Sequence record: MN508614.1 | From: Escherichia phage ES12 | DNA length: 64,000 bases | Reading direction: 5' to 3' (one strand) | Notes under the pieces: model-generated | Seen by the model: the letters and a program-made list of their open reading frames with translations, nothing else | Database searches by the model: none | What the model was told of the DNA's origin: nothing | In this document: one piece after another, positions 1 through 64,000 of the stretch | Layout of the letters: each line of letters begins with the position of its first letter | Numbering within the stretch: position 1 is the first letter of the stretch | Program-made: the position numbers and the translations under genes

Positions 1-2
1 AA

Positions 3-620
3 GTGGAAGCGCCAATATTCGTCGATCATGGTTATGTTGGACCAGATAGCTATTATCCAATTATTAAAGGAAGAAGTGTAATCACCAATCAAGGGTTTGT
101 AACTGCCGTCGATCTTGGTATTCGTCGTGTCAATAACAATTGGGGACAAGCAATTATTCGTGTTGGATCTGCGGAGGCATCGCCAGCGGCTGGACACCCT
201 AACGCGATATTTGAATTTCATTACGACGGTACTTTCTATTCTCCTGGTAATGGTAACTTTAACGATGTGTATATTCGTTCCGATGGTCGTCTTAAGATTA
301 ATAAAAAAGAGCTAGAAAACGGAGCACTTGAAAAAGTATGCCGACTGAAAGTTTATATTTACGATAAGGTTAAGTCTATTAAAGACCGTAGTGTTATTAA
401 ACGCGAAGTTGGTATTATTGCTCAGGACCTTGAAAAGGAATTACCGGAAGCTGTGTCTAAAGTTGAAGTTGATGGTTCTGATGTTCTGACAATTTCTAAC
501 TCCGCTGTAAATGCTCTTTTAATTAAGGCTATCCAAGAAATGAGCGAAGAAATTAAAGAATTAAAAACGCCTTTCTTCACTAAAATTGCTCGCAAAATTA
601 GTAATTATTTTAAATTCTAA
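3..620 (+). CDS. 37: Long tail fibre distal subunit gp37, C-terminal part (5' end lies outside the window)
   Basis: ORF runs in from the window edge, directly upstream of gp38 and holin t; C-terminal region resembles a tail-fibre intramolecular-chaperone module ([16 protein letters not shown]...[11 protein letters not shown]). Confidence 0.8.
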
Positions 621-624
621 CAAC

Positions 625-641
625 AAGGGGCTTTGCCCCTT
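625..641 (+). other. Intercistronic stem-loop between genes 37 and 38
   Basis: Inverted repeat AAGGGGC/GCCCCTT with TTT loop, immediately 5' of GGAG Shine-Dalgarno and the gene 38 ATG. Confidence 0.3.
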
Positions 642-652
642 TGGAGAAAATT

Positions 653-1453
653 ATGGCAGTAGTTGGTGTTCCTGGTTGGATTGGAAGTTCATCCGTAAAT
701 GAAACAGGACAACGATGGATGAGTCAAGCGGCTGGTCAATTAAGATTGGGTATTCCTTGCTGGATGAGTCAATTTGCAGGTCGCTCAAGAGAAATTATTC
801 ACACGCTTGGAGCAGACCATAACTTCAATGGTCAATGGTTCCGAGATAGATGTTTTGAGGCAGGTAGTGCACCTATAGTGTTTAATATCACAGGAAATTT
901 GGTATCATATTCTAGAGATGTTCCTTTATTCTTCATGTATGGAGATACACCAAATGAATATGTTCAGTTGAATATTAGCGGTGGAGCTCATATGTGGGGC
1001 AGAGGTGGACAAGGTGGATGGACTCATTCTGGTGGAGATGGTAATGGTCAACAGGGTGGACATTGTATTCAAAATGACATTGGTGGTCGGTTAAGAATTA
1101 ATAATGGTGGAGTAATTTGTGGCGGAGGAGGCGGTGGCGGCGGTATCGCTTATCGTCCTCACTCTGGTGCAAACTGGCAAGATATTGGTGGCGGTGGAGG
1201 AAGACCGTTTGGCCCAGGAGGTGGCGGTGGTTATTCAGGAGGTGCTGCTTCTTATGATGGCCCAGGAGGTGGTTATAATTATGGTAATGCTCACTCTGGT
1301 CAAGGTGGCGATGCTGGAGGAAATGGACAAAATGCCTGGCATGATGGTGGTAAAGTTCTAAAAGTTGGCGCTGGCGGGGCGGCAGGTTATGCTGTAATAG
1401 GGTCTGCTCCAACATGGCAAAATGTTGGAATAATATATGGTCCAAGAGTATAA
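653..1453 (+). CDS. 38: Tail-fibre adhesin gp38, T2/T6 type with glycine-rich motifs
   Basis: N-terminus [13 protein letters not shown]...[14 protein letters not shown] then several poly-Gly blocks separated by variable segments; ATG at 653 with GGAG SD (track ORF starts at upstream TTG 641). Confidence 0.85.
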
Positions 1454-1484
1454 TTTTGAATAAATACCCTTAAAAGGAGGGTCT

Positions 1485-2141
1485 ATGACAGCACCTAGAA
1501 TATCATTTTCGCCCTCTGGTATTCTGTTTGGTGTTCTAGATCGCTTGTTCAAAGATAACGCTACCGGGAAGGTTCTTGCTTCCCGGGTAGCTGTCGTAAT
1601 TCTTTTGTTTATAATGGCGATTGTTTGGTATAGGGGAGATAGTTTCTTTGAGTACTATAAGCAATCAAAGTATGAAACATACAGTGAAATTATTGAAAAG
1701 GAAAGAAATGCACGCTTTGAATCTGTCGCCCTGGAACAACTCCAGATAGTTCATATATCATCTGAGGCAGACTTTAGTGCGGTGTATTCTTTCCGCCCTA
1801 AAAACTTAAACTATTTTGTTGATATTATAGCATATGAAGGAAAATTACCTTCAACAATAAGTGAAAAATCACTTGGAGGATATCCTGTTGATAAAACTAT
1901 GGATGAATATGCAGTTCATTTAAATGGACGTCATTATTATTCAAACTCAAAATTTGCTTTTTTACCAACTAAAAAGCCTACTCCCGAAATAAATTACATG
2001 TACAGTTGTCCATATTTTAATTTGGATAATATCTATGCTGGAACAATAACCATGTACTGGTATAGAAATGATCATATAAGTAATGACCGCCTTGAATCAA
2101 TATGTGCTCAGGCGGCCAGAATATTAGGAAGGGCTAAATAA
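1485..2141 (+). CDS. t: Holin (gpt)
   Basis: 218 aa, MTAPRISFSPSGILFGVLDRLFKDNATGKVLASR... matches remembered T4 holin T almost residue for residue; AGGAGG SD. Confidence 0.97.
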   Translation: MTAPRISFSPSGILFGVLDRLFKDNATGKVLASRVAVVILLFIMAIVWYRGDSFFEYYKQSKYETYSEIIEKERNARFESVALEQLQIVHISSEADFSAVYSFRPKNLNYFVDIIAYEGKLPSTISEKSLGGYPVDKTMDEYAVHLNGRHYYSNSKFAFLPTKKPTPEINYMYSCPYFNLDNIYAGTITMYWYRNDHISNDRLESICAQAARILGRAK

Positions 2142-2414
2142 TTATTTGTTTGTATACATCTCTAGATATCGATATACACCCTCAAAACCCTCGTTGAATT
2201 CGTCGATGAGGGTTTTCTTATCTTCTTGAGTTAATTCAGAAACAATTTTACGGAATGAATTCTGATTTAACTTTCTACCTTCATGCGTTACTCCAATCTC
2301 ATTCAGAAATGCAATAAAATTAGCACGATTCTCAACAATATCTTCTCTGGAAAATTTAATCAAAATAGACGCAACAGTAATAATTTCACGAACTGTATCA
2401 ATATTTTTATTCAT
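2142..2414 (-). CDS. asiA: Anti-sigma70 factor AsiA
   Basis: 90 aa, MNKNIDTVREIITVASILIKFSREDIVENRANFIAFLNEIG... matches remembered T4 AsiA. Confidence 0.97.
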   Translation of the reverse strand: MNKNIDTVREIITVASILIKFSREDIVENRANFIAFLNEIGVTHEGRKLNQNSFRKIVSELTQEDKKTLIDEFNEGFEGVYRYLEMYTNK

Positions 2415-2575
2415 TAACTATACCACTCAATTAGTTGACTTTGCTATAATATCATCAGACGTTTGATTTGTAAACTGGTCTGTGGTATTTTCTTCAAAAA
2501 TTTTTTCTACGAATTCCTTGAACGACTTACGTTCCTGAGCTACATTATGCTCGATTACTTTTTCAAGATTATGAC

Positions 2576-2854
2576 TCATTCGAAATAATCTTCAATTTCA
2601 TAATCAAGGACATAAATCATTATAGTTTTTAATACATCATCAATACTTTTTCCTGGAGCTGGAATTACGTAAAAATATCCTGCTTTTGAGTTATCTTTAT
2701 AAGTTCCAATCAAGAAATCATTATTCCCAAGATGTAGTTCTTCAACTAATTCATTAACAATTGAGTGATATAAATTTGGTAGAAACTTGTATAGCTTTTC
2801 TAGAATATCAATTTTGATTGTGTATTGAACCACAGATTGAGAATCAATAATCAT
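2576..2854 (-). CDS. arn: Arn, anti-restriction protein (McrBC inhibitor), acidic DNA-mimic type
   Basis: 92 aa, strongly acidic, ATG with GGAAGG SD, next to asiA as in T4. Confidence 0.7.
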   Translation of the reverse strand: MIIDSQSVVQYTIKIDILEKLYKFLPNLYHSIVNELVEELHLGNNDFLIGTYKDNSKAGYFYVIPAPGKSIDDVLKTIMIYVLDYEIEDYFE

Positions 2855-2937
2855 AGACCTTCCCCTTATGTTTCTGTTTGCGATTAGATTCTTTAAACGC
2901 TTTCTTCTTATCCTTATGGACAGAAGCTTGATTAAAA

Positions 2938-3156
2938 TTATGTTTTGCGACTAAATTGTTCATAGTGCTGAATTACCTCTCTTAAACAATTGCATGTGAA
3001 TGAAAACTTTTTAGCTACACCACATTCAAATATATGTTCTCTTAAATCACGTGTGTCAGTATATCCCATCTCAACGATAAAATGTCTTATTAAATTTTTA
3101 TCTTTATCATTAAGAGAATTAAAATAATCAGATTTTGAATTAATTTCCCTGGCCAA
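2938..3156 (-). CDS. Hypothetical protein, 72 aa (arn-motA interval)
   Basis: Minus-strand ORF in the compact early operon between arn and motA; contains CGV...CNC cysteines. Confidence 0.5.
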   Translation of the reverse strand: MAREINSKSDYFNSLNDKDKNLIRHFIVEMGYTDTRDLREHIFECGVAKKFSFTCNCLREVIQHYEQFSRKT

Positions 3157-3436
3157 ATTGAATCACCTTCAGTTGACGTTTTAATTCTTTTATCATTTCT
3201 TCGTTCATCGCAATATAAAGATCGCGTAAAGCAGGTTTTAACATTCCATTTACTGGAGAACTAAATGGACACACATAATCTTTTCCTACGAGCTTTTTGG
3301 CGAATTCCATATTACAGAACTTAAATCCCGGCTCATTGGTATAAATTCCCCAATTAGTTGACATCATTTTATTAGCATATTCCAGTGCCTGGATTTGATT
3401 CATAATTCCATCGATTTGAAACTTTTTAATATTCAT
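3140..3436 (-). CDS. Hypothetical protein, 98 aa (arn-motA interval)
   Basis: Minus-strand ORF tightly packed with neighbours (stop/start overlaps). Confidence 0.55.
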   Translation of the reverse strand: MNIKKFQIDGIMNQIQALEYANKMMSTNWGIYTNEPGFKFCNMEFAKKLVGKDYVCPFSSPVNGMLKPALRDLYIAMNEEMIKELKRQLKVIQFGQGN

Positions 3437-3900
3437 TAGTAAAGGTCCTCAGAGTAAAGTTCTTTTTCACTACCACCACGTTCAATACGTACTTGTCCAG
3501 CGTAAGTTGCAATAATCATTGCTTCTTCACGCGTCCAATAATTACTATATTGGTCAATAAACCCTTGGTCATCATCACAAACTTGTTGAGTAACTAATTG
3601 AGGTTTAACTACATCTAAAACTTCTGCCATATCTTTAGAATAATGACGAGCACCTGGAATAATAAGAGTTCGTCCATCTTTTAATTTAAAACGGTTGGCT
3701 GCGCAAACAATTCGTCGTTGATACTTTTGGTTTTCATCCCAGTATGCAGACTGCCAGCAGATTTCAGGAACTTCTTTCAGAACATCTTCTTCCGTATAAT
3801 TAGTATAACCTGCTGATTTAAATTTTTCGGCTAAACTCTCTGGAGTCTCACGAGATAATGCAACGTTTAGCATTTCAAGTCTTTCTTCAAATGTTTTCAT
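3436..3900 (-). CDS. Hypothetical protein, 154 aa (arn-motA interval)
   Basis: Minus-strand ORF; stop/start overlap with flanking ORFs indicates translational coupling. Confidence 0.6.
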
Positions 3901-4226
3901 TTAAACCATCCTTTAATACGTTGCCATAAAGTTTTCTGTTGAGCTTTGTTAACACCAATTGAACGAATAACTGGTTGAGATTCCTGGAATTCTTTATAAT
4001 CAGCAAGGTAAATTTCGTAAGCTGCATCTGTAAATGAACTTATTGCTGCCATAAAATTATTGCGAATACCTACTGGAGCATCTTTACTTTCACGAATAAT
4101 CATGTATTTACCAGTCTTAATCTTTACAATAGTTCCAAGATAAGCTCCGTGGTACCAAATGTCCCAACCCTCTTGAGTAGGTTCTGCGCAACGACGAAGT
4201 TCATTAACAATTTCTAACTTGTTCAT
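3897..4226 (-). CDS. Hypothetical protein, 109 aa (arn-motA interval)
   Basis: Minus-strand ORF directly downstream of motA. Confidence 0.6.
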
Positions 4227-4236
4227 TATTTATTCC

Positions 4237-4872
4237 TCACAGTTCAGATGCTACAGTGATTACAGCTTCAATGTTTTCTGCCGAGCGTTTAATGTCAAGA
4301 TACACATTACCGTTTTTAGCGATTTTACATGACATTCCGATATCAGTAAATTTCTGAATATGATGTTCCATCATTTTGTATCCAAAAATTCGCATATTTC
4401 CATTATTGTTAATTTCAAAATTACGAATTCCGTGAGTGCGTTTTTCTAAAATAGCAAGATAGTTACTGCGGTAAGTTTCAACCTTTTTAAGAACAAATCC
4501 ATTTTCATCTAAAAGTTTTAGCATAAGGTCTTTATCTTCTTCCATATCGGAAGTAATCTCACGAGCTTTACGAGTTGCTCGTTTTTTCAGTAGTTCAGGA
4601 GCATTTTCCTGTGCGTATAAAGTTGCTGCATTTGAAATAATATCCTGAGCTTCACCAGTAATGATTAATCCATCACCAGATTTCTCCACCAGGCCTTTTT
4701 TAATCAATACCCCAATATTACTATTAACTACTGCGTTACCTAAATCTGGATGCACCTCACGAACTTCTGCGGCTGTAATGAAATCTTTCTTAGCAATGGT
4801 AATTAAAATCGCAGCAGTTTTTTCATTCAGAACATCGTTAGAAGCTTTGATGATGTAAGTTACTTTAGACAT
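4237..4872 (-). CDS. motA: MotA, activator of middle transcription
   Basis: 211 aa, MSKVTYIIKASNDVLNEKTAAILITIAKKDFITAAEVREV... matches remembered T4 MotA. Confidence 0.97.
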   Translation of the reverse strand: MSKVTYIIKASNDVLNEKTAAILITIAKKDFITAAEVREVHPDLGNAVVNSNIGVLIKKGLVEKSGDGLIITGEAQDIISNAATLYAQENAPELLKKRATRKAREITSDMEEDKDLMLKLLDENGFVLKKVETYRSNYLAILEKRTHGIRNFEINNNGNMRIFGYKMMEHHIQKFTDIGMSCKIAKNGNVYLDIKRSAENIEAVITVASEL

Positions 4873-4977
4873 TTTAATCTCCGTTTCAGTTCATTTATTT
4901 GATAGGTCTATAGTATCATGTTTAAAGCAGAAGTAAACACTTTTTTGCACTCTTTTTCAAGAGCTCTAATAAAGTAC

Positions 4978-5205
4978 TTACTTAATGTTCAGATTACGAA
5001 CTTCGATTTCGTCTTCATGGGCAAAATCAAACTGTTTGAATTCTGTGTCACCTTTAAATTTAAAAATCATTGTGAAGAAAGTCAGAACACCAGGTTTTTC
5101 TTCACGAACTCCACAGATATCATATTCAATACCATCTACAACCAGTTTGTTAGCAGTCAGAGCATTTTTAGCTTTAACGATTTCGTTTTCGATTTTAAAT
5201 TTCAT
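4978..5205 (-). CDS. Hypothetical protein, 75 aa (motA.1 position)
   Basis: ATG at 5205 with GGAG SD, immediately downstream of an early-promoter cassette. Confidence 0.6.
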   Translation of the reverse strand: MKFKIENEIVKAKNALTANKLVVDGIEYDICGVREEKPGVLTFFTMIFKFKGDTEFKQFDFAHEDEIEVRNLNIK

Positions 5206-5249
5206 TTTTTGTATCTCCGGGTTGTTTGTTTCAGTTCATTTATTTGATA

Positions 5250-5300
5250 GTTGTATAGTACCACAGTATGCTTTGGTTGTAAACCGTTTTGTGAAAAAAT
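5250..5300 (-). promoter_or_regulatory. Early sigma70 promoter cassette (GTTTAC -35, extended -10) with AT-rich UP element
   Basis: Minus-strand reading: AAAAATTTTTTCACAAAACGGTTTAC-(18 nt)-TGgTACTAT; near-identical copy at 61800-61850. Confidence 0.5.
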
Positions 5301-5307
5301 TTTTGAA

Positions 5308-5338
5308 ATAAAAAAGGGAGAGCCTCGGCTCTCCCTAA
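5308..5338 (-). terminator. Rho-independent terminator after the gene 52 unit
   Basis: GGGAGAGCC-tcgg-GGCTCTCCC hairpin followed by a U-run on the minus-strand transcript. Confidence 0.55.
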
Positions 5339-5340
5339 AA

Positions 5341-5490
5341 TTACTGCATGACTGTGATAACTGTCATGATAACACGTTGAATTCCGAACGCAAGAAGACC
5401 TCCTGCTACGGCAGGAACAACACCTAAACCCGCCAGTAAAATGCCACCAGATACTAATGCAGCGCTTGTGATACCAATGAATGGACTCAT
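5341..5490 (-). CDS. Hydrophobic microprotein, 49 aa
   Basis: Own translation: MSPFIGITSAALVSGGILLAGLGVVPAVAGGLLAFGIQRVIMTVITVMQ; its ATG overlaps the gene 52 stop (ATGA). Below the ORF-track size cutoff. Confidence 0.4.
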   Translation of the reverse strand: MSPFIGITSAALVSGGILLAGLGVVPAVAGGLLAFGIQRVIMTVITVMQ

Positions 5491-6815
5491 TTGATTTCCT
5501 CTAAATCTTTGGTGTATTCTGTAACTACATCAGTAGTTTTCCAATATTCGTTTTCTTCTTTTTTGGCTTTAGCTTCTTCAGCAAGTTTCTTTGCTTCGTC
5601 GGAAGTCATATGAAAAATATTCATTCCGACTAGTTTATCAACATAAGAAGAATACATCTCAATTTTAGAAAGTTCTTCGGTCAGTTCTTTACGAGTTTTA
5701 CCCTGCACAACAATTTCACCTGAAATTACTTTCTTAATGAAATGTGCCTTGGCAAAAGCTAAACGAAAAGCTGACTCAGTTTCTTTAATTTTATTATCAA
5801 TTCGTTTTTGGACATAAGTTTTACGAACTTCAACGAAGTCTTTGATTAAATCAACTACATTATCGTAAACTTGTAGTTTTCCTTTCTCATTAATAACCGT
5901 AATATTCTGAGAACGACGCTCAATCAACCCGAAGTCTTTCATAATTTTTGCATGGCGTTCTTCTTCGTTATCGCTCAAAGAGTATTCTTTGCGGAATTTA
6001 ACTTTGAAGCCAAAGCCATGCTCACCACAAGCATCATCCCATGTAATGAAGCCTTTATCTTCAAGCGGGTCTAAGATTTTACTCACATAAGTTTCACGAT
6101 CATACTTATATGGAATCTCAGTGATATGCATTTGAGTTCGTGAAGTAAACTTATATGTTCCACGAATTTCATATTGCCCATCAATTTCAACGACTTCACC
6201 ACGAAATTCTGGGAATTCTACCTTCGGTTTAGTTACTTTCTTTCCTTGAAGAGCTTGCAGTACAGCTTTCTTGACAGAAGAAACACTATGAGGAAGAATG
6301 TAAGTTGCATAACCAGTTGCAATACCGGAAACGCCATTAAGAAGAACAGTAGGAATAATAGGCAAATAGAAAGCAGGCGGAATGTGTTCTTTATCTTGAT
6401 GTACCGGAGCATATTCAGTATCTTTATATACGTTATAGAAATTTTTACTTACACGAGCAAAAATATAACGACTTGCTGCTGCCTTTTGGACAGTACGAGA
6501 ACCAAAGTTTCCTTGACCGTCTAACAGAGGAAAGTTATTATTCCAAGTGTTAGCCATCAAAGCACCTGCGTCTTGCGCAGAGTTTTCACCATGATGATAT
6601 CCAAGGTCCGCTACACCGCCTGCGATAGAAGCGAGTTTGTGAAACTTATCTTTATTTCCTCGTGCCAAATCAAGAGCTCGAGCAATAACAAATCGTTGAA
6701 CTGGCTTAAATCCGTCAATCATATTTGGGATAGCACGATTTTCAACCGTGTACATAGCATAAGCCAATGCTTCATTATCAATGATACTTTTTAAATCACG
6801 ATTATTCAGTTGCAT
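5487..6815 (-). CDS. 52: DNA topoisomerase II medium subunit gp52
   Basis: 442 aa, GyrA-like breakage-reunion domain; length matches T4 gp52. Confidence 0.97.
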   Translation of the reverse strand: MQLNNRDLKSIIDNEALAYAMYTVENRAIPNMIDGFKPVQRFVIARALDLARGNKDKFHKLASIAGGVADLGYHHGENSAQDAGALMANTWNNNFPLLDGQGNFGSRTVQKAAASRYIFARVSKNFYNVYKDTEYAPVHQDKEHIPPAFYLPIIPTVLLNGVSGIATGYATYILPHSVSSVKKAVLQALQGKKVTKPKVEFPEFRGEVVEIDGQYEIRGTYKFTSRTQMHITEIPYKYDRETYVSKILDPLEDKGFITWDDACGEHGFGFKVKFRKEYSLSDNEEERHAKIMKDFGLIERRSQNITVINEKGKLQVYDNVVDLIKDFVEVRKTYVQKRIDNKIKETESAFRLAFAKAHFIKKVISGEIVVQGKTRKELTEELSKIEMYSSYVDKLVGMNIFHMTSDEAKKLAEEAKAKKEENEYWKTTDVVTEYTKDLEEIK

Positions 6816-6819
6816 AAAT

Positions 6820-6960
6820 TTACCATACTAGTGAATGTAGTGCCATAATAACATCAGAAATGAAAAGCACGACTTGAATTAATCCGAACATTATTCCGTA
6901 ATATAATGCTATCAATAAAATAGCAAGGGCTAATGAATAGCCCAAGATTTTCTTAATCAT
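6820..6960 (-). CDS. Membrane microprotein, 46 aa (52.1 position)
   Basis: Own translation: MIKKILGYSLALAILLIALYYGIMFGLIQVVLFISDVIMALHSLVW; overlaps the next microgene by ATGA-type coupling. Confidence 0.4.
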   Translation of the reverse strand: MIKKILGYSLALAILLIALYYGIMFGLIQVVLFISDVIMALHSLVW

Positions 6961-7111
6961 TAGTAGATAACAACACAAATGTTAAATATGCACACATACC
7001 CTGAGCTAAAGCTTGCGAAAACACACTGCTGGCATCAATACAGATAGTTAAAACACATGCTACTATCCAACAAATAAATGAAATAACTCCTAATAATTTT
7101 GCAATATTCAT
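6953..7111 (-). CDS. ac: Membrane microprotein, 52 aa, Ac-like (acriflavine sensitivity) by position
   Basis: Own translation: MNIAKLLGVISFICWIVACVLTICIDASSVFSQALAQGMCAYLTFVLLSTND; sits between stp and 52 where T4 ac lies. Confidence 0.45.
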   Translation of the reverse strand: MNIAKLLGVISFICWIVACVLTICIDASSVFSQALAQGMCAYLTFVLLSTND

Positions 7112-7118
7112 ATTTTCC

Positions 7119-7199
7119 TCACTGGCGTCCGAAGACGCCTTTAGTTTTAAGATTATTACGATAGAACTGCATCACGTGTTCGTTGTGGAAATTACTCAT
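7119..7199 (-). CDS. stp: Stp peptide (26 aa), activator of the host PrrC anticodon nuclease
   Basis: Own translation gives [26 protein letters not shown], identical to the remembered T4 Stp; its ATG overlaps the ndd stop (TAATG). Confidence 0.85.
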
Positions 7200-7657
7200 T
7201 AATATGCCTGCAAAACGAATTTAAAGTTATCAGCCAACATACGGTTCATTTCTTCAAGTGTTTGATACTCGGAATGATGATTACGGGTAAACGCCAAAGC
7301 TAACTGACCTTTACCAAATCCTGTCGTCAGAGGTTTCATCTTAGAAGCAGGCAGATAAAATACTGTGTATACCATATTGTTATTTGCAATAGTACGTGCA
7401 AGCTGAGACCGACGTTGACGAATATGACTTAGAACTGCACTGAATCCTTGCTTAGAACGCTGATTACCTACATAAAATCGTGCAGACACACATGGATTAC
7501 TAAATGGACGACCATCTAATTTACTTACTAAAAAGTAAAATCCAGGTTTAGATAAAATATCTTTATGCGGAGTTCCTAAAAACCACTCACCACCCTTGAT
7601 TGTACCAATAACAGTAGCGCCTGCGTTGTTCAGATCAGTAACAGTCATGTATTTCAT
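7199..7657 (-). CDS. ndd: Ndd, nucleoid disruption protein
   Basis: 151 aa from [18 protein letters not shown]..., AGAGGA SD before this ATG; the track ORF extends 18 codons further upstream. Confidence 0.85.
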
Positions 7658-7715
7658 ATTAATTTCCTCTAAATTATTTTCTACTCCAAGGCCGCATGAA
7701 TACGCGGCCATTAAA

Positions 7716-7931
7716 TTAATCGTCGCAGTCGACGCTCAATTCCCAAAACTCTTCTACAGTATAAGTTTCAGTATCATTTTCAATACAGAAACGTTCATTA
7801 CTGTTATTTGCTAAAGTAGCATTAACTGTCGGTTTCTCGCTAGTGCTCTTAAGAGGTGAAATACGAATTAACTGATCACCGTTATCTAAACAGAAAATTT
7901 CACCAACTTTTACATCTTTAAAACTTTTCAT
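7716..7931 (-). CDS. Hypothetical protein, 71 aa (ndd.1 position)
   Basis: Minus-strand ORF in the ndd-denB small-gene array. Confidence 0.55.
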
Positions 7932-8046
7932 AATTCACCTCAAGGAGTATAAAATCCAAACGCAGTTGTTGACCATCCCATCCAATATGGAAAATTTGCA
8001 CCAATGTAAAACATAAGAATATAAAACCAACCGCTCAGCAAATTCA

Positions 8047-8265
8047 TCATTTTACACCATTCCAAATTGTTTCAACCACAGATTTTAAACCATTTTGATG
8101 AATATCAATTCCGACTACTGCCATCAAATAGATTCCAACTACAACTGAACCTAAGGCAAAAATCAGCATGAAAATGAATAAAGCCGGAAAAATATTATCG
8201 AAAAACCATTCAATAAATGTAAAAGCACTGCGTTTACGCTTCATATTTTCCTCACATAAATCCAA
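8047..8265 (-). CDS. Membrane protein, 72 aa
   Basis: Two predicted transmembrane helices (IFPALFIFMLIFALGSVVVGIYLMAVVGI). Confidence 0.55.
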   Translation of the reverse strand: MDLCEENMKRKRSAFTFIEWFFDNIFPALFIFMLIFALGSVVVGIYLMAVVGIDIHQNGLKSVVETIWNGVK

Positions 8266-8363
8266 AGTAAACGTTTAATACATCAATCATTAAAACGATT
8301 GGGAATATACTCAAAACTATTAGTATTATAACTACATTCCATATAGCTTTAATAATCTTTTTC
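8252..8363 (-). CDS. Membrane microprotein, 37 aa
   Basis: MKKIIKAIWNVVIILIVLSIFPIVLMIDVLNVYFGFM; the longer track ORF reads through the upstream promoter cassette, so the start was placed at the ATG after the leader. Confidence 0.35.
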
Positions 8364-8384
8364 ATTTTCTGTTCCTCCGTAGTT

Positions 8385-8440
8385 GATAGGGTAATAGTAC
8401 CACGGAAGAACAGTCTTGTAAACAACTTTTTTAAAAATAT
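8385..8440 (-). promoter_or_regulatory. Early promoter cassette
   Basis: Minus-strand GTTTAC-(18)-TGgTACTAT followed by a GGAGGAACAGAAAATG leader. Confidence 0.45.
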
Positions 8441-8608
8441 TCGTAATAAATGTGAATACCAACTACTACCGCTGAAACCTGTGCAACCCACCACGCACAA
8501 GCAATAAGTACAGAATTCAAAATTTTCATAATAACCTCATTACAAAAGTAAATGTTAAACAAATTACTGGAATACTAATTAACCAAACAAAACACCACCA
8601 TAATGAAC

Positions 8609-8872
8609 TCATAGTTCAATCTCAACGATTTCCAAGTGTTTTTGTTTTATTGCCTTTTTAACACAATCATGGACTAAATATGACCATGAATCATTATATT
8701 CTCCATTAACTAATCGTTGGAGATCTTCACGTGATGATAAGTAAGGTTGATCTGATTCCCATTTTGATAAAAATACTGCAGTAAAAATATCTCCTTCATC
8801 TGTAGTTGAAGTCGTAAATGCAATAAATTCACCGGTAATTTTATGTTTAACGTAAAAGAACTTAAATTTCAT
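8609..8872 (-). CDS. Hypothetical protein, 87 aa
   Basis: ATG at 8872 immediately after the GGAGGAACAGAAA leader of an early-promoter cassette. Confidence 0.6.
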   Translation of the reverse strand: MKFKFFYVKHKITGEFIAFTTSTTDEGDIFTAVFLSKWESDQPYLSSREDLQRLVNGEYNDSWSYLVHDCVKKAIKQKHLEIVEIEL

Positions 8873-8894
8873 TTTCTGTTCCTCCGTAGTTGAT

Positions 8895-8945
8895 AGTTGT
8901 ATAGTACCACGGTCCTTGTGATATGTAAACTGTTTTATGAAAATT
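8895..8945 (-). promoter_or_regulatory. Early promoter cassette
   Basis: Minus-strand GTTTAC-(18)-TGgTACTAT, AT-rich upstream, GGAGG leader. Confidence 0.45.
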
Positions 8946-8947
8946 TT

Positions 8948-9505
8948 TTAAATGGAAAGATACCATCCGCTGTAGTTGCTTTTTCTTACAACTTTACGAA
9001 GGTCTTCTCTGTCACCGATGAACTTCGGAGTGTACTGGATGACACCTGGATGAATTTCTTTAGTGTTGAATATAATTATACAGTCGGCGACTTGATAATT
9101 TAGAATGGGCCCTAGATTTATTCCAGAACCATATGGATACTCTCCGCTGCATCCTGTTGTTACAGAAATCCAACGTGAGTCAGTTTGATGTGTCTTAACT
9201 TCTACGCGAAGCCCACAGTATTTTGGATGTGCTAAAACATCCCATGCATATGTGTACGGATCATCGACATCTTCTTGGCCTTTATTGACATATCCGCTTA
9301 GCCAATCTGCCACAAAAAACTCTGCGTACACAGCGATACGGCATCTTTCGATAACTTCTGCCTTATCCTGATTTGGGTTTTGTTTTAAAGAGTATCTTGC
9401 AGTATCAGCAATTTTGACCTTCATTTCACTAGTCAAGTCACTGTTCGATAGGGTAAATGACGGAATCTGAAATAGTCTCTGCAAACCCGGATTCGTTTTC
9501 TGCAT
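8948..9505 (-). CDS. denB: DenB, endonuclease IV (cytosine-DNA specific)
   Basis: 185 aa, matching T4 DenB length and position next to rIIB. Confidence 0.9.
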   Translation of the reverse strand: MQKTNPGLQRLFQIPSFTLSNSDLTSEMKVKIADTARYSLKQNPNQDKAEVIERCRIAVYAEFFVADWLSGYVNKGQEDVDDPYTYAWDVLAHPKYCGLRVEVKTHQTDSRWISVTTGCSGEYPYGSGINLGPILNYQVADCIIIFNTKEIHPGVIQYTPKFIGDREDLRKVVRKSNYSGWYLSI

Positions 9506-9567
9506 TTAAACTTTCCTTTTATGTCTGAATCACTGGTATTCATATAATAAATCATAATTTCTCTTAA

Positions 9568-9592
9568 AACAAAAGGGCCGAAGCCCTTATTT
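9568..9592 (-). terminator. C(UUCG)G hairpin terminator
   Basis: Minus-strand RNA reads AAGGGC-UUCG-GCCCUU followed by UUGUUUU. Confidence 0.5.
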
Positions 9593-9786
9593 TATTTGAA
9601 TTGTGCAATTCTTTTCTCTAGACATTCAGCATAAGATTTCATTGAGATGAACTGTGAAAGTAGCAGTTCTTGCTCAACTGCACTAACTGTTAGAAACTTT
9701 GCGCTTTCTAAAAATTTGCTCAGTGCATTAATTTTGAGCATTAATTGATCGTATTCTTCTTTTACTCGTGCTTGATAACCTAACAT
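9592..9786 (-). CDS. Hypothetical protein, 64 aa (denB.1 position)
   Basis: Helical small protein flanked by two UUCG hairpins. Confidence 0.55.
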   Translation of the reverse strand: MLGYQARVKEEYDQLMLKINALSKFLESAKFLTVSAVEQELLLSQFISMKSYAECLEKRIAQFK

Positions 9787-9814
9787 AATTTTCCTTAGTT
9801 AAGGGCCGAAGCCC

Positions 9815-10753
9815 TTATTTAAATTGTTCAGTAACGTCTTCAACTACTTCGTATTGGCAGGTACGCATTTTAGCATCGTTGTAATCAATCGGAATTGATA
9901 CTACATCGCGAGGATGAACCTTAACTTTTACAACTCGGCTGGTTGAACTGCCAAAGTGACGAATATAAGATTTAGAACACACATGCAGACCACGAGAACA
10001 AGTTTGTGTATCATCGTCATTCACACGAGTACGTGGCATTTTAACTACTTTACCCGGACTGTTATCAAAGGTGTTTGAGTGACAGTCAAAGTAATTGCTG
10101 CGAACTACTTTCCAAGCATAGAAGTAGCCATCTTCTGTAATTTCAATATCATTTGCTACCAAGAAATCAAAGAGTCGAGATACCGCTTTTTGGCTTGGGT
10201 TTTCCAGCAGATTTTCCAAGAACGGAAAATAAAATTCAAAGTTTTCACCTTTTTCCATCGAGTCGAGAATACGATCAACCAAACCAGATCGCAATTCAAT
10301 ATTTTGATAGAACAAGCTTCCACCTTCAATTCGAACATCACCGGAAATATATTTTTCAACAGCGCGACGAACATTAATTTTTTGTGCCGCTTCTTCCAAC
10401 TTATCCGCTACAAGCAGATTAAGAATTTCCTGGAAGTTTGAATGAGTATTAGGAGTTGCGTTATAAGTTACACCATCAACAGTAATTGAAATGAATTTTT
10501 TAGATGCATTCCAAATAATGTCAGATTTAGCAACTGGAGCAATAACTGCATCGCTATTAACTTTAACTGTAATATCACCACTAATAGTAACTTTAGGGCG
10601 TTTAGCTTCTTCAGCATTTTTCAAAACACGACGGATTGTGTCAACCGATACATCCTTCCAATAAGCTAATTCCTGCTGAGTGTAATTACCACTTGAATAC
10701 AGTTTAACAATTTCAGCTTGTTCGTTTTTGGTCAGGCATTTAATATTGTACAT
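9815..10753 (-). CDS. rIIB: rIIB protein
   Basis: 312 aa, length and position match T4 rIIB. Confidence 0.97.
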   Translation of the reverse strand: MYNIKCLTKNEQAEIVKLYSSGNYTQQELAYWKDVSVDTIRRVLKNAEEAKRPKVTISGDITVKVNSDAVIAPVAKSDIIWNASKKFISITVDGVTYNATPNTHSNFQEILNLLVADKLEEAAQKINVRRAVEKYISGDVRIEGGSLFYQNIELRSGLVDRILDSMEKGENFEFYFPFLENLLENPSQKAVSRLFDFLVANDIEITEDGYFYAWKVVRSNYFDCHSNTFDNSPGKVVKMPRTRVNDDDTQTCSRGLHVCSKSYIRHFGSSTSRVVKVKVHPRDVVSIPIDYNDAKMRTCQYEVVEDVTEQFK

Positions 10754-10764
10754 AATTTTCCTTA

Positions 10765-12942
10765 TTAGGCCGCAAGGGCCTTCATAGTTTTAGCGATTTG
10801 AGAAACTTCATCATCACTTAAAGAGTTGCGATATCCGATGAAGTCGGAAACAATACGGAATTTCTTGGTAAACTCAGCAACCATTTTATCACTGTTTTTT
10901 GAAGCATTATGTGATAATTCATCAAAAAGATTAGTTACTGTCCAGATGTCATGACCGATGGTATCTTTTCCACCATTAAAATATACACCCTGTAATGAAC
11001 TAACCATATTAGCGAGTCGTGTATATTCTTCAGAAACTTCATCTACACTGAAGTACTTCATCATAAAATCTAACTCAGGATACTTGATAATTTTATCAAT
11101 ATATCGTTTAGCTGAACTTGAATAACCTACATACTTATCATAATCTACATCATCAAAAGCATCTACATATAAATCACGCAAAGCTTCAAAAATACATTGG
11201 CACTGACCGAGTTCTTTTACCTTTTTCTGTAAAAGCGGACGAATAACATAAAATTCATTAATGCCAATAAGATTAGCCATACGAATCAAAATATTCATAG
11301 ATGGATGACAAAGCGATGTAGTACCATCCATAGAGAAAATATCAGAACGATGCATATACGCTACATAACCAGTAATTTCATCTGCTTCTGATGTGAGCGT
11401 AAATAATTCCTCTTTTTCCCAGCGTCCGTCTTTAATTTCAAACTTAAATGCTGTAGCAGCTTTAGGACGAGGAGCTTTACTTTTAACTACCTTTGGAATA
11501 TAGCTTTTAACTAAAGCTTCAATTTCTGACAAATAATGAATGTTAACTTCATCACTTTCAAACATCGCCATAATATCAGGAAGTAAATCAATCTGTGATT
11601 CTACTTCTGGGTTAATAAACAGAAGGCGTTCGTTATGATGAATATTCAAAGTGTTATTAAATTCACTATCATCTAACGCACGTGCTAATCCACGGACAAT
11701 ATTAACACGATTTTTAATATTATCAATAACGATATTAATTTTTGTTGCATTAATACCAAACAGACGATAACTTGATGCAACGGCCGAAGTTTCATGGCTT
11801 TGTTTAATTCGTTTCAGTCGAGGGTCAAGATTTACTTCATACACAACCCCCGCGTTGCATAACTTACTATCAGGTTCAAACATGCTTTGCATCTTTTTAT
11901 ATGACAGATTTTTAGTCGTAAATTTGACTGAATTACTAATCATATAATCTCGAGCAGAATACCCCATCTTCATCAATTCACGATATGTGTGACGAGGAGA
12001 TGTAGATTCTTTAAATCGTTTTACATCTTCATTAAATGCTTTCTCACTGAGTTCTTTAACTCGTTCAATGATATTTTTACGAGTGCGATCATCTAGTGAA
12101 AGAGCCTCGCGAGATGGAGCAATATCAAGTGAACCCATTGGAAATTTAATGTAATTCACTTCATTGCGAATGCTTAGCCAGTTACGGTCTCTAATAACAC
12201 CATCGATAGGATAAACAATACCGCCATAGATAGCATATAATCCACCACGATCTGGCCAGTATCTTTCTGGATTTACACCGTAATAGTCATCAAAATCCGG
12301 AAAATAATCAATTTCGCGGTCAAGACCATTAATGATAGCCAAATCTTTGAATGGTCGCATGATATAAGAAACTTCATAAGCAAAGTTTCTAAAGTCTTTT
12401 TCTTCAACTGGAACTACGATTTCAATACCAGTTTTATCATTTGGACCCATTTCTTTTACGAATGTAGGTTTAATCTGTGGACCATCACCATCCATGTAAG
12501 CTACATAACCACGAATTTCACCTTTATGATACGAAGTAATACTAAACGTATCAGTATAACTAAACGGAGATTTAGAACCTAAACCAAATCCGCCAATGAA
12601 ATCGTTAGATTCAGCCTTAGATGAACTGAAGTATGAATTATACAGACCAGGAGAATTATCATCACCTTGAATATCAAAATCACTCATACCCGGACCAAAA
12701 TCTCGACAAACAAATCGTGGGTCTAAACGTCCTGGAACTTGTATGATAAATTTTTCAGGATTTCCATTGAGAGCATGGGCATCAATCATGTTAGTAATCA
12801 ATTCACGGACTACTGCGCGAATCTTGTTTGTATACAAATCAGATGATAGAATTTTAAATACTTTAGGAGATGCTGTGATGCTAAATGCTTTTGATTTAGA
12901 ACCATTGCCAAGAATTGTTTCTTTTTCAGTGGTGATAATCAT
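10765..12942 (-). CDS. rIIA: rIIA protein
   Basis: 725 aa with N-terminal GHKL-type ATPase motifs; length matches T4 rIIA. Confidence 0.97.
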
Positions 12943-12952
12943 AATTTCCTCA

Positions 12953-13156
12953 TTAATTCATATTACGTTTAATAACTTCGGCAACTTCTAGTAGTTCATC
13001 TTTAGTTGCGGTGTCGGATTGAATTTTATCTCTAATATCCTTAAAGCGGTTTTTAAATTCTTCGGCTTCTCCCATATCGAAAAAGCGTTGAATGATTCTA
13101 TATTCTCGATGAACTGCTTTATCAAAAAGTTCTAAATTTACTTTATATGATTTCAT
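12953..13156 (-). CDS. Hypothetical protein, 67 aa (rIIA.1 position)
   Basis: Small helical ORF between gene 39 and rIIA, downstream of a consensus early promoter. Confidence 0.6.
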
Positions 13157-13179
13157 TTCAATATCCTCATTTGCCCAAT

Positions 13180-13212
13180 TAATTATACCACATCCTTGTG
13201 GTAAAGTAAACT
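13180..13212 (-). promoter_or_regulatory. Early sigma70 promoter for the rIIA.1-rIIA-rIIB unit
   Basis: Minus-strand GTTTAC-(18 nt)-TGgTATAAT with a perfect TATAAT -10; a near-identical copy sits at 57390-57426. Confidence 0.55.
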
Positions 13213-15031
13213 ACTGGCTCATCCATTCTTTACGAAGGTCAGCATTATCTCCCATGAGCATTTCAAAAAGCTCTTTCCAATTCTCAGGAAGTTTAACAAC
13301 ATCATATACTGGGTTTTGAATCATCTCACGATATTCAGATTTTTCCAAAGAGCCAAGTCCCTTAATATAACGGATGCTATGTTTAGGTAGAGCATCTTTA
13401 GCACTCTCATATTCAGCGACTGTATAAAACCATTCTTGTTTTTTACCGACCTGAGCGATGATTACAGGAGTTTTGACGAAGCGAATTCTTCCTTGTTCAA
13501 ACAGTTCTGGCCAATTACTAAAAAATCCGAGCAGAGAAGGATAAATGCTTCCTAGACCATCATGGTCAGCATCAGTCATAATAGCGATATTATGATAATT
13601 CAAGTTTTCAGCTTTTTCACCGAGAACTAATCCAGTGATTGCGCAAATATCAAACAGTTCTTTGTTTTTAAGCATGTCAGCATATGACATACCCCAACTG
13701 TTGAGAACTTTACCACGTAATGGATAACCACCGTGAAGTTCTTTATCACGAACATCAATAAGATATCCGATAGCCGAATCACCCTCAGTCAAGAAAAGAG
13801 TAGTATCAGCATCTTTACCACAAAGATTCGCTTTAATATGTTTATGAACCTTAGCTTTAGAAGCCTTTTTAGCTGCTTTAGTTTCTGCTGCTTTTTCTGC
13901 CGCTAATTTACGAGCCAAAGCAGCTTCAATAATCGGCATTAGAATTGCTTCATTATTTAGAATAGCACGTGAAATCTTTTTAGCATCAAGTTGAATATGA
14001 CTACGGATTTCGCCAAATGGAGAAGTCAAACGCTCTTTAGTTTGAGAATCAAATCGCATGTTTTTCATATCACGGACAAACATAACGATAGTCAAACATT
14101 CTTTAACGCGTGCTTTAGTCACATCAATTTTGAACTTACGTTTGATTTGTGGAATAAGGTCTTCACAAATATCATCCATAACACAGTCAATGTGATGGCC
14201 ACCATTCTTAGTGTGAATGTTATTCACATAAGTTAATTGACGAAAACCATCCGGTGAACGACCAACCGCAATAGAGCAATTTTCTTGTTCTTGAACAATA
14301 GCATGCTCATCATATTGGCGTGCATATTTCTTAAAATTGCCCTGAACCTTTTTACCATTAAAGGTAAATTGAATATCAGGATAAACTACTGCAAGTGTCT
14401 GGAGACGATCTAGTGTAATGTCAAGATAAACTTGGGACAGCTCATTAGTTTCAAATGACATAAAATCAGGAATGAAAGTAACACGAGTTCCTTTCCATTT
14501 TCCAGGAATAGTTTCCCATGATTTATTTTCCATGCCATTTGAACAACGAACTACAATATTATTTTGACCATCACCAGTTTCACCAACAAACATCACAGAA
14601 AAAATGTTTGTCAAACTAGAACCAACACCATTCATACCGCCAGTGACACGTTCTTTATCATCGCCAAAGTTACCACCTGCTTTTGGAATAGTCCATGCAG
14701 CAACAGGACCAGGAATTTCTTCACCGGTAGGTGTTTTAACCATCGCCTGCGGAATACCACGACCGTTATCTTCAACTGTTACTTGATTGTTTTTAATAGT
14801 AACATTAATTTTATTTGCGAATTTAAACTTAGTACGAATACCTTCATCTACTGAGTTATCGATAATTTCATCAATAAGCTTAACAAGACCAGGTACATAC
14901 TGAACACTTTCCCATTTACCAAACAGAAAGCGCTCATGCATTTCATTAGCAGAAGAGCCAATATACATGCCGCTACGCTTTTTGATATGTTCAATATCGC
15001 TCAGAATTTTAATTTCATTCTTAATCATCAC
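13211..15031 (-). CDS. 39: DNA topoisomerase II large subunit, unsplit gene 39 (covers T4 gp39 plus gp60)
   Basis: 606 aa continuous ORF: N-terminal GHKL ATPase and C-terminal Toprim region ending ...LMGDNADLRKEWMSQ; no intervening ORF or bypass gap. Confidence 0.95.
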   Translation of the reverse strand: MMIKNEIKILSDIEHIKKRSGMYIGSSANEMHERFLFGKWESVQYVPGLVKLIDEIIDNSVDEGIRTKFKFANKINVTIKNNQVTVEDNGRGIPQAMVKTPTGEEIPGPVAAWTIPKAGGNFGDDKERVTGGMNGVGSSLTNIFSVMFVGETGDGQNNIVVRCSNGMENKSWETIPGKWKGTRVTFIPDFMSFETNELSQVYLDITLDRLQTLAVVYPDIQFTFNGKKVQGNFKKYARQYDEHAIVQEQENCSIAVGRSPDGFRQLTYVNNIHTKNGGHHIDCVMDDICEDLIPQIKRKFKIDVTKARVKECLTIVMFVRDMKNMRFDSQTKERLTSPFGEIRSHIQLDAKKISRAILNNEAILMPIIEAALARKLAAEKAAETKAAKKASKAKVHKHIKANLCGKDADTTLFLTEGDSAIGYLIDVRDKELHGGYPLRGKVLNSWGMSYADMLKNKELFDICAITGLVLGEKAENLNYHNIAIMTDADHDGLGSIYPSLLGFFSNWPELFEQGRIRFVKTPVIIAQVGKKQEWFYTVAEYESAKDALPKHSIRYIKGLGSLEKSEYREMIQNPVYDVVKLPENWKELFEMLMGDNADLRKEWMSQ

Positions 15032-15044
15032 TTATCCTCGTTTG

Positions 15045-15100
15045 GTTTCGGGAATATTATACTCCGGTAATCATAAAGCTAAAGGCCCGAAGGCCTTTTA
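15045..15100 (-). promoter_or_regulatory. MotA-box middle promoter with adjacent UUCG hairpin, upstream of gene 39
   Basis: Minus-strand AAGGCC-UUCG-GGCCUU hairpin then AGCTTTA-(12)-TATAAT. Confidence 0.4.
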
Positions 15101-15367
15101 TTTAAAACGGATAGTCGAATCTTTGAAGAATAGACCAGAACATACTGTTCCTTCTACTTTCTGCCCGGTAGGTCCAATAGCACGAAATCCAGTATGCTGG
15201 AAATCATTTTCAGAGCAACCGAACCAATTATATCCAGTGATTTCAATATTAGTAAAACCGCTTGATGACAAAATTTTGGTTGCATTATCAGTATCAGTAC
15301 ATCCTGCTAAAGACACTGCTAATACTAATGCTGCGATAGAACGATTAATATATTTCATAATTTTCAC
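15098..15367 (-). CDS. Lipoprotein, 89 aa (39.1 position)
   Basis: Signal peptide with lipobox LAGC (MKIMKYINRSIAALVLAVSLAGCTD). Confidence 0.6.
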   Translation of the reverse strand: MKIMKYINRSIAALVLAVSLAGCTDTDNATKILSSSGFTNIEITGYNWFGCSENDFQHTGFRAIGPTGQKVEGTVCSGLFFKDSTIRFK

Positions 15368-15735
15368 TCAAATTTAATGGCTTGAAGGAGACTAATAACT
15401 CTCAAGCGACTTCTTTCATCTTTAACTGTAAAAGAAAGAGGGTCACCAGATTTCATAGTAATAGTACATTCAAAATCAAAATCTTCGGAAACTTCTTTGA
15501 AGAAGTCAAATTCTTCATCATAAATTAGAACATTACTCTGACAACTATGAAGAATTTTTCCATCATTTCCAGATGCTGTACTAATCATTGTAACATTATG
15601 ACCTTTCATATCTTCAACGATAAATTCACTAGTCAATATTACAGCATTAATAGAACTATTCCTATTACTAGCAGAAAGTAGATATTTCTGTTCTTCACCT
15701 TCACGAATGCGATATTTCTTACCGATTTTAAACAT
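15364..15735 (-). CDS. Hypothetical protein, 123 aa
   Basis: Minus-strand ORF, stop/start coupled to neighbours. Confidence 0.6.
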   Translation of the reverse strand: MFKIGKKYRIREGEEQKYLLSASNRNSSINAVILTSEFIVEDMKGHNVTMISTASGNDGKILHSCQSNVLIYDEEFDFFKEVSEDFDFECTITMKSGDPLSFTVKDERSRLRVISLLQAIKFE

Positions 15736-15737
15736 AA

Positions 15738-15914
15738 TTACCCTTTAAGTAAGTCGTAAAATCCACCATTCACATGCTTAGGAGCGGAAACTAACCGAAT
15801 AGCAATCCGATGACAATCAGGACATACATCAGTATCTCTTTCAGAAATTTTCTTGATTTTTTCGTATTCTTTTGCACAGTCTTCGGATTGGCATTTATAA
15901 TCATAAAGCGGCAT
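15738..15914 (-). CDS. Zinc-ribbon microprotein, 58 aa
   Basis: Own translation: MPLYDYKCQSEDCAKEYEKIKKISERDTDVCPDCHRIAIRLVSAPKHVNGGFYDLLKG (CxxC...CxxC). Below the ORF-track cutoff. Confidence 0.4.
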   Translation of the reverse strand: MPLYDYKCQSEDCAKEYEKIKKISERDTDVCPDCHRIAIRLVSAPKHVNGGFYDLLKG

Positions 15915-15916
15915 AA

Positions 15917-16336
15917 TTATTCCTTAAAGTGAGCTTTCAACATCTGATACAAGGACCATGCTTGTTCATTATTTTCAATAGTAACTTTCATGATCGGGAA
16001 TTCTGTGAAATCTTCTATTTGTTCTTGCTCTTCCTGCTCTTGTTCTTCAGCTGCCTGATATGGATTTTCCACTTCATTAAAGAACTCAGCTTCGCTCGTT
16101 GAAAGCCAAATAAAATCTTCATCCAAAATATCTTTACCGGAGGATAACGCCAATCTTCCAGTAGATGTCACAATTTTAGTAGGACGACCAAGATGGTCAA
16201 TATCTATAACTTTAAAAGGTTCCATACCTAAACGCCGCGCATAGATTCCGTTATCAGTATGGTCTTTAATAAAATTTTCTTGAGCTTGTTTATTTTTAAA
16301 TTGATACCATTTATTAACTTCGAATTTAATAGCCAT
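15917..16336 (-). CDS. Hypothetical protein, 139 aa, acidic EQEQEEQEQ tract (goF position)
   Basis: Position corresponds to the T4 goF region; no motif evidence for function. Confidence 0.55.
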
Positions 16337-16563
16337 TAATAAATTTCCTTCCAGTAAGTTGTGCCGTCTTCAGTAATTTCACGAAATACACCGTAAATTG
16401 GTTGTTTATCACCGACTTTCTCATACACATAAACTGAAGTCAAGTGAGTAAACTTGACAGTGTGTTCCTTTTGAACTACTACCAAATTTGGATCAAATAA
16501 TACATCTTCAAATTCATCATTAGTGCAGTTCTGAACAATTTTGTGTTTCATTACATTCTCCAA
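16336..16563 (-). CDS. Hypothetical protein, 75 aa
   Basis: ATG at 16563 directly after a promoter-leader cassette. Confidence 0.55.
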
Positions 16564-16569
16564 GTTTCT

Positions 16570-16640
16570 GTATCAGTAGTTGATATTGATATAGTACCAT
16601 AATCAACTACTGATGTATATAGTTTTATGAAAAAATTTTA
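16570..16640 (-). promoter_or_regulatory. Degenerate early-promoter/leader cassette upstream of the 75-aa ORF
   Basis: Contains the conserved TGgTACTAT element and AT-rich upstream region but no clear GTTTAC -35. Confidence 0.3.
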
Positions 16641-16644
16641 AACT

Positions 16645-17136
16645 TTATGCATAGCGAGCTTTGCTGTAGTGTTTAATCCAGCTTTCAGGAATGACTTTGT
16701 ATGTTCCTAAAAATACAACGTTGTACAACTTAACGCCATCTTCTACCCATTGATCAGTAATGTATGCACACATAGCGCGAGTACGGCGAGGAAGGGGTTG
16801 TCCACCTTCGGTAAATTCAAACTCATAAGGAGCAACGAACTTAATAGCTTGACCGAGTTTCCACTTAAAGTCTACACCTACATGCGAAGTATCAATCGTT
16901 TCAATTCCTTTAGCGGGAACAGCTTTCAAAAACGCAGGCTCAAGAAATTTCCATCGAACATAACCAAACTGAGGTTTAGACATTCCATCTTTAGGAATGA
17001 TACGCACTTTTACTTCAGAATCTTCATCTTTAACACCGTGTTTAAGCTGAATGCTTACGACTTCAACCAATTTTCCTGCTGCTTTAGAACGGGATTTATC
17101 AGATACACGAGCCAATTCACCAATATTAATAATCAT
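16645..17136 (-). CDS. motB: MotB-like protein, 163 aa
   Basis: Length and position match T4 motB; C-terminal domain is paralogous to the next ORF (ITDQWVEDGVKLYNVV). Confidence 0.55.
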   Translation of the reverse strand: MIINIGELARVSDKSRSKAAGKLVEVVSIQLKHGVKDEDSEVKVRIIPKDGMSKPQFGYVRWKFLEPAFLKAVPAKGIETIDTSHVGVDFKWKLGQAIKFVAPYEFEFTEGGQPLPRRTRAMCAYITDQWVEDGVKLYNVVFLGTYKVIPESWIKHYSKARYA

Positions 17137-17174
17137 AGTTATCTCTCACTTGTTAAAAAGATTTTATACTCCAC

Positions 17175-17212
17175 AGGACCATTATACTCTGGTCCCAAGA
17201 GTTTGTAAACTA
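17175..17212 (-). promoter_or_regulatory. Early sigma70 promoter upstream of motB
   Basis: Minus-strand GTTTAC-(18)-TATAAT. Confidence 0.5.
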
Positions 17213-17758
17213 TTAATTCAAAATAGCTACCACCGCACTACGAGGTACTACGCTAAAATCACCTGCATGAACAACGTTCAGAAGTTCAACACCATCTTCA
17301 ATCCACTGGTCTGTTACCCAACCACAGATAGGATTATCAAAAGGACGATGGATAGACACAGCAGCACACAACAGGTCTGTAGGGTCTTGTTCTTCAACTT
17401 CTTGGAACAGGATGAACTCATCTTCATAAACCAGGTTTTTCTTTATTTTGTTATTATCTAACCGGCGACCGTGGATGACGTAAGATTTATCAAACCACTC
17501 ACTTTTGGCAAATTCTTCAACAATAAATTCGCCTTCGCCAAAAACATCAGTCAGAGTTTTATGACCAGAAATCAAGGCATTAGTTTTAATTTTAGGTTCA
17601 ACCAGTTTGTAGGTTTTGCCGATTTCAATAGCGGTAGTCATAGTAGGTTCCTTAATTTCCAGTGGTTTAACAGGGCATACATAAGTGCTTACAACATCAA
17701 AATCAATCAGTTTAGCTACCGGATTTGGTATGTATTCAGGATTATAATTAAATTTCAT
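17213..17758 (-). CDS. MotB paralogue, 181 aa (motB.1 position)
   Basis: C-terminal VTDQWIEDGVELLNVV block parallels the motB-like ORF. Confidence 0.6.
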   Translation of the reverse strand: MKFNYNPEYIPNPVAKLIDFDVVSTYVCPVKPLEIKEPTMTTAIEIGKTYKLVEPKIKTNALISGHKTLTDVFGEGEFIVEEFAKSEWFDKSYVIHGRRLDNNKIKKNLVYEDEFILFQEVEEQDPTDLLCAAVSIHRPFDNPICGWVTDQWIEDGVELLNVVHAGDFSVVPRSAVVAILN

Positions 17759-17760
17759 AA

Positions 17761-18261
17761 TTATCTCATTTCAATAAAATCTACGAGTTCAGCATGCGAT
17801 TTGCGGAACATTACTTGGTGCCCACCAATGATAACTTCATCTTCAGGAACTTCGTATACAGCGAGATAAAATCCTTTAGAAGATAATTCTTCCCGCTCTT
17901 CTCGTGTGAACCATCTCATCATATCATACTCACTAGCGAAAGCAAAATGATAAAGAGCTATAAACCATCCTGGAATATGATATTCTACTCCAACATAATC
18001 TTTCTTGAACTTAGTATTAATTACTATATTAGCGTTTTTAACTAATAGTTTATCTTCGTGTGGTAAAGGAATTCTTTTATTATTATCGCTATGATGCATA
18101 AAATTAGGTCTGTCATAACCTACGTGTAATAGCCACTCTTCGCTCCATGAATCTATTATACTCCTGTACGGCGTTATTTGAACACAAAGATTTCGACGTA
18201 TTGTTATAGCATCTTCATAATCAAGAATACTAAACGATGATTCAACACGATAAATTTTCAT
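17761..18261 (-). CDS. Hypothetical protein, 166 aa (motB.2 position)
   Basis: Minus-strand ORF downstream of an early promoter. Confidence 0.6.
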   Translation of the reverse strand: MKIYRVESSFSILDYEDAITIRRNLCVQITPYRSIIDSWSEEWLLHVGYDRPNFMHHSDNNKRIPLPHEDKLLVKNANIVINTKFKKDYVGVEYHIPGWFIALYHFAFASEYDMMRWFTREEREELSSKGFYLAVYEVPEDEVIIGGHQVMFRKSHAELVDFIEMR

Positions 18262-18284
18262 TTTATTATCCTCAGTAGCTATGG

Positions 18285-18320
18285 TGTTATAATACCATAA
18301 CTAACCGAGGAAGTAAACAA
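18285..18320 (-). promoter_or_regulatory. Early promoter
   Basis: Minus-strand GTTTAC-(18)-TATTAT. Confidence 0.45.
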
Positions 18321-18323
18321 CTT

Positions 18324-19007
18324 TTATCGTTTTGTTGGAAGAGATAGAGGATCGCACTCTTCCTCTGATGGAGCGTCTTCAAGACCCATAGCATATCGCA
18401 AAGCATACTTCATCATCAGAATGTCTTTCGCACAGTCATGAATAGAATCATGCGCAACGAATCCATCTAAAGTTCCCTTTGGAAGAGGACATGTGGTCAT
18501 ATCACGAACAAGCAGAAGTGCTTCAATTCTGGTACGAATATCACGCTGATTCCAAAATTTACATGGTTCTAACTTAAATGTGTCAAGCTCATTCTCAGAT
18601 ACACCATTAAGACGCTGAATATCACGAATGAGATCGACTAAAATTGGAAAATCAAATGACATTCCACGACACCAGCCTTGAGATTTCCAAGGATCGATAT
18701 TATGTGCATTAATGTAATCATTAAATTTTGCAATACCATCGATAGTGCTTACATCTTCATCGGATGGTGCAATATTTTTTCTAGCTTCAGGAGATTGATT
18801 CTTCCACCATTCGATAGTGCTTTTAGTAAAAAGACGATGTCCTTTTTGGCTTTTTAAATCAAACTTGATTTTAATGCCGCGTGAAACTAATTCATCAAAT
18901 GTTTCAACTACTTCTGGATTAGGGTCAAAGGCAATAACAGCCAAATCAATAACAGCTGCCTTTTCACCGCTTCCCATTGTTTCAAAATCTATAATAAAAT
19001 CAAACAT
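18324..19007 (-). CDS. dexA: Exonuclease A (DexA)
   Basis: 227 aa, DEDD-type exonuclease N-terminus (MFDFIIDFETMG); length matches T4 DexA. Confidence 0.9.
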   Translation of the reverse strand: MFDFIIDFETMGSGEKAAVIDLAVIAFDPNPEVVETFDELVSRGIKIKFDLKSQKGHRLFTKSTIEWWKNQSPEARKNIAPSDEDVSTIDGIAKFNDYINAHNIDPWKSQGWCRGMSFDFPILVDLIRDIQRLNGVSENELDTFKLEPCKFWNQRDIRTRIEALLLVRDMTTCPLPKGTLDGFVAHDSIHDCAKDILMMKYALRYAMGLEDAPSEEECDPLSLPTKR

Positions 19008-19249
19008 TAAATTTTCCTCGCTAAATCGCGAATTTGGCCTACAGTATAGTCTTGAATATAAACTTTATTAATAGGTTCATCAATAAATTTTGCCATAGAT
19101 TCAATATCTTTTTGCATCTCTTCAAGACTGTATATTATCTTTAAAGCTTTTTCGCGAATAGTAATATTTTCAGGACCAGAATTTTTCTCAATGACAGCTT
19201 TAACATTTGTCATAAGAGATTTAAACTGACACCAACTTAATTCAATCAT
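19007..19249 (-). CDS. Hypothetical protein, 80 aa
   Basis: Small helical ORF; weak paralogy to the next ORF (LEEMQKDI... / LEEIERDL...). Confidence 0.5.
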   Translation of the reverse strand: MIELSWCQFKSLMTNVKAVIEKNSGPENITIREKALKIIYSLEEMQKDIESMAKFIDEPINKVYIQDYTVGQIRDLARKI

Positions 19250-19502
19250 TAATAATCGCCTTATAAAGATAGCTAATTTCGCCTAAAATATAATCATTGA
19301 TTGTAACAGTTTTCACTTCACCGCAAAAGAATTCTAACGCAATCAAATCTCGTTCAATTTCTTCCAATTGAAGCATTAACTTGCCTGATTCAATTTTCAC
19401 GTTTTTGCGATTTTTACTATAAGCTATTTCATAAATTTCGCTCACTTTATCTTGAAGCAGATAAAACTGGTCTTTAGTTATTTCCACGAATAGCTTCCTC
19501 AA
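19242..19502 (-). CDS. Hypothetical protein, 86 aa
   Basis: Small helical ORF, tandem with the 80-aa ORF. Confidence 0.5.
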   Translation of the reverse strand: MRKLFVEITKDQFYLLQDKVSEIYEIAYSKNRKNVKIESGKLMLQLEEIERDLIALEFFCGEVKTVTINDYILGEISYLYKAIIND

Positions 19503-19734
19503 ATTTAATCAGCAGCTTACAGACACTTTCATCTAATGTAATTACCGTGTCTGTATTACTATGATATGATTGTTTTTCAATTCGTTTAATTGCTAGTATA
19601 GTATCACTTATAAGATTAAGTTTATAAAGGAGCTCAGCTCCTGTTACCATAACACTGAGGTTATCTTGCTTATCAGTATGCTTCTTTATACCATCTATTA
19701 GACGATTTAAATATTTTGAATTGATGTTAATCAT
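19474..19734 (-). CDS. Hypothetical protein, 86 aa
   Basis: Minus-strand ORF immediately downstream of dda. Confidence 0.5.
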   Translation of the reverse strand: MININSKYLNRLIDGIKKHTDKQDNLSVMVTGAELLYKLNLISDTILAIKRIEKQSYHSNTDTVITLDESVCKLLIKFEEAIRGNN

Positions 19735-19740
19735 ATATCC

Positions 19741-21060
19741 TCACACATAAAACACATCATAACGACCACGAGTAACACCAACATAAAGAAGCTGCTGAGC
19801 TAGTTCAGCGTCTGCATAATGAATACAAGGCGTATAAATGAAAGCACGGTCTACAGACATACCTTGAGCTTTATGGAATGTTGATGCAGGAAGTGCTTTC
19901 ACTTTACTAAACTGTGATTTAGCATCCCAAAAATCACTCCATGGAGCTTTTCCGCCTTTGTTCCAATTTTTATAAGTTTCTGCCGTTTTACCTAAAAATA
20001 GGTTAAACTTATATAACTCTTCATCAGATGAAATTATTTTAATCTTTTCACGATAATATTCATCATCGCCGTAAGTTTCTACTGTTAAATCCCAATGACG
20101 AATTAAGTATTCTCCAGGAACACCACGAGCTTTAACAAACGTCGATGTATACTCTGCTTCTATAATACGAACTAATTGTCCGTTATTAAAAATAATTTCT
20201 GACACAGGCTTTCCATCAATTTTATATGTTTTAATTAATGGTTCCTGCATTACAATAATTTCACCGACAATAAAATCTTTATCAGTTTCAAAAATCTTTT
20301 TACGAATAATGCTATTTAACTTGTCAACAGATTTATTTGTAAATGCCATTACGCGATTTTCAAACAAATCGTCTAGTGATTTTACGATTGAAAAATAATT
20401 TACCATAAAATCGCGTAAAGCGGTATCACCAGTAAATCCACGTACTCCATGGCCGTCAACAACTTTATCATAAATCCACTTACCGTTGCGAACATCAGTA
20501 GCTACATCAATAATAGGAGCATTACTGCGTTTAACTTCAGTGAGTTCACACTGATAAAAATCTTTATGTGTAAAGAATGGACTGATATAAGCAGTATTTT
20601 CTCCTGGGTCAACAGGTCTAATTTGCTTATTATCACCTATTCCAATTATAGTACACCACGGCGGGATAGTTGAAAGCAGAATTTTAAATAGCTTTCTATC
20701 ATACATTGACACTTCATCGCAGATTAATACTCTGCATTTAGCTAAATCCGGTACTTCCTTCTGCTCAAAGAGGACATTTTCTTCATATGTTACTGGGTTA
20801 ATTTTAAGAATGCTATGAATAGTACTTGCTTCTTTCCCTGATAGTTTTGAAAGAATCTTTTTAGCTGCATGAGTAGGAGCTGCTAAAATAATACCAGTTT
20901 CACCCGTAGATATTAAAGCTTCAATGATGAACTTAGTAAGAGTAGTCTTACCGGTACCAGCAGGTCCATTAATAGTTACATGATGTTTCTTTTCTTTAAT
21001 AGCCCTCATAACGATGTTAAAGGCATTTTTCTGGCCTTCTGTCAAATCATCAAATGTCAT
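19741..21060 (-). CDS. dda: Dda DNA helicase (SF1B)
   Basis: 439 aa, Walker A GPAGTGKT; length matches T4 Dda. Confidence 0.97.
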   Translation of the reverse strand: MTFDDLTEGQKNAFNIVMRAIKEKKHHVTINGPAGTGKTTLTKFIIEALISTGETGIILAAPTHAAKKILSKLSGKEASTIHSILKINPVTYEENVLFEQKEVPDLAKCRVLICDEVSMYDRKLFKILLSTIPPWCTIIGIGDNKQIRPVDPGENTAYISPFFTHKDFYQCELTEVKRSNAPIIDVATDVRNGKWIYDKVVDGHGVRGFTGDTALRDFMVNYFSIVKSLDDLFENRVMAFTNKSVDKLNSIIRKKIFETDKDFIVGEIIVMQEPLIKTYKIDGKPVSEIIFNNGQLVRIIEAEYTSTFVKARGVPGEYLIRHWDLTVETYGDDEYYREKIKIISSDEELYKFNLFLGKTAETYKNWNKGGKAPWSDFWDAKSQFSKVKALPASTFHKAQGMSVDRAFIYTPCIHYADAELAQQLLYVGVTRGRYDVFYV

Positions 21061-21368
21061 CGGAAAGTCCCTGCAATTGGAATACTAACAATACGCCCAG
21101 TATCTAGAATTCGTTGATATAATCTTTGTGTATCTACATCAGGCTTAACATGTTTAACTTCTATTTTATTAAACCAAAATTTACGTGGAGTCTCAACTAA
21201 TCTTGGAATTCCTTTACCTAAAGCTAGTCGATACTGCTCTTTAAGAGTGGTAAATACTTTATCAGCAATCTTCCATTCAAAAAATACAGCAGGACGATGT
21301 TCATCAAGCGGAACTGGCGCCGTAAATCCGTCTTTGTCTCGGTAAACTATCGCATATACATAAACCAT
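21057..21368 (-). CDS. Hypothetical protein, 103 aa (dda.1 position)
   Basis: Minus-strand ORF between srd and dda. Confidence 0.6.
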   Translation of the reverse strand: MVYVYAIVYRDKDGFTAPVPLDEHRPAVFFEWKIADKVFTTLKEQYRLALGKGIPRLVETPRKFWFNKIEVKHVKPDVDTQRLYQRILDTGRIVSIPIAGTFR

Positions 21369-21369
21369 A

Positions 21370-22116
21370 TTATCCTCGGATAAGTTTAAAAATTGAACAA
21401 TTTAGCGGGTATCCTCTTTTCAGTTTAAGTTTATCAATAAAAGACAAATTTTGATACCGCTCTACACCTTGAATAATTTTATCACACATATCATATTGCA
21501 TTTCTGCTTCTGACAGCTTTTTCACAATTTTCCAATCCGAGCCTTTAAGAAGAACGTTCAATTTAACAACTTCAGCGCCTTCTGCTATGCGAGAACCATC
21601 AATACGTGCTTTAAGTGCTATAATCCTTAGCTTAATGTCAGAGGTCTGTTTTGATTTAGAAAGCTGAGAAATGTGTTCAATTCGGTTTTCACGTTTTTTC
21701 TGTATAGCTTTAATTTGATTATAAGTCTTTTTGATTTTAGCCCATTTCTTTTCATCTAAATTTAGTTTATGAACTTTTTTCGCAGATGAACGACCAATTC
21801 GCAAAGCAAATAAATCACGCTTTTCAATCAACTCTTCTAAAGTATAATCAGAACGAAATGTATTATACTTTTTCTTTACTGCAATAACATTCCCTTTAAT
21901 GTATCCAACGTTATTATCAAAACGTTCTAATGATAATTTCTCTCCTTCAATACGATTATCAAAAGGTTCTCCCGAGTAAGCACAAACTTTTTGATCTAAA
22001 ATGTTCTTAATGTAATTGAAGTCTAAGTTAAAATCTTTAGAACGTCTTTTTGCAGATGCCTGAGTATGCTCTAGACGACGTTTAATTTTACGAATTTGGT
22101 TATTAGACAGCTTCAT
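21370..22116 (-). CDS. srd: Srd (sigma-70-like; reported RNase E activator)
   Basis: 248 aa basic protein at the T4 srd position between modA/B and dda. Confidence 0.7.
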   Translation of the reverse strand: MKLSNNQIRKIKRRLEHTQASAKRRSKDFNLDFNYIKNILDQKVCAYSGEPFDNRIEGEKLSLERFDNNVGYIKGNVIAVKKKYNTFRSDYTLEELIEKRDLFALRIGRSSAKKVHKLNLDEKKWAKIKKTYNQIKAIQKKRENRIEHISQLSKSKQTSDIKLRIIALKARIDGSRIAEGAEVVKLNVLLKGSDWKIVKKLSEAEMQYDMCDKIIQGVERYQNLSFIDKLKLKRGYPLNCSIFKLIRG

Positions 22117-22149
22117 ATTTTTCTCACATCTTACGGACGGTTAACTACT

Positions 22150-22185
22150 TATACTATAACATTTTTACCTTAACTTGTAAACAAC
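22150..22185 (-). promoter_or_regulatory. Early promoter upstream of srd
   Basis: Minus-strand GTTTAC-(18)-TATAGT with AT-rich UP region. Confidence 0.4.
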
Positions 22186-22238
22186 TTTATGAAAAATGCT
22201 TTAAAACTTTCATGGTATAATGAATCTAAGTCCTTCCA

Positions 22239-22841
22239 TTATAGATTAAATCCTTCAAAATCAAGAGTATAGATAGTGTATGTTGAATACTTTTTATACT
22301 CGTATCTATCCGCAATTCTAAATACACTTCCAGCTGGTATCATTACTTCTTGTTCATCTGAAACTAATTCCATATTACGATAGCGATGGCTATCCGGAAA
22401 CTTAAAGTTTGGATTGTATTCTTTACAGCGTAGAGCTTTTATAGCATACTCCTGGAAATTAAACACCATAGGAGCTTTGAATTCAAAAATAACTTGTGTG
22501 TTGTATTCTAATCCAGAAGCAAAATGTAGAGCTATATTTTTATCATATGAAGCTGATACTACTTTATCAAATGTAATAATATCAATTCCTTGATTTAACA
22601 CCTGTTTAGTCTCAACTGGAACACCTCTCCAAAGAGGTTTATCGTTTGGAACCAAACGAGATTTGACTATTTCATTTAACCAAGAATGATCGTCTGGTTT
22701 ATTAGTAATACAATGAATTAAAAGTTCAATTTCAGATAAATTAAATCCTTCAGAAAGTAATTCTTCACGAATAGAAGCACGCACCGATGCATCCATTGAT
22801 TTGATTTTAAAATCTTTTAATTGCATTGCTGAATATTTCAT
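22239..22841 (-). CDS. modA: ADP-ribosyltransferase ModA
   Basis: 200 aa with R (LWRG), S-x-S (SAS) and E-x-E (EQEVMIP) motifs; modA/modB assignment is by length only. Confidence 0.65.
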   Translation of the reverse strand: MKYSAMQLKDFKIKSMDASVRASIREELLSEGFNLSEIELLIHCITNKPDDHSWLNEIVKSRLVPNDKPLWRGVPVETKQVLNQGIDIITFDKVVSASYDKNIALHFASGLEYNTQVIFEFKAPMVFNFQEYAIKALRCKEYNPNFKFPDSHRYRNMELVSDEQEVMIPAGSVFRIADRYEYKKYSTYTIYTLDFEGFNL

Positions 22842-23461
22842 TCAACTACCTCAATATCATACACTTTAAATGTTCCAAATGAATCGTGTAATTTTTCTTT
22901 TGAAATAGAAGTTATTCTATACTTTCCAATTGGAATCATCCATTCTTGTTCACGCACAATCATCATTAAGTTATCAGTACGCTCTGAATCTAATCCATCA
23001 GTATCTTCATATGTATACTTAAATTCAGTATTAGGAGAAGAAAGTATAATATCGCTGATATGGTCAGAATAATTAAAAGCTTTATCAGTTTTTAAGCGAA
23101 ATATTATTTCAGTGAAATACTCAACATAAGAAAAACCACATGCTGTGTGCAAACTAGTAGTAAATGAATCTACTCTGTTCGTTGAAAACACTTCTCCGAC
23201 TTGTAAATCTTTAATGAGTTCTTTTGTCGATTTTGATATACCACGATATAGCTGATAAGGCGATTTAGTTAAATGCTTTTTAACGATTTTATTCAACTGC
23301 CGATGAAGAGCTTCATTCTTTTTGGCTTCTATACACTGCCAAAGAACTGACTGTTCAAAGTCAGTAAATTTTTCACAGACCTTTTTATACATATCATATT
23401 GAAAATCAACGCTTTCAGCTTTTATAGATAACTGTTCAACATCTGCAGGATTAATAATCAT
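22838..23461 (-). CDS. modB: ADP-ribosyltransferase ModB
   Basis: 207 aa paralogue with R (LYRG), STS-like and EQEWMIP motifs; overlaps the next gene by 4 nt. Confidence 0.65.
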   Translation of the reverse strand: MIINPADVEQLSIKAESVDFQYDMYKKVCEKFTDFEQSVLWQCIEAKKNEALHRQLNKIVKKHLTKSPYQLYRGISKSTKELIKDLQVGEVFSTNRVDSFTTSLHTACGFSYVEYFTEIIFRLKTDKAFNYSDHISDIILSSPNTEFKYTYEDTDGLDSERTDNLMMIVREQEWMIPIGKYRITSISKEKLHDSFGTFKVYDIEVVE

Positions 23462-23484
23462 GATAGCCTCCGTATACTTCAGAA

Positions 23485-23520
23485 GCTATCATATCATCGT
23501 TAGAAAGGAAAGTAAACAAC
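23485..23520 (-). promoter_or_regulatory. Early promoter upstream of the modB-modA unit
   Basis: Minus-strand GTTTAC-(18)-TATGAT. Confidence 0.4.
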
Positions 23521-23528
23521 TTTTTGAA

Positions 23529-23711
23529 TTATTTTGTCCAGGGAGCCCAAGGCGGAGGGTCAAGATGGTATGAAGCTAGTTCTTCTAGAAGAGCATCTGG
23601 GGCTTCAATTCCATAATTCTGTAATACTATACGGTACTCTTTCTTATAATCACTAGAATCATTCTGGATATTCGTAGAATGATTATCTTCTAACATCTCA
23701 AATAAATCCAT
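23529..23711 (-). CDS. Hypothetical acidic protein, 60 aa
   Basis: Minus-strand ORF in the modB-soc interval. Confidence 0.45.
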   Translation of the reverse strand: MDLFEMLEDNHSTNIQNDSSDYKKEYRIVLQNYGIEAPDALLEELASYHLDPPPWAPWTK

Positions 23712-23719
23712 ATTAATTC

Positions 23720-24190
23720 CTAGCGATAAAAACCAAATTGACGATTAGCTTCAATAATCTTTCTTTCTTCTTCGGACATTCTCCAGCGTAGTCCAACATC
23801 AAAATGAGCCCAGACCATCCTAACAAATGCATTTATATCTTTAATATCTTCAATAATGAATGTTTTACTTTTAGAAGGTTGACTCGCTAATTTAACTTTA
23901 TCGTCTTCAAACATGTCAAAAAGACCATATTCATGAGCTCTTTTATAGCCTTTAATAGTTAAAGCTTCAGAAGAAGAAAATGGTGAATCTGTATTCTGCA
24001 AAATATCTTCAGTATGCTTTATAATTAGAATAACATTTTCTGGATATTTTCTTTCTTTTATATCTTTAATTAAAATATCCGGATTTTCTGCTAAAGGAAT
24101 AATTAACGAGCATTTTTTATCAAGTGTATTTACTGATTTACCTTCTTTAGACATAAATCCTATTGAATACAGTTTTGCTACTTCAATCAT
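23720..24190 (-). CDS. Hypothetical protein, 156 aa
   Basis: Minus-strand ORF in the modB-soc interval. Confidence 0.55.
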
Positions 24191-24343
24191 GTGATTTCCT
24201 CTTGCCTACTAATGGACCATCAGGAATTTTGTTTTCCTGGATATATTTCTCATTTTCTTCCATCATTTTACTACCAATTTTAAGAAGCAAATCCATTGCT
24301 TCATTTGCTTTTGCTTTGGCCTCTTCTAACGTCATATCTTTGC

Positions 24344-24547
24344 TCATGATTTATCACCGTAAATATCTCTCATTAATTTAAGAGCTGAGCGCTCTAATTT
24401 CTTTTCTTTCTCAGCACTAATCATTGATTTCATCCATTCTTCCGATTCGTTCTGCATTTCTTTATTTGCCTGTTCAACCCAACCATCATCAATATACATT
24501 GAGTTTGGTCTATTGAACCATTCAAGCATTTTCTTCAGAACTTTCAT
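24344..24547 (-). CDS. Hypothetical protein, 67 aa
   Basis: Minus-strand ORF, charged helical. Confidence 0.45.
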
Positions 24548-25019
24548 TTGTTTTACCTAAAACAATAGTAGGAGCATCGTCAAATTCATGAATTTTTAGC
24601 AATTTTGGATTTAAATTATTCCATACATAATAAATAAAGTATGATAAAGCATCTTCACTCGCAATTATAAATTTATTTCCTTCATTTATTTTCCAGTCAT
24701 ATACTGAATCGTACGAATAAAAAGATAAAGGATTACCATTATATTGTTCTGCGCTAACATTAATGTATTCGGATTTAGTAAATGCTTCAATTGCTCTAAA
24801 CGGACTATTTGGCACAGTTTCAATAATTCCGATCTTTTTAAGTTTTATTTCAACATCTTCTGGAACTGGCATTGAAACGAAATTTTCTACGAGATACATA
24901 GGGTTACAATAACCCTTATCAATCACTACGGCTACAGTAATTGGAACATCTTTAGCAAACGACATGCTATTACTGCTAATATACATTTCAAACAAAATCG
25001 CTTCCATAATTTTCCTCAA
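24522..25019 (-). CDS. Hypothetical protein, 165 aa
   Basis: Minus-strand ORF in the modB-soc interval. Confidence 0.55.
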
Positions 25020-25357
25020 TCACAAGATGTAGATGAACAACTAGAATCACAAGAACTTCCACATGAATCACCTGCCCATACATGAACAGGAACATTGGTG
25101 TCATATGAATCAGAACTAGACTGTGTATTCTGTGCATTAGATGATGTAGTAGGTACTGACCAGCGCCAAGGATTTTTATAATATTCTTGGGCTTCTTCAT
25201 AAGTCATAGTAACTGCTTCTACTGTTCCATCTCCCATATAAACATATTCAACTACAGTTAAAGGAAGATAGTCATTTGAAATAGGAACTACACCTTCTCC
25301 CGGAGTTGTAGAGAAAAAATCTGTAAAGAAATTTTTAAACCAATTAAAGATAAACAT
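25016..25357 (-). CDS. Hypothetical protein, 113 aa, with Cys/Ser-rich C-terminal tail
   Basis: N-terminal hydrophobic segment; tail ...[20 protein letters not shown]. Confidence 0.55.
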
Positions 25358-25569
25358 TACAAAAAGCCTCTTTGAAATTCGACTCTTTGAAATCCACCCC
25401 AGTCAGTATATCGCATTTCAGCATTGAACTCGACTGAACCATCTGCATGCATCATGAATGAATGCGTGACGACATCACAATCCCAGCTTTTCATACCCCA
25501 TTTATCAGAGATAGCTTTATCAAGAACCTTCTGAAGGTCTTCATTTGGTTTAATCCAACGATTTAACAT
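25357..25569 (-). CDS. Hypothetical protein, 70 aa
   Basis: Minus-strand ORF upstream of soc. Confidence 0.5.
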   Translation of the reverse strand: MLNRWIKPNEDLQKVLDKAISDKWGMKSWDCDVVTHSFMMHADGSVEFNAEMRYTDWGGFQRVEFQRGFL

Positions 25570-25637
25570 AGTGTTCTCCTCTATAAGATATTTTTATTAT
25601 ACCACACTCATTTTGACATGTAAACCATAAAATGAAA

Positions 25638-25660
25638 AAAGGAATCCCGAAGGATTCCTT
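25638..25660 (-). terminator. Rho-independent terminator downstream of soc
   Basis: Minus-strand RNA AGGAAUCC-UUCG-GGAUUCCU followed by UUUUUUCAUUUU. Confidence 0.5.
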
Positions 25661-25667
25661 AAATTAT

Positions 25668-25925
25668 TTAACCACCTACACCAGGTGTAGGTGTAACAGT
25701 CCAAAGACCTTCATTAGCAGTGATCCATTCAGTACGCTGATTTTCTTCATATACTGTAGAATATGCTGCTTTTTCAGAAGGGAATGTCTGATAATGAGCA
25801 CCAGAAATTTTGTGAACATCAGAATAAAGAGGGAAAGCTACAGAAATTTCTTTACCCTGAATTGTACCACCATCAACTGCTTGGTCAAATGTTTTGATAT
25901 TAACATAACCGCGAGTACTAGCCAT
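25668..25925 (-). CDS. soc: Small outer capsid protein Soc
   Basis: MASTRGYVNIKTFDQ...ISVAFPLYSDVHKISGAHYQTFPSEKAAYSTVYEENQRTEWI... matches remembered T4 Soc; TATAAATA late promoter upstream. Confidence 0.85.
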   Translation of the reverse strand: MASTRGYVNIKTFDQAVDGGTIQGKEISVAFPLYSDVHKISGAHYQTFPSEKAAYSTVYEENQRTEWITANEGLWTVTPTPGVGG

Positions 25926-25941
25926 GTAATTCTCCTTTTAT

Positions 25942-26151
25942 TTAAATTACATGATTATTTATAATAAATTCTCGCGGAACGTTAAAATACCCGATTTTAG
26001 TTAATATAACAACATCGCCGTTAATAATTACCGGAGAATAATCTTCTGGAGCATTAAATTTCCAATGGGCTCTAATATTATATCCATCAGAACCAAATGC
26101 TCGCGTAGCTGGTCTCCCAGCTTTTTGCCATGCGTAGAAATCAAATTTCAT
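25942..26151 (-). CDS. Hypothetical protein, 69 aa
   Basis: Minus-strand ORF between gene 56 and soc. Confidence 0.5.
   Translation of the reverse strand: MKFDFYAWQKAGRPATRAFGSDGYNIRAHWKFNAPEDYSPVIINGDVVILTKIGYFNVPREFIINNHVI
25956..25963 (-). promoter_or_regulatory. Late promoter (TATAAATA) for soc
   Basis: Exact TATAAATA on the minus strand about 30 nt upstream of the soc ATG, followed by AAAGGAG SD. Confidence 0.5.
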
Positions 26152-26342
26152 TTTGAATGCTCTATAATTAATTTTAAAGCTTCTTCACTGACAAAAATTT
26201 CGTCAGGACCTTCTATAACTTCAACCATACGAAGTTGATTAGTTAAGAGCTCACATACGAGCTCCTTGTTATAATCTTTAAATAGCTGGTCAATACGTTT
26301 CTTGTGGGCTTTCTTAAGCTGGCGTTTATTTAAACGAGCCAT
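26148..26342 (-). CDS. Hypothetical basic protein, 64 aa
   Basis: Minus-strand ORF overlapping the gene 56 stop. Confidence 0.5.
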   Translation of the reverse strand: MARLNKRQLKKAHKKRIDQLFKDYNKELVCELLTNQLRMVEVIEGPDEIFVSEEALKLIIEHSK

Positions 26343-26860
26343 TAATAACCTCGGTCTTGACGAGCGAAGTTTTCAGCATTTTTCAGATAATAAAGTTTAA
26401 AGATTTCTTCAGCCGTAAGACCGAGGCCTTGGAACATGTTCAGAACGAAATGAAGAATATCAATCATTTCGAATTTAATTTCCAACTGGTCTTGTGGAGA
26501 CAAATCAGTAATCAGAGTTTCACGTCGTTCACCATGTTGAGCTTTCCAAGGCTTCCATACAGCAGATGCATCTTTTTCACCATTGCTCATACCACCAAGA
26601 GAAGTCAATAGTTCGCGGAATTCATCATCAATATAATCTTTCTGATTACGCAGCCAATCAACAACTTCACCCGCAGTAGCCAAATCATCAGGATGACGGT
26701 TATATTCAGGTTTATCTTTAGCTAAACGAACCTGCAGAGATTTCTGCATATCAAGCATAACTTGCAACGGGTCTTTTTCATCACCGAGAATATCCCAGTA
26801 TTCATTTTGAGCTTTATCAGCGCCTTCAATCAGTTGTGAACATTCATTAAAGTATGCCAT
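26342..26860 (-). CDS. 56: dCTP pyrophosphatase (dCTPase/dUTPase) gp56
   Basis: 172 aa from MAYFNECSQLIEGADKAQNEY..., MazG-like; the track ORF extends 31 codons upstream. Confidence 0.85.
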   Translation of the reverse strand: MAYFNECSQLIEGADKAQNEYWDILGDEKDPLQVMLDMQKSLQVRLAKDKPEYNRHPDDLATAGEVVDWLRNQKDYIDDEFRELLTSLGGMSNGEKDASAVWKPWKAQHGERRETLITDLSPQDQLEIKFEMIDILHFVLNMFQGLGLTAEEIFKLYYLKNAENFARQDRGY

Positions 26861-26931
26861 TATTTTTCCTTTCAATTCATGGGTTAGTAGATTAATTATA
26901 CAATAAATATATAAAGCAATAAGGAGGACAT

Positions 26932-27132
26932 ATGGTACAAAAATTAATGGCACTTGTTAATGCCATCAAAGGTAATAAAAAGCGTATAGCTTTTACTATT
27001 TCTGCTATGGTAGGAATTTTACTCTGGAACTTTATTTTATCACCTGTTGCAATTGCACATGGTATTAATATTCCAGTAGTTACTCTTGATACATTCGTAG
27101 ATTTAGCATTTGCTTTGGTTGGGTTAATTTAA
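26932..27132 (+). CDS. Membrane protein, 66 aa, plus strand, convergent with gene 61
   Basis: Strong SD AAGGAGG 5 nt before the ATG; two hydrophobic helices. Confidence 0.5.
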   Translation: MVQKLMALVNAIKGNKKRIAFTISAMVGILLWNFILSPVAIAHGINIPVVTLDTFVDLAFALVGLI

Positions 27133-28157
27133 ATCTTAGCATATTTAGATAGCCGCATTTTAGCCATCAACCCTTGGGCAATATTATTTTTCATATATTC
27201 CATAATTTGTTTAGGGGTTGCACCTTCCTTTCTAATCATATCATTAACATCTTTTGATTTCCAGGGAGATTTGTCCCAAAACATAACCCTTTCTCCTGCA
27301 TCAACCAATTTAGTCATTCGTTTAATAGTGTCAGGGTGACGAGGTTCATTATCTAAAACCCATACACGTCTATCTTTAAATGGAACAATTTCTAGGTCTA
27401 ATTGACCACCCGTAATAGCTATACCATTTTCAATAAAAAGTGAATCTATAGGTCCTTCTAGAACATATACATCACCATCTTTAACTCGTTCGACTCCATA
27501 GATTTTTGTTGCCTCAGGATAAGCTTTAATGGTGATATATTTTTGAGGAGCATTTTTCTTTAATGCACGTCCTTGAAAAGACTCAGCTTTTCCATTAGCA
27601 TTATAAATTGGAATAACAAGACGAGGCTCAGATATTTCCTTTTTATATGTTCCCGGTGCTATGCTATTAACCAATTTAGGCCATTCGGTTGTAAACCAAA
27701 GATATTTCCATTTATCCTTTGGAATACAACGAGCTTTTACATATTTTATAATTGGATGGTCTTCCGCCAGTTTATCTAATCTAACACATGACGGAAGAGA
27801 TTTAATTATTTTCTTCTCAGGTTGTTTAGGAAGTTCTTTAGGTTTTTCTACTGGACGACTTTTACCTTTTTCTTTTCTTATTTCAAAGATATACTCACGA
27901 TATAAATCGGGTTCAAACTCCTTTAAATATATTCCGATTGGTGCATGATAGTTACAGTTATAACAATGAATATTTCCTTCATTATTATCACCATAATACC
28001 ATCCACGGGCTTTATTCTGGTCGGTTTTTGAATCTCCACACACTGGGCATCTAAACCGTAATTTAAAAGTTGAACTATTATTTACTTGTGTGAATTTAGG
28101 TAAATGAGCTAATGCACGATACGCAAACTCATTATCAATCCAAGGTATTGATGACAT
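27129..28157 (-). CDS. 61: DNA primase gp61
   Basis: 342 aa, N-terminal zinc ribbon CPVCGDSK...CYNC and Toprim; length matches T4 gp61. Confidence 0.95.
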   Translation of the reverse strand: MSSIPWIDNEFAYRALAHLPKFTQVNNSSTFKLRFRCPVCGDSKTDQNKARGWYYGDNNEGNIHCYNCNYHAPIGIYLKEFEPDLYREYIFEIRKEKGKSRPVEKPKELPKQPEKKIIKSLPSCVRLDKLAEDHPIIKYVKARCIPKDKWKYLWFTTEWPKLVNSIAPGTYKKEISEPRLVIPIYNANGKAESFQGRALKKNAPQKYITIKAYPEATKIYGVERVKDGDVYVLEGPIDSLFIENGIAITGGQLDLEIVPFKDRRVWVLDNEPRHPDTIKRMTKLVDAGERVMFWDKSPWKSKDVNDMIRKEGATPKQIMEYMKNNIAQGLMAKMRLSKYAKI

Positions 28158-28325
28158 TTTTACTCTTCTTTTTCTTTAGATTCCTCTTTTTTCTTTTTAG
28201 AAATCTGTTCAGGGCCTTTATTTACTACAGCGCCTGACGCTGTTCCAGTAGAGATATTTTCAGGATTACCACCTGAATCTCCAGCAACCATATCTTCTTT
28301 GATAAATTCTTTATATGTTTTCATA

Positions 28326-28682
28326 TTAACCTCTATTCATAAAAGCATTAAAAATTTGGTCATCAATAGATGGAATAGCAACTTTTTCTGCATCATTTAG
28401 CAAATCATTAATTTCATCAGATAGCATAACACATGTACCTTTATTTCCTGTAATTGTTACTGCGCAATTACGAACGTTTTCTTTATTAAATTTTAGGTTA
28501 ATATTTTCGTAATGAAAATCCTTTAATGCTGAATATATTTTTAAAATAAAATTGTCTTTTACTACAATAAACCCAACCTCACTATTAAAACGTGGTTCAT
28601 GGAAACTGTAATAAACCTTTTCATCTATAAAATCGTATGAAATTTTTTCCATTTTTAAATATGAAAATTCAGAACTATACAT
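28326..28682 (-). CDS. Hypothetical protein, 118 aa (61.1 position)
   Basis: Minus-strand ORF between genes 41 and 61. Confidence 0.55.
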   Translation of the reverse strand: MYSSEFSYLKMEKISYDFIDEKVYYSFHEPRFNSEVGFIVVKDNFILKIYSALKDFHYENINLKFNKENVRNCAVTITGNKGTCVMLSDEINDLLNDAEKVAIPSIDDQIFNAFMNRG

Positions 28683-28694
28683 ATTAACCTCTAA

Positions 28695-28988
28695 TTACTC
28701 ACCTACCACTTCAGCGATGATATTTTTATTATTAAAGTTTTTATCGCAATACAGAACATAATTATACTGCATTACACCACCAGACTTAAGCTGTTTTTGC
28801 ACTTCAGCTTTCATTTCAGGGCGATCGCGCTCAACGATATTCATAATATCTGCTTCAATTTGAGTTTCAACCTCGGTTTGATCAGCAGTCATAGACCATT
28901 CGCACAAATCTTTATCATAACCTGCCATAGCAGGCTGAGCAGCACAAGAAGCTAAAGCAAAAATTGTGGCAAAGATAAATTTTTTCAT
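28695..28988 (-). CDS. sp: Spackle-like periplasmic protein (superinfection exclusion)
   Basis: 97 aa with cleavable signal peptide MKKFIFATIFALASCAAQPAMAGYD; length and locus match T4 sp. Confidence 0.6.
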   Translation of the reverse strand: MKKFIFATIFALASCAAQPAMAGYDKDLCEWSMTADQTEVETQIEADIMNIVERDRPEMKAEVQKQLKSGGVMQYNYVLYCDKNFNNKNIIAEVVGE

Positions 28989-29048
28989 GATAATCTCCTC
29001 GGTAGTTTATGTTTATATAGTATCTCAATTTCCAACAAAAGTAAATAG

Positions 29049-29306
29049 TTATTTTAAAACTTCTGCGTAATCACATGTTACAAACTGTTTCTCTAGCTTG
29101 ACGATTTTACGAAAGTATCTTTTGCATTGGCGAATCTGCCTCTTCGTAGGACGTACAGCAAACTTAATAAATTCCACTCGACCAAATGGAGGACTTTCTT
29201 CTGCTGGAATATCTAACACCAATTCCCATGTATCTGCAATAAGTGCTTTGAATTGCGTATTTTTCCTGACGTTATACGGAGTAGGTTTAAATAAAACAAT
29301 ATGCAT
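29049..29306 (-). CDS. Basic 85-aa protein (61.4 position; possible TifA-like anti-toxin factor)
   Basis: Start placed at the internal ATG 2 nt after the dmd stop; Lys/Arg-rich; the track ORF is 99 aa from an upstream start. Confidence 0.5.
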   Translation of the reverse strand: MHIVLFKPTPYNVRKNTQFKALIADTWELVLDIPAEESPPFGRVEFIKFAVRPTKRQIRQCKRYFRKIVKLEKQFVTCDYAEVLK

Positions 29307-29307
29307 A

Positions 29308-29490
29308 TTATCCTCGGCAATCCACTTCACATACTTTCTTGTCATCAATGAAAGCTTTAACTAGTGCTTTATTAACTTCAGCATATTGAGTAGTAGCCCA
29401 TTGAACGTCATCTTTCATCATTGTGATCTCTTTAGTAAACATGCTTTCATTCTTAAACCACCCCATAAAAACTACCTTTACCAATTCCAT
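29308..29490 (-). CDS. dmd: Dmd, inhibitor of host RnlA/LsoA toxins
   Basis: 60 aa, MELVKVVFMGWFKNESMFTKEI... matches remembered T4 Dmd, immediately upstream of gene 41. Confidence 0.8.
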   Translation of the reverse strand: MELVKVVFMGWFKNESMFTKEITMMKDDVQWATTQYAEVNKALVKAFIDDKKVCEVDCRG

Positions 29491-29548
29491 AACAATCTCC
29501 TCATTTAACCAACAAGACTACTATACCATAGTCTTGTCAGCTTGTAAA

Positions 29549-30976
29549 CTAAAATTTTAATTCATTTGCCAAAGCATCTAACTGAGCTCGAGTCGATTCG
29601 TTTCTTTGATAGCGATTCTGCTCAGCTTGTATCTGTTGTGAACCTGCTACCTCACTCACTTCAGTTGGAGTAGAATCTTGTTCAATTTCTACCCATTTCT
29701 GATTTCCTTTTTGAACACCCATCAAAAACTTATTCCATTTGTTCTTATCGCCATATCGTGATTTGATTTGCTTAATGAGTTGCTGTTCAGCAGCTGCTAA
29801 CTCCTCGGTTTCAATGACCGCAAGCATAAAATCGGCTGTTGCTGGAAGACCGGCAGATTCTGCGATATCACTCATGTTAACATCAGAAGAATCCCAAGCT
29901 TGTTTACCAACCTGTGCTGCGGTCCAAAGAACAGTTTCGGTTTCAACAGCCAGAGCACGCAATTCCTCTGCGATAGCTTTAACAGTTGTGTAACTATTTT
30001 CTGAATAAACTCTAATGCGGCAAGATTTACAAATACCCAGATAGTCAACAATAATGATTGTTGGAACAAAATTCTTCTTGAGCTTTAATTCATTTAAAAG
30101 TGATCGAAATGTATTAGCGTCTGCTCCACCAGTAGGATACTGTTTAACGATTAAACGACCAAGAGTAGATTTCTCACGCCATTTTTCCATTTTTCCTTTA
30201 TACTCAGCGTAAGAAATATGCCCATCATCAATGTCATCAAGAGAAACATCAAGCATATTAGCATCAATACGCTTAGCACAGACTTCTTCTGCCATTTCCA
30301 TGGAAATGTAAAGAACATTATGTCCGAGCTGCAAATAATCTGCTGCCAATGAACACAGACCTAATGACTTACCAACGTTAACGCCAGCCATTAAAACGTT
30401 CAGTGTTCCTGTCTCAGCTCCGCCTTTAGTAATTTTGTTTAGAATTCTGAGTTTAAATGGAACTTTACGAGCTTTATTCATATAAGATAGCCAGCGTGCT
30501 TCGTAGTCATCCATCCAATCATGACCAACGTAGCTATCAAATGAAATTGATAATGCTTGACGCATGATATCAGGAATAGCACCTACATCTGGCATTTTCT
30601 TATTTCGTTTTTCCGGAGGAAGTTCAGCATTAGTTTGGATTTCAATTATTTTAGACGTAGCATTAAACATCGCCCTTTGCTGAACATATTTTTCTGTTTC
30701 TTTTACTAACCAACTGTGGTCTTCCGGAGAATCAGCCAGTTTTGAAATAAGTGTTTTTACACCAGAATATTCTGTTTCAGTAAATGAACTATTTTCTAAT
30801 GCAACATTTAACGCATTAATAGATGGAACGCTATGATACTCATTAACATGAGATTTAATTAATTTGAATGTATTTTTAGCTGGACCACTTTCAAAATATT
30901 CTGAATCCATATATGGCCAAACTTTTGAAAAATAAGCTTGATCAAATATAAGATGAGAAAGAATAATTTCTACCAC
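29549..30976 (-). CDS. 41: Replicative helicase gp41 (DnaB-like)
   Basis: 475 aa; length and position match T4 gp41. Confidence 0.97.
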   Translation of the reverse strand: MVEIILSHLIFDQAYFSKVWPYMDSEYFESGPAKNTFKLIKSHVNEYHSVPSINALNVALENSSFTETEYSGVKTLISKLADSPEDHSWLVKETEKYVQQRAMFNATSKIIEIQTNAELPPEKRNKKMPDVGAIPDIMRQALSISFDSYVGHDWMDDYEARWLSYMNKARKVPFKLRILNKITKGGAETGTLNVLMAGVNVGKSLGLCSLAADYLQLGHNVLYISMEMAEEVCAKRIDANMLDVSLDDIDDGHISYAEYKGKMEKWREKSTLGRLIVKQYPTGGADANTFRSLLNELKLKKNFVPTIIIVDYLGICKSCRIRVYSENSYTTVKAIAEELRALAVETETVLWTAAQVGKQAWDSSDVNMSDIAESAGLPATADFMLAVIETEELAAAEQQLIKQIKSRYGDKNKWNKFLMGVQKGNQKWVEIEQDSTPTEVSEVAGSQQIQAEQNRYQRNESTRAQLDALANELKF

Positions 30977-30985
30977 ACTTACTCC

Positions 30986-31342
30986 TTAAAAGAATTTAAA
31001 CTTTTTCTTTGACCTTTTATTAAATGCATCTTGTAGTTGCATTGTAATACATTTTTCTACATGAGGAGCTAACTCAGCTTTTCTTTCTTGGTCAAGAACA
31101 GCAAAGTCCATTACGACTTTTCCATCAACCCAATCTAATTTTGTCACATACACAATGTGTGTAGAACCATCTTCTAGTTTAATGACAATCTCCTGGATAA
31201 CATTTTCCATAGCGGATTTAATTATCTTAAGAGACTTATTAAAAAGACGTTCTTTTCTTTCTTCTTCCCCCTCCGAAGAGGGGGATTCATCGATAATTTC
31301 TAAATCTAAATCATCTTTACTCATTAAATTCTTCCATATCAC
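30986..31342 (-). CDS. 40: Hypothetical protein, 118 aa (gene 40 position)
   Basis: Sits between uvsX and 41 where T4 gene 40 lies; assignment by position only. Confidence 0.5.
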   Translation of the reverse strand: MIWKNLMSKDDLDLEIIDESPSSEGEEERKERLFNKSLKIIKSAMENVIQEIVIKLEDGSTHIVYVTKLDWVDGKVVMDFAVLDQERKAELAPHVEKCITMQLQDAFNKRSKKKFKFF

Positions 31343-32498
31343 TTAACTGCTCGAGGTCAGTTTCTAAATCAGCTGCTGATTTACTTTTACTTTCTGGAGA
31401 TTTAAATTTTTCAACCTTTGAGTTAATCAATTCATCAACTTCAGCTTCAACAATTTCATTACTATCAATAGCACCTAACTGATAAGCACGTTTAATAGCA
31501 TCTCGGAATGGTTGATGCTTAAATAAAGGACCCCAGAATGTAGTGCAGTTGGTATCTTTTGCACGCCAAGATTTTTCTTCGCGAATCATCTCGCCGGTTT
31601 CTTCATCAAGAAATTCACGAGCATACCAACCATTTTTAGGTTTTACTACAAATCCTAATTCTAGAGCCATATCTAACAATCCAGAATAAGGATCAATACC
31701 ACCGTCAAATTTAACATCAATAAAGAATTTACTTTTTTCTTTAACGGTACGAGATTTTTCTACATTTAGAACAAATTGATACCCCTGAAGATCAGAACCA
31801 TCTTTAATCTGACGCTTACCGATAATGAATACAGTATCAGCCGAATACATTACGCCTGTACCACCTGTCATCACGGTTTTACTAAACATTTCAATTGTTT
31901 CAATTGTATGGTTAACCGCAACACATGGAATATTTTTAATGCTAAAGTAAGGAGTAACAATACGGAATAATGACTTCAGTGATTTAGCACGAGTCATATC
32001 TGCCACAGATTTTTCATTCAAGGCATCTTCCGTTTCTTTCTTAGAAGCCATATTACCGATTGAGTCGATGAATACAATAACTTTTTCACCACGCTCAATA
32101 GCTTCAAGCTGATTCACCATATCAATTTTCAGCTGTTCAACTGACTGGATTGGCGTATGAATTACTCGTTCCGGGTCAACTCCCATGGATCGCAAATAAG
32201 CTGGAGTAATACCAAATTCACTATCATAGAATAGACAAACCGCGTCAGGATATTTGTTCAAATATGCCGCAACCATAGTCAAAGACATATTTGATTTAAA
32301 GTGTTTAGAAGGCCCTGCGAAAATAGTTAAACCAGACTGCATACCGCCATCAATCGCACCAGAAATAGCAATATTCAGCATTGGAATTTTTGTACGGATT
32401 ACATCCTTTTCATTAAAGAATTTAGATGTAGTCAGTTCAGCAGTCATTTTAGAAGTGGAAGCTTTAATCAAACGGGATTTTAAATCTGCAATAGACAT
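31317..32498 (-). CDS. uvsX: UvsX recombinase (RecA-like)
   Basis: 393 aa, Walker A GPSKHFKS, acidic C-terminal tail; near-identical to remembered T4 UvsX. Confidence 0.97.
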   Translation of the reverse strand: MSIADLKSRLIKASTSKMTAELTTSKFFNEKDVIRTKIPMLNIAISGAIDGGMQSGLTIFAGPSKHFKSNMSLTMVAAYLNKYPDAVCLFYDSEFGITPAYLRSMGVDPERVIHTPIQSVEQLKIDMVNQLEAIERGEKVIVFIDSIGNMASKKETEDALNEKSVADMTRAKSLKSLFRIVTPYFSIKNIPCVAVNHTIETIEMFSKTVMTGGTGVMYSADTVFIIGKRQIKDGSDLQGYQFVLNVEKSRTVKEKSKFFIDVKFDGGIDPYSGLLDMALELGFVVKPKNGWYAREFLDEETGEMIREEKSWRAKDTNCTTFWGPLFKHQPFRDAIKRAYQLGAIDSNEIVEAEVDELINSKVEKFKSPESKSKSAADLETDLEQLSDMEEFNE

Positions 32499-32575
32499 TC
32501 ATTTTTTCCATAGGCATCATTATATTTTCCTCACTGGTTAAAGATAGAGTAATTATAACACAATAAATTTAGGCA

Positions 32576-33424
32576 TTAATCAACTGCTATTGGATGAATA
32601 GCATTAAACTTATGAAATGCTTCTGATTTTTCTTTACGTGAAACGCACATGCGAAGAACCTTTAATGGCTCGTCTTCTTCACCCAACGATTTTCGTTTTT
32701 CAATATTCGACGTTTTCCAACGAGCTTGCTCTGGAAACTCTCTATTGATTTGCTCAAGCGCTCTATTATGTTTAGAATTACTACGAATTGAACTACACCC
32801 ACCAGGAGCTTGCGCTTTTCCAGATACAACCAGATATTTGAACAAGGCCAAATGCGGATAACCTTGATTAATTAAATTGAGAAATGCATACATATCTTCG
32901 CACAAATCAATTTTTCCATACCCAATTTGTTCTGTCGTAAGTTTTCCGAGGTCATACCATGTATTCGTGAATCCATATGAATTTTCACGATAATTACCCC
33001 AAGATGAAGTAATTTTAAAAATTGGTAGACGAGCATGGCCATGATAATACCCGCAATCCATGGCATCCTCAACATATTGAATCAATTCATAGAACTGTTC
33101 ACGAGTCAATTGATTGACTTTATCTACACAACGACGGTCATCTCTTTTTCGCATTGAACTCATACGAATAGTAGTATCATCGTCAATCATCCAGATTCGT
33201 TGACCTGCATACATATCAGTAATTGCTTTACGAGTACCGGCAATTCCGTTTACATCATCAGGAATAGTTATAATTTTAGCTCTAGACCCATAGGCATCAT
33301 AATAAGCTTTTTCTTCATGTTCACGCACTATAATATGCGGTTCATAATCAGTCGGAAACATATCAAGGGCAGAAACTGCCCCTACACGCTGATAACTTGG
33401 AATTACGAATTGAATCATTTCCAC
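32576..33424 (-). CDS. DxD-motif glycosyltransferase at the beta-gt locus (candidate beta-glucosyl-HMC-alpha-glucosyltransferase)
   Basis: 282 aa with IWMIDDDTT; occupies the uvsX-42 interval where T4 has the 351-aa beta-gt. Confidence 0.6.
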   Translation of the reverse strand: MEMIQFVIPSYQRVGAVSALDMFPTDYEPHIIVREHEEKAYYDAYGSRAKIITIPDDVNGIAGTRKAITDMYAGQRIWMIDDDTTIRMSSMRKRDDRRCVDKVNQLTREQFYELIQYVEDAMDCGYYHGHARLPIFKITSSWGNYRENSYGFTNTWYDLGKLTTEQIGYGKIDLCEDMYAFLNLINQGYPHLALFKYLVVSGKAQAPGGCSSIRSNSKHNRALEQINREFPEQARWKTSNIEKRKSLGEEDEPLKVLRMCVSRKEKSEAFHKFNAIHPIAVD

Positions 33425-34155
33425 TCACCATTATAATCTTTTTTCACAATATGAGTTTCGCCAGTATTCCACCAATGATCAACCAAGTAAAAATGACGAG
33501 AATATACATGAAGACTTCCAACATTCCATATAATAGAACCTGCTTTATATTGACGAGTTGAATCGCCTGCATTCAAATCAGATACTAATTTATCTAATAC
33601 GTATTTTTGCCATGCATAATCATTACGGAATCCGAAGACCACATCATTTGAGCGCATGTTAACAACCGCATTGATTTTCTTGTCACGAATCAGGTATTGT
33701 ACTGTATTTGTACACATGAAATCTGACATGCCATCTTTATTGTAGTCAAACTGCATAGATGGACGAGTATAAATCATGATACCACGTCGAGAATCAGGAT
33801 TTTGACCAAGTTCAGCTAAACACATGTCATATTGAGCATAGTTATCTTCTGACCAGATAGCCCAACCATAATTCGAGTTAATTTCACCTTTAGAAGATGC
33901 TACTTGTTGCCAAATCTTCGGTGTTTCACCCGGAATATCTTTAACGAACAAGCTTTTAGATTTATACCATTCAAGTTCACGCTGAATGTATTCATCATTA
34001 AGAGCGCCAAAAATAAACGGTTCATCTGCTACAAATGATGCGCCAATAATTTCAATAGTTTTAACACCAGTTTTATCAACTACGAAATCTTTTTCTTTTA
34101 ATGCAAGCCCCAAATGAAGACGGATTTCTTCAACTGTCATAGAGTCACTAATCAT
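33415..34155 (-). CDS. 42: dCMP hydroxymethylase gp42
   Basis: 246 aa, thymidylate-synthase-like fold; length matches T4 gp42. Confidence 0.95.
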   Translation of the reverse strand: MISDSMTVEEIRLHLGLALKEKDFVVDKTGVKTIEIIGASFVADEPFIFGALNDEYIQRELEWYKSKSLFVKDIPGETPKIWQQVASSKGEINSNYGWAIWSEDNYAQYDMCLAELGQNPDSRRGIMIYTRPSMQFDYNKDGMSDFMCTNTVQYLIRDKKINAVVNMRSNDVVFGFRNDYAWQKYVLDKLVSDLNAGDSTRQYKAGSIIWNVGSLHVYSRHFYLVDHWWNTGETHIVKKDYNGEWK

Positions 34156-34162
34156 TTAAACC

Positions 34163-34312
34163 TCAATTGATACATTCATATTTAACTTGTAACAGTAATA
34201 AACCCCAACCTAAAATAATAGTTGGAATCATAAGAGGAACCGTTACACTATAGTATATACTTATTATAATCATCAAGATTAAAAGCAACACTGTTATAAT
34301 TTTGCTTTTCAT
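34163..34312 (-). CDS. Membrane microprotein, 49 aa
   Basis: Own translation: MKSKIITVLLLILMIIISIYYSVTVPLMIPTIILGWGLLLLQVKYECIN; its ATG overlaps the imm stop. Confidence 0.35.
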   Translation of the reverse strand: MKSKIITVLLLILMIIISIYYSVTVPLMIPTIILGWGLLLLQVKYECIN

Positions 34313-34560
34313 TCCTTCTCTCTGATGATAATTACCTGATTTGGCTGCGCAAACTTTTTAGTTTCACCTGCAATTGACCAAATAAATGTAATAAACCAAC
34401 CAATAATTGACCAGTTAAACAGTAAAGACGTGAAAAAGATTCCTACTGTCGATTTTGACCCACGCATCAAGGCGATAAACCATGGAAGCATGTATATAAT
34501 AATAGCCAACACGCCTGAAACTAAAACCATAAAAATTGAACCTGCTACTAAAGTTTCCAT
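34309..34560 (-). CDS. imm: Imm, superinfection immunity membrane protein
   Basis: 83 aa, two TM helices; length and position match T4 Imm. Confidence 0.9.
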   Translation of the reverse strand: METLVAGSIFMVLVSGVLAIIIYMLPWFIALMRGSKSTVGIFFTSLLFNWSIIGWFITFIWSIAGETKKFAQPNQVIIIREKE

Positions 34561-34567
34561 GTTTTCC

Positions 34568-34948
34568 TCACTTAGTCAAATTTTTTACGCATGAATTATA
34601 AGAATTCACTACATACTCCATCGGAGCATTTTTACCAGTACGCCATTGGTAATTATTAGCCCAATTAGCCCAAATTTCGGCGCAGTAGTTTTCAATTTTT
34701 TCTTCGCGTGTAATTACATCAGAATTACGATATGCTTGAGCAGATTCATCTGGACGAATAGCTTCGTCAAAATTCGCCTGCATTTGTTCGACTGTTTGCT
34801 TTGGAGCTTCTTTATAACACTTGACATTAGGATTATAAAATTTGCTTGAACAGTTTACAATTTTTCCTACATCAGACTGATTTACTACCGGTCCTTGAGC
34901 TACACAACCAGTAAGACCTAATGCAATAACCAAAATAGCGATTTTCAT
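34568..34948 (-). CDS. Lipoprotein, 126 aa (imm.1 position)
   Basis: Signal peptide with lipobox LTGC (MKIAILVIALGLTGCVAQ). Confidence 0.6.
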   Translation of the reverse strand: MKIAILVIALGLTGCVAQGPVVNQSDVGKIVNCSSKFYNPNVKCYKEAPKQTVEQMQANFDEAIRPDESAQAYRNSDVITREEKIENYCAEIWANWANNYQWRTGKNAPMEYVVNSYNSCVKNLTK

Positions 34949-34958
34949 AATAATTTCC

Positions 34959-35195
34959 TCAAATGCAAGTAGTAATTACTCCAGTAGTGCTTATGCAGGT
35001 ATTACCCATTTGCACACCTAAAGATCCATTTGTATTCACATGAAGATTATCATCAATTTTAACTGATATTTTACCATTAGTGTGAATAACGGTGCTAGAT
35101 TCAATCACAGGTTGAGTATCATTTTCAACACTAACAAATGGAACTGCTGCTAATGCAACTAAACAAACTGCTAAGCATCCCATAACAATTTTCAT
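34959..35195 (-). CDS. Secreted small protein, 78 aa
   Basis: Start at MKIVMGCLAVCLVALAAVPF (signal peptide) after an early-promoter leader; the track ORF reads through the promoter. Confidence 0.55.
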   Translation of the reverse strand: MKIVMGCLAVCLVALAAVPFVSVENDTQPVIESSTVIHTNGKISVKIDDNLHVNTNGSLGVQMGNTCISTTGVITTCI

Positions 35196-35227
35196 TTCAT
35201 TCTCCAAATCCGTATCAGTAGTTGATA

Positions 35228-35290
35228 GTTGTATAGTACCATAGAAGAACAGGGATGTAAACCGTTTTGTGAAAAAATTTTTAATGAATT
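35228..35290 (-). promoter_or_regulatory. Early promoter cassette
   Basis: Minus-strand GTTTAC-(18)-TGgTACTAT, AT-rich UP, conserved leader. Confidence 0.5.
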
Positions 35291-35348
35291 CTAGAGGTCC
35301 AGAATCATCTATTTTTCCTAAGTATAGATTTATATTACTTGTATGAAA

Positions 35349-35368
35349 AAGGGACCCGGAGGTCCCTA
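35349..35368 (-). terminator. Rho-independent terminator downstream of gene 43
   Basis: Minus-strand RNA GGGACC-UCCG-GGUCCC followed by UUUUUCAU. Confidence 0.55.
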
Positions 35369-35379
35369 GATTTATTCTA

Positions 35380-38076
35380 TCAGCCAAACAGGAAGTCTAA
35401 CGAAGCTTTTTCTTCATAGTCCATACCTGCCGATTCACACATACCAGCAAGCGGTTTAACAAACGATTTTTGGAACAAAGTTGAGTAGTCAATCCAAGAC
35501 AGTACATCAGAACGAATTTCTTTTGGAAGTTCTGTACCCGACGGCCAAGCAATGCACTTATCACCAAATGGATTTCCTTCACGCAATGGAAGAACCATTA
35601 CCTTATTTCCATCCAAAATTGGAGCTACACCTAAACCGCTAACAGCTCGACGATAAGTTAGCACACCACGAATATGGAACGGACATTTAAATCCTGGCCA
35701 ACCTTTATCATCATATTTCGCTATATCGTTCGCAGTTTTTACTTCAGCAATAACTTTATAGTCAAGTTGACGATATTCTTTCTCGAAGTTCTTGTAATAT
35801 TCTTGGACAGACTCTTCACCTTCCTGAAGAATACGACGAATACTTTCTTCGAGAGCTTCTTGGACCGCTTTAGGCGTTGAACTCTGCTGAGTTTCCATAC
35901 CCATGATTTTTAGATGCGGTTCAGCAAATCGCTTATCTTCCATATCATAAACGTTCAGAGCATAACGCTTTTTCGCTTTCCAAAATCCACCAACGCCCTT
36001 TGAACCAAGTGGAGGGCAAGAAATAGCTTCACGGTCCATATGCATCAGATGCTCGCGGTTATTCATATAATCACATAACTCACGATATGCAACATCAATC
36101 ATAGGTTCCATCTTTTTCTTACCGAACTGATTCATGAATTCAACTAAATCGTTCTGCTCTTTGAATCGGTCAAGACCAACTTTTTCAATAACTTTATCTA
36201 CACAAACATATACCGAATCAGTATCACCTGCTGCGATGAAATCTTCGCCATTAGTTCCACATACTTTATTCAGATACTCATTAATTTTACGAGCAATCCA
36301 CTGAATACCGACTTGACCAAAAATTGTAATAGCAGTAGCATTTCGCAAATCATAGTAACGGAAATGAATATTACCAAGAGCACCATAAAGACTGTTAATA
36401 AGAATTTTACGGTTCAGCTGATTTGTGTTAGCAAGTGTAGCTGCTTTTTCACATTCTTCGATCAGACTATTAAGAACAGATTCAGTATAATTCGATAGTT
36501 CATTTAAGAAATCATCACTGAACTTAACATATCGTTCAACTTCTGGTTTAGTTGAACAAGACCCTGCGCCTTTCATAATAATCTTTTTAATAGCTTCGGC
36601 ATTCATTTCTTCAGCGAACATTTTCTTTTTCCAGTCTTTACGCTGGAAAAATACTTTAGCGATTTCCTTTGGAATGATACCTTCTTGATGCTTATCATAC
36701 ATCCATCCATTCGGAGAACAAGAATATTCATCACTCGGTTTAGGAGCTGTTCCTGCGATATATTCATGAATTGGATGAACTTTAAATTGTCCACGAATAG
36801 TTTCAGGACTAATGTTAACCTGACGAATAATGCTCGGATACAGAGACGTCAAGTCAAAACTCATAATATATCGACGAGCAATTGGTTTAGGTTCAAATAC
36901 AAATGCACCCGGAAAACTTTGTTTAACGTGCGAACCTTGTTGAGGAATAACCTTATGTTCACCTTTCAATGAGTTAAAAATAATAGCATCCCAAGTTTTA
37001 ATAGGACTCATTACACCAGAAAAAGGCATTTTAGCATAATAAGACATACTTAAAACTAGATCGATAAACCCGCGAATTTTATCAATTGCTTGAACTGATT
37101 CTACGTCAATGATGTTATAACTAATGTATCGTTGATGATTAGTCTCACGGAGTTTATTAATAGGACCGTCGTATGGTAATTTACCTTTTTTGGTTTCATG
37201 TTGAGCAACTGATTCCAAAGAGAATGACGGCAAATTAGTAAAAGCGAATTTCTTGTACAAATCTAAATAATCAAGAATAGATACGCCATCAATAGAATAA
37301 ATTTCTTTGCTACCGTACATATTTTGAATTAGTTTAGATTTTACCCGACCGATTGGAGAGAAACGTTTCATACTACGTTCACCTAGAATCATTTTAACGC
37401 GATTCATGATATACGGAACGTCAAATCCCTCAATATTCCAACCAGTAAAAATAGCAGGTCGTTTCTGTTCCCAGAGATTGATATATTCCATGAGCATATC
37501 ACGCTCATTATCGAATGGCATATAAATTACTCGGTCAAGAATTTCTTGAGGAACTTCATCACCACCTTCACAGTCAAGCTTAGCAGCTAACTTTGCATCC
37601 CATTTTGATACTGAACCGTACATTGAATTCAAAAGGTCGAAAACATAAAAACGATCATCAATTGAATCGTAATGAGTGATAGCATCAATTTCATATTCAG
37701 CTTTCATTGGGTCAGGAAATTTATCACCAGTAACCTCAATGTCACAGTTAGCTACACGAACAAATTTTCGGTCATAAACAATTTCTGAACCGTATGTATC
37801 ACTGATATAAGCGAGTTTAAAATCGTTCATACCGAGAGCTTCGAGACCGATGTCTTCCATTCGTTTCATCCAATCTCGAGCATCTTTCATTGATGGAAAT
37901 TTTTGAGGAGCACAATTTTTACCATAGATGTCTTTGTACTTTGACTCTTCCTTACAATGCCTAAACATAGTCGGAAGATATTCTACTTCACGAGTACGTT
38001 CCTTTCCGTTTTCATCAATATAACGTTCAACAATGTTATTTCCGACTGTTTCAATAGAGATATAAAATTCTTTCAT
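35380..38076 (-). CDS. 43: DNA polymerase gp43 (family B)
   Basis: 898 aa; length and N-terminus MKEFYISIETVGNNIVERYID match T4 gp43. Confidence 0.97.
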   Translation of the reverse strand: MKEFYISIETVGNNIVERYIDENGKERTREVEYLPTMFRHCKEESKYKDIYGKNCAPQKFPSMKDARDWMKRMEDIGLEALGMNDFKLAYISDTYGSEIVYDRKFVRVANCDIEVTGDKFPDPMKAEYEIDAITHYDSIDDRFYVFDLLNSMYGSVSKWDAKLAAKLDCEGGDEVPQEILDRVIYMPFDNERDMLMEYINLWEQKRPAIFTGWNIEGFDVPYIMNRVKMILGERSMKRFSPIGRVKSKLIQNMYGSKEIYSIDGVSILDYLDLYKKFAFTNLPSFSLESVAQHETKKGKLPYDGPINKLRETNHQRYISYNIIDVESVQAIDKIRGFIDLVLSMSYYAKMPFSGVMSPIKTWDAIIFNSLKGEHKVIPQQGSHVKQSFPGAFVFEPKPIARRYIMSFDLTSLYPSIIRQVNISPETIRGQFKVHPIHEYIAGTAPKPSDEYSCSPNGWMYDKHQEGIIPKEIAKVFFQRKDWKKKMFAEEMNAEAIKKIIMKGAGSCSTKPEVERYVKFSDDFLNELSNYTESVLNSLIEECEKAATLANTNQLNRKILINSLYGALGNIHFRYYDLRNATAITIFGQVGIQWIARKINEYLNKVCGTNGEDFIAAGDTDSVYVCVDKVIEKVGLDRFKEQNDLVEFMNQFGKKKMEPMIDVAYRELCDYMNNREHLMHMDREAISCPPLGSKGVGGFWKAKKRYALNVYDMEDKRFAEPHLKIMGMETQQSSTPKAVQEALEESIRRILQEGEESVQEYYKNFEKEYRQLDYKVIAEVKTANDIAKYDDKGWPGFKCPFHIRGVLTYRRAVSGLGVAPILDGNKVMVLPLREGNPFGDKCIAWPSGTELPKEIRSDVLSWIDYSTLFQKSFVKPLAGMCESAGMDYEEKASLDFLFG

Positions 38077-38118
38077 AGATATTCCTTAGTTTATAGCCCG
38101 AGTTATTAGGCTCTTGAT
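38077..38118 (-). promoter_or_regulatory. Gene 43 translational operator (autoregulatory RNA hairpin plus SD)
   Basis: Minus-strand RNA CAAGAGCC-UAAUAACU-CGGGCUAUAAACUAAGGAAUAUCUAUG matches the remembered T4 gp43 operator hairpin. Confidence 0.6.
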
Positions 38119-38127
38119 ATATTATAC

Positions 38128-38150
38128 TCCAAATAAGGGGCCGAAGCCCC
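38128..38150 (-). other. C(UUCG)G hairpin upstream of gene 43
   Basis: Minus-strand RNA AAGGGGC-UUCG-GCCCCUU followed by AUUUGGAGUAUAAU. Confidence 0.4.
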
Positions 38151-38154
38151 TTGC

Positions 38155-38376
38155 TTAAATTAGTACTATTTGCCGGGTGAAAATTATCATTCCATCTGCA
38201 TTAATTGACTTAACGACTGCAGTAAAATGTTTTTGTTCTGGGTGAACTAATTTTTGAAATTCTACCTGAAATTTTAATTGGAGGTTTTCTGGTAAATCAA
38301 AAAGTGTTTCTGTTGCAGAAAGATTATATTTTTCTTTAAGAGACGCCATGTATTCTTGTGGAGTTATAGCAGTCAT
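38155..38376 (-). CDS. Hypothetical protein, 73 aa, between regA and gene 43
   Basis: Start at the ATG 2 nt after the regA stop (MTAITPQEYMASLKEKY...); the track ORF extends 14 codons into regA. Confidence 0.45.
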   Translation of the reverse strand: MTAITPQEYMASLKEKYNLSATETLFDLPENLQLKFQVEFQKLVHPEQKHFTAVVKSINADGMIIFTRQIVLI

Positions 38377-38377
38377 A

Positions 38378-38746
38378 TTAATTACCAATCGTATATTTAG
38401 GAACGAGTTTCCATTCATGTTTTTGTTTAAAAGAAATAACTCGGAAGTTATTAGTTAAATCTTTCATAAAAGTTCTTTGACCAGGAACGATTTCAATCAG
38501 TCCCCAATCTTCTAACAGCCATGCAATCGAATCACGACGAACTTCATCTTCTTCTGTCATTTCAACTTGACGGCCATCCATACGAAGCATTTCTTTAAAA
38601 TGAACGATATAGTATAGTCCTTTTTTCTGAAGAATATGACAGGACTGATACAGAACTTTATCTTTATTATTAGCAATTCCCATACGAGTCAAAGTTTCTT
38701 TTACTTTCAGAAAATCTTCAGGTTTTTTAAGAGTAATTTCAATCAT
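38378..38746 (-). CDS. regA: RegA translational repressor
   Basis: 122 aa, MIEITLKKPEDFLKVKETLTRMGIANNKDKVLYQSCHI...; matches T4 RegA. Confidence 0.95.
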   Translation of the reverse strand: MIEITLKKPEDFLKVKETLTRMGIANNKDKVLYQSCHILQKKGLYYIVHFKEMLRMDGRQVEMTEEDEVRRDSIAWLLEDWGLIEIVPGQRTFMKDLTNNFRVISFKQKHEWKLVPKYTIGN

Positions 38747-38747
38747 T

Positions 38748-39311
38748 TTACCATTCCAATGCTAGTTTTTTGAGTTGTTTCTGTTCTTTTACGTTCTTAG
38801 TCACTTCTTTCAAAAAATCATCCGTGACTAAACCTTTTAGTTCTTTTAATACTAAAGGAAGTTTTCCATTTTTAGTAAGAATTGATTTATAGTTAATTGC
38901 ATCATTTGTATTAACTTGATACCGCTTAGCAAGTAACTTAATAATCAATACTTCGGTGGAATCTTCAACCAGTTTTGCCCATTTACCATATCTTTTACCA
39001 CGAGGAACTGCAGCCATTAGATAATTAAAATGAGCTTCATCACTTAATCCAGAACCGATTAAATTCATAGCATATACAGCTGGCATGCACTCTGGAAATT
39101 GTGATAATGCATTTTCAACCATGAATTTTGAATAATCTTTTTGAGCAATAGAGCATTTAGTTTTATTATTAATAGCTCCAATTATTTCAAAAAATTCATT
39201 TTCAGCTTTTTCTTTAAAAGAATCAGCAGCGGATTGGACAGCTGTCCAATCTTTTGAATACCAAGCAACTTGATGCTCGTTTAATTGAATATCATCTTCA
39301 AATAAGCTCAT
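38748..39311 (-). CDS. 62: Clamp-loader subunit gp62
   Basis: 187 aa; length and position match T4 gp62. Confidence 0.95.
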
Positions 39312-39312
39312 A

Positions 39313-40272
39313 TCACTTCCACTGCATTTCGCATGCTAATTGAATGAAAAGATAAGCTAAATGCAATTCAGTATTAGCTGCAATACCATGATACTGATTA
39401 TTTTCGCCTACAATTTCGTACATACGAATAATACTCTGCGGAGTTACACGTGAATAGATTTCTTCGGCAAGTTTACCAACGAACCACGAATAATCAGCTG
39501 CATATTTTGGTGCTAAAGCTCTGAGTTGTTTAACATCTTTATTTTTGAGAGACTCAAGAACATCATCAATAGCACCACGATCGTTAGTAACCAGTGATAA
39601 AATACCAGCATCCAAAACACCTTTAGATGAATAACTATCGAGCTCGCCAATAGTTTTACGAAAATCAGGAAAATTCTTTTTAACCAAAGCTGCTACAACT
39701 TTCATATCAGCTATAGCAATTCCTTCATGCTTACAGATTTCAGTCAATCGACGAATCATCTGCTTCATCATTTCAATTTTATCTTCATCGGTCGGTTGAC
39801 CGAACGTAATAACTCGGCAGCGTGACTGAAGTGGTTTAATAATACCATCAATATTGTTAGCAGTAATAATAATACTACAGTTTGAACTATAAGCTTCCAT
39901 AAAGGAACGAAGATGTCGCTGAGACTCTGCTAATCCTGAACGGTCAAATTCATCAATAACGATTACCTTTTGACGACCGTCAAATGAAGCTGCACTGGCA
40001 AAATTAGTCAAAGGACCACGAACGAAATCAATTTTACAATCTGATCCATTCACAAACATCATATCAGCATTTACATCATGACACAATGCTTTTGCTACAG
40101 TTGTTTTACCTGTTCCTGGAGAAGGAGAATGAAGAATAATATGTGGAATTTTACCTTTACTTGTAATAGATTTAAAGGTTTCTTTATCAAAGGCGGGAAG
40201 AATACATTCATCGATAGTAGATGGACGATATTTCTGTTCAAGAATGTGTTCTTTTTCATTTACAGTAATCAT
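39313..40272 (-). CDS. 44: Clamp-loader ATPase gp44
   Basis: 319 aa from MITVNEKEH... with GAGG SD; Walker A GTGKTT; the track ORF starts at an upstream TTG. Confidence 0.95.
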
Positions 40273-40299
40273 AATTTCCTCATTCAAGTTTTAGTGTAA

Positions 40300-40322
40300 A
40301 TTATAAAGGGCCGAAGCCCTTT
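40300..40322 (-). other. C(UUCG)G intercistronic hairpin between genes 45 and 44
   Basis: Minus-strand RNA AAGGGC-UUCG-GCCCUU. Confidence 0.4.
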
Positions 40323-40323
40323 A

Positions 40324-41010
40324 TTAAAAATCGTGAGTAGAATCAGCTTCAAGAGCTACTACATAATTCGCATGTTCACCTTCAAATTTAGCAGCACCTT
40401 GTTTACCTTTTGCCCAGAGCAGAAGTTTATAATTTCCTGGTTGCATTTTCATATTTGCCATATTGATAATGAAATTAAATGTATTTTCACCATCATAATC
40501 ACCAAGAGTCAAAGAATATTTAACACGGGTCAGAGCAGAATCTTCTACTTTATTAAAACCGTTAATTACGATTTTACCTTCTTTTACCGTGATAGCAATT
40601 GTATCAATTTGCAGACCACGAGATACGCGCAACAGTTGTTGAAGGTCTTCAGCTTTAATTTCGGTAACAACAGATGCTACCGGGAATGGAATTGGTTTAT
40701 TAGGAGCAACTACTGTACTCGGATCGGCTGCTGGCCAAAAAATTGTTGAGCGGGCATCAGCAATTTTAATATTTCCATCTTCTGACTGGGAAATTTCTGC
40801 ATCATCATTAACTAGAGACAGAATACCGAGAAAACCGTTCAAATCGTAAATTGCTACATCAAAATCAATAACGTCAGAAATATTTGCTTCCGCATAAGTT
40901 GTACCATTAACCGCGCGAGTCATAATAAATTGACCGGATTTAAGCATAATGCCAGAGTTAATAGTAGCGAAATTTTTCAAAATATTCAGTGTATCTTTAG
41001 ACAGTTTCAT
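40324..41010 (-). CDS. 45: Sliding clamp gp45
   Basis: 228 aa; matches T4 gp45 length and N-terminus MKLSKDTLNILK. Confidence 0.97.
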   Translation of the reverse strand: MKLSKDTLNILKNFATINSGIMLKSGQFIMTRAVNGTTYAEANISDVIDFDVAIYDLNGFLGILSLVNDDAEISQSEDGNIKIADARSTIFWPAADPSTVVAPNKPIPFPVASVVTEIKAEDLQQLLRVSRGLQIDTIAITVKEGKIVINGFNKVEDSALTRVKYSLTLGDYDGENTFNFIINMANMKMQPGNYKLLLWAKGKQGAAKFEGEHANYVVALEADSTHDF

Positions 41011-41065
41011 GTAATTTCCTTCAATTCAAATGAGATTTAATTTTATAACTAATTTAATAAAGCAA

Positions 41066-41455
41066 TTAACGATTAAAATCAGCCGCAATTGTTTCGGCAA
41101 CAATTTGAGCGGCAACAATCAGACGTTCATCTGCATTGCCACAATATTCATCTTCAAGGCGTTCACCACATGAAGTCATAATAAATTTAGCACCAGCGTT
41201 TAGGGATTCTGTAGTATGTTTGCGCATTAGTTCAATCCATTTATTACTTACTTCACGATCGATAGCTTCATAATACGCATGACGAGCAGGTGCAGATTTA
41301 ATTTTGTTCTGAATAACTTCCATTGCGTTATCAGAAAGAGACAAAACCCATGCTCGACGAATTTTATTTTGGTTTTGTGGATTTGATTCAGAACGCACGT
41401 GTTTTGGCTGAATATCTTTTACATCAACAGTATAATTCACAGTAATTTTAGTCAT
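41066..41455 (-). CDS. rpbA: RNA polymerase binding protein RpbA
   Basis: 129 aa at the T4 rpbA position between 45 and 46. Confidence 0.9.
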
Positions 41456-41464
41456 AATACACCT

Positions 41465-41653
41465 TTAGTCATAATAATCAGTAACAGTCCAAGCTTCATT
41501 TCTATTGGACATTATTTTTGTATATTCTGCTTTAAATGCATTCCTAAGCATAGATTCAGTAACTATATGCTCTTCATTAGAAAAATTATTTCTCAGAATA
41601 TATCGTTTTATTTCAGGAATAGTTAATAGATGCTGTCCAGTTGAATATTCCAT
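41465..41653 (-). CDS. Hypothetical protein, 62 aa (45.2 position)
   Basis: Minus-strand ORF between 46 and rpbA. Confidence 0.6.
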   Translation of the reverse strand: MEYSTGQHLLTIPEIKRYILRNNFSNEEHIVTESMLRNAFKAEYTKIMSNRNEAWTVTDYYD

Positions 41654-41708
41654 GTTTTTCCTCCATAGAGATTATACTCTAATAAATTAAAGCATAATCT
41701 CTTATAAA

Positions 41709-43391
41709 TTAAACCATTACAGTAAATCGACCAACTTTCTTCATTTGAAGATGCTGACCGTATTCTTGCGGGTCATGGTCTTTATGCGAAATTATAAAAA
41801 CATTAGTGTTTTTCATTGAATTTATAATATTAGCTACACCTTTAATACCTTCGGCATCAAATGACCCATCAAACACTTCATCGAGTATTAATGTACTAAT
41901 ACTAACACCAGATACAATAGAAGCAATATCACGCCAAGTAAATAAAAGAGCAATATCAATTCGCGCTTTTTCACCTTCACTAAATGAAGCATAACTAAAA
42001 TCTTCGCGACCACGGGATTTAATTGTCTCATTAAATTCTTCATCTAATGTAAACACATAATCCGCTTCCATTATTTTAAGATAATGGTTAATCTGCTTAT
42101 TAAATAATGGAATGTACTTTTTAATAATAGCACCTTTAATACCAGAATCTTTGAGCATATCAGTCAAAATTCCTCGGTGGTATTTTTCCATTACTAAATT
42201 AGTTTTTGTCTTAACAATTTTATCAAGTTCTTCTTGAAGCAGTGCTATTTCATCAGCATGGTCAATAAACTCAGAAGATGCTTTTTCTATAGCCGCTTTA
42301 ACTTTTTTAGCTTTATCTACCGTCGTGATTAGAGATTGCTTTTTATTGCGGATATCATTTGCCAACGACTGTTGGGTTTTAATATTATCTCGGTATTCAT
42401 CAACAAGAACTTTTAAATTATCACGATGCGTTGAAAGCTGTTCAAATGAATGTGTGCATTCAGAAACTTTATCTTTAATTTTAGAAACAACTTTATCACC
42501 GGAACTTAATTGTGACAAACAGGTTGGGCATAATCCACCTTCGTGATACATATTAATGACTTTATTATACGAGTCAATTTTTGATTTAATTAAAACTGCT
42601 TCTTGACCGATTTTATTAAATGCATCAGTCGGGTCTTCGTCTAAAACAATATTAACTAATCTTTCATTAGCTTCTTCTATTTCCGATTTTAGCGTTCTAG
42701 CTTCTTTTGCCAAATCATCATACATATTTTGCAGACGAGTAAGGTTGTCACCCGTTAATTTTTTCTGGCGTTCAACGTTATCATTATATATTTTAATTTG
42801 TTGGATAATACTATCTTTTTTAACATCAAGCACTTGGTTTTGTGAATTTAATTCACGTATTAGTGCTTTATTAAGCTTATCCATTTCAGCTAATGTTCCT
42901 ACCTCAAGCAGGTCTTCCACAAGCTTTCTTCGCGCAGGGGTCGACAAACCCATGAAAGGGGTATACCCTGCTGTACCAAGGACAACAATCTGCTTGAAAC
43001 TGGCATATGACATTCCGATAAGCTGTTCAAATTCTGCTTGGAAATCTTTACTGCTGGCAGATTCATTAAGACGTGTACCGTTAACGGTGATTTCGAAAAC
43101 GTTTGGTTTTTGTCCTCTTTTGATATAGTACTTTTTCTCATCATATTCCATCCACAGTTCAACTAAAAGTTCTTTCTTATTTGTGCTGTTTATTAATTGG
43201 CCTTTCTTTACATCACGAAATGGCTTGCCAAAAAGCCCAAATGTGATGGCTTCTAACATAGTAGACTTACCACCGCCATTTCGTCCAGTAATAAGAGTTT
43301 TTTGAACCTTATCTAATTGAATGTCAATCCCATTTTGACCAACTGACATTATATTTTTATATTTTACTCTATTAAGTTTAAAATTCTTCAC
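41709..43391 (-). CDS. 46: Recombination nuclease subunit gp46 (Rad50/SbcC-like)
   Basis: 560 aa, Walker A GRNGGGKST, central coiled coil, signature/Walker B at the C-terminus. Confidence 0.95.
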   Translation of the reverse strand: MKNFKLNRVKYKNIMSVGQNGIDIQLDKVQKTLITGRNGGGKSTMLEAITFGLFGKPFRDVKKGQLINSTNKKELLVELWMEYDEKKYYIKRGQKPNVFEITVNGTRLNESASSKDFQAEFEQLIGMSYASFKQIVVLGTAGYTPFMGLSTPARRKLVEDLLEVGTLAEMDKLNKALIRELNSQNQVLDVKKDSIIQQIKIYNDNVERQKKLTGDNLTRLQNMYDDLAKEARTLKSEIEEANERLVNIVLDEDPTDAFNKIGQEAVLIKSKIDSYNKVINMYHEGGLCPTCLSQLSSGDKVVSKIKDKVSECTHSFEQLSTHRDNLKVLVDEYRDNIKTQQSLANDIRNKKQSLITTVDKAKKVKAAIEKASSEFIDHADEIALLQEELDKIVKTKTNLVMEKYHRGILTDMLKDSGIKGAIIKKYIPLFNKQINHYLKIMEADYVFTLDEEFNETIKSRGREDFSYASFSEGEKARIDIALLFTWRDIASIVSGVSISTLILDEVFDGSFDAEGIKGVANIINSMKNTNVFIISHKDHDPQEYGQHLQMKKVGRFTVMV

Positions 43392-43651
43392 AAAAGATTC
43401 CTTTTAATGTATCTTTTAGACCATTCTATCATATCATCATAATCTAAAAAGTATTCATCAAATTCAGCCATGCAAACAACACCTTGTGCTGTTTTTGATG
43501 TAATATAAATTATTCCAACATATCTAGAATCTTCTTCGGTATAATCAATGTTTGCTATGAATTCATCATTAATGTCAAATGTCGAAAACTTCACAGTATG
43601 CATCCTTAATACAAGATACAGCCATATCTTGTAATGATTTAGGTGTGTCAT
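43388..43651 (-). CDS. Hypothetical protein, 87 aa (46.1 position)
   Basis: Minus-strand ORF, 4-nt overlap with the gene 46 start. Confidence 0.55.
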   Translation of the reverse strand: MTHLNHYKIWLYLVLRMHTVKFSTFDINDEFIANIDYTEEDSRYVGIIYITSKTAQGVVCMAEFDEYFLDYDDMIEWSKRYIKRNLL

Positions 43652-43838
43652 TATCTAAAATGTTGAAGTTAAAAGATACAGCCCAGTCAGTGCAGACTGT
43701 AACCTTTTTAATACAATTATCTTCAACCTCTAACGGTTCAAACCAATATTCAATAATTTCTTTATGCCCAATATCATCTTTTACTTCGCATTCAAAATGC
43801 TGACTCATCATAACATTTTTAAATTCATCAAAAGTCAT
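43575..43838 (-). CDS. Hypothetical protein, 87 aa (46.2 position)
   Basis: Minus-strand ORF overlapping the gene 47 stop. Confidence 0.5.
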   Translation of the reverse strand: MTFDEFKNVMMSQHFECEVKDDIGHKEIIEYWFEPLEVEDNCIKKVTVCTDWAVSFNFNILDNDTPKSLQDMAVSCIKDAYCEVFDI

Positions 43839-44854
43839 TGTGTTGCCTCTACATATAGCTGATTTGCATATTGAATAAGTGCTTCACGATCAGAATCAGT
43901 GATGTCTGGAATTGCATTAATATACTCTTCCATTAATGTCTGAAGCGATTGAACTTCAACTTCTTCACTGTCATCTGACTCGACAGAGTTATCAATCTTT
44001 GACACAACTCGTAACGAATGCACAACTTTCTCTAGTTCAGATTCGAACTTCGTCAGATTTTTGTCTACTTCAGTTACTATAACACGTACTGATAGATTTG
44101 TAAAATCTTTATAGTCAATTTTTCCTTTAAATGGATAATGAATTCTACGATGCCAGGTAGTATTGTTTGGAATAAATTCCATTCGTTCTGTTTCTGTATC
44201 AAACATCCAGAACCCACGAGGGTCATTCTCGTCACCTGCAGTTAGTGTCCATGGTGTCCCAATATATCTGACGTTTGCAGCCTCAGAGATAGTATGGAAG
44301 TGACCAGACCACACTTCTTTATAAGTCTTAAGGAAATCAGGTTCAAGACCGTGAGATTTCATTCCTTTATAAAAATAAAATCCGTTCAGTTCCCAGTGAC
44401 CAACGCAAAAAGAAGCAGATGAAGTTTTGATGTGTTCAAGAATTTCACCAGTATTTTCTTCACACATCCAAGGAATTAAATCAATTAAACATCCGTCAAA
44501 ATCTACTGTAGTAGGCTTATCATATACTTTAACATTAGGATATTTAGCCAAAAGCTCAGTAGAGGCATTTGGAGTTAAAGTATTTTTAAAGTGCATATCA
44601 TGGTTTCCTACAACAGTATGTAGGGTAATACCAGCATCATCAAGCATTTGAACTATTTCACGAGCGAACTCCATAGTTTTATGCGTGATTGCTTTTCGCA
44701 CATCAAAAATATCGCCGTATTGAATCCAGGTAGTAATTCCATTTTTCTTAGAATATTCTATTGCTTGTTTAATTCCATCCAACTGAATGGATTGAACCCA
44801 CTCATCATCGGCTTTAACGCCTAAATGCCAATCACCTAAATTTAAAATTTTCAT
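43835..44854 (-). CDS. 47: Recombination nuclease subunit gp47 (Mre11/SbcD-like)
   Basis: 339 aa, calcineurin-like phosphoesterase motifs (GDWHLG, GNHD). Confidence 0.95.
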   Translation of the reverse strand: MKILNLGDWHLGVKADDEWVQSIQLDGIKQAIEYSKKNGITTWIQYGDIFDVRKAITHKTMEFAREIVQMLDDAGITLHTVVGNHDMHFKNTLTPNASTELLAKYPNVKVYDKPTTVDFDGCLIDLIPWMCEENTGEILEHIKTSSASFCVGHWELNGFYFYKGMKSHGLEPDFLKTYKEVWSGHFHTISEAANVRYIGTPWTLTAGDENDPRGFWMFDTETERMEFIPNNTTWHRRIHYPFKGKIDYKDFTNLSVRVIVTEVDKNLTKFESELEKVVHSLRVVSKIDNSVESDDSEEVEVQSLQTLMEEYINAIPDITDSDREALIQYANQLYVEATQ

Positions 44855-44984
44855 ATATCAAGAACCGTCATTGAAATGCAAAATAAAATTATTGAAATAA
44901 ACCCATCTGGCGTGCTAAAGAACCCAATCCAACATGCTCTAGTGAATAGATAAAATGCAAGAAAAAGTATCACATATCCAAGAA

Positions 44985-45028
44985 ATATCATTATATCAAA
45001 CTCCGTATAAAGCTAAAGGGCCGAAGCC
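44985..45028 (-). promoter_or_regulatory. UUCG hairpin plus MotA-box middle promoter upstream of gene 47
   Basis: Minus-strand RNA AAGGGC-UUCG-GCCCUU then AGCTTTA-(12)-TATAAT. Confidence 0.4.
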
Positions 45029-45030
45029 CT

Positions 45031-46233
45031 TTATTTTGTAATAATGTCAAACTGTTCTTTAAAGCAGAAGCTTGAATCTTGATGCTGATACAAAAATTCA
45101 TAAGCTTTTTCGCGTTCACGGTCATAAAGAGTTCGGTCAGATGACAGTTCTTTAATACGTTCAAATGTTGATTCCATGTCATTTTCATCAAACCAAATGA
45201 TACCGCTATCATGTGAGGTCAAAGGAGTATTATCAACACGGAATTTTAAATTTTCGCCAGTAGATTTCCAAAATACCGGAATTGTTCCACATGCACCAAG
45301 CTCGAGATGAGTATATTCTAAAGAACGTTGTAGATATTTTTTGTCCAACTTACTCAGCTGATAACCAAATCCGGATTTACTCATGCGTTCAAGCATTTCG
45401 CTATTTACATAACGGTCAAGAATTTGCGTTGGCAAATTAGGAGCAATTTTAATTTGGTCTACTTGATGAAGACGATAATACTCGTATGGAATTCCTTTTT
45501 CTTTAATAGGAATGAACGCTGGAGAACGTTCCAGACCTTCCATAATAGTACTTAGTCCTGCAGGTTTAAGATGTTTTTCGTGAAAATCAAACATCTGATA
45601 AAAACCTTTCCATGTAGTCGTACGACCAATCCAACGGTTGACATTCATGTTAATTTCAGAAACATCTTTCCAGTAGGTTGACCGAACCTTCGCAATATCC
45701 ATAGGAGGCTGAAAGTTATATACTGTCGGTGCTTCTTCAATATCATCAAACAGAGAAACAGTTTCTGGATACCATTCTTTCATCAGAACTTTATTAAAAT
45801 CACCATTATCAGAATGGCTAAAAATAACATCAGCTCGACGAACAGTTTCTTCTAATCCCAAATTTCGACGCAAAGAAAGAGAAGAATGGTCATGCTGATA
45901 AACTACAACACGAACCGAAGGTTTAATGTTATCAATAATTTTTTTATAGTTATTAATAGTGTCTTCTTCAACCGAAGTAGCAGGAACTGAATTGATAATT
46001 AGAATATCACAATCATTTACCAGCTTAAGTGTTTTATCATATTCTTTTGCCAATAAAACCGGAATTGAAAATGATTTATAATCATGCGCGCAATTACGAG
46101 TAAATGATTTATCTTTAGCATAAACCAAAGTCACTTCATGACCATTTTTAATAAACCAATCACGTTGCTCGAGTGAGAATTTTGTTACACCACAACCTTC
46201 AAGACCTCGAGCCATAAAAATACATACTTTCAT
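45031..46233 (-). CDS. a-gt: DNA alpha-glucosyltransferase
   Basis: 400 aa, ...CIFMARGLEGCGVTKFSLEQRDWFIKNGHEVTLVYAKDKSF... matches remembered T4 AGT. Confidence 0.95.
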   Translation of the reverse strand: MKVCIFMARGLEGCGVTKFSLEQRDWFIKNGHEVTLVYAKDKSFTRNCAHDYKSFSIPVLLAKEYDKTLKLVNDCDILIINSVPATSVEEDTINNYKKIIDNIKPSVRVVVYQHDHSSLSLRRNLGLEETVRRADVIFSHSDNGDFNKVLMKEWYPETVSLFDDIEEAPTVYNFQPPMDIAKVRSTYWKDVSEINMNVNRWIGRTTTWKGFYQMFDFHEKHLKPAGLSTIMEGLERSPAFIPIKEKGIPYEYYRLHQVDQIKIAPNLPTQILDRYVNSEMLERMSKSGFGYQLSKLDKKYLQRSLEYTHLELGACGTIPVFWKSTGENLKFRVDNTPLTSHDSGIIWFDENDMESTFERIKELSSDRTLYDREREKAYEFLYQHQDSSFCFKEQFDIITK

Positions 46234-46244
46234 TTAATATCCTC

Positions 46245-46296
46245 TTTGTTTTGGTTTATTTTACCAAAAATTTATAAAGCAATATAGGAGCCGAAG
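46245..46296 (-). promoter_or_regulatory. Terminator hairpin plus MotA-box middle promoter for a-gt
   Basis: Minus-strand RNA UAGGAGC-UUCG-GCUCCUA, then TTGCTTTA-(12)-TAAAAT and SD AAGAGGA. Confidence 0.45.
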
Positions 46297-46476
46297 CTCC
46301 TATCCGCATAATACGCCATACAGAGGCTCGTTAGAACTTTTAAATTTTATGCGCTTATATTTTATAGTTCCTTCTGCTTTAGCTTTATCATGAGACTCTT
46401 TAAAGCGTCTCATCATTTCCTCTTTAGAGGAACGAATTTTATTATAATCTATTTCAGAAGTCTGGGTGTTCATCTT

Positions 46477-46683
46477 TCATAGTTGCCACCATTTTTTGAC
46501 TTGATAGGAATCAACCCACACTTTCATATTAGGGTCTGCTCTTACAATAGGAGGATTAACTTCTTTAATTGAACTATCATGGTATTCTTTTTCAGAAATT
46601 TTCACACAAAGATGACCATTCAAAGATTCAGTAAATCCTGCATTAATTTTAAGACGCTTGAATTTTACGTGTGTAAGCATCAA
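46477..46683 (-). CDS. Hypothetical protein, 68 aa
   Basis: Minus-strand ORF between gene 55 and a-gt. Confidence 0.45.
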   Translation of the reverse strand: MMLTHVKFKRLKINAGFTESLNGHLCVKISEKEYHDSSIKEVNPPIVRADPNMKVWVDSYQVKKWWQL

Positions 46684-46966
46684 TCATATCCTCAATTTGC
46701 GATCTAGTAGTCTTCCAAAGAATACTGATGAGTTCATCGTTATATGGCTGTTTTAGAATATCCCGACTTTTCTTGATAGCATATTCGTATTGAGCAAAAT
46801 TATTGTTTTCAGCTGCGATCTGAGCGTGCTTATAAAGACGATTCAGTTCGCGTTTGTTTTTAGACAATAACTTATTTGCTTTTCTTTCTGCTTCAAGACG
46901 GTTCTTTTCTTCAATAGAAGAAATAAGCTTTTCCACTTCATCATTAATTTCGGGTTTATCAGTCAT
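46649..46966 (-). CDS. Hypothetical protein, 105 aa
   Basis: Charged helical ORF, minus strand. Confidence 0.55.
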   Translation of the reverse strand: MTDKPEINDEVEKLISSIEEKNRLEAERKANKLLSKNKRELNRLYKHAQIAAENNNFAQYEYAIKKSRDILKQPYNDELISILWKTTRSQIEDMIDAYTRKIQAS

Positions 46967-46967
46967 A

Positions 46968-47186
46968 TTATTTCTCTAATATAAAATAAAAATCATCATC
47001 TGTTAAATGATACCGATAGTTTAATTCTACACCATTAGATTTAAAAGCGGTATCATACGGATTTTCTGGATCAATATCAATGTCAAGAGCTAAAACTTCC
47101 CTGAGATACATTTTAAGTAAATAGGGAATAGCTTCAACTTCAGGTATTTCTTCCAAGAATCCGGAGAGGTTAATCGTTAGCCTCAT
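46968..47186 (-). CDS. Hypothetical protein, 72 aa
   Basis: Minus-strand ORF overlapping the gene 55 stop. Confidence 0.55.
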
Positions 47187-47733
47187 ATAAAAAATCCAAA
47201 CTAGGAGAATCGTCTACAACACTTTTCTTTTCAGCCCCCGGTGTTCTATAGGTTGATTCTTCGTAATGCGTCATTTTATCGTAGATGTCTTGAATAAAAG
47301 TTTCATCTACTAACGCAACCATATCGTCGTCACGACTGTCATAGACATTGTGAACGAAGTAACTATATTTCTTTGCAACTTCCTTACGTTCTTTTTTAAT
47401 ACGCTGGACGAATGCATTAAAACAAGCTTGAGTTATATACGCATGTGGGTTTTTATATTTCGTTTCATCAAAATTATGAAGCCCCTTAATAGAAGCTTCT
47501 ATACCATCTGCAATCATTTCTTGTTTCCAAGACTGGGTGTATCCTGAAAAGTTGAAACGTTTAGATAAGCCTTCTGCAATAAGCATAATGGCTAATCCGA
47601 TAGTATCATTCTGACGAACTACTTTATTTGGGTCTTTATTATTTGCTAATTCTGTTTTCCAATCAATAATAGCTTGTAAAAGCTCTTTATTGTTTACGTA
47701 ATTATATTTAGGCTTAGTTTCTGACATTTTCAC
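47170..47733 (-). CDS. 55: Late sigma factor gp55
   Basis: Sequence after the first two residues ([23 protein letters not shown]...) matches T4 gp55 (185 aa); the track ORF starts at an upstream alternative codon; exact start uncertain by a few nt. Confidence 0.9.
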
Positions 47734-47805
47734 CTCTTAGCTCAATTCATAGATCTATTATATCATAATATTTGAAGATCTATCTTAAAGCATAGAGGAT
47801 ATCAG

Positions 47806-48075
47806 TTATCTAAGTAAACAGTATGCTTGGAACACTTTTTCCATCATCTTTTTAAATTCATGAATATCTATGTAATGACTAGTTAAATCAGCATGATATA
47901 AAAAGTCTAAAAACTTTTCATGTGTACTAACATATTCACTTTCATTTAATTCAGAAACATGGCTTTCCCAATATCCAACACCAGTCTTATTTGGGAAAAA
48001 TGAAATTTTCATGTATTGGTCAACATAGAAAATGCCATAATTTTCAATAGTAATAGAAATATTAATAAATTTCAT
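47806..48075 (-). CDS. Hypothetical protein, 89 aa
   Basis: Minus-strand ORF in the gene 55-nrdH interval. Confidence 0.55.
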   Translation of the reverse strand: MKFINISITIENYGIFYVDQYMKISFFPNKTGVGYWESHVSELNESEYVSTHEKFLDFLYHADLTSHYIDIHEFKKMMEKVFQAYCLLR

Positions 48076-48287
48076 ACATTCATCAACTTAGCCGCTTCAA
48101 GAGCTGCATCTAATGAATCAAATTGATCAACATATTCAATCAATTCGCCGTAATTGGCATATAACCACCATTGGCTAAATTCATACTCAAGGATGAATCC
48201 GTTTCCTTCAATTTGAGTTAAACCAATGCCATTTGTATTTACTTCATACCCAGCAAGACGTAAATCGTTAATAAGAGCTTCGTTCAT
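48072..48287 (-). CDS. Hypothetical protein, 71 aa
   Basis: Minus-strand ORF, 4-nt overlap with the downstream gene. Confidence 0.55.
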   Translation of the reverse strand: MNEALINDLRLAGYEVNTNGIGLTQIEGNGFILEYEFSQWWLYANYGELIEYVDQFDSLDAALEAAKLMNV

Positions 48288-48289
48288 AA

Positions 48290-48616
48290 TTATACCTTAG
48301 TAATTTTCAGGTCTGCAAATTTTTTCTTGCGTTGATTTTTCATGCGACGAATAGTTTTATCGGAAATTTCATGCTTTTGATAAGCTTTAGATTCTACGCC
48401 AAAAGCTTTAACATCAAATTCCGACAAGATATATTGAACCAGCAATTCACGGACAGTATTACGTCCAATCTTCTGATCATTCTGTTTCATCGTCTGATGA
48501 AGCTCTTTTTCCCATTTATCCAAAATTTGAGGAGTTACAATATCGCCTTTTTCTAGCAAAGAAACTACTTTATCATATGCGTAAGAATTAATGACGTTTT
48601 TAATTTGAATAGTCAT
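48290..48616 (-). CDS. Hypothetical protein, 108 aa, basic C-terminus
   Basis: C-terminal RRMKNQRKKKFADLK suggests nucleic-acid binding. Confidence 0.55.
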   Translation of the reverse strand: MTIQIKNVINSYAYDKVVSLLEKGDIVTPQILDKWEKELHQTMKQNDQKIGRNTVRELLVQYILSEFDVKAFGVESKAYQKHEISDKTIRRMKNQRKKKFADLKITKV

Positions 48617-48651
48617 ACATTATCCTCAATTACGTTAAAATTTTATTATCC

Positions 48652-48670
48652 AAAAAGGGCCGAAGCCCTT
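48652..48670 (-). terminator. C(UUCG)G hairpin terminator
   Basis: Minus-strand RNA AAGGGC-UUCG-GCCCUU followed by UUUUGG. Confidence 0.45.
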
Positions 48671-48869
48671 AGCTAAACTTTTTGGCACCCTTCCAGCCTT
48701 CATACATCATTGCGGCTGATATTAATATTGCTCCTGAGCAACTTGAATATTTGTGATTCCAAAACCAGTTTAGAAAAACTTCGTCATCAATACCTTGTGC
48801 TATCATATTTTCAAAGAACTGACGACGAGCTTCGGCAATTCGCTGCGATAATTTAGATTCAGGATTCAT
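48669..48869 (-). CDS. Hypothetical protein, 66 aa
   Basis: Minus-strand ORF. Confidence 0.5.
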   Translation of the reverse strand: MNPESKLSQRIAEARRQFFENMIAQGIDDEVFLNWFWNHKYSSCSGAILISAAMMYEGWKGAKKFS

Positions 48870-49085
48870 TTAAATTTCCCAATTACCATTTTCATCAATG
48901 AATTTAATCCAGTCATTTACTGACCACTTAGTTGTATCGCCTTTTGGAGTAACATTTAAAGTATATAGCCCTTGCTTAAAAAGCATTCGTTTGATATTCA
49001 TAATTTCCTCAGCTGTAACGATAACACTCGTTTGATTTACGTTTAGCAACTCGTTGAGAAGTATTATAATCAAAATCATCGTCAA
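48870..49085 (-). CDS. Hypothetical protein, 71 aa
   Basis: Hydrophobic N-terminus (MTMILIIILLNELL); overlaps the upstream ORF, so the true start is uncertain. Confidence 0.45.
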   Translation of the reverse strand: MTMILIIILLNELLNVNQTSVIVTAEEIMNIKRMLFKQGLYTLNVTPKGDTTKWSVNDWIKFIDENGNWEI

Positions 49086-49341
49086 TGTAAACTGATTTTT
49101 TCAACTTTCTTACTTCACCACGTAATTGGCGATTTAGCTCATCTTTAACTTCTGAATCAATACCTTTCATTCTACGCCATTTATCTGAGCGAAAAATGTT
49201 TTCAACCATATCTTTATGACTTACACCATCAGGAGCTTTACGCTTTCCGAAATAGTCATAATCACGCACTTTTAAGTCTTTACGACGATACGTTTTACCC
49301 ATGGAGTTTAATTTCCTTAGCAACTGAACTAAATGCAGCAC
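49009..49341 (-). CDS. Hypothetical basic protein, about 100 aa
   Basis: Very Lys/Arg-rich (KTYRRKDLKVRDYDYFGKRKAP...); start ambiguous. Confidence 0.5.
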   Translation of the reverse strand: MLHLVQLLRKLNSMGKTYRRKDLKVRDYDYFGKRKAPDGVSHKDMVENIFRSDKWRRMKGIDSEVKDELNRQLRGEVRKLKKSVYIDDDFDYNTSQRVAKRKSNECYRYS

Positions 49342-49477
49342 GATCGCAAATCATGCGTTTATGTAACTTGAGTATAATATAGCAAACTTCAAAACTATTT
49401 ACATGAGTAACACGAACAGCATTACCATTAATGAGATAATACTGTCCCTTTTTAATTTCTTTATCAACCACAACCAT
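49295..49477 (-). CDS. Hypothetical protein, 60 aa
   Basis: ATG after an early-promoter cassette. Confidence 0.45.
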   Translation of the reverse strand: MVVVDKEIKKGQYYLINGNAVRVTHVNSFEVCYIILKLHKRMICDRAAFSSVAKEIKLHG

Positions 49478-49504
49478 ATCAATTCCTCAAAGGTAATTCA
49501 TATG

Positions 49505-49540
49505 TTAATAATACCACGGTTTGAACTTGTTGTAAACAAC
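49505..49540 (-). promoter_or_regulatory. Early promoter
   Basis: Minus-strand GTTTAC-(18)-TGgTATTAT. Confidence 0.45.
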
Positions 49541-49616
49541 TTTGTGAAAAATATTTTAGGGAATGACAAGAAGGGAACGATAGCTTAGAATGGTAATATA
49601 CAGAATGTAAGAAAGA

Positions 49617-49634
49617 AAGGCCCAGAGGGCCCGT
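49617..49634 (-). terminator. Rho-independent terminator after nrdH
   Basis: Minus-strand RNA GGGCC-CUCU-GGGCC followed by UUUCUUUCUU. Confidence 0.45.
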
Positions 49635-49635
49635 C

Positions 49636-49959
49636 TTAGTCTTCTATGATATCTCTATCATATCCAAGTGAAATGAGAGTTTCTTTGAAGTGTTTAATGT
49701 TCTTTTGTCTAGAATCATTGATGAAAATGACTGGATAACGAATGTTAAGAGATGTGAATCCAGCGCGTTTAGCAAGAGATACAATCAGTGGACGATCATA
49801 CTCAATCTTACCATTATTTGTAAGAACTTTATAGAAAGTAAAAGGAGCATTAAGCTCCTTTAGAAGTTTTGTAACTGATTGACATCCAGGACAACGACCT
49901 ACTTCATCTGGAATTCCATAGACTTCAATCTTATTCTTTAAGTTCGAGTTTTGTTCCAC
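49636..49959 (-). CDS. nrdH: Glutaredoxin-like NrdH
   Basis: CPGC redox motif (YGIPDEVGRCPGCQSV); start tentatively at a GTG, since the track's longer ORF overlaps the upstream gene. Confidence 0.5.
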   Translation of the reverse strand: MEQNSNLKNKIEVYGIPDEVGRCPGCQSVTKLLKELNAPFTFYKVLTNNGKIEYDRPLIVSLAKRAGFTSLNIRYPVIFINDSRQKNIKHFKETLISLGYDRDIIED

Positions 49960-50242
49960 GAGAAATAATTCCTTGATAAGCCCAGTATGGCGGGTTAACA
50001 GAATCATCGCCAGAATTTTCTTCAGGAAAATAAACCTGGATAACAAATCCAGATGCATCAAAGGTAAAATAAACCGTAGGTAATTCACCTAACAATTCAG
50101 CGCGGTTATTAATTTCTTCAAGTTCTCGTTCTCGTCCAGCCCAAAAACTAGGATTTAGACTACATTCATAGAAATAATAGTCATTACCGAACATATCAAA
50201 ACCCTTCCAACTCTCTACCACATATCGCTCAAAACTAATCAT
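49931..50242 (-). CDS. Hypothetical acidic protein, 103 aa
   Basis: Minus-strand ORF upstream of nrdH. Confidence 0.5.
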   Translation of the reverse strand: MISFERYVVESWKGFDMFGNDYYFYECSLNPSFWAGRERELEEINNRAELLGELPTVYFTFDASGFVIQVYFPEENSGDDSVNPPYWAYQGIISRGTKLELKE

Positions 50243-50244
50243 AA

Positions 50245-50460
50245 TTAGGCCTTTTTATCAAGAACAGCATTCAGTTTGTTAGTAATTTTATCCAGACGCT
50301 CATTGAACTCGCTAGAAGATAAGCCTTTTTCTGGAGAAATTAAGCTAATCACGAAAAATATAGCAATAAAAGGAATAAGAAAAATAGCACCAACTGCCAT
50401 AAACAAAAAGAACGTTACAGTTGTAAGAAAATCAGCTAAACCTTTACGAAATTTATACAT
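50245..50460 (-). CDS. Membrane protein, 71 aa
   Basis: Two TM helices (FLTTVTFFLFMAVGAIFLIPFIAIFFVISLI). Confidence 0.5.
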   Translation of the reverse strand: MYKFRKGLADFLTTVTFFLFMAVGAIFLIPFIAIFFVISLISPEKGLSSSEFNERLDKITNKLNAVLDKKA

Positions 50461-50575
50461 ATTTTACCCTTAATTGATTAACCAAGCATTGATAAGCACT
50501 AAACTATATTGCGAATAAAATTCTGGACCAAAATGAAAAATCATATCATTTATAGTATCCATAATGTAATTCAAT

Positions 50576-51046
50576 TTAATCATGTGTCCACACCCCATCG
50601 GTATTTGACCAAAGTCGCTGATTATCTGATCCTCGCCACAGCTTTTTGGTCGGAAGATTTTTCTCATACTTCCCATCAATAATAACATCAACATATTTAA
50701 GCATTTCTAGTTGTTTAATATCTTCAAACTTATATCCTGTCCACAACCAAATGCTTTTATTGGGATAAAGATTTTTAATAGTTTGAACCACAGAGTGAAT
50801 CACGTCTCTGTTATCAGGATAGAGAGGGTCACCTCCGGTTATAGTCAATCCTTCTATATAATCATTATTCAAACATTCAATTAATTGTTCTAGTGTTTCA
50901 CCAGTGAATGGAACACCATTTCTAGCATTCCATGTTGATTTATTATAACACCCTTCACATTTATGCAAACAACCTGTAACGAAAAGAACGGTCCTGCAGC
51001 CAGGACCATTAACAAAATCGCAAGGATAAAATCTATCATAATTCAT
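50576..51046 (-). CDS. nrdG: Anaerobic ribonucleotide reductase activase NrdG (radical SAM)
   Basis: 156 aa, CxxxCxxC cluster (GCLHKCEGCYNK). Confidence 0.9.
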   Translation of the reverse strand: MNYDRFYPCDFVNGPGCRTVLFVTGCLHKCEGCYNKSTWNARNGVPFTGETLEQLIECLNNDYIEGLTITGGDPLYPDNRDVIHSVVQTIKNLYPNKSIWLWTGYKFEDIKQLEMLKYVDVIIDGKYEKNLPTKKLWRGSDNQRLWSNTDGVWTHD

Positions 51047-52860
51047 TGGTGCTTAACCCTATGCATGATTTCTTTATTTTTGCCGAGATTAAATCCGCGT
51101 TCGTTCGGATTTCCCAAATAACCACATGTTCTTCTTATTGTGTTCATCTTTTTAGGATCAGTTTCTCCACAAATAGAACAAACAAATCCGTTTTCAGTAG
51201 GAGTCATTTCATGGGTACTTCCACATGTAAAACATTTATCTACTGGCATATTAACACCAAAATAATCTAAATGTTGTGCAGCATAATCCCAGACAGCCTC
51301 AAGACCTTTTAGGTTATTTTTCATATCAGGAAGTTCAACATAAGAAATGTGACCACCTGTCGCAATGAAATGATATGGGGCTTCGCGAGAAATCTTTTCA
51401 AACGGAGTAATATTTTCTTCTACTGAAACATGGAAACTATTAGTGTACCAGCCTTTATCAGTAACATCTTTTACACTTCCATATTTTTCAGTATCAAGTT
51501 TACAGAAGCGATAACAAAGGTTTTCAGCGGGAGTAGAATACAAGCTAAAAGCAAAACCGGTTCTTTCAGTCCACTGTTTAAGACGAGCATTCATTTTAGT
51601 TAAAATTTCCTGTCCAATATCACGACCGACAAGAATATTCAATTCGTGAATACCAATGTATCCTAGGGACACTGAACTTCTACCGTTTTTAAATAACTCA
51701 ATTATGTCGTCATCAGGTTTAAGACGAACCCCGAATGCACCTTCTTGGTAAAGAATAGGAGCAACAGTCGCTTTAACTCCTTTTAATGAACTAATTCTAC
51801 ACATCAAAGCTTCAAAACATAAATCCATTCGCTCATTGAACAATTCGATAAATTTCTGTTCATTGAACTGTGTTCCAATATAAGAATCTAATGCGATACG
51901 AGGAAGATTCAGTGTTACAACACCAAGATTATTACGTCCATCAAGAATTTCATTACCAGTCGAATCTTTCCATACGCTCAAGAAACTACGGCAACCCATC
52001 GGAGAAACAGGAATAGATGAACCGGTGATAGCTTTATTGTTCTTAGCTGAAATAATATCAGGATACATTCTTTTGCTTGCGCACTCTAGAGCAAGCTGCT
52101 TAATATCATAGTTCGGATCGTCTTTATAAAGATTAACACCTTCTTCAACAAACATAACAAGCTTAGGGAAAATAGGAGTTATCCCATCACGACCAAGACC
52201 TTTAATACGATTTTTCAGAATTGCTTTCTGAATCATTCGTTCAGTCCAGTCAGTTCCCGTACCAAATGTAATTGTTACAAAAGGCGTTTGTCCGTTTGAA
52301 CTAAAGAGAGTGTTTACTTCATATTCATAAGCTTGAAATGCATCGTATACGTCTTTTTCTGTTTTAGATTGAGCATAATTCAACGCATCAGCGATTTGCC
52401 ATTTTTCTGCATCCTCAATATGTTTTGCATAGGTGCGTTTAACATAAGGAGAAAGTACTTTATCTACATTCGCAAAAGTCGTTCCGCCGTATTGATGGGA
52501 AGCAACTTGCGCAGTAATTTGCGCCATAATTGCAGTAGCAACGCCAATTGATTTAGGAGTTTCAATCTGTGCATTACCAAGCTTAAATCCGTTTTCAAGC
52601 ATTCCTTTTAAATCTACTAAACAACAATTAGTAAATGGAAGAGCAGGGGAATAATCAATATCATGGAAATGAATAATTCCGCTTTCATGCGCTTTCATAA
52701 TAAAAGACGGGACCATATTTTTGGCAATGTGTTTAGACACAATACCAGCCATAAGGTCCCGTTGAGTTGGAAAAACACGAGAATCTTTATTAGCATTCTC
52801 GTTTAAAAGGTCTTTATTAGTTTTATGAATCAATCCTTCAATTTCTTTTTCAATTGTCAT
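51043..52860 (-). CDS. nrdD: Anaerobic ribonucleotide reductase NrdD, uninterrupted
   Basis: 605 aa continuous ORF with C-terminal glycyl-radical motif RRTCGYLGNP and a Cys zinc site. Confidence 0.95.
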   Translation of the reverse strand: MTIEKEIEGLIHKTNKDLLNENANKDSRVFPTQRDLMAGIVSKHIAKNMVPSFIMKAHESGIIHFHDIDYSPALPFTNCCLVDLKGMLENGFKLGNAQIETPKSIGVATAIMAQITAQVASHQYGGTTFANVDKVLSPYVKRTYAKHIEDAEKWQIADALNYAQSKTEKDVYDAFQAYEYEVNTLFSSNGQTPFVTITFGTGTDWTERMIQKAILKNRIKGLGRDGITPIFPKLVMFVEEGVNLYKDDPNYDIKQLALECASKRMYPDIISAKNNKAITGSSIPVSPMGCRSFLSVWKDSTGNEILDGRNNLGVVTLNLPRIALDSYIGTQFNEQKFIELFNERMDLCFEALMCRISSLKGVKATVAPILYQEGAFGVRLKPDDDIIELFKNGRSSVSLGYIGIHELNILVGRDIGQEILTKMNARLKQWTERTGFAFSLYSTPAENLCYRFCKLDTEKYGSVKDVTDKGWYTNSFHVSVEENITPFEKISREAPYHFIATGGHISYVELPDMKNNLKGLEAVWDYAAQHLDYFGVNMPVDKCFTCGSTHEMTPTENGFVCSICGETDPKKMNTIRRTCGYLGNPNERGFNLGKNKEIMHRVKHQ

Positions 52861-53330
52861 TTTAAACTCTTTCTAAGCTGCTTCTTAAATGAAGCTATTA
52901 ACTGTGTTTTGGTGTCAGATTCATTATATTCAAATCCTCTTTGAAGCATCTCGGCCATCATTTCCTCTTTTCCTAAACGAGAAAATTCCTTTGATTTATC
53001 TCCAACAAAGTTAGGGTGAATATTATTTTGGGTGTAATCGGATTTTAAATAAGTAAGTAAATTTTCTAACCATTCAAGATAATCAACACCTTGTCCCTTT
53101 AATCCAGAACGATTAAATTTATGCTTCATTTGACCTTCTGCGGCATTGCAGAGATTACAAAGCAATCCACGTACCTTTCCTGCTTTTGGTCCATTTAATT
53201 CATGGTCATGATCAAGATGATTAGCTTGAACATCAGGATTTAGTTCTCGTTGGCAAATTAAACATTTACCGTTTTGTGCATCATAAAATTTCTGTTTTTC
53301 TTCTTTATATAATTTGCCAGTCAATAACAT
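52857..53330 (-). CDS. 49: Endonuclease VII gp49 (Holliday-junction resolvase)
   Basis: 157 aa, zinc-binding CLIC...HLDHDH...CNLCN; matches T4 endo VII. Confidence 0.95.
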   Translation of the reverse strand: MLLTGKLYKEEKQKFYDAQNGKCLICQRELNPDVQANHLDHDHELNGPKAGKVRGLLCNLCNAAEGQMKHKFNRSGLKGQGVDYLEWLENLLTYLKSDYTQNNIHPNFVGDKSKEFSRLGKEEMMAEMLQRGFEYNESDTKTQLIASFKKQLRKSLK

Positions 53331-53372
53331 AATAAAACCCTTACCTTAAATAGATAAGGGTATTTATTATTT

Positions 53373-53549
53373 TTAAGTATTGTAAAACATTCGATGCAAT
53401 CGTTTATACTGTCGAATCATCTTTTTAGTAGGACGAGAATAGGTTCCTACGCAAGTGGTCATATGAGGGTCCGTAGAATGTCCTTTAATAAAAAGTTTCC
53501 AAACCTTACCGCCATTTAACTTTTCAGTATAAACCAATTCGGTTTTCAT
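53373..53549 (-). CDS. 58-aa ORF whose C-terminus duplicates the Pin C-terminus
   Basis: Own translation: MKTELVYTEKLNGGKVWKLFIKGHSTDPHMTTCVGTYSRPTKKMIRQYKRLHRMFYNT; the last 15 residues parallel Pin's ...QMIRQYKRLHQMFYNT. Confidence 0.4.
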   Translation of the reverse strand: MKTELVYTEKLNGGKVWKLFIKGHSTDPHMTTCVGTYSRPTKKMIRQYKRLHRMFYNT

Positions 53550-53585
53550 TAAAATGCCTTGTCAGAAAAAGAATTTTGAGTTTTT

Positions 53586-54071
53586 TCAAGTATTATAAAA
53601 CATTTGATGCAATCGCTTATATTGCCGAATCATTTGGTCAGAAAAAGAATTTTGTGTTTCAAGCCATTCAATATATTCTGCCGCAGCTTGCATCAGGTTA
53701 CCTTCATAATCATCAATATCTTTTTTCAATGCCACTTTAGCTAATGCATATGAAATACGTTCACCTTGAAAAGCGGCTTTAGGCTTCTGAACATCTTGGC
53801 TAGTTCTCTCTACAACTTCTTCAATTTCGCCATTTTCAACGGATTCAGTATTCCACAAGCACCAATACGTAATTGGCTTATCATAGATGTTAATAATCTT
53901 TCCGTCGGAAAGTTCAATTTCAATAATTCCAGTATCAGGCTCTATATCATCTTCACATTCTTTTGTAAGTTCACGAACTTTAAAGACAGTACCTGCACTA
54001 AGTTCCGGCCAGTAATTACATAGCCCTGTATCAACACGATTAATTCTAAACCACTTATCTACTGTAATCAT
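53586..54071 (-). CDS. pin: Pin (inhibitor of host Lon protease)
   Basis: 161 aa from MITVDKWFRINRVD...; length and locus between 49 and nrdC match T4 pin. Confidence 0.7.
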   Translation of the reverse strand: MITVDKWFRINRVDTGLCNYWPELSAGTVFKVRELTKECEDDIEPDTGIIEIELSDGKIINIYDKPITYWCLWNTESVENGEIEEVVERTSQDVQKPKAAFQGERISYALAKVALKKDIDDYEGNLMQAAAEYIEWLETQNSFSDQMIRQYKRLHQMFYNT

Positions 54072-54193
54072 GTCCCATCTCCATATCAATTAAGTCATTT
54101 ATCGTTGGTTCATTATATACTGTTTCTTCATCAGTGTAAACCGGTTCTTCCGGCTCTGGCTCTACAGTTTCCCATCTAGCCGCCCACCAGGGT

Positions 54194-54403
54194 TTAACCC
54201 CGAAGCTTATTAAGTTCTTCATAATCAATCCAGGATTCTAGTCCTGATGGCAAATCAGATTCAATTTCCCAAAGAAGCTCTTCAATTTTCTGAAGACGAT
54301 CTAGTTCTTCAGCTGGAATAGTAACCATTGATGGAGTTCTTGATACACTAATATCGTAAATCATATTTACCCCAGTTTGACCATGCAATCGCCGTATTTC
54401 CAC
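54194..54403 (-). CDS. Hypothetical acidic protein, 69 aa
   Basis: Minus-strand ORF between pin and nrdC. Confidence 0.5.
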   Translation of the reverse strand: MEIRRLHGQTGVNMIYDISVSRTPSMVTIPAEELDRLQKIEELLWEIESDLPSGLESWIDYEELNKLRG

Positions 54404-54582
54404 TTAGAAATAGACTTTTCGCCATTAGAATAATAAACTTCGAGTTTAGCACGGTTATTTTTAATTTGAATAACCTTGGCTGTCATTAAAGTTCCATACC
54501 CATAGTAAACTGCAACTTCATCACCTACATATACCGCGCTTCCGCGGTAATCATGGATATAATCAGTTCCTTCGAGCATCAT
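54367..54582 (-). CDS. Hypothetical protein, 71 aa
   Basis: Minus-strand ORF, 4-nt overlap with nrdC. Confidence 0.5.
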   Translation of the reverse strand: MMLEGTDYIHDYRGSAVYVGDEVAVYYGYGTLMTAKVIQIKNNRAKLEVYYSNGEKSISKWKYGDCMVKLG

Positions 54583-54842
54583 TTAAAGTATTCCCGCAAT
54601 TGGTCAAATCCACCAATATGACTTCCATCAGGAGCAAATACCTGAGGCACTGTTAAGCCGATTTGAGTATCACGACCTAGTTTAGTCAGAAGCTCAGCGA
54701 TTTTCTCATCATCAAAAACACCTTTTTCCGGCATAATGTTGATAAATTCAAACGGCTGTTTCTTCACGGTCAAAAGACGTTTTGCATTATCGCAATACAC
54801 GCATTTATGAATGTTGCTATCATAACCATATACTTTAAACAT
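54579..54842 (-). CDS. nrdC: Thioredoxin/glutaredoxin NrdC
   Basis: 87 aa, CVYC active site; MFKVYGYDSNIHKCVYCDNAKRLL matches T4 thioredoxin. Confidence 0.9.
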   Translation of the reverse strand: MFKVYGYDSNIHKCVYCDNAKRLLTVKKQPFEFINIMPEKGVFDDEKIAELLTKLGRDTQIGLTVPQVFAPDGSHIGGFDQLREYFK

Positions 54843-54843
54843 A

Positions 54844-55086
54844 TTATTCCTTAATTCCTAATACTTGTTTAAAAGTCTCGTCGTAATCAAGACTTTGGCC
54901 TGTTTGTTCTTTATGTTTGTATATAATATCACTTACTTCTGATAGCATATTTTTATATGAACGAGTTAAAGCAGATTTAAGCACGCTGTATCTATCAGGA
55001 AATTTACCGTGTTCATTATAATAAGCTATTGCTAATTCACGGACTGCCTTTTCAGCAGCCTCCATATATTCTTTACGCTTTGTCAT
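54844..55086 (-). CDS. Hypothetical protein, about 80 aa
   Basis: Start placed at the internal ATG ([15 protein letters not shown]...) to avoid overlap with the upstream zinc-ribbon ORF. Confidence 0.45.
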
Positions 55087-55387
55087 TTTCTTCTCGGTCA
55101 AATCGGTGTTTACAATGGCGACATTTATAACGAAGATTACTAGTCTGCCAATGGACCAATTGCACCTGTTCAGTTCCACATTCAGGGCAATTAGGAACGT
55201 TTTTAGAAGCACGTTCGCGGCGTTCAACCATGACCGTTACAGAATCCCAATTAATAGGGCTGCTATAATCATCACAACCATGAATCTTTCCACGCATTTC
55301 CAAATCGTCTTCTTCACCGGCCATAATAATTTTAATTAAACTGGAATTACTTGAAGCTGCAATGTCTTCTAATAGACGCTTTTTCAT
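55073..55387 (-). CDS. Zinc-ribbon protein, 104 aa
   Basis: C-terminal CPECG...CRHCKH four-Cys ribbon, acidic N-terminus. Confidence 0.55.
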
Positions 55388-56313
55388 TTCAATACCTCAA
55401 TAGCATTACGTAAACCATTTGCTTTTGCATTAAGAGCTTTTAACAATTTGGTGTGTTCTGCAATTTGGGCTTCAACTTCAATCAAACGAGCATTGAGATA
55501 TTCGCGTTCTTCACTCAGATTATCAGCCTTTTCTGCTTTAGGTTCTTTTACAACTTGCTTATATGTATTAGGGTTCTTCAGTTTAATTAGAATGCGTGAA
55601 CTGTACAGCATTGAACCATTATCTTCGGTTTCGTCATACATTTCCACTACGTCCATCATCTCCACCATCGTGCAGAGTTTATAAGACAACGAACGAATAA
55701 TTTTGTTGTGCTTATTAATTTCTCTAGCTGTCATGGTGCCGAGATTACGTGAGTAATAATAAGGAACCTGGATATTAATTAATACTGATGAACCACCTGG
55801 CTTGTGTGTTACTTCATCAGCAATAACCCAATCCTTAACATGAACTGTATTTGTACGGTCATCGCCCGCGGTAAATAGTTTACGAGCATGCTTAAAAAGC
55901 ATATTCACTTGGTCATTGAATTGACAAGCGAATTTATCAGCAAATTTAGTTTCGGGAATGGTAGATAACCAATCAGCCAAATGAGTCTTTTTAACATCGT
56001 TAACAATAGTAAATTCAACCAAATCGGTTATAGATGTCTCAGATTTAATGAAGCTCGGCTTCATAAAGTTTTTAATGTTATCGCGAGCTACAGTAGAAGA
56101 TAACATACGAGAACGTTTAAACCATTCAAGCAAATTGCCTAACGAATGAGAATAAGCGTTTTGAGTATCTTTACAGATATGATTTTCCTGGCCAACATAT
56201 TGAAGGAAATCACGAAGAATATTATTGATTACTGCTCTGTGTCCTATCTGATAATTACGATGTTTAGTAATAAGACTGTCAAAATAATCAATATAATGTT
56301 TACGAGTTTTCAT
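55384..56313 (-). CDS. Paralogue A of a four-member tandem family with coiled-coil C-terminus, 309 aa
   Basis: Shares a central helix (MLFKHARKL) with the next three ORFs; heptad-like tail ...EEREYLNARLIEVEAQIAEHTKLLKALNAKANGL. Confidence 0.6.
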   Translation of the reverse strand: MKTRKHYIDYFDSLITKHRNYQIGHRAVINNILRDFLQYVGQENHICKDTQNAYSHSLGNLLEWFKRSRMLSSTVARDNIKNFMKPSFIKSETSITDLVEFTIVNDVKKTHLADWLSTIPETKFADKFACQFNDQVNMLFKHARKLFTAGDDRTNTVHVKDWVIADEVTHKPGGSSVLINIQVPYYYSRNLGTMTAREINKHNKIIRSLSYKLCTMVEMMDVVEMYDETEDNGSMLYSSRILIKLKNPNTYKQVVKEPKAEKADNLSEEREYLNARLIEVEAQIAEHTKLLKALNAKANGLRNAIEVLK

Positions 56314-56365
56314 GTTCTTCTCACTTGGTTAATGATTTATACTCCGAGCCATCCTTGGCTTTAAA

Positions 56366-57367
56366 TTACTTAATTAACTGTAAAGCTTGTTCAAGACGAT
56401 CCAGGCGATTAACAGATTCTTCCCAAATCCTTTTAGCCTGCTCATATTCTTTCTGCGCTTTATTAGAAATTTCTAGAACTTCTTTATAAGCTTTTTCTAG
56501 TGCAATAACTTCTGGACGAATTTCTACCGGTTCAGGTGAATCATCAAGACATTCCATTAGTTCCTCAAGGGTAGTTTCTTCTTTAGGAGTATTCACAATT
56601 TCATCACATTTTTGTTGGTAAATTTCTTTACTAGTAGGTGAATAAGTACATTTCACTTCACGAAGACTAACTACAATTTTATATCCTTCCCAACCGCATA
56701 TATTCTTAAAAGGATATGTATGAATATTTTCTACTGTTTCCATACAAAGTAATGCGGTCTCTAATTGACGAGTTATAGTGCTAGCAATTGAGAAAAATTT
56801 ATTAATGTTCTTTTGGTTAGTTTCTGGTGTAAAAAATCCATAATTCACAAAAATAGCTACTTTATTTTTATCAAGTTCATATTCTTTTATGATAATCATA
56901 TCAGAAGCCAAAGGATGAATTTGACGATAATCGCCATAACATAATTTAGAAGCTGATTTTAGAATTTGCTTCTTGAAAAGTCTGAAATTACTAATCCAAC
57001 GACGAGTAAAAATATTCTCAGGGTCTTCTTTATTATTGAGATGATAAGAATTAACATCACCGAACCAATTATATCCTACTACATCTTTAGTTCGTTTAAT
57101 TTCTTTCCCAAAATTACCAAGAATATCCCGATTAACCAAATATGAAAGAAGACGAGACTCTTTAAAGGTTTTCTTGATAACATCTTTATCTACACGGCTA
57201 GAAATTTTACGAATTTCATGAATAAATTTAGTAGAAGAAACAATACTTGCATCAACACTATTGAGCCATTGATTGATAATAGAAAGAACGATATTTTGAC
57301 CAAACATCGGTATAGCTTTATCATCAATAACGCTATTGAATGATTTGATATATTCGTTACGAGTCAT
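56366..57367 (-). CDS. Paralogue B of the four-member tandem family, about 333 aa
   Basis: Start at MTRNEYIKSF with GAGGAG SD; central FRLFKKQILKSASKL helix; coiled-coil tail. Confidence 0.6.
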   Translation of the reverse strand: MTRNEYIKSFNSVIDDKAIPMFGQNIVLSIINQWLNSVDASIVSSTKFIHEIRKISSRVDKDVIKKTFKESRLLSYLVNRDILGNFGKEIKRTKDVVGYNWFGDVNSYHLNNKEDPENIFTRRWISNFRLFKKQILKSASKLCYGDYRQIHPLASDMIIIKEYELDKNKVAIFVNYGFFTPETNQKNINKFFSIASTITRQLETALLCMETVENIHTYPFKNICGWEGYKIVVSLREVKCTYSPTSKEIYQQKCDEIVNTPKEETTLEELMECLDDSPEPVEIRPEVIALEKAYKEVLEISNKAQKEYEQAKRIWEESVNRLDRLEQALQLIK

Positions 57368-57389
57368 AATAATCTCCTCAGTAGAAAGT

Positions 57390-57426
57390 AAGAACATTAT
57401 ACCACATCCTTGTGGTAAAGTAAACT
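57390..57426 (-). promoter_or_regulatory. Early sigma70 promoter between paralogues C and B
   Basis: Minus-strand GTTTAC-(18)-TGgTATAAT, near-identical to the copy at 13180-13212. Confidence 0.5.
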
Positions 57427-58444
57427 AGTTCAGTGCATTTAATGCATTGTTCAGTTTAGAACGTTGCTTCGTGAGATTTTTGACTTTTTCTTGTGCTTTT
57501 TCTAGCATCTTTTCAGCTTCTAACACTTCATTGGTCGCTTTAACGAGTTCATCATCTACTGCCTTAAGGGACTTCTCAATCGCATCCGCGTGCCATTTTT
57601 CAACAGGTTTAAGACTCGGATTTTCAATAGGAAGAAAATTCACTTTATTGAATTTCCATGCATCTTTATTACCTGAACTATACATCCAAAATTTAGGATC
57701 ATTTGACGAGTAATTAGATAAATTTAAGGTATCTTGTACTTCCTGCTTTTTCTCTTGTGTAACTTCGTCCTTTCTCAAAAAATCGTATTTAAATGAAACG
57801 ATCATATCAAGTTCATATGTTGTTGTGTCTAATTTAAATCGTTCGAAATGCTGTGAAATCTTAGACTGAACTGCAGCAACAACATCCATATACTTAAATG
57901 CTTCTGTCAGCTGTGATTTAAGGCATTCACAAATTGAAAGAGAATTTTTTGTATTAGGTTTAAAGCTAATTCGTGCAGTTCTATTATTTTCTTTTAATGG
58001 TCTTACTTCCATCTGAAGAGTATAACCATCAAATTTCAGATTCTTTAAGTTAATATCAGAGCCTTTTAATCGACTAGCCGTCGACAAAATTTGCTTTAAT
58101 TGTTTACGGAATAGAGCAATAAATCTCCACTCAAGACGATAATGATTTGGATTAAAAAATCCAGATGATAAATCGACCTTACTCTGACCAACACCTTGAA
58201 CAAACAGAGGATTTTTATAATCAATAGTTTTACAGAAATCGGTGAGCTGCTCACGAGCAGTCATTTGTGTAATATACCCCGCTTTACTAAAATGACGTAA
58301 CCATTCACTGCTATTCATATATTTAAAGTGAATATCACGATTAACTTTATCAGGGTCTAAATTATTTTCACACAAAAATGTCATAACATCACGAGTATAG
58401 CTGGCATTACGAACCATATCTTCAATTTGAGAACGAGTTTTCAT
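57425..58444 (-). CDS. Paralogue C of the four-member tandem family, 339 aa
   Basis: Central FIALFRKQLKQILSTASRLK helix; tail ...ATNEVLEAEKMLEKAQEKVKNLTKQRSKLNNALNALN. Confidence 0.6.
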   Translation of the reverse strand: MKTRSQIEDMVRNASYTRDVMTFLCENNLDPDKVNRDIHFKYMNSSEWLRHFSKAGYITQMTAREQLTDFCKTIDYKNPLFVQGVGQSKVDLSSGFFNPNHYRLEWRFIALFRKQLKQILSTASRLKGSDINLKNLKFDGYTLQMEVRPLKENNRTARISFKPNTKNSLSICECLKSQLTEAFKYMDVVAAVQSKISQHFERFKLDTTTYELDMIVSFKYDFLRKDEVTQEKKQEVQDTLNLSNYSSNDPKFWMYSSGNKDAWKFNKVNFLPIENPSLKPVEKWHADAIEKSLKAVDDELVKATNEVLEAEKMLEKAQEKVKNLTKQRSKLNNALNALN

Positions 58445-58452
58445 GGTGTTCC

Positions 58453-59361
58453 TTAAGATTTAAGTAAATCAACAATTTTAATTAACTTTTCACGCTCAGA
58501 TTTAGCTTTACTACTCAATCCAGATAGTCTGAAAATTTCATCATCATATTGTTGAATAGAAATATTCAGCTCTTCAATTTGCTCATTAAAATAATCAATT
58601 TGCTCAGAATGTTTTTCGTTACTACGAACTGGTACAGGTTTTGTAGGTAATTTAGATGAACTGGATTCATCCGGGCGATAAATTAAAATACAACTTGAAC
58701 CAATTGGACATTTTGCACCAGATGAATATTCTAACGTTCCAGCTTCTTTTAAAACTTCAAAAGCTAAACAGAGATGATGCCCCATATTAACATAATCTGT
58801 AGAGCGAGCTCTGATATAATAATCATCGCCGCGAATACTAAATTTAAAGCATTTAAGGTCTTCTGTATTATTGGTCTTAAAAATCATTTGTTTATCTAGA
58901 CCTTTAGCTAATCGAGCGCCTAATGCTAATAATCGTCGTTGATTTTCCCACAAATCTGCGATCATTTGGTCAAATGATAATTTCGGCATTAATCGACCAT
59001 AAAGGTCATATCCTTTATTATAATTGCGAAGGATTTCACTCGCATTAATACGAGACAACGCTCCAATTTTATTAAGGGCTTTCATGATGCGATTAGATAA
59101 ACCCATTCCAGACCCGTTTGTTCGTTGTAAATGTTTATCTAATCCAAACCCAATATCAACTTTAAATTTATCTAAAATTTCAGCATGAACATCTCTGTCA
59201 ATAACATTCAAATCCAAAGTTGGGTTAAATCTATGAAAAAATTTATCTGGCTCTCCACGACGAAGTACAGTCCATTCATTCAATTTTTTATTAACTAAAG
59301 ATTTAATTACTGCATTGACATTATTAATTACTACTGACATATTTTCCTCACTCAATTTCAA
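58453..59361 (-). CDS. Paralogue D of the four-member tandem family, 302 aa
   Basis: Central RRLLALGARLAKGL helix; tail ...EQIEELNISIQQYDDEIFRL...EREKLIKIVDLLKS. Confidence 0.6.
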   Translation of the reverse strand: MKLSEENMSVVINNVNAVIKSLVNKKLNEWTVLRRGEPDKFFHRFNPTLDLNVIDRDVHAEILDKFKVDIGFGLDKHLQRTNGSGMGLSNRIMKALNKIGALSRINASEILRNYNKGYDLYGRLMPKLSFDQMIADLWENQRRLLALGARLAKGLDKQMIFKTNNTEDLKCFKFSIRGDDYYIRARSTDYVNMGHHLCLAFEVLKEAGTLEYSSGAKCPIGSSCILIYRPDESSSSKLPTKPVPVRSNEKHSEQIDYFNEQIEELNISIQQYDDEIFRLSGLSSKAKSEREKLIKIVDLLKS

Positions 59362-59755
59362 TTTTACTAAATATACAGAATAAGATGGAACAGACTATAT
59401 AAACACCACACACAGATTGAACTAATACCATTCCAAAGAACCAAACAATATTATCAAACAATGTCTGTTTTACGTCGAAAGGACGTAAACTTACAGTAAT
59501 ATTATCGCCTTTTTCTATTGATGAATACATCTCTGGTGAAATATATTCGCTAAATCTATAACCGTCTTTGAGTTCATATACAGCAATAAACGATAAACTA
59601 GACCCCTTTCCTTGAGTTCCTGTAAAGGTATTAACTACAGTAACATCATAATCTTTATAATGCATATAATCATTAATTGCGTAATAACCATATGCAACTA
59701 CTACACATAAACAACATATCAATAAATTCAATCTTTTAATTATCAACTGTTTCAT
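59348..59755 (-). CDS. Membrane protein, 135 aa
   Basis: N- and C-terminal TM helices; overlaps the paralogue D start by 14 nt. Confidence 0.55.
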   Translation of the reverse strand: MKQLIIKRLNLLICCLCVVVAYGYYAINDYMHYKDYDVTVVNTFTGTQGKGSSLSFIAVYELKDGYRFSEYISPEMYSSIEKGDNITVSLRPFDVKQTLFDNIVWFFGMVLVQSVCGVYIVCSILFCIFSKIEIE

Positions 59756-59769
59756 AATAATCTCAATTA

Positions 59770-59805
59770 AAAGGGCTTAGAACCATTATACCATCCTTGG
59801 TATAA
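59770..59805 (-). promoter_or_regulatory. MotA-box middle promoter
   Basis: Minus-strand CGCTTTA-(12)-TGgTATAAT. Confidence 0.4.
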
Positions 59806-59810
59806 AGCGG

Positions 59811-60338
59811 TTATGCGAGTACCGTCTTTAACCGTTCTTCAAACTTCCGAAGAGTATTTTGGCGTTCAGCTCTTTGCTTTTTGTAAGTTTCAATACGCTC
59901 TGAAATGAGAGTGTATCGTTCATTTACTGATTCTTTCATAAAATCAGGAATTTCACGAGAAGCTTTAATCTCATCAAATTTATCAATAACAGCTTGCTCT
60001 TCAGCAATTAAGTTATCATACATCAAAATATCTTTCTTGATGAACTCAATATCTTCTTGAGTTACACGAGATAATTTAGATGCTTTATCCTTTTTGTACT
60101 GTTCGTTAGTATCACGAGACCAGTGTAATGTACGATTTTTATTCGTATTCTTGTAAATTTCTACAATACCAATCTCATCGATAATAACGATCCAATTCCA
60201 ACGAGATTTGTAAATTTGTCCTCCGTCAACCACGATTTCACCTCCGATTGAGATGTCATTAAAGAACTTGCTTTGTGCTTCAGATTTAAATTTACCATCA
60301 TTGTAGTTTACCAAGTTGAAAATATCTTTAGCATTCAT
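59811..60338 (-). CDS. Hypothetical protein, about 175 aa
   Basis: Start at MNAKDIFNLVNYND after the promoter leader; the track ORF reads through the promoter. Confidence 0.55.
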   Translation of the reverse strand: MNAKDIFNLVNYNDGKFKSEAQSKFFNDISIGGEIVVDGGQIYKSRWNWIVIIDEIGIVEIYKNTNKNRTLHWSRDTNEQYKKDKASKLSRVTQEDIEFIKKDILMYDNLIAEEQAVIDKFDEIKASREIPDFMKESVNERYTLISERIETYKKQRAERQNTLRKFEERLKTVLA

Positions 60339-60359
60339 TTTTGTTCCTCCGTAGTTGAT

Positions 60360-60397
60360 AGTTGTATAGTACCACAGAGGAATGGTCTTGTAAACCA
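60360..60397 (-). promoter_or_regulatory. Early promoter cassette
   Basis: Minus-strand GTTTAC-(18)-TGgTACTAT with GGAGGAACAAAAATG leader. Confidence 0.5.
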
Positions 60398-60712
60398 CTA
60401 AAAGAAACTTCTTTCACAATTTTTTCCACTGAACCAAGCGCTCACTGCTTTCTTAGTCTCAGGAGCAGTGTTATCCATAAACCATTCAAAAGCAGCCTTT
60501 TTATGATTCTGGAGGGCTTCTCGGGCTTTAATCTGCTCACGGTCTATTAACACTAACATATGAGCCTTTCTTGTCACCAAGGGCTTCTTATGATTCTTGG
60601 AGTATTCCCAGTCATTTGTCCAACGCATTGTCGTTGCGAACTGATGAACCGCGTCTTTAATTTTAGTTTCGTAAATTTCACGAGCCTTTGAGTATAACAT
60701 CACTACCTCCAT
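60398..60712 (-). CDS. Hypothetical protein, 104 aa
   Basis: Minus-strand ORF downstream of the AAA+ ATPase gene. Confidence 0.55.
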   Translation of the reverse strand: MEVVMLYSKAREIYETKIKDAVHQFATTMRWTNDWEYSKNHKKPLVTRKAHMLVLIDREQIKAREALQNHKKAAFEWFMDNTAPETKKAVSAWFSGKNCERSFF

Positions 60713-60801
60713 TTACCAGTTTAATTCTAATCATCTTTTTGATGGCAGTCCATATAATCTATTTCTGAACTGCCTTTTTGTCATAGAAGGCCTCTTATGA
60801 A

Positions 60802-61770
60802 TTATTTCAGAAGAGTAACCTCAGCGATTTCTTCCCAACCGTTTTTGTCGGTCATAATAAAGTCAGCAAGATAAAGTGCAGTACGCAGTGAAACATTGCG
60901 TAAACGATTAACATTGACTTTCATCCATGATAATGCTTTATAAGTTTCTTCATCAGAAAGACCGCGTTTTTGCATCATGTCAGTTGAAAGAATAACATCT
61001 TCAACCCTGACCATAATTTCTTCATTAGTGTGAACACCCAAATCTAAATAAACTGAGCGGGACACTAATGCTTGTAAATGTGGAGCAAGTTTAGTACCAC
61101 GGTCTAATTCGCGGTCAATGTCAACGTTTGTGATAAAAACAATCGTTCCTTTAAATTCAAACTCACGCTCAATGCCTTTTTCTTCTAAGTAAGAAGATGC
61201 AGTGCTCCAGCAGACTTTACGGGTCTCTCCAGTGTCCAGAGCAGCTTTCAGAAGATTAAGAATGTCCATATCAGAGAAAACATCCACATCATCAATCAAA
61301 AGGACAGAATTCTCTTCACGATTATTCCAAAGCTGCTCATAAAGACCAATACCAGAGATTTTACCATTAATGCTTTTATATTCAATGTATCCAATATCAT
61401 TTGCTTTATTTAAAGCTTTATCTAAAGAATACGTTTTACCAATACCTGCTGCGCCAGAGATAATTAATGAACGAATATTTCCGTTAATAATACCATTCGT
61501 CATCATTCCCATAACATTAAATCTTTTATTAATGCGGGTTTTCATATCTTCATACGATTCTTTAACTTCTTCAACTTTTACACCATCATATGAAATGTCT
61601 GATTTGTAAACCCAAACACCGCGACGCTTACCGTCAATTTCAACAAAAACTTTACCATCTCCTTGTGCATCTACCGGAGCATTATCTGGGAACCATTCAC
61701 CTAAGAGCTCAAAAGTTCCAGAGATTTCTTTACCGAAGTAGATACCCTTATTGATAGTTACAGTTTTCAT
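60802..61770 (-). CDS. AAA+/P-loop ATPase, about 322 aa
   Basis: Start at MKTVTINKGIYFGK after the promoter leader; Walker A GAAGIGKT, Walker B VLLIDDVD, sensor-1-like FITNVD. Confidence 0.65.
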   Translation of the reverse strand: MKTVTINKGIYFGKEISGTFELLGEWFPDNAPVDAQGDGKVFVEIDGKRRGVWVYKSDISYDGVKVEEVKESYEDMKTRINKRFNVMGMMTNGIINGNIRSLIISGAAGIGKTYSLDKALNKANDIGYIEYKSINGKISGIGLYEQLWNNREENSVLLIDDVDVFSDMDILNLLKAALDTGETRKVCWSTASSYLEEKGIEREFEFKGTIVFITNVDIDRELDRGTKLAPHLQALVSRSVYLDLGVHTNEEIMVRVEDVILSTDMMQKRGLSDEETYKALSWMKVNVNRLRNVSLRTALYLADFIMTDKNGWEEIAEVTLLK

Positions 61771-61799
61771 TTTATTCTCCAAATCCGTATCAGTTGATA

Positions 61800-61850
61800 G
61801 TTGTATAGTACCACAGTATGCTTTGGTTGTAAACCGTTTTGTGAAAAAAA
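61800..61850 (-). promoter_or_regulatory. Early promoter cassette
   Basis: Minus-strand AAAAATTTTTTTCACAAAACGGTTTAC-(18)-TGgTACTAT; about 60 nt near-identical to 5250-5300. Confidence 0.5.
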
Positions 61851-61866
61851 TTTTTGAAATAAAAAA

Positions 61867-61885
61867 GGGAGCCCGAAGGCTCCCT
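61867..61885 (-). terminator. Rho-independent terminator after the NTase-fold gene
   Basis: Minus-strand RNA GGGAGCC-UUCG-GGCUCCC followed by UUUUUUAUUU. Confidence 0.55.
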
Positions 61886-61886
61886 A

Positions 61887-62900
61887 TCATTTATAATAAC
61901 TTCGGTGGTTTTCAAGATAAACCCTCTCAAGGAAGTCATCCCAGAAACCCATGTCTACTTTTTGCTGCATACCGTTCTTAGAAGCTTCAATGGATGCTGC
62001 TTCTACTTGATCGACCACATCTTCCAAAAACTCTTGAACAGTTTTAAATGGATGTTTACCCAACTTCACGTCGAGAATAAATGGAGCGTCTTGAAGTGGA
62101 TAGACTAAGTCACCAGTTTTGTAAATTTCCAATAGTTGGAGTCCACCACGGCAAGCATGACTCAGAGCTTTCCAGTCAATGCCCTCATTCGCTTCAGCCT
62201 TACGAGCACGTTCGCCGTATTCAGCATCAAGTTTATTCAAAGATTGCTTAAGCTCAATAAGAGAAAGTGTTGTTTGATATTTACGACCCAACACAGTGTA
62301 GAACGTTTGTGGGCCTGTTTTCTCATGATTATGGAATACCCATTCACAGAATTCGTTCTCTGGAAGACGATGCTTAATATCTTCAACTTTAGTTCGACGC
62401 TGCTTAATGGAACCGTCTTCTTGGTAATCAACCCATTGCTCAGGGATTTGATTAACTACTTTCAATACATCACGTAATGCGGCCAAACGAGAACCCTTAA
62501 CACCGTATTTAGAAGCTTGCTTGCGAACATATCCTAAATAGGATTTCATGTTAGTCGTATAAAAACGAGAACGATTATCTTGGATAAACTTCCATACATC
62601 AGGCAAATCAGATTTAACCACTAGTTCAGGCGGAGTGTGAAGCATATCCAATGCTACAGTTTCACCATCTGCCGCTAATTTAAAGAAATACTTAAGACTG
62701 TATAGTTCATGGTCAATATCATCTTTAGTGTTTTTAGATGATGTGTTGTTAGTGTTTTTGCTCATATGCTCTTTAACATTTCCGATAAGAATATCGCGAG
62801 CAGGAGGAACAAAAATTTCTTTAAAATCTACATCAGATTCTGGAGTAGAAGTTCCATAAAGATGACTACCAAAATAGCTTTTCATTACTGTTTTCATCAT
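61887..62900 (-). CDS. Nucleotidyltransferase-fold protein (Pol-beta-type GS...D.D motif), 337 aa
   Basis: N-terminal YFGSHLYGTSTPESDVDF fits the G[SG]x(9-13)DhD NTase signature; helical C-terminal domain. Confidence 0.6.
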   Translation of the reverse strand: MMKTVMKSYFGSHLYGTSTPESDVDFKEIFVPPARDILIGNVKEHMSKNTNNTSSKNTKDDIDHELYSLKYFFKLAADGETVALDMLHTPPELVVKSDLPDVWKFIQDNRSRFYTTNMKSYLGYVRKQASKYGVKGSRLAALRDVLKVVNQIPEQWVDYQEDGSIKQRRTKVEDIKHRLPENEFCEWVFHNHEKTGPQTFYTVLGRKYQTTLSLIELKQSLNKLDAEYGERARKAEANEGIDWKALSHACRGGLQLLEIYKTGDLVYPLQDAPFILDVKLGKHPFKTVQEFLEDVVDQVEAASIEASKNGMQQKVDMGFWDDFLERVYLENHRSYYK

Positions 62901-63358
62901 TCAGCCTTATATTCAATAACAGGACATACTTTAGCTTTACGAGCTTTTAAAAATTCAACGATAACCGATTTCTTTGGTTGAATAGGAGGTAAACCTTTAT
63001 ACGCCCTATCAATATTTTCTACGTGTAAAGCATAATCCTTTTTCCATTTATAATCTTTATATTTTTCACGCAAATGTGCAGGAATAACAAATGAACCGAT
63101 AATAAGTAAAACAACCAAAAGTGCAAGTATAAATGCTGATGGAATAAGAGTCCATAAACTACCAAAAATAAGCCATTTCTGTATGATTTCTGCACAGATA
63201 ATAGTTAGACCTGCGAGTATAGTACATCCGAAAAAAGAAACGAAAAATGTAGGGATAACAATAGACCAAAAGTATGCACACAGTGTCTTAGGTCGTTTCC
63301 ATTCGTCGTTAAACAGTTTGAATAATTTATAGTGCCAAGAGTTTTCATTAATAATCAT
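62897..63358 (-). CDS. Membrane protein, 153 aa
   Basis: Multiple TM helices; 4-nt overlap with the NTase-fold gene start. Confidence 0.55.
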   Translation of the reverse strand: MIINENSWHYKLFKLFNDEWKRPKTLCAYFWSIVIPTFFVSFFGCTILAGLTIICAEIIQKWLIFGSLWTLIPSAFILALLVVLLIIGSFVIPAHLREKYKDYKWKKDYALHVENIDRAYKGLPPIQPKKSVIVEFLKARKAKVCPVIEYKAE

Positions 63359-63360
63359 AA

Positions 63361-63882
63361 TTATCCTTTCATTGAAGGTGTAACAGTTGTTAAATACTTA
63401 ATCATAGCTTCAGCTTCTGATTTTGATAATGAAATTTCTTCATTGTTTTGACGAATAGAAATAAAATCCGGATGACGGTCACCACCAGCTTTTAAAACAC
63501 ACATATAAGTATCAGTTTCATCTTCAATATCTGAAATGATTGAAGCAGTTCCACATGAATGTGGTTTTTGATAAATCAATACAGCTTTTCTTCCACCGTT
63601 TGACTGTTCATAAACTTTTAACACATCAAACAAATCGCTTCTTTTATCAATAGCTAAGATGTTGTTTTCATCTTCAATATTAAATCCTTCGGATACTTCA
63701 TAAAGTGTCACCCATAAATCACCAATATCAATAACAGCGTTCACTTTTCCATGACTTTCAAGAGCATTACAAATTTTCTTAATTTCATCATAACTCATTT
63801 TAATAATATCATCTCCTTGAATAAGGAAGATGTCATTTTTAAATTCAACACGAATTAAACCACTTCCACTTGAAATAAACAT
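63361..63882 (-). CDS. Hypothetical protein, 173 aa
   Basis: Minus-strand ORF near the window end. Confidence 0.55.
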   Translation of the reverse strand: MFISSGSGLIRVEFKNDIFLIQGDDIIKMSYDEIKKICNALESHGKVNAVIDIGDLWVTLYEVSEGFNIEDENNILAIDKRSDLFDVLKVYEQSNGGRKAVLIYQKPHSCGTASIISDIEDETDTYMCVLKAGGDRHPDFISIRQNNEEISLSKSEAEAMIKYLTTVTPSMKG

Positions 63883-63888
63883 ATTTCC

Positions 63889-64000
63889 TCACTTTGAAAT
63901 CATAGTTGGAATGACAGAATCGAGATAAGTCTTTAGCGCAATAGCTTCGTCTTTGGTAAATGTGACAATATACGATCGAAAATCATCAATTTGACGAATA
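63889..64000 (-). CDS. C-terminal fragment of a minus-strand ORF running out of the window
   Basis: Open frame ...DFRSYIVTFTKDEAIALKTYLDSVIPTMISK ending at a TGA 7 nt before the next gene's start. Confidence 0.3.
   Translation of the reverse strand, partial: IRQIDDFRSYIVTFTKDEAIALKTYLDSVIPTMISK

Follow-up and report, generated by a model that had tools for sequence, protein, structure and literature searches.

[quoted passage not shown] T4 gp38 is a tail-fiber assembly chaperone and not a component of the virion. The original prediction had assigned the window gene to the glycine-rich adhesins of the T2/T6 type and not to the T4-type chaperones, an assignment that is borne out by family, domain and fold matches, as described below.

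The first 25 kb of the window are 100% identical to phage ES26 (MN508618.1, positions 96352-121351; Tequatrovirus). ES26 is a sewage coliphage used in cocktails against urinary-tract Escherichia coli (PMC9127763), and its GenBank record carries no annotation. The 801-base gene 38 region is 100% identical at the nucleotide level to that record and 99.9% to Shigella phage ESh25, while megablast matched it to 391 phage records, 73 of them with an identity of at least 95%. The gene order in the window is 37 (with a Peptidase_S74 module)-38-t, an arrangement common to T2, T6, RB32, FL08, and ESh25. The 3′ part of gene 37 is truncated by the left end of the window and encodes the distal tip of the long-tail-fiber subunit gp37 (3..278, +; phrog_1699), followed by the C-terminal intramolecular chaperone module (279..620, +; Pfam PF13884) with its stop codon at 618-620. 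Gene 38 (653..1453, +) encodes an adhesin gp38 of 266 aa, which is of the T2/T6/S16 type and carries the RB32 allele according to Pfam, PDB and RB32 comparisons. It precedes gene t, encoding the holin (1485..2141, +; Pfam Phage_holin_T, E = 1.4e-116). The order 37-38-t is canonical and the holin gene fixes the locus.

The reading frame of gene 38 runs from an ATG at 653 to a TAA stop codon at 1451-1453, exactly the coordinates originally given for it. A Shine-Dalgarno-like GGAG (643..646, +) can be read in the sequence 6 bases 5′ of this ATG. The list of open reading frames opens the frame earlier, with a TTG codon at 641 that is in frame, but the RB32, T2, FL08, and ESh25 homologues begin at the methionine of MAV... 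In the T6 record (AP018814, 8711-9508 of the compared stretch), the annotation of gene 38 begins at an in-frame TTG (LEKIMAVVG...) located four codons ahead of the ATG that RB32, T2, FL08, and ESh25 use. This start codon has probably been called wrongly in the T6 record.

The gp38 protein matches two Pfam families, specifically GP38 (PF05268; 229.1 bits with a cut-off of 25, E = 7e-68; gp38 residues 47-266 against positions 1-218 of the 218-position profile) and Gp38_N (PF21721; 72.2 bits with a cut-off of 25, E = 3e-20; residues 1-42). The GP38 score (229 bits against a cut-off of 25) thus places the observation far beyond chance. Gp38 also matches phrog_2056, annotated as ‘tail fiber protein; host specificity’ (E = 2e-112), and two solved structures, 9V85 (PP01 gp38, receptor-binding domain; E = 7e-72) and 6F45_D (S16 gp38, full length; E = 1e-49). 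It aligns over its full length with at least 120 homologues, and invariant Gly, Trp, and Arg columns are seen in a 52-sequence alignment. Modeling with AlphaFold2 on the basis of 52 homologues gave a mean pLDDT of 85.9, with weak values solely in the N-terminal ~45 residues. A Foldseek search of the PDB with this model returned the same two structures, 9V85 (E = 2e-26) and 6F45_D (E = 2e-21, TM 0.76-0.81), and no other match below E = 2. Gene 38 of the window is thus almost certainly a T2/T6/S16-type gp38 adhesin. As modeled, the protein shows a three-domain fold with a helical attachment domain, a beta-helix and a polyglycine-II (PGII) sandwich, the latter being derived from superposition and not counted helix by helix, as DSSP does not call PGII helices. 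The S16 gp37-gp38 tip complex (6F45) and the PP01 receptor-binding domain (9V85) have this same three-domain fold (TM up to 0.85).

We delimited the parts of gp38 by alignment with T2, T6, M1, FL08, AV119, FL18, Ac3, PP01, and S16 and with 52 database homologues. The N-terminal gp37-attachment domain (residues 1-46; 653..790, +) contains the Gp38_N match to residues 1-42 and three conserved tryptophans, of which W9 and W22 are invariant in the 52 homologues and W37 is at least 90% conserved. All three align with tryptophans of S16 gp38 that dock into the gp37 trimer, which offers three symmetry-related pockets for them (PMC6851490). The pLDDT of residues 1-46 is 39-67, a low value that is to be expected when the docking partner gp37 is absent from the model. 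The conserved central beta-helix follows (residues 47-109; 791..979, +), with predicted strands and a pLDDT of 90-96. In the alignments, this region corresponds to the beta-helix of 9V85 and 6F45_D, and it is 92-98% identical to RB32, FL08, SH7, and AV119 and 84% identical to T6. Residues 110-249 (980..1399, +) form the receptor-binding domain with the polyglycine sandwich and the hypervariable distal loops, as delimited by glycine content and alignments. A conserved C-terminal segment of 17 aa (residues 250-266; 1400..1450, +), which is 94-100% identical to RB32, FL08, SH7, T6, and M1, returns to the beta-helix.

Glycine makes up 71 of the 266 residues of gp38, and 57 of these glycines lie in the stretch from 110 to 250 (141 residues). 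Two or more glycines in a row occur 16 times, including one run of eight (157-164) and two of five (179-183 and 189-193). Invariant glycine columns among the 52 homologues are found at 116, 118-119, 121, 135-136, 144, 160-162, 182-183, 187, 190, and 205. In the C-terminal half of the alignment, the invariant or near-invariant columns are mostly glycines and the intervening segments are variable. The predicted layout of a conserved N-terminus followed by poly-Gly motifs with variable segments in between is therefore found in the alignments, with the N-terminal domain existing in at least two alleles. In the glycine-rich domain of S16 gp38, ten polyglycine-II helices are packed into a three-layer lattice with five hypervariable loops at its distal end (PMC6851490). 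S16 and PP01 gp38 share with the window protein the G8 helix and the motif GGGGGRP(F/L)G.

The variable segments, expected to hold the host-range determinants, could be mapped as five loops (A to E), with boundaries that are transferred by alignment from PP01 9V85 and not measured on a structure of the window protein itself. Loop A (WTHSGGDGN; residues ~123-131, window 1019-1045, +) has a five-residue insertion compared to T6, T2, PP01, and S16. Loop B comprises 11 aa (residues 167-177, window 1151-1183, +), whereas loop C is shorter than in other gp38s (residues ~191-194, window 1223-1234, +). They are followed by loop D (NYGNAH; residues 209-214, window 1277-1294, +) and the 10-aa loop E (residues 229-238, window 1337-1366, +). 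These inter-glycine loops differ between receptor classes. Two open reading frames in other frames were also observed within gene 38, one of 115 aa on the reverse strand (1098-1445, -) and one of 80 aa on the forward strand (1119-1361, +). Such open frames are to be expected in GGN-rich coding sequence, and they are artefacts, not separate genes.

The open reading frame upstream of gene 38 (3..620) encodes the C-terminal 205 aa of gp37. It matches positions 803-1000 of the 1000-position profile phrog_1699, ‘long tail fiber protein distal subunit’ (E = 2e-67), and can be aligned with the C-terminal parts of T6 and ESh25 gp37. Residues 93-151 of the 205 match Peptidase_S74, the ‘chaperone of endosialidase’ (PF13884; E = 8.9e-12, 45.6 bits with a cut-off of 22), and this module also aligns with the S16 gp37 construct 6F45_A (E = 1e-4). 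The module starts at Ser93 of the fragment (window 279-281), inside a 10-aa motif, with IR-S93-D-G-R-L-K at window 279-296. The motif (Y/N)(I/V)(R/S)SDxR(L/I/V)K is kept in the gp37 proteins of T6, RB32, T2, FL08, and S16. Both the domain match and the conserved motif agree with the intramolecular-chaperone-like module that had been proposed for the gp37 C-terminus.

We take Ser93 to be the autocleavage serine, as in the intramolecular chaperones of endosialidases and T5 pb1. C-terminal processing has been reported for T2 gp37. By analogy, the tip encoded by 3..278 would presumably stay in the mature fiber and the S74 module would be cut off after trimer folding. Through the putative cleavage at Ser93, gp37 would lose 113 residues, and the tip capped by gp38 would become exposed. 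The paper on ES26 reads the ‘chaperone of endosialidase’ domain of its distal fiber as ‘putative endosialidase activity’ (PMC9127763). A Pfam search revealed no glycosidase domain in the 988-aa gp37 of the near-identical ESh25 (3002-5965 of the compared stretch), which contains only fiber trimerization domains and S74. The endosialidase or depolymerase reading of the ES26 fiber is thus unsupported, the domain in question being the S74 chaperone, and our analysis speaks against taking it as evidence of a depolymerase.

Comparison of DNA identity in 100-base bins reveals a mosaic locus. Window positions 1-600 (gp37 tip and chaperone module) are 71-98% identical to T6, whereas positions 1-500 are just 43-69% identical to RB32. 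From the start of gene 38 to about position 800, identity is 94-99% to both T6 and RB32 and 51-66% to FL08. Between about 800 and 1400, the sequence tracks RB32 and FL08 (83-97%) and not T6 (49-77%). At the protein level, 45 of the 46 N-terminal residues of gp38 are identical to T6, compared to 59% for FL08. The attachment domain has at least two alleles, which are 52-59% identical: one is found in T6, RB32, M1, and ES26 and the other, which is closer to S16, in FL08, SH7, and AV119. The locus thus combines a T6-like gp37 tip, a gp38 N-terminus common to T6 and RB32, and a receptor-binding domain like that of RB32 and FL08. Such modular shuffling across conserved motifs has already been described by Trojet et al. 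(PMC3157838). A strict co-variation of the gp38 N-terminal allele with the gp37 tip was rejected, as RB32 has the N-terminus of ES26 and T6 together with a divergent gp37 tip.

The closest allele with a known receptor is that of RB32 (YP_803186.1), which is identical to the window gp38 in 259 of 266 positions (97%). The seven substitutions from the window protein to RB32 are S14A, I34V, S109G, A112V, N174K, G223A, and I260V. RB32 and RB33 gp38 share with the window protein the length of 266 aa, the T6-type N-terminal domain, all five loops (with one residue off in loop B, N174K) and the gene order 37-38-t; RB32 differs in the seven substitutions and in its gp37 tip, the window tip being T6-like. 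Over the receptor-binding domain (residues 110-249), identity is 98% to RB32, 99% to SH7, 95% to FL08, 96% to AV119, 54% to T6, and 43% to T2. RB32 requires OmpA experimentally and is sensitive to the LPS composition, and RB5 recombinants carrying only a ~400-bp segment of RB32/33 with four hypervariable segments gain the OmpA/LPS specificity (Trojet 2011; PMC3157838).

MG1655 with an ompA deletion does not support plating of FL08 and AV119, the phages that define the ‘type 1’ OmpA adhesins of broad range, for which the OmpA contacts R165, H167-A170, R181, D217, and R262 of FL08 were predicted in silico (Lutz et al., 2025; PMC12032242). These modeled contact residues are kept in the window gp38 as R168, H170, S171, G172, A173, R184, D220, and R265. 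V166 of FL08 corresponds to P169 of the window protein, a proline that is also present in RB32. Unlike the window protein, FL08 and AV119 carry the other N-terminal allele with a two-residue deletion in it. Within residues 109-266, the window protein has just two residues, S109 and I260, that neither RB32 nor FL08/AV119 shows at the corresponding position.

The near-identity to the OmpA-dependent RB32 and to the type 1 adhesins of FL08 and AV119 therefore leads us to predict OmpA, with sensitivity to the LPS core, as the primary receptor of the window/ES26 gp38, a prediction from sequence comparison that is quite probably correct. A swap of gp38, or of its distal half alone, switches a T6-like phage from Tsx to OmpA, and the single substitution Q206L in a gp38 loop switches an RB51-type gp38 from OmpF to OmpW (bioRxiv 10.64898/2026.04.02.716166). 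Given that single loop substitutions can switch porins, the near-identity is strong evidence, not proof.

The same adhesin could accordingly have been retargeted by a few loop substitutions to Tsx, OmpC, OmpF, FadL, OmpW or LPS alone, which we consider unlikely. The Q206L switch speaks for such a retargeting, and type 1 OmpA adhesins are phylogenetically near Tsx binders (PMC12032242). Moreover, the window protein has N174 in loop B where RB32 has a lysine, and it shows five differences from FL08 in or near the loops (P169V, D202V, G203A, N209Q, and H230S, from window to FL08). However, N174 also occurs in FL08 and AV119, which depend on OmpA, and at all five positions that differ from FL08 the window protein has the residue of RB32. 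The two residues that are unique to the window protein are located at the edge of the receptor-binding domain (S109) and in the conserved tail (I260).

The established binders of other receptors are also more distant. T6 gp38 (Tsx-binding) shares with the window protein the attachment domain, the gp37 tip with its S74 module and the conserved glycine-rich scaffold, but its receptor-binding domain is just 54% identical and all five loops differ, including the insertion in loop A (WTHSG...) and the shorter loop C of the window protein. The receptor-binding domain of T2 gp38 (OmpF/FadL) is 43% identical, and every loop differs from those of the OmpC binders PP01 and S16 (~62% and 43% identity, respectively, in the fold alignments).

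OmpA thus remains the preferred prediction. The OmpA-binding gp38 adhesins are polyphyletic, M1 and FL18 binding OmpA with quite different loops, and M1 gp38 was therefore set aside as similarity support for this prediction. K3 and Ox2, which had been suggested for the comparison, were absent among the at least 120 homologues listed and were not found in the phage genome collection; the RB32 record (with its own note ‘similar to Ox2, T6, M1’) and the M1 sequence (P0045) served as stand-ins. No receptor data for ES26 were found in the literature, including PMC9127763, and no useful ones for KIT03. RB32 and RB33 are absent from the main text of the receptor-screen preprint of 2026.

The window/ES26 combination of a T6-type gp37 tip and attachment domain with an RB32-type receptor domain, having N174 as in FL08 and P169, D202, G203, N209, and H230 as in RB32, might conceivably confer a range of OmpA variants or an extra receptor unlike those of RB32 and FL08. 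We regard this as very unlikely. If true, ES26 would represent a natural ‘hybrid-loop’ allele that is useful to map the loop residues setting the breadth of OmpA alleles.

A T4-type gp38, a fiber-assembly chaperone outside the virion that leaves receptor binding to gp37 itself, can be dismissed with near certainty. The window gene has in common with T4 gene 38 its name and its place between genes 37 and t only. BLASTP against T4 gp38 (NC_000866) gave E = 0.72 without a real alignment, so that the T4-type chaperones are not its closest homologues. T4 gp38 lacks both a Pfam GP38 match and the glycine-rich motifs, and the T4 gp37 tip consists of Collar and fiber-repeat domains and not of an S74 module as in the window gp37. 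The window protein, in contrast, matches solved adhesins by sequence and fold. Just as remote is the reading of the glycine-rich frame as an artefact of base composition or as a pseudogene in decay: GGN-rich DNA does keep other frames open, such as the 115-aa reverse-strand frame at 1098..1445, but the gene 38 frame is intact and of full length with a ribosome-binding site, recurs with 100% identity in ES26, a therapeutic phage that is viable and propagated, and yields a confident model and an end-to-end alignment with at least 120 homologues and conserved Gly, Trp, and Arg columns, a conservation that refutes this reading.

For the T2/T6/S16-type adhesin, we propose the following mechanism. 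Each long tail fiber would end in a gp38 monomer that caps the gp37 trimer. The C-terminal S74 intramolecular chaperone would fold the gp37 trimer and then be removed, upon which the three-helix N-terminal domain of gp38 (residues 1-46, with W9, W22, and W37) would plug into the end of the gp37 beta-helix, a mode of attachment that we infer. The central beta-helix of gp38 would bear the three-layer polyglycine-II sandwich made of the conserved glycine-rich motifs, and the host range would be set by the variable loops at the distal end of this sandwich, through their contact with extracellular loops on an outer-membrane protein. For the RB32/‘type 1’ allele, this protein is predicted to be OmpA as the primary receptor, and plating is likely to be sensitive to the LPS-core composition as well.

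Gene 38 of the window encodes a classic T2-type gp38 adhesin, with an allele of the RB32/OmpA class, and is nothing new in itself. The gene family, the fold, the modular evolution and the receptor of the allele class have all been published, the near-identical RB32 allele was characterized in 2011 (PMC3157838), and the sequence is in GenBank. The practical value lies in the annotation of the unannotated ES26 record and in guidance for cocktail design. The label RB32-type, probably OmpA-directed, predicts that resistance is likely to arise via ompA loss or loop variation and via LPS-core changes, and it helps to pick cocktail partners with other receptors.

Between the stop codon of gene 37 and the ribosome-binding site of gene 38, we observed a GC-rich hairpin with a 6-bp stem (AGGGGC-TTT-GCCCCT; window 626-640). 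Its stability is not significantly above that of shuffled sequences (z = -1.69; 13 of 200 shuffles as stable), and it has no T-run and was not called by the terminator scan. The missing T-run and the ordinary stability rule it out as a canonical terminator. A promoter and terminator scan of positions 1-2600 gave counts that are not above those of shuffled controls. Across the whole 64 kb, ARAGORN predicted no tRNA genes and no Rfam family was matched at the gathering threshold. Further downstream in the window, at 13211-15031 (-), a single open reading frame of 606 aa occupies the place of the gene annotated in relatives as the large subunit of DNA topoisomerase. The single frame suggests that gene 39 may be unsplit, like that of T2/T6-like phages, in contrast to the split genes 39 and 60 of T4.

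Follow-up and report, generated by a model that had tools for sequence, protein, structure and literature searches.

Characterisation of the early promoters of bacteriophage T4 dates back to the 1980s, and their consensus is reportedly to be found in Liebig and Ruger (1989), Wilkens and Ruger (1996) and Miller et al. (2003). These promoters are described as "uber" UP/-35/TGn/-10 promoters, recognised by the unmodified sigma-70 RNA polymerase in the first minute of infection, and MotA is one of the early products (PMC2988021). The other system of relevance is the PeSL cassette. A study by Arbiol et al. in 2010 demonstrated both promoter and terminator activity of PeSL cassettes, and described RB49 and phi1 mini-circles that form via crossovers between flanking copies, in the segment from the -10 to the ribosome-binding site (PMC2839356). 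In 2014, Comeau et al. extended PeSL to a further pair, T4 and PST, with the ndd region among the examples and the consensus TTTACW-N17-TAYWAT (PMC4122927).

The window examined here, that is the whole stretch of 64,000 nucleotides, is Tequatrovirus DNA in which the early and middle genes of T4 lie on the minus strand. Between positions 4000 and 9000 it has 100% identity to Escherichia phage ES26 (MN508618) and 98% to many other Tequatrovirus genomes. The G+C content is 32-36%, and the block of minus-strand genes is consistent with a GC skew that is negative from ~4 kb onward. By collinear alignment, the equivalent in T4 (NC_000866) is ~160.2-168.9 kb, followed by 0-57 kb. This is the prereplicative region, which contains asiA/motA/52/ndd/rIIB/rIIA, then 39, motB, dda, modA/B, 61 and 41, and continues through uvsX, 43, 45, 46/47, 55 and nrdD to nrdC.11. 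Three comparator genomes, T4 (NC_000866), slur02 and SG1, were used for collinear mapping.

The element of interest is located at 5221-5338. Read on the minus strand, it comprises the stop codon of the motA.1 homologue, a terminator hairpin, an A/T-rich stretch, GTTTAC, a spacer, TGGTACTAT and a leader. The position of the hairpin directly 5' of the promoter core makes this a terminator/promoter composite of the PeSL type. A relaxed scan together with a weight matrix gives a family of ~19 copies in the window, the element measuring 60-90 nt (Table 1; copies are cited below by their upper coordinate). The first-pass annotation had described an early-promoter cassette reiterated at more than ten sites, and a copy is present at 13 of the 13 places that it named. 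Its list was incomplete, as it missed the copies at 2446-2475, 4910-4938, 16591-16620, 25596-25625 and 29520-29549 and the weak one at 29017-29046.

Table 1. Predicted early promoters and associated features of the window.
Feature	Coordinates	Strand	Description
Early promoter copy	2446..2475	-	upstream of asiA (ATG 2414)
Early promoter copy	4910..4938	-	upstream of motA (ATG 4872); came with the cassette
Inserted cassette	4916..5240	-	leader + 75-aa ORF (4978-5205, phrog_10955) + second promoter; 345-nt unit
Early promoter core	5255..5284	-	orthologue of the T4 motA promoter, here upstream of the inserted 75-aa ORF (ATG 5205); -35 GTTTAC (5279-5284), 15-nt spacer, TGGTACTAT (5255-5263), -10 TACTAT
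Intrinsic-terminator hairpin + T6	5315..5336	-	GGGAGAGCC-GAGG-GGCTCTCCC, 9 bp, GC-rich; -17.6 kcal/mol, z = -4.2
Early promoter copy	8394..8423	-	upstream of 37-aa ndd.4-like ORF; leader CTATCAACTACGGAGGAACAG
Early promoter copy	8901..8930	-	orthologue of the T4 denB/ndd.6 intergenic promoter
Early promoter copy	13182..13211	-	upstream of rIIA.1; 32 nt identical to 57396-57427
Degenerate copy	16591..16620	-	upstream of cef; -35 ATATAC; UP element, TGGTACTAT and leader conserved
Early promoter copy	17181..17210	-	upstream of motB; GTTTAC, TATAAT, no TG
Early promoter copy	18289..18318	-	upstream of motB.2; T4 counterpart at ~8.2 kb
Early promoter copy	22153..22182	-	upstream of srd
Early promoter copy	23488..23517	-	upstream of modB
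Early promoter copy	25596..25625	-	upstream of mrh.2; UUCG-loop terminator hairpin 25639-25660 just 5'
Weak candidate copy	29017..29046	-	upstream of sp; ATTTAC, no TG
Early promoter copy	29520..29549	-	upstream of dmd
Early promoter copy	35233..35262	-	orthologue of the T4 gene 43/imm.1 intergenic promoter; terminator hairpin 35350-35367
Early promoter copy	49508..49537	-	upstream of 55.6-like 60-aa ORF
Early promoter copy	57396..57425	-	upstream of nrdC.4
Early promoter copy	60366..60395	-	upstream of nrdC.8; leader GGAGGAAC
Early promoter copy	61805..61834	-	upstream of nrdC.10; terminator hairpin just 5', within 61852-61890

The window was searched with the pattern GTTTAC-N15-TGnTAnnAT (GTTTAC-N15-TGNTANNAT), allowing at most one mismatch, and dinucleotide shuffles served as the null. 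There are 15 matches in the window, 15 of 15 on the minus strand, whereas the shuffles average 0.64 matches and never exceed 3. A generic TTGACA/TATAAT sigma-70 scan of the window shows no enrichment over shuffles (77 vs 77.4; 83 vs 87), and the signal is therefore carried by the T4-specific promoter pattern alone. The weight matrix is overfitted to 14 sites; the held-out 57425 copy scored low though its core is identical to that of the 13211 copy. For this reason, the matrix was used solely to pick up degenerate copies (16620, 29046, 44105) and not for statistics. Matches at 50942-50970 (inside nrdG) and 44076-44105 are followed by no gene start and may be inactive, and were excluded from the family. 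The pattern-only matches at 54141 and 49092, which have neither the TG nor a following gene start, were also excluded.

The consensus of 16 copies reads aaAa.attTTTcA.aaA.t.GTTTACAa...(spacer)...TGGTAttATa.aacTaTcaa and contains ~46 bits in total. An exact GTTTAC is found in 17 of the 19 copies, the remaining two having ATATAC (16620) and ATTTAC (29046). The spacing from TTTACA to the -10 hexamer is 17 bp in 18 of the 19 copies and 16 bp in the 4938 copy. The 18-nt spacer reported earlier holds when counted from GTTTAC, where the 4910-4938 copy has 17 nt between the end of this hexamer and the -10 and the other copies have 18, and corresponds to the canonical 17 in the standard register (TTTACA vs TTGACA). 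The TG of the extended -10 is also present in 17 of 19, missing at 17210 and 29046. The 24 nt located 5' of the -35 are 75% A+T, compared with a window background of 65%; the A/T-rich UP region (about -40 to -60) is present, with a modest effect in certain copies located within the 3' end of the upstream gene (13211, 57425).

Downstream of the -10 by 25-49 nt, each of the 19 copies has a ribosome-binding site and an ATG, and GGAG or GAGG is the ribosome-binding site in most leaders. The elements are predicted to mark the starts of early transcription units, and this would fix the true start codon of many small early genes which six-frame translation reads through. One such read-through, the false N-terminal extension ...GTIQLSTTDTDLENEM cited in the first-pass annotation, was located at 35193-35243 on the minus strand. 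The statement that the leader is often GGAGGAAC was too generous, as this exact string follows 3 copies only (8423, 8930 and 60395). A scan of the whole window against Rfam returned zero family matches, and there is thus no sign of the conserved leader being a known RNA element. Clear stem-loops followed by a T-run are near 4 of the 19 copies (5284, 61834, 25625 and 35262, the last of these 90 nt upstream), with energies of -12.7 to -17.6 kcal/mol. The hairpin check of the ~19 copies found no convincing stem-loop beside the rest.

The elements can be placed by sequence in the T4 early promoter class, as the family shows all of its sequence-level defining features. Collinear mapping is in agreement. 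Wherever T4, slur02 or SG1 has a counterpart, the copy is upstream of an annotated early gene. The positional orthologues are the T4 sites 5' of asiA, motA, ndd.4, ndd.6, rIIA.1, cef, motB, motB.2, srd, modB, mrh.2, sp, dmd, imm.1, 55.6, nrdC.4, nrdC.8 and nrdC.10, some being at gene ends and others intergenic. Another Tequatrovirus record has a 'promoter' and a 'terminator' annotated at the homologous motA site. The GenBank and RefSeq records of T4 contain no promoter features, so the match to named T4 early promoters rests on position. No genome-wide map of T4 transcription starts was found in the literature searched; primer-extension data exist for individual T4 early promoters (PMC6024815).

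The early-promoter reading put forward at the outset is supported by these results: the copies have all the sequence features of T4 early promoters, the same orientation, and a location upstream of orthologues of T4 early genes. The elements are very probably sigma-70-dependent early promoters of a T4-like phage which secondarily act as homology patches for recombination. Sequence and orthology point to the initiation of early transcription as their primary function.

Middle promoters, dependent on MotA/AsiA, also occur in the prereplicative region where the copies sit, and the 4910-4938 copy contains TGCTTTA. However, a TGCTT MotA box at 12 +/- 1 bp from the -10, the spacing rule for this class (PMC2988021), is present in 0 of the 19 copies. 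The TGCTT of the 4938 copy is just 7 nt from the -10, and TGCTT is absent from the other 18 of 19. The MotA-box hypothesis was rejected, as (a/t)(a/t)(a/t)TGCTTtA is not at the required spacing in any of the 19 copies. The copies contain instead a -35-type GTTTAC at sigma-70 spacing, and both asiA and motA, each behind a copy, must be made before middle transcription. The probability that these are middle promoters is negligible.

As early promoters, the elements would be contacted by unmodified host RNA polymerase at the UP element (through the alpha-CTD), GTTTAC(A/T), the 17-bp spacing and the extended -10 TGnTA(T/C)(A/T)AT together, as known for T4 (PMC2988021). This four-element recognition would cause host promoters to be outcompeted in the first minute of infection, again from knowledge of T4 (PMC2988021). 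Transcripts from each promoter are predicted to begin with a short leader (~20-45 nt) that contains a strong ribosome-binding site (GGAG/GAGG) and the start codon (ATG) of an early gene. The intrinsic terminator 5' of several promoters probably insulates the unit.

Most dispersed direct repeats of the window belong to the promoter family (families D1, D2, D5, D6, D8, D9, D10 and D14). Exact runs common to the copies are 20-56 nt, and up to ~85 nt overall, with the UP element at one end and about position +5 of the transcript at the other; with such runs, the copies may act as homology patches. Two pairs had been singled out as nearly identical, and both are so. The 5284 and 61834 copies have a 56-nt exact run, or ~85 nt with one 1-nt indel, which takes in the 3' arm of the terminator, the UP region, the -35, the spacer, the -10 and the first leader nucleotides, and the 13211 and 57425 copies are exact over 32-33 nt. 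Apart from the single 56-nt pair, exact repeats are of 34 nt or less, so that recombination through the copies should be rare.

The common runs would serve the recombination machinery of the phage as short patches of homology. Comparison of the genomes indicates that crossover or conversion within the patches has led to small leader-ORF-promoter cassettes being inserted, replaced or relocated, and to one copy being homogenised against another. We infer general homologous recombination of the UvsX type, with a mini-circle as the likely intermediate. If two distant direct copies underwent a reciprocal crossover, essential genes would be lost, and the only viable outcomes would therefore be conversion, exchange with a co-infecting genome, and excision or integration between neighbouring copies.

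Relative to T4, slur02 and SG1, motif matches and collinear chains identify 27 distinct indel or replacement events. Five of these have a junction inside the promoter/leader block (4916/5240, 8632/8882, 16546-16555, 34949/35181 and 61783-61793). The cassette at 4916-5240 is located between the resident motA promoter and motA, has the 23-nt direct repeat CTATCAAATAAATGAACTGAAAC at its flanks, and is missing in 3 of 3 comparators (T4, slur02, SG1). In ~70% of 497 Tequatrovirus records, homology breaks at window position ~5241, just 3' of the promoter. At 8632-8882, an 87-aa ORF with no equivalent in T4 is the next gene after the 8901-8930 promoter, to which it is joined within the ribosome-binding site, with the junction in the leader at ~8883. 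The four genomes have four different leaders and genes at this locus, behind an identical ACAACTATCAAC.

The junction at 16546-16555 is at the cef start. The insertion at 34949-35181 contains a 78-aa ORF, none in T4, which is now the next gene behind the gene 43/imm.1 promoter (35233-35262), and its junction at 35181 follows the ATG. At 61783-61793, SG1 has a similarly built cassette of two ORFs, which brings a downstream promoter of its own and in which CTATCAAAACAAA is repeated. The window cassette at the motA locus and the SG1 cassette at the nrdC.10 locus both abut the resident promoter right after ACAACTATCAA. The SG1 cassette ORF was considered as a relative of the 75-aa ORF and this was rejected, the two being unrelated.

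The 75-aa ORF (phrog_10955) is present in 167 phage records. Its position in Salmonella phage S16 (Gelderlandvirus) is between the homologues of nrdC.11 and nrdC.10; in Tequatrovirus, the nrdC.11/nrdC.10 junction holds a promoter near-identical to the motA promoter. In a Klebsiella Jiaodavirus the ORF is near tRNA genes. Both in S16 and in this Jiaodavirus the ORF is bracketed by two GTTTAC...TAnnAT promoters, and the two leaders around it in S16 are near-identical repeats. The same ORF is thus bracketed by promoter copies at three loci in three genera. This spread over three loci is a fresh instance of a known process and not a new kind.

A second trace of exchange is found in the nrdC.10 promoter. 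In T4, slur02 and SG1 its spacer is AAGCATAAAGCTTTA. In the window the 15-nt spacer is AACCAAAGCATACTG, which is the motA-promoter spacer of all four genomes, and the locus-specific hairpin and leader around it are unchanged. Such a pattern is the signature of an apparent ectopic gene conversion over a short tract, the two copies being 56.5 kb apart. Among 510 matching records, ES26 alone has the converted allele, which means that the conversion either took place very recently or reflects an assembly error.

An assembly or consensus artefact at the repeat would account for the near-identity of 5284 and 61834 without biological conversion. The confinement of the allele to ES26 among the 510 records fits such an error, as does the fact that the record is unannotated and that the 15-nt patch has sequence common to both loci on either side. 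The whole repeat is only ~85 nt, however, which is below ordinary read length, so reads that reach into unique sequence should be able to resolve it. Each locus also has its proper flanks, with the hairpin and leader that are specific to it. At the 35262 locus, too, there are two spacer alleles among the orthologues of the compared genomes, one of which resembles the spacer of the 8423 copy, and this variation indicates that such exchanges do occur. An artefact is unlikely.

It had also been proposed that the repeats define gene cassettes and can mediate their exchange. Many precede conserved regulators (asiA, motA, motB, srd, modB) and not accessory cassettes alone; the repeats are probably transcription-unit starts first. 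With the three comparators, synteny breakpoints fall inside the repeat in the five cases given above, yet indel junctions are found at 6 of 19 promoter-bearing gene starts and at 22 of 100 promoter-less ones (odds ratio 1.6, one-sided p = 0.26, Fisher), and there is no significant junction excess at promoter-bearing starts relative to T4, slur02 and SG1. At least six single-gene insertions are at promoter-less junctions where the stop and start codons overlap (15361, 19512, 25978, 38163, 47801 and 49936). Insertions of homing endonucleases or introns in T4 account for seven of the differences from that phage (mobA with the gene 60 split, segF, segA, mobB, mobC, I-TevII and mobD).

These figures fit a reading in which the elements are promoters only, their similarity being due to functional constraint and common descent, and their coincidence with indels due to a shared position at gene boundaries, with no special role in recombination. 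Most pairs of copies are alike in the constrained blocks only, and their spacers differ. Constraint provides no explanation, however, for a 15-nt spacer that is identical at loci 56.5 kb apart and different in three orthologues, for cassette ends that are direct repeats of the promoter/leader, or for the same ORF at three different promoter-flanked loci. In addition, experiments on RB49 and phi1 demonstrated mini-circles that arise from crossover in the segment between the -10 and the ribosome-binding site (PMC2839356). A promoter-only role is rather unlikely on balance. The suggestion of the first-pass annotation that the elements are a recombination substrate is upheld by the five junctions in the repeat, the apparent spacer conversion, the 75-aa ORF between promoter copies at three loci and the published PeSL model, but not by any significant excess of junctions.

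A different possibility is that these are dedicated mobile cassettes, with a specific site (the CTATCAA junction or the GC-rich stem-loop) and a phage-encoded enzyme, similar to integron attC. The window cassette at the motA locus and the SG1 cassette at the nrdC.10 locus are independent and join the resident promoter at the same point, right after ACAACTATCAA. A helper protein that binds the stem-loop was raised as a possibility by Arbiol et al. (PMC2839356). On the other hand, CTATCAA is the end of the family-conserved block, at ~+5 of the transcript, so a homologous crossover anywhere in the block would leave its junction there and no site-specific enzyme is needed. Other junctions are not at this point, the one at 8883 being within the ribosome-binding site and the one at 35181 following the ATG; the stem-loop is near 4 of 19 copies only, and CTATCAA is absent from the S16 copies. 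To our knowledge, there is no recombinase for these sites. This explanation is extremely improbable, and general recombination through the shared runs is preferred.

A broader form of the idea is that the block from promoter to +5 (..TGGTACTATACAACTATCAA), together with the leader, could go beyond passive homology and be a preferred and perhaps enzyme-assisted integration site for self-contained leader-ORF-promoter cassettes, mobile from locus to locus and from genus to genus within Tevenvirinae. This seems very unlikely. If true, early promoters would form the basis of a gene-capture system resembling integrons, with the 75-aa phrog_10955 gene as an example of its cargo (in ES26-like phages at the motA promoter, in S16 at nrdC.11/nrdC.10 and in a Jiaodavirus near tRNAs).

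The closest known system is the T4 early promoter itself, with which the elements share GTTTAC(A/T), the 17-bp spacing, TGnTA(T/C)(A/T)AT, the A/T-rich UP region, the orientation and the gene context. There is no difference of kind. The window differs in having one extra copy (4910-4938), derived from the cassette, other genes 3' of three copies, and the converted nrdC.10 spacer. Similar to T7 A1, lambda PL and T5 P207 (PMC2988021), the elements belong among promoters that make multiple RNA polymerase contacts and would be of very high strength without phage factors, whereas the -35 of the window copies is GTTTAC and not TTGACA. The UP-region block TTTTCACAAA and the discriminator/initial transcribed block ACAACTATCAA are T-even-specific features of the window family.

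With PeSL (PMC2839356, PMC4122927), the window shares, where a hairpin is present, the composite in which a terminator stem-loop and an A/T-rich region precede an early promoter, with a ribosome-binding site and start codon behind it. It also shares the proximity to small ORFs, the putative crossovers between the -10 and the ribosome-binding site, and ORFs flanked by two copies, which fit the model of mini-circle excision and integration. The window copies fit TTTACW-N17-TAYWAT, and the ndd region is among the published examples (PMC4122927). In contrast to PeSL, a clear stem-loop is beside 4 of the ~19 window copies only, so that strict PeSL is limited to those four; many window copies precede conserved regulatory genes and not ORFans, and an indel excess at the copies does not emerge with three comparators.

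The elements probably account for some of the mosaicism in gene content among T4-like phages, which are now used in phage therapy. Both the early promoters and their role as recombination patches are already known, PeSL having been published in 2010 and 2014, and the apparent conversion at nrdC.10 and the 75-aa ORF at three loci are local additions to this known process.

The 75-aa ORF (phrog_10955) has a different location in each of three genera. In Tequatrovirus phages like ES26 (the phage of the window) it sits at the motA promoter, in Salmonella phage S16 it lies at the nrdC.11/nrdC.10 junction, and in a Klebsiella Jiaodavirus it is found close to tRNAs. At all three loci the ORF has a copy of the early promoter on both sides. 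The promoter carried by the cassette at 4910-4938 (minus strand), now upstream of motA, contains a MotA-box-like TGCTTTA. This is located just 7 nt from the -10, as opposed to the 12 ± 1 required of a MotA box.

The nrdC.10 promoter (61805-61834) has the same 15-nt spacer as the motA promoter (5255-5284), a feature of ES26 only (one of 510 records). The shared spacer reflects either an apparent ectopic gene conversion across 56.5 kb or an assembly error.

Besides the early promoters, terminator hairpins of the form AAGGGCTTCGGCCCTT make up a second dispersed repeat family, with a UUCG tetraloop on the minus strand. The two lowest copies, spaced 228 nt apart, enclose one small ORF of ~62 aa, and a 207-nt insertion present in slur02 and SG1 at 9516-9520 adjoins the lower of them. 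These hairpins could be a second type of recombination patch.

The early-promoter pattern is matched well at two places within coding sequence, neither having a gene start within 230 nt. The match inside nrdG is preceded by a hairpin and is kept in T4, slur02 and SG1; it may be a promoter internal to the gene or have arisen by chance. At the modB promoter (23459-23493, minus strand), a 14-bp hairpin, TATGATAGCTTC...GGAGGCTATCATG, is predicted to pair the -10 region and 5′ leader with the modB ribosome-binding site and ATG, and may act as a translational control structure.

Positions of the features, in window coordinates unless another locus (L010, L011) is named
Feature	Position	Strand	Remark
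75-aa ORF, phrog_10955	4978-5205	minus	no assigned function
75-aa ORF matches outside the window	L010 1477-1725; L011 1495-1731		
Terminator hairpins AAGGGCTTCGGCCCTT	9573-9598, 9801-9826, 15065-15098, 40289-40331, 44999-45041, 48638-48680		UUCG tetraloop on minus strand
Early-promoter pattern match	50942-50970	minus	inside nrdG
Early-promoter pattern match	44076-44105	minus	inside coding sequence, gene 46/47 region
Sites of T4 mobile-endonuclease differences	13547-13610, 25964-26378, 32487-33432, 46222-46248, 51025-51047, 52323, 62909-63863		

The insertions of mobile endonucleases that T4 carries are absent from ES26: mobA (together with the gene 60/39 split), segF, segA, mobB, mobC, mobD and the nrdD intron with I-TevII. 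At 26881-26920 nothing corresponds to the dam methyltransferase region of T4, which spans 919 nt in that phage and 1418 nt in SG1, and ES26 therefore appears to be without dam. In place of T4 segA and beta-gt, ES26 contains other sequence at 32487-33432. As the collinear gene of slur02 is annotated as a beta-glucosyl-HMC-alpha-glucosyltransferase, this suggests glucosylation of the T2/T6 type in ES26.

Follow-up and report, generated by a model that had tools for sequence, protein, structure and literature searches.

How far a reading frame of only 26 codons, lying between two phage genes, can be taken for a gene, and what its product would then do, is the question raised by the minus strand of the window (the whole stretch of DNA analysed, 64 kb long and 34.6% GC) at 7199..7119. 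The frame is intact, running from ATG AGT AAT to CGC CAG TGA over 26 codons and a TGA stop. Translated from 7199 down to 7119, without any stop within the codons, it yields the same 26-residue peptide that an earlier note on this DNA had read there and had identified as Stp, the product of the stp gene. Because the window holds 394 ATG-initiated ORFs of 26 codons or more, a frame of this length is in itself no evidence of a gene. The first alternative is that of an accidental frame in AT-rich DNA between real genes, with no useful product. The plentiful short ORFs speak for it, as do the weak Shine-Dalgarno element in front of the frame and the many GenBank records in which stp is left unannotated.

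The peptide itself points elsewhere. It is 100% identical (26/26 residues) to the annotated Stp of T4 (NP_049878), which has been characterised experimentally, and the comparison with T4 Stp proposed in the earlier note is thus borne out. In the T4 reference genome stp is annotated at 165505-165585, between ac and ndd, and the two genes agree in length, strand, order and neighbours (ndd with its TAATG junction, and ac). A 181-nt alignment of the window with T4 contains five base differences, two of them in stp and both of these synonymous (His5 CAC/CAT and Asn15 AAT/AAC). The sole Pfam match of the peptide is to PF08133 (Nuclease_act, 'Anticodon nuclease activator family'), over the full length of the model, residues 1-26 falling on profile positions 1-26 with a score of 75.3 bits (E=2e-21) where the cut-off is 25. 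Among the PHROG families it belongs to number 6763 (E=4.4e-21), described as 'activator of host PrrC lysyl-tRNA endonuclease'. Over the 1151 nt around stp, the identity to the window is 100% in Shigella phage CM8, Escherichia phage ES26 and Yersinia phages PYps32T and PYps47T, and 99.5% in RB14; the phage of the window is T4-like, of the genus Tequatrovirus, and is not T4 itself. With the same peptide as T4, a match to the family model and the same position between ndd and ac, the earlier identification of the frame as stp stands. The best explanation, of which we are highly confident, is that a T4-like phage has its stp gene in this 26-codon frame, encoding an Stp with the T4-type role.

The surroundings of the gene are those of T4 and RB14 as well, the minus-strand order in the window (ndd.1, ndd, stp, ac, 52.1, gene 52 topoisomerase) being the same in both phages, with stp on the early-gene strand. 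The upstream neighbour ndd (7199..7657, minus strand) encodes the 152-aa nucleoid disruption protein, as assigned by PF06591 (Phage_T4_Ndd, E=1.6e-94) and by the T4 and RB14 annotation. The downstream neighbour ac (6953..7111, minus strand; PHROG 2501) encodes a predicted membrane protein of 52 aa, annotated as 'acridine resistance protein' in RB14 and T4. The same cluster holds the microgene 52.1 (6820..6960, minus strand), mapped over from the RB14 coordinates, whose 46-aa product belongs to DUF7396 (PF24129, E=3.9e-21). The stop codon of ndd (TAA, 7201..7199) and the start codon of stp (ATG, 7199..7197) share one base in a TAATG junction (7197..7201, minus strand), just as the earlier note had described, and this junction is also present in T4, RB14, T2 and TOPO13. 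At the other end, the ac ribosome-binding site GAGGAAAA (7113..7120, minus strand), conserved in T4 and RB14, overlaps the stp TGA (7121..7119) ahead of the ac ATG at 7111. A GC-rich inverted repeat, GGCCGCGTATTCATGCGGCC, was noticed further upstream on the minus strand (window 7689-7708), in the ndd.1-ndd spacer just 5' of the ndd ribosome-binding site; no T-run follows it.

The only Shine-Dalgarno-like element for stp is an AGG within the ndd coding sequence (7207..7209, minus strand), 7 nt 5' of the stp ATG, which is conserved in T4, RB14 and T2 and to which a function is ascribed by inference. As this element is weak (AGG only), the level of stp translation is likewise an inferred one. Judging from the arrangement of the two genes, translation of stp is likely coupled to that of ndd through the TAATG overlap. 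A sigma-70 consensus scan for a promoter of stp gave 15 sites, no more than in shuffled sequence (16.3 +/- 4.7), and no consensus site immediately upstream of stp. In T4 infection, Stp is made delayed-early (PMC3014915).

Whether the frame is maintained as a peptide was assessed from its relatives. Stp-like sequences were found by tblastn in 817 phage records, and a scan of IMG/VR added 61 loci; 422 records carry a peptide identical to that of the window. The extracted ORFs comprise 36 distinct peptide variants, 35 of which are 25-30 residues long, the exception being an in-frame fusion to the next gene. Codon analysis of the core (codons 2-18) covered 47 distinct 51-nt sequences from 70 loci in four phage groups. 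Eight residues (S2, H5, N6, H8, M10, Q11, R14 and K18) are invariant in 47/47 of these sequences, all of them present in the window Stp, and each invariant residue other than Met is encoded by at least two codons. Of the 17 codons, 8 vary at the first position, 6 at the second and 16 at the third, and the sole invariant third position is that of a Met codon. The 17 codons of the Kagunavirus K1ind2 are separated from those of the window by 9 changes, every one of them synonymous (0 non-synonymous). Free third positions around constant amino acids are the pattern of a translated peptide, and in four unrelated groups of virulent enterobacterial phages the first 18 residues of Stp are strongly constrained by purifying selection on the protein sequence. 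The full-length match to a curated family (E=2e-21), the identity with a characterised T4 peptide and this pattern of invariant residues all count against an accidental frame. That explanation, to which we assign practically no probability, is already refuted by the family match, the K1ind2 comparison and the codon analysis.

The conserved block of residues 2-18, delimited by homolog alignment and T4 mutant data as the functional core (codons 2-18; 7146..7196, minus strand), coincides with the region mapped by T4 stp genetics. Suppressor mutations that abolish T4 Stp function cluster at residues 4-14, and removal of the last 8 codons of T4 stp lowers activity only moderately (PMC3014915).

The distribution of the family reaches well beyond T4. 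Among T4-like phages (Straboviridae), variants are carried by Tequatrovirus and Gaprivervirus. The T2-type Stp (T2, TOPO13) has residues 1-18 and genomic position in common with that of the window, but it ends in another, longer tail, NFGILGFKK or NFGILGSKNS, and its gene has no UUCG hairpin of the kind described below. Virulent carriers that are not T4-like include Kagunavirus (K1ind2, ZCEC5), Drexlerviridae (Rtp, Tlsvirus U136B and GJL01, Nouzillyvirus P818) and Caminolopintovirus. The Stp-like microproteins of these phages (Rtp gp6, U136B_009 and those of K1ind2, ZCEC5 and Caminolopintovirus; 25-30 aa) share with the window the Stp core, which reads S-[NS]-[FWH]-H-N-E-H-[VI]-M-Q-[FWL]-[YH]-R-x-x-[LI]-K. 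The Drexlerviridae, Kagunavirus and Caminolopintovirus proteins lie, however, in unrelated genomic contexts, and they differ from the window Stp by another C-terminal tail or by an N-terminal extension of 5 residues. A search of 185,579 species-representative genomes of bacteria and archaea turned up no Stp-like sequence, and the family appears to be confined to virulent phages.

At 18 loci of Rtp- and Tlsvirus-type phages, a gene of about 180 aa annotated as 'polynucleotide kinase' lies 0.5-1.5 kb from the stp-like gene (e.g., Rtp, L003, 495-1034; U136B, L011, 2151-2714). The similarity of this Drexlerviridae protein to T4 Pnk is confined to the C-terminal 3'-phosphatase half of the latter (residues ~136-297), and the protein contains a DxDGT motif; it is probably a phosphatase-only protein.

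The single fused variant among the 36 was observed in IMGVR_UViG_3300023038_000081 (L028, 226-~450), where the stp-like ORF runs in frame into the downstream gene (…KGVFGGMKITDIEAF…). In relatives of this genome the stp stop and the start of the next gene overlap as ATGA, and the fusion could be an indel or a sequencing error.

A further feature lies in the 3' end of the gene. Codons 21-25 (GGC GTC TTC GGA CGC C, 7139..7124) form a perfect 6-bp stem closed by a UUCG tetraloop, the hairpin GGCGUC-UUCG-GACGCC (7124..7139, minus strand) that was recovered by stem search and by fold prediction, being present in both the MFE and the centroid folds. It ends 3 nt before the ac ribosome-binding site (7120..7113). 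All GVFGR-tailed variants of the Straboviridae retain the stem, with only G.U-compatible or loop changes, and every one of these changes is either protein-silent or turns the last codon into a stop. The hairpin is absent from T2-type and from non-T4-like stp genes, and Kagunavirus and Rtp keep a GVFG[KR] tail without any hairpin. RNA-level selection on the hairpin is possible, but it is unproven because a test for covariation among the GVFGR-tailed T4-like variants showed no two-sided compensatory changes and because all the changes leave the residues of the peptide as they are. Read on the plus strand, this stem has a T-rich run behind it and a terminator-like score. The C(UUCG)G tetraloop was discovered in T4 mRNA (PMC4371310), and the abundance of its DNA motif in the window fits this origin and reflects the known preference of T4 for such hairpins: CTTCGG occurs at 39 sites against 12.6 +/- 3.4 in dinucleotide shuffles, a three-fold enrichment that no shuffle reaches.

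These features bear on a second alternative, namely that the conserved element works as RNA, as a structure or signal for the expression of ndd and ac, and that the open frame is there by coincidence. The high stability of the C(UUCG)G hairpin, its location just 5' of the ac ribosome-binding site and its retention in all GVFGR-tailed T4-like variants agree with such a role, and so does the finding that Stp activity largely survives the loss of the last 8 codons (PMC3014915). Across codons 2-18, however, the variation of 16 of the 17 third positions around fixed amino acids is the opposite of what RNA constraint produces. These codons are unstructured in the centroid fold, and Rfam at E<=1 places no family over stp (a sub-threshold CrcZ match at 5294-5341 is unrelated to it). 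Also against this alternative are the stp genes of T2-type and non-T4-like phages, which do without the hairpin, and the ability of the peptide alone to activate the nuclease (PMC3014915). An RNA element with an incidental frame is very improbable; a purely RNA-level function is excluded for codons 2-18 and is tenable at most for the 3' tail, as a layer added to the peptide. A tentative version of such an added layer, to which we give a low probability, is a dual use of the stp gene of T4-type phages in which codons 1-18 supply the anti-restriction and PrrC-triggering peptide and the last 8 codons serve mainly to form the hairpin, as an element controlling mRNA stability or translation of the ndd-stp-ac transcript.

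With stp established as a peptide-coding gene, the question of its role turns to T4, in which Stp counteracts restriction by EcoprrI and EcoR124I, both of type Ic, and leaves their modification activity untouched (Penner et al., 1995; reviewed in PMC3014915). The tRNA-Lys anticodon nuclease PrrC is held latent through its association with EcoprrI; Stp targets and inhibits EcoprrI and 'possibly alters the PrrC-EcoprrI interaction', whereupon the nuclease is unmasked (PMC1484252; PMC3014915). For Stp to activate PrrC, GTP must also be hydrolysed, and both dTTP, a probable co-activator, and DNA whose EcoprrI sites are unmodified must be present (PMC1484252; PMC3014915). An Stp peptide that is chemically synthesised or expressed from a plasmid activates the nuclease by itself, and the residues required for this activation and for the inhibition of EcoprrI largely coincide (PMC3014915). 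The earlier note had Stp release PrrC from its restriction-enzyme partner. The unmasking of PrrC by way of EcoprrI is upheld by the T4 literature, whereas a physical release is not, the sources speaking of an altered interaction and of unmasking; 'release' is a simplification that goes a little beyond them.

By analogy with the T4 experiments on the identical peptide, Stp of the window phage would be made early, probably via translational coupling to ndd, and would act on the type Ic complexes EcoprrI and EcoR124I so that restriction is blocked and modification spared. In hosts with prrC in a type Ic locus, the disturbance caused by Stp would change the EcoprrI-PrrC interaction and, in combination with GTP hydrolysis, dTTP and the presence of the enzyme on unmodified target DNA, would unmask PrrC. 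The unmasked nuclease would then cut tRNA-Lys 5' of the wobble base, and the phage would mend the tRNA with polynucleotide kinase/phosphatase followed by RNA ligase 1, both presumably encoded elsewhere in its genome. T4 Pnk and Rnl1 have no tblastn match within the 64-kb window, and their genes map at 134-137 kb in T4. With its peptide identical to that of T4, the window Stp can be expected to block the type Ic restriction enzymes EcoprrI and EcoR124I and thereby to unmask PrrC.

The DNA of T-even phages, with its glucosyl-hydroxymethylcytosine, generally withstands type I restriction enzymes, and for this reason the benefit of an anti-restriction peptide to the window phage is not obvious. 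A third alternative takes up this point, holding that T4-like phages keep Stp for another host target and that EcoprrI inhibition and PrrC activation are side effects. In its favour, the identical peptide is found in as many as 422 records although the hypermodified DNA of these phages is largely immune to type I enzymes, and a review of 2025 still calls the way in which Stp inhibits EcoprrI 'unknown, perhaps through physical interaction' (PMC12707154). The family is, however, also present in the non-T4-like Drexlerviridae, Kagunavirus and Caminolopintovirus, where anti-restriction may be of direct use, and the Pnk 3'-phosphatase-domain homolog near the stp-like gene at 18 Drexlerviridae-type loci fits an arms race with PrrC. 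The residues for nuclease activation and for EcoprrI inhibition also overlap largely (PMC3014915), and no alternative target of Stp has been reported. Activation of the PARIS system by Stp, as stated in a preprint (bioRxiv 2024.01.29.577857; 10.1101/2024.01.29.577857), was rejected, as the statement is unsupported by the paper that it cites: in Rousset et al. (2022), Ocr is the PARIS trigger and Stp is named only as the PrrC analogy (PMC9122126). We consider it unlikely that another target maintains the gene. The most fitting view of Stp is that of an anti-restriction peptide whose presence some hosts have learned to detect.

Current reviews describe the triggering of PrrC by Stp as a guard-like arrangement in which inhibition of a first-line defence sets off a second (PMC12409349; PMC9122126). 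The sensing of Stp by PrrC is analogous to that of Ocr- and ArdA-type inhibitors by PARIS and Ronin, T7 Ocr and ArdA being DNA mimics that also inhibit type I enzymes, are encoded by phages or plasmids and are sensed by these abortive-infection systems (PMC12409349). The inhibitors themselves are nonetheless dissimilar, Stp being a small basic peptide and not a large acidic protein: of its 26 residues, four are basic (R14, K18, K20, R25) and one is acidic (E7). Assignment to the DNA-mimic class, whose members are strongly acidic and have ~100 or more residues, was accordingly rejected. Two structural ideas found no support. As an amphipathic helix, residues 4-18 have a hydrophobic moment of 0.34 against 0.26 +/- 0.12 in shuffles, 26% of which reach the observed value. 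As for a single binding face, the invariant residues are unclustered on a 100-degree helical wheel, with 45% of random subsets equalling their arrangement.

The sequence of the stp gene dates from 1988, and the description of its two roles, inhibition of type Ic restriction and activation of PrrC, from 1995; it is an already known gene, and there is no new science in finding it. The practical lesson is one of annotation, as a gene with a well-documented function is lost both under a 60-codon cut-off and in many automated phage annotations, and stp can serve as a positive control for real functional genes far below that threshold. A 60-aa cut-off would leave stp out, and the remark in the earlier note that functional genes here fall below 60 codons is supported by the T4 record, in which 10 of the 17 features annotated from motA to rIIB are shorter than 60 aa, stp alone being functionally described in the notes of the record. 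Of 36 near-identical T4-like records, taken as a spread sample, only 5 give stp its name, and a CDS for it is lacking in at least 24. The record of CM8 (MK962750.1), although 100% identical over the 1151 nt, contains no CDS for either stp (8312-8400) or 52.1 (8016-8154). Of the Stp-like microgenes in other phages, which were observed in Rtp, K1ind2, STGO-35-1, ZCEC5, P818, U136B and GJL01 and at the IMG/VR loci L024-L076, several are unannotated as well.

Follow-up and report, generated by a model that had tools for sequence, protein, structure and literature searches.

Recurrent C(UUCG)G hairpins in the minus-strand transcripts of Escherichia phage ES12, a T4-type phage

C(UUCG)G hairpins in bacteriophage T4 mRNA were reportedly described by Tuerk et al. 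in 1988. Hairpins of this kind are well known in T4 at the ends of early and middle genes, and some of them act as terminators. The history of the UUCG tetraloop traces its first description, in 1988, to T4 mRNA hairpins, and the unusual stability of the loop is likewise a literature property (PMC4371310). A second described element of T4-type phages is the promoter-early stem-loop (PeSL) cassette (Arbiol et al. 2010, PMC2839356; Comeau et al. 2014, PMC4122927), defined as an intergenic stem-loop beside a strong early promoter of sigma-70-like type that has an A/T-rich region upstream. PeSL stem-loops of related phages terminated transcription on par with rrnB T1 in a reporter assay. During decay of T4 mRNA, RegB cleavage of intergenic GGAG sequences creates ends at which 3' exonucleases of the host enter.

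The 64,000-nucleotide stretch of Escherichia phage ES12 DNA analyzed here (MN508614.1; hereafter the window) is 100% identical to Escherichia phage ES26 and approximately 97-97.5% identical to T4, and is, judged by its sequence, that of a T4-type phage. The C(UUCG)G hairpins that recur in it are the classical pre-replicative mRNA stem-loops of the T-even phages, and are real and already known elements. They are short, GC-cored and exceptionally stable, and form in sense RNA at the 3' limit of cistrons or transcription units. A scan of T4 identified orthologues for 11 of the 12 window hairpins; the twelfth, at 9800, is also present in T4, but its stem is one G short in the T4 reference. The old T4 reference (NC_000866) misses a base in five stems that are full-length in ES12. 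The initial annotation did not recognize this classic T4 feature, and middle promoters, early promoters and coding sequence were absent from the contexts it described.

Both strands of the window were scanned for an exact C(UUCG)G loop on a perfect stem of at least 6 bp. Twelve hairpins with stems of 6-9 bp were identified, each of them on the transcribed minus strand; the plus strand of the whole window has none. The count in 300 dinucleotide-preserving shuffles averaged 0.05 with a maximum of 2, and the hexamer CTTCGG occurred 39 times compared to 12.6 +/- 3.4 expected. Of 291 tetraloop hairpins, 12 were C(UUCG)G, and the second most frequent class had n = 5. In each of the 12, a C-G pair closes the loop on a continuous perfect stem, and every site folded as it had been read, with the hairpin as both the minimum free energy (MFE) and the centroid fold (MFE -10.7 to -19.0 kcal/mol; z-scores -1.6 to -4.5). 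Loop swaps in ViennaRNA (Turner-2004) gave UUCG no advantage, GCAA being 0.4 kcal/mol more stable; this calculation was uninformative, and the extra stability of the loop is therefore taken from the literature. A search of the whole window against Rfam returned no family match at the gathering threshold.

The initial annotation had proposed ten or more such hairpins on the minus-strand transcript. The observation was confirmed, and their nature as recurrent RNA-level elements of that transcript is strongly supported by the 12:0 ratio of sense to antisense copies, by a ratio of 47:0 in relatives and by covariation of the stems. The nine sites it listed are true C(UUCG)G hairpins, as is 25638-25660, which it had taken for a variant, but the hairpins at 7124 and 31266 were overlooked, and three positions were off by 3-10 nt (38128 should read 38135, 45008 should read 45014 and 46284 replaces 46274). 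The proposed GGGC-UUCG-GCCC type is literally present as a GGGC...GCCC core in only 6 of the 12; the remaining stems differ. A supposed UUCG variant at 5308-5338 is actually GGGAGAGC-CGAG-GCUCUCCC, and its CGAG loop rules this element, at 5315, out of the UNCG class. The variant at 35349-35368, GGGACC-UCCG-GGUCCC, is not UUCG either but is a UNCG relative, and UNCG-class loops are thus found as UUCG at the 12 sites and as UCCG at 35350.

The usual hairpin starts a few nucleotides from a stop codon, with 9 of the 12 beginning -4 to +7 nt relative to one; two, in stp (7124) and gene 40 (31266), lie within coding sequence. The U-tract expected of an intrinsic terminator (at least 5 U in the 8 nt immediately after a GC-rich hairpin) was found at 9573, 25639, 61866, 5315 and 35350, was not found at 7124, 9800, 15081, 31266, 40303 and 45014, and was marginal at 38135 and 48655. 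A graded d-score (d'Aubenton-Carafa 1990), used as a heuristic, agreed with this simpler measure, being clearly negative at seven sites and marginally positive at 38135 and 48655. The 46284 hairpin has 5 T in 8 but a graded score of -19.6, and was not counted as a terminator because its T's belong to a MotA box and its score is negative. The scan also called plus-strand (antisense) terminators at 7124, 9573 and 9800; these calls arise because A-runs precede the hairpins on the sense strand, and were treated as a by-product of A-rich codons before stops.

The five U-tract elements, all on the minus strand, are predicted intrinsic terminators. The suggestion of the initial annotation that some hairpins are likely terminators fits their anatomy, and also the PeSL reporter tests in related phages. 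The denB.1 hairpin (9573-9588; AAGGGC-UUCG-GCCCUU) is terminator-like, starting 3 nt past the denB.1 stop and followed by UUGUUUU. The soc hairpin (25639-25660; AAGGAAUCC-UUCG-GGAUUCCUU) begins 7 nt past the soc stop, resembles an intrinsic terminator with its tail UUUUCAUUUU, and has an early promoter downstream (-35 at 25619-25625, -10 at 25596-25601). The nrdC.11 hairpin (61866-61885; AGGGAGCC-UUCG-GGCUCCCU) begins 1 nt past the nrdC.11 stop and is followed by UUUUUAUUU; it has strong intrinsic-terminator anatomy and is part of a PeSL-type cassette of terminator and early promoter. Directly downstream of it lies an early-promoter cassette (61794-61868, minus strand) with an UP-like A/T tract and a -35 element GTTTACA at 61828-61834. 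This cassette is 92% identical to that at 5244-5318, which follows the terminator between motA.1 and motA (5315-5336; AGGGAGAGC-CGAG-GCUCUCCCU, then UUUUUAUUU), an element with a non-UUCG loop. The gene 43 terminator (35350-35367; AGGGACC-UCCG-GGUCCCU, then UUUUCAU) lies 12 nt past the gene 43 stop with an early promoter approximately 55 nt downstream (35222-35296); T4 and the related locus L013 have a UCCA loop here instead of the UCCG of the window. Two UUCG hairpins and both variants stand directly upstream of early promoters, and it is these four (61866, 5315, 35350 and 25639, with -35 GTTTACA and a -10 element downstream, in the D1 repeat family) that match the PeSL definition; the other nine hairpins do not.

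The remaining hairpins are likewise on the minus strand. The stp/ac hairpin (7124-7139; GGCGUC-UUCG-GACGCC) is without a U-tract in the last codons of stp (7119-7199; ..GVFGRQ), is identical in T4 (165510-165525) and ends 3-5 nt upstream of the ac Shine-Dalgarno sequence. The rIIB hairpin (9800-9817; UAAGGGC-UUCG-GCCCUUA), also without a U-tract, contains the rIIB stop codon within its stem and ends 5 nt upstream of the denB.1 Shine-Dalgarno sequence. The hairpin between genes 45 and 44 (40303-40324; AUAAAGGGC-UUCG-GCCCUUUAU) overlaps the stop of gene 45 and lies 30 nt upstream of the gene 44 AUG. In the region of T4 55.3, a marginal terminator (48655-48670; AAGGGC-UUCG-GCCCUU) overlaps the stop of a 66-aa ORF, is followed by UUUGG and lies 38 nt upstream of the next AUG. 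Placement directly before a Shine-Dalgarno sequence, as described in the initial annotation, held for 7124, 9800 and 9573 (3-9 nt) and was looser at 40303 and 48655. The gene 40 hairpin (31266-31285; UCCCCCUC-UUCG-GAGGGGGA), without a U-tract, occupies codons 14-20 of gene 40 (SPSSEGE), 31 nt past the uvsX stop, and is conserved in loci L013-L018. The stp and gene 40 hairpins, being in coding sequence, are awkward for a pure cistron-end description; both nevertheless lie where an ORF ends or has just ended (stp itself and uvsX, respectively).

Four hairpins are located directly upstream of middle promoters known from experimental mapping in T4 (P39, P47, PmobB and P43), and three adjoin MotA-box middle promoters. 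The 39.1 hairpin (15081-15098; AAAGGCC-UUCG-GGCCUUU) overlaps the 39.1 stop and adjoins the MotA box of a P39-type promoter (15056-15083, minus strand), which consists of the MotA box TTTAGCTTTA at 15074-15083, a 12-nt spacer and TATAAT at 15056-15061; the mapped T4 start site of P39 is 5349. The a-gt hairpin (45014-45033; UAAAGGGC-UUCG-GCCCUUUA) contains the a-gt stop within its stem and overlaps the MotA box of a P47-type promoter on the minus strand (45008-45017; -10 at 44990-44995). The a-gt.2 hairpin (46284-46303; AUAGGAGC-UUCG-GCUCCUAU) overlaps the a-gt.2 stop, with the MotA box of a minus-strand PmobB-type promoter directly downstream (46275-46283; -10 at 46258-46263); the mobB gene itself is absent from the window beside it. 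The fourth, the regA-to-43 hairpin (38135-38152; AAGGGGC-UUCG-GCCCCUU), has a marginal U-tract and lies 2 nt past the stop of a 73-aa ORF that is an insertion after regA. Downstream come the -10 element of P43 (38121-38126), the operator hairpin of gp43 (38095-38113) and, 19 nt past the regA-to-43 hairpin, the mapped P43 start. The GCUUCG of the 38135 hairpin was considered as the P43 MotA box, and the idea was dropped because its spacing to TATAAT is 15 nt compared to the required 12 +/- 1. A related late-strand element on the plus strand (625-641; AAGGGGC-UUU-GCCCCUU, then a GGAG Shine-Dalgarno sequence) appears to occupy the position of the UUCG hairpin between T4 genes 37 and 38; it was placed by context because T4 does not align with the window there.

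Sixteen related loci contained 47 sense hairpins and no antisense hairpin. T4 has approximately 21 hairpins with a stem of at least 6 bp, 19 on the minus strand and two on the plus strand; the latter come after the plus-strand genes 23 and 37, and every T4 hairpin is on the locally transcribed strand. The 45-to-44 site has a hairpin in every relative examined, down to 53% gp45 identity. The stems there differ, yet 96% of the alignment cells pair, six of seven pairs changed on both sides and none of 500 shuffles reached the observed pairing score, in an alignment that was centered on hand-picked hairpins and so has pair counts biased toward structure. One pair runs from A-U in the window through G.U in L014 to G-C in L013. 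The soc hairpin (25639) shows a compensatory A-U to C-G change relative to T4, and at the regA-to-43 site the hairpin persists on four unrelated stems. The pairing of these hairpins is under selection. Loops in the relatives are mostly UUCG, with UACG, UCCG, UUUG, GAAA, CGUG and UUAC in some lineages, a variety that fits selection for a stable cap better than a specific protein-binding site. No U-tract was conserved at the 45-to-44 site in any lineage examined, the tails being GGGCCCAAUCG in L022, L023 and L028, GGCCUCACCUG in L027 and GUCCCUAAUUUG in L025.

Taken together, we consider it fairly probable that one structural module serves two functional classes, terminators and non-terminating barriers; the actual termination efficiencies and the exonuclease-barrier role are what we infer. 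The U-tract hairpins (9573, 25639, 61866, 5315 and 35350), several of them fused to a strong early promoter, would terminate host RNA polymerase. Those without a U-tract (7124, 9800, 15081, 31266, 40303, 45014 and 46284, with 38135 and 48655 marginal) would stop polymerase inefficiently and remain in read-through polycistronic RNA. RegB or RNase E would then cut the downstream leader or Shine-Dalgarno region, after which the hairpins would block the 3'-to-5' exonucleases RNase II, RNase R and PNPase at the end of the upstream cistron. They may also keep neighboring translation-initiation regions from mispairing, because, as we propose, they fold fast and locally. A role as stabilizers or processing barriers is plausible, given the biology of T4 RNA decay, and what was found here is what a stabilizer would present, namely a stable sense hairpin at the 3' end of a cistron with its pairing under selection. 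The reviews of T4 transcription and decay that were consulted assign no function to the non-terminator hairpins, and our literature search found no Term-seq or 3'-end study of T4.

A narrower proposal, which we regard as somewhat unlikely, is that the non-terminators are distinct, position-specific cistron-end caps, kept at the 45-to-44 and regA-to-43 junctions across several T4-like lineages. Several would be fused head-to-tail with MotA boxes as a middle-promoter counterpart of PeSL, and would uncouple the stability of the upstream cistron from inactivation of the downstream leader by RegB or RNase E. The junction positions are kept despite complete turnover of the stems and changes of the loop (mostly UUCG, with UNCG, GAAA and others).

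An unlikely alternative is a graded series in which every hairpin is an intrinsic terminator or attenuator; those whose U-tract is poor would terminate weakly and partially, thereby tuning how strongly the upstream gene is expressed relative to the downstream one (for example, gp45 > gp44/62), and would not be RNA stabilizers. Many sites combine an A-tract, a GC core and UUU(A)U in the layout of a weak bidirectional terminator, six of them (15081, 38135, 40303, 45014, 46284 and 48655) have 5-6 U in the 9 nt past the last G-C pair, and partial termination is possible at several non-terminators because 3-4 U directly follow the GC core (GCCCUUUAU and similar). The marginally positive scores of 38135 and 48655 point the same way, as does the PeSL authors' own term for their stem-loops, "terminator/attenuator". 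The clearly negative scores of seven sites and the 0-3 U past the GC core at 7124, 9800 and 31266 argue against it, and the 45-to-44 hairpin is present in every lineage while its U-rich tail is not kept.

It is quite improbable that the elements instead work chiefly as DNA, with the GGGC...GCCC inverted repeats acting as PeSL-like recombination joints or module boundaries, or as phage DNA-protein sites, and the RNA hairpin as a by-product. A DNA palindrome leaves the one-way asymmetric loop unexplained, which faces 12:0 here, 47:0 in the relatives and in the direction of the genes in T4, and because stem sequences differ between lineages a sequence-specific DNA-binding site is disfavored. Publications connect PeSL stem-loops with indels and the formation of mini-circles, and cite deletions in T4 that end at GGGC/GCCC motifs. 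Within the window, the insertion of the 73-aa ORF falls precisely between the stop of regA and the 38135 hairpin, mobB is missing beside 46284, denB.1 is flanked by near-identical hairpins, and the cassettes at 5244-5318 and 61794-61868 are near-repeats. Intergenic positions tolerate indels anyway, however, and the one indel checked near the flagged hairpins falls inside an ORF and not at the hairpin. This difference of approximately 215 bp from phage sutha, near 9573, is an internal deletion in the ORF downstream, and was rejected as a hairpin-mediated event.

Translational control, in which hairpins located at a stop codon or shortly ahead of the next Shine-Dalgarno sequence would modulate ribosome release, re-initiation or 30S standby binding on the downstream gene, or would bind a translational repressor, is very improbable. 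The 7124 and 9800 hairpins do end 3-5 nt before a Shine-Dalgarno sequence, several stems contain a stop codon, T4 uses RNA structure at other initiation regions and its gene 60 UUCG hairpin acts on the ribosome. However, no Shine-Dalgarno sequence or start codon is tied up in any of the hairpins, and the next AUG lies anywhere between 12 and more than 300 nt away. RegA sites are A/U-rich and lack structure, and UUCG loops are reported to bind no proteins (PMC4371310). Promoters also follow four of the hairpins, and transcripts from these lack the hairpin because the promoters lie downstream of it. Finally, an origin by chance or base composition, as palindromes in an AT-rich genome or as a coding by-product, has practically no probability left, since the two coding-sequence hairpins and the modest single-site z-scores (-1.6 to -4.5) are outweighed by 12 copies compared to 0.05 in shuffles, complete strand bias, intergenic placement adjoining stop codons and conservation with covariation, and the shuffle counts and covariation test refute it.

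Recovery of these hairpins is mostly a sanity check, in that a scan of raw sequence retrieved the elements behind the discovery of the UUCG tetraloop. For annotation of T4-type genomes, the hairpins reliably mark boundaries of cistrons and transcription units and cassettes of terminator and promoter. Those without a U-tract are conserved with covariation across lineages, the literature search found no experiment assigning them a function, and their candidate roles are decay barriers, weak attenuators or both.

Several known systems resemble parts of this set. The T4 gene 60 bypass hairpin (T4 2834-2857) shares the UUCG tetraloop motif and the genome family, but works on the ribosome within a coding gap; the ES12 window lacks it because gene 39 is an uninterrupted 605-aa ORF. 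Rho-independent terminators of E. coli and its phages resemble 9573, 25639, 61866, 5315 and 35350 in having a GC-rich hairpin with a U-tract right after the stop. They differ from seven UUCG hairpins that have no U-tract and two that have a marginal one, and from the 45-to-44 site, where the hairpin is conserved and the tail is not. PeSL cassettes match 61866, 5315, 35350 and 25639, in which a stem-loop terminator stands ahead of a strong early promoter of sigma-70 type whose upstream tract is A/T-rich, and the cassette is likewise intergenic and repeated in the window (D1 family). In contrast, most UUCG hairpins of the window have no joined early promoter; three adjoin MotA boxes and three precede a Shine-Dalgarno sequence only. 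REP elements (as in malE-malF) and terminator hairpins are intercistronic or 3' stabilizers of mRNA, and terminator hairpins block PNPase and RNase II. The window hairpins would resemble them in their proposed mode, with 3'-to-5' exonucleases stalling at a stable hairpin where the upstream cistron ends, but they have no sequence relationship to REP and are single short tetraloop hairpins. From the C(UUCG)G hairpins of T4 mRNA they differ in nothing essential, as both are the same element in the same phage group, a C-G-closed UUCG loop in an intercistronic position on the sense strand.

An exact scan of the whole window, in which CTTCGG was matched and the flanking stem then extended outward, identified 12 perfect C(UUCG)G hairpins (stem length 6-9 bp), exclusively on the minus strand. 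Stems of at least 6 bp were rare in 300 dinucleotide-preserving shuffles (mean 0.05 hairpins, maximum 2), and the bare CTTCGG hexamer occurred 39 times against 12.6 ± 3.4 expected. C(UUCG)G was the largest class of tetraloop hairpin (n = 12; runner-up, n = 5), and the 35 most stable perfect hairpins with any loop included 12 with UUCG and one with UCCG. These results confirmed the observation made in the initial annotation, whose list of ten true sites was essentially right, and at each site RNA folding returned the hairpin as both the MFE and the centroid structure. Three of the ten were misplaced by 3-10 nt, the hairpins at 7124-7139 and 31266-31285 were overlooked, and the two sites at 5315-5336 and 35350-35367, listed as variants, carry CGAG and UCCG loops rather than UUCG.

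BLAST to T4, read with the T4 annotation, shows the window to be an extended run of minus-strand early and middle genes; on the T4 reference it begins in the tail-fibre/holin region, passes rIIB and rIIA and reaches the nrdC/mobD region. The GC content is close to 35%, and the GC skew is steadily negative. The 3-kb stretch around hairpins 9573 and 9800 (named, like the others, by first window coordinate) contains rIIA, rIIB and denB, and matched Escherichia phage ES26 at 100% identity and T4 at approximately 97.5%.

Gene names were assigned to the 12 sites, all on the minus strand, by mapping to T4. At nine of them the hairpin started -4 to +7 nt relative to the upstream ORF's stop codon; at several sites this codon was incorporated in the stem. 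Hairpin 7124 lies within the final codons of stp, directly ahead of the ac Shine-Dalgarno sequence; 9800 separates rIIB from denB.1, 9573 separates denB.1 from denB, and 15081 separates 39.1 from 39. Hairpin 25639 is located 3' of soc, and 31266 is within gene 40, 31 nt past the uvsX stop. The others are 38135, between regA (with an inserted 73-aa ORF) and 43; 40303 (45 to 44); 45014 (a-gt to 47.1); 46284, 3' of a-gt.2; 48655, at the end of the 55.3 region; and 61866 (nrdC.11 to nrdC.10).

The C-terminal GVFGR(Q) residues of Stp (26 aa; 7119-7199, minus strand) are encoded by hairpin 7124, and for this reason its stem is constrained both as RNA and as protein. An ORF starting 17 nt past hairpin 9573 (about 9440-9555, minus strand) is a 40-aa remnant in the window; phage sutha (PV245934) encodes a 109-aa version, about 215 nt longer, and T4 aligns across the region, likewise without the segment of about 215 nt. 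Gene 39 (13211-15028, minus strand) is a single uninterrupted ORF of 605 aa, from which the T4 mobA/60.1/gene 60 insertion, including its UUCG translational-bypass hairpin, is missing (window 13546/13611 corresponds to T4 2793/3911). On the plus strand, the late-gene strand, AAGGGGC-UUU-GCCCCUU at 625-641, with a three-base loop, is followed by UGGAGAAAAUUAUG and appears to take the position of the T4 gene 37-to-38 UUCG hairpin; its tail-fibre flank (window 1-1460) had no match to T4.

Conservation was assessed in 16 loci with 10-kb flanks, obtained from one gp45 search and ranging from 100% to 53% gp45 identity. Since the stems are perfect palindromes, orientation can be read from the asymmetric loop only. 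The UUCG loop was on the sense strand at all 12 window sites, as was that of every T4 hairpin whose stem reached 6 bp or more, among them the two plus-strand ones that follow the plus-strand genes 23 and 37; the related loci contained 47 sense and no antisense hairpins. So consistent a sense orientation favours selection at the level of the transcript.

All full loci carried a stable hairpin at the 45-to-44 junction, shortly past the gene 45 stop, and this positional conservation is independent of hairpin selection. The stems varied (AUAAAGGGC, AAUGGGG, UGGAGGA, UGGGCC, AGGGAC and UGAGGCC), and the loops were mostly UUCG, the exceptions being UACG (two cases), UUUG and GAAA (one case each). 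Loop-centred alignment gave pairing in 96% of cells and both-side changes in six of seven pairs, counts that are biased toward structure because the aligned hairpins were hand-selected. The pairing score was reached by no shuffle, and the signal collapsed when the partner was slid. Among close relatives one pair passes stepwise through A-U, G.U and G-C, and the soc hairpin (25639) carries an A-U to C-G swap relative to T4. The regA-to-43 junction showed a like pattern: its four stems were unrelated, and the loops were UUCG, UCCG, GAAA, CGUG and UUAC. The gene 43 terminator (35350) was kept only inside the close T4 group. Outside the T4 group the tail past the 45-to-44 hairpin was not U-rich, and therefore termination cannot be the conserved function there.

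The initial annotation had interpreted some hairpins as likely terminators followed by U-runs and placed others directly before a Shine-Dalgarno sequence, a reading that was largely right yet incomplete. A U-tract follows 9573, 25639, 61866, 5315 and 35350, which scored as terminators by the terminator criterion and by a graded heuristic, and their predicted anatomy is that of standard intrinsic terminators; 38135 and 48655 were marginal, and seven sites were clearly negative. A stem-loop taken from the equivalent terminator/promoter cassettes in RB49/phi1 lowered the expression of a reporter to the same degree as rrnB T1. The terminator scan also called 7124-7139, 9573-9588 and 9800-9817 on the antisense (plus) strand, because sense-strand A-runs precede them, and these could in principle stop antisense transcription.

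A Shine-Dalgarno sequence lies 3-9 nt past hairpins 7124, 9800 and 9573; promoters follow other hairpins. The MotA box consensus is (a/t)(a/t)(a/t)TGCTTtA, 12 ± 1 bp from TAtaaT, and a consensus box lies directly against, or overlaps, each of hairpins 15081, 45014 and 46284. The experimentally mapped T4 middle-promoter starts P39 (5349), P47 (36576) and PmobB (38682) are 31-33 nt past the orthologous T4 hairpins, and that of P43 (29933) is 19 nt past its hairpin in T4. The gp43 translational-operator hairpin (38095-38113, minus strand; GAGCC-UAAUAACU-CGGGCU, with UAAC in the loop) lies just 3' of the P43 -10 element and hairpin 38135.

For the hairpins without U-tracts, the role we favour is that of a 3' exonuclease barrier and folding insulator. 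In T4-infected cells, intergenic initiation regions are cut by RegB at GGAG, and RNase E makes further cuts; the resulting 3' ends then serve as entry points for RNase II, RNase R and PNPase. Placed after a stop codon and ahead of the following Shine-Dalgarno sequence or promoter, a very stable hairpin would be well positioned to protect the upstream cistron, and GGAG-containing structured intergenic stem-loops with UUCG were reported to be RegB-resistant. The exonuclease-barrier step is what we infer; a literature search for 3'-end data on these T4 hairpins found none. The leading alternative is weak attenuation, as suggested by the 3-4 U that several hairpins retain past the GC core. As a secondary property, the hairpins may also be recombination joints at the DNA level: deletions have been linked in published work to stem-loops of this kind and to GGGC/GCCC motifs, an ORF insertion adjoins 38135, and the homing-endonuclease gene mobB is missing beside 46284 (junction near 46221-46249). 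Strict sense orientation speaks against a primary function in DNA, and the only indel examined near 9573 and 9800 was not located at a hairpin. The 73-aa ORF (38155-38376, minus strand), which separates the regA stop codon from hairpin 38135, has no counterpart there in T4 and is common to one related locus (L018); three others (L022, L023 and L028) carry different ORFs at that place.

The T4 reference NC_000866 lacks exactly one G or C in each of five GC-rich stems (window 9573-9588, 9800-9817, 35350-35367, 40303-40324 and 48655-48670), whereas at both sites checked GGGCUUCGGCCC is complete in OZ035787.1, a modern T4 assembly. The missing bases look like gel-compression errors of the old reference and may also influence the end annotated for gene 55.3, whose reading frame in T4 continues through the hairpin.

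The UUCG tetraloop was originally characterised in these same hairpins. Tuerk et al. (1988) is reportedly the primary paper on these T4 hairpins. In an Rfam search of the whole window at the gathering threshold, no family covered them. Early promoters lie downstream of 25639, 61866, 5315 and 35350 and are members of a cassette family of about 75 nt with six copies (5244-5318, 8890-8964, 16580-16654, 35222-35296, 49497-49571 and 61794-61868). The copies at 5244-5318 and 61794-61868 are 92% identical, with differing terminator hairpins (CGAG vs UUCG loop). The terminator/early-promoter cassettes of the window correspond to the promoter-early stem-loops (PeSLs) of T4-type phages (Arbiol et al. 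2010, PMC2839356; Comeau et al. 2014, PMC4122927). A 32-nt repeat, 100% identical at 13182-13213 and 57396-57427, contains an early-type promoter (GTTTAC ... TGTGGTATAAT); its -35/-10 spacer holds a 7-bp hairpin, UACCACA-AGGA-UGUGGUA, and this arrangement matches one PeSL layout in the literature.
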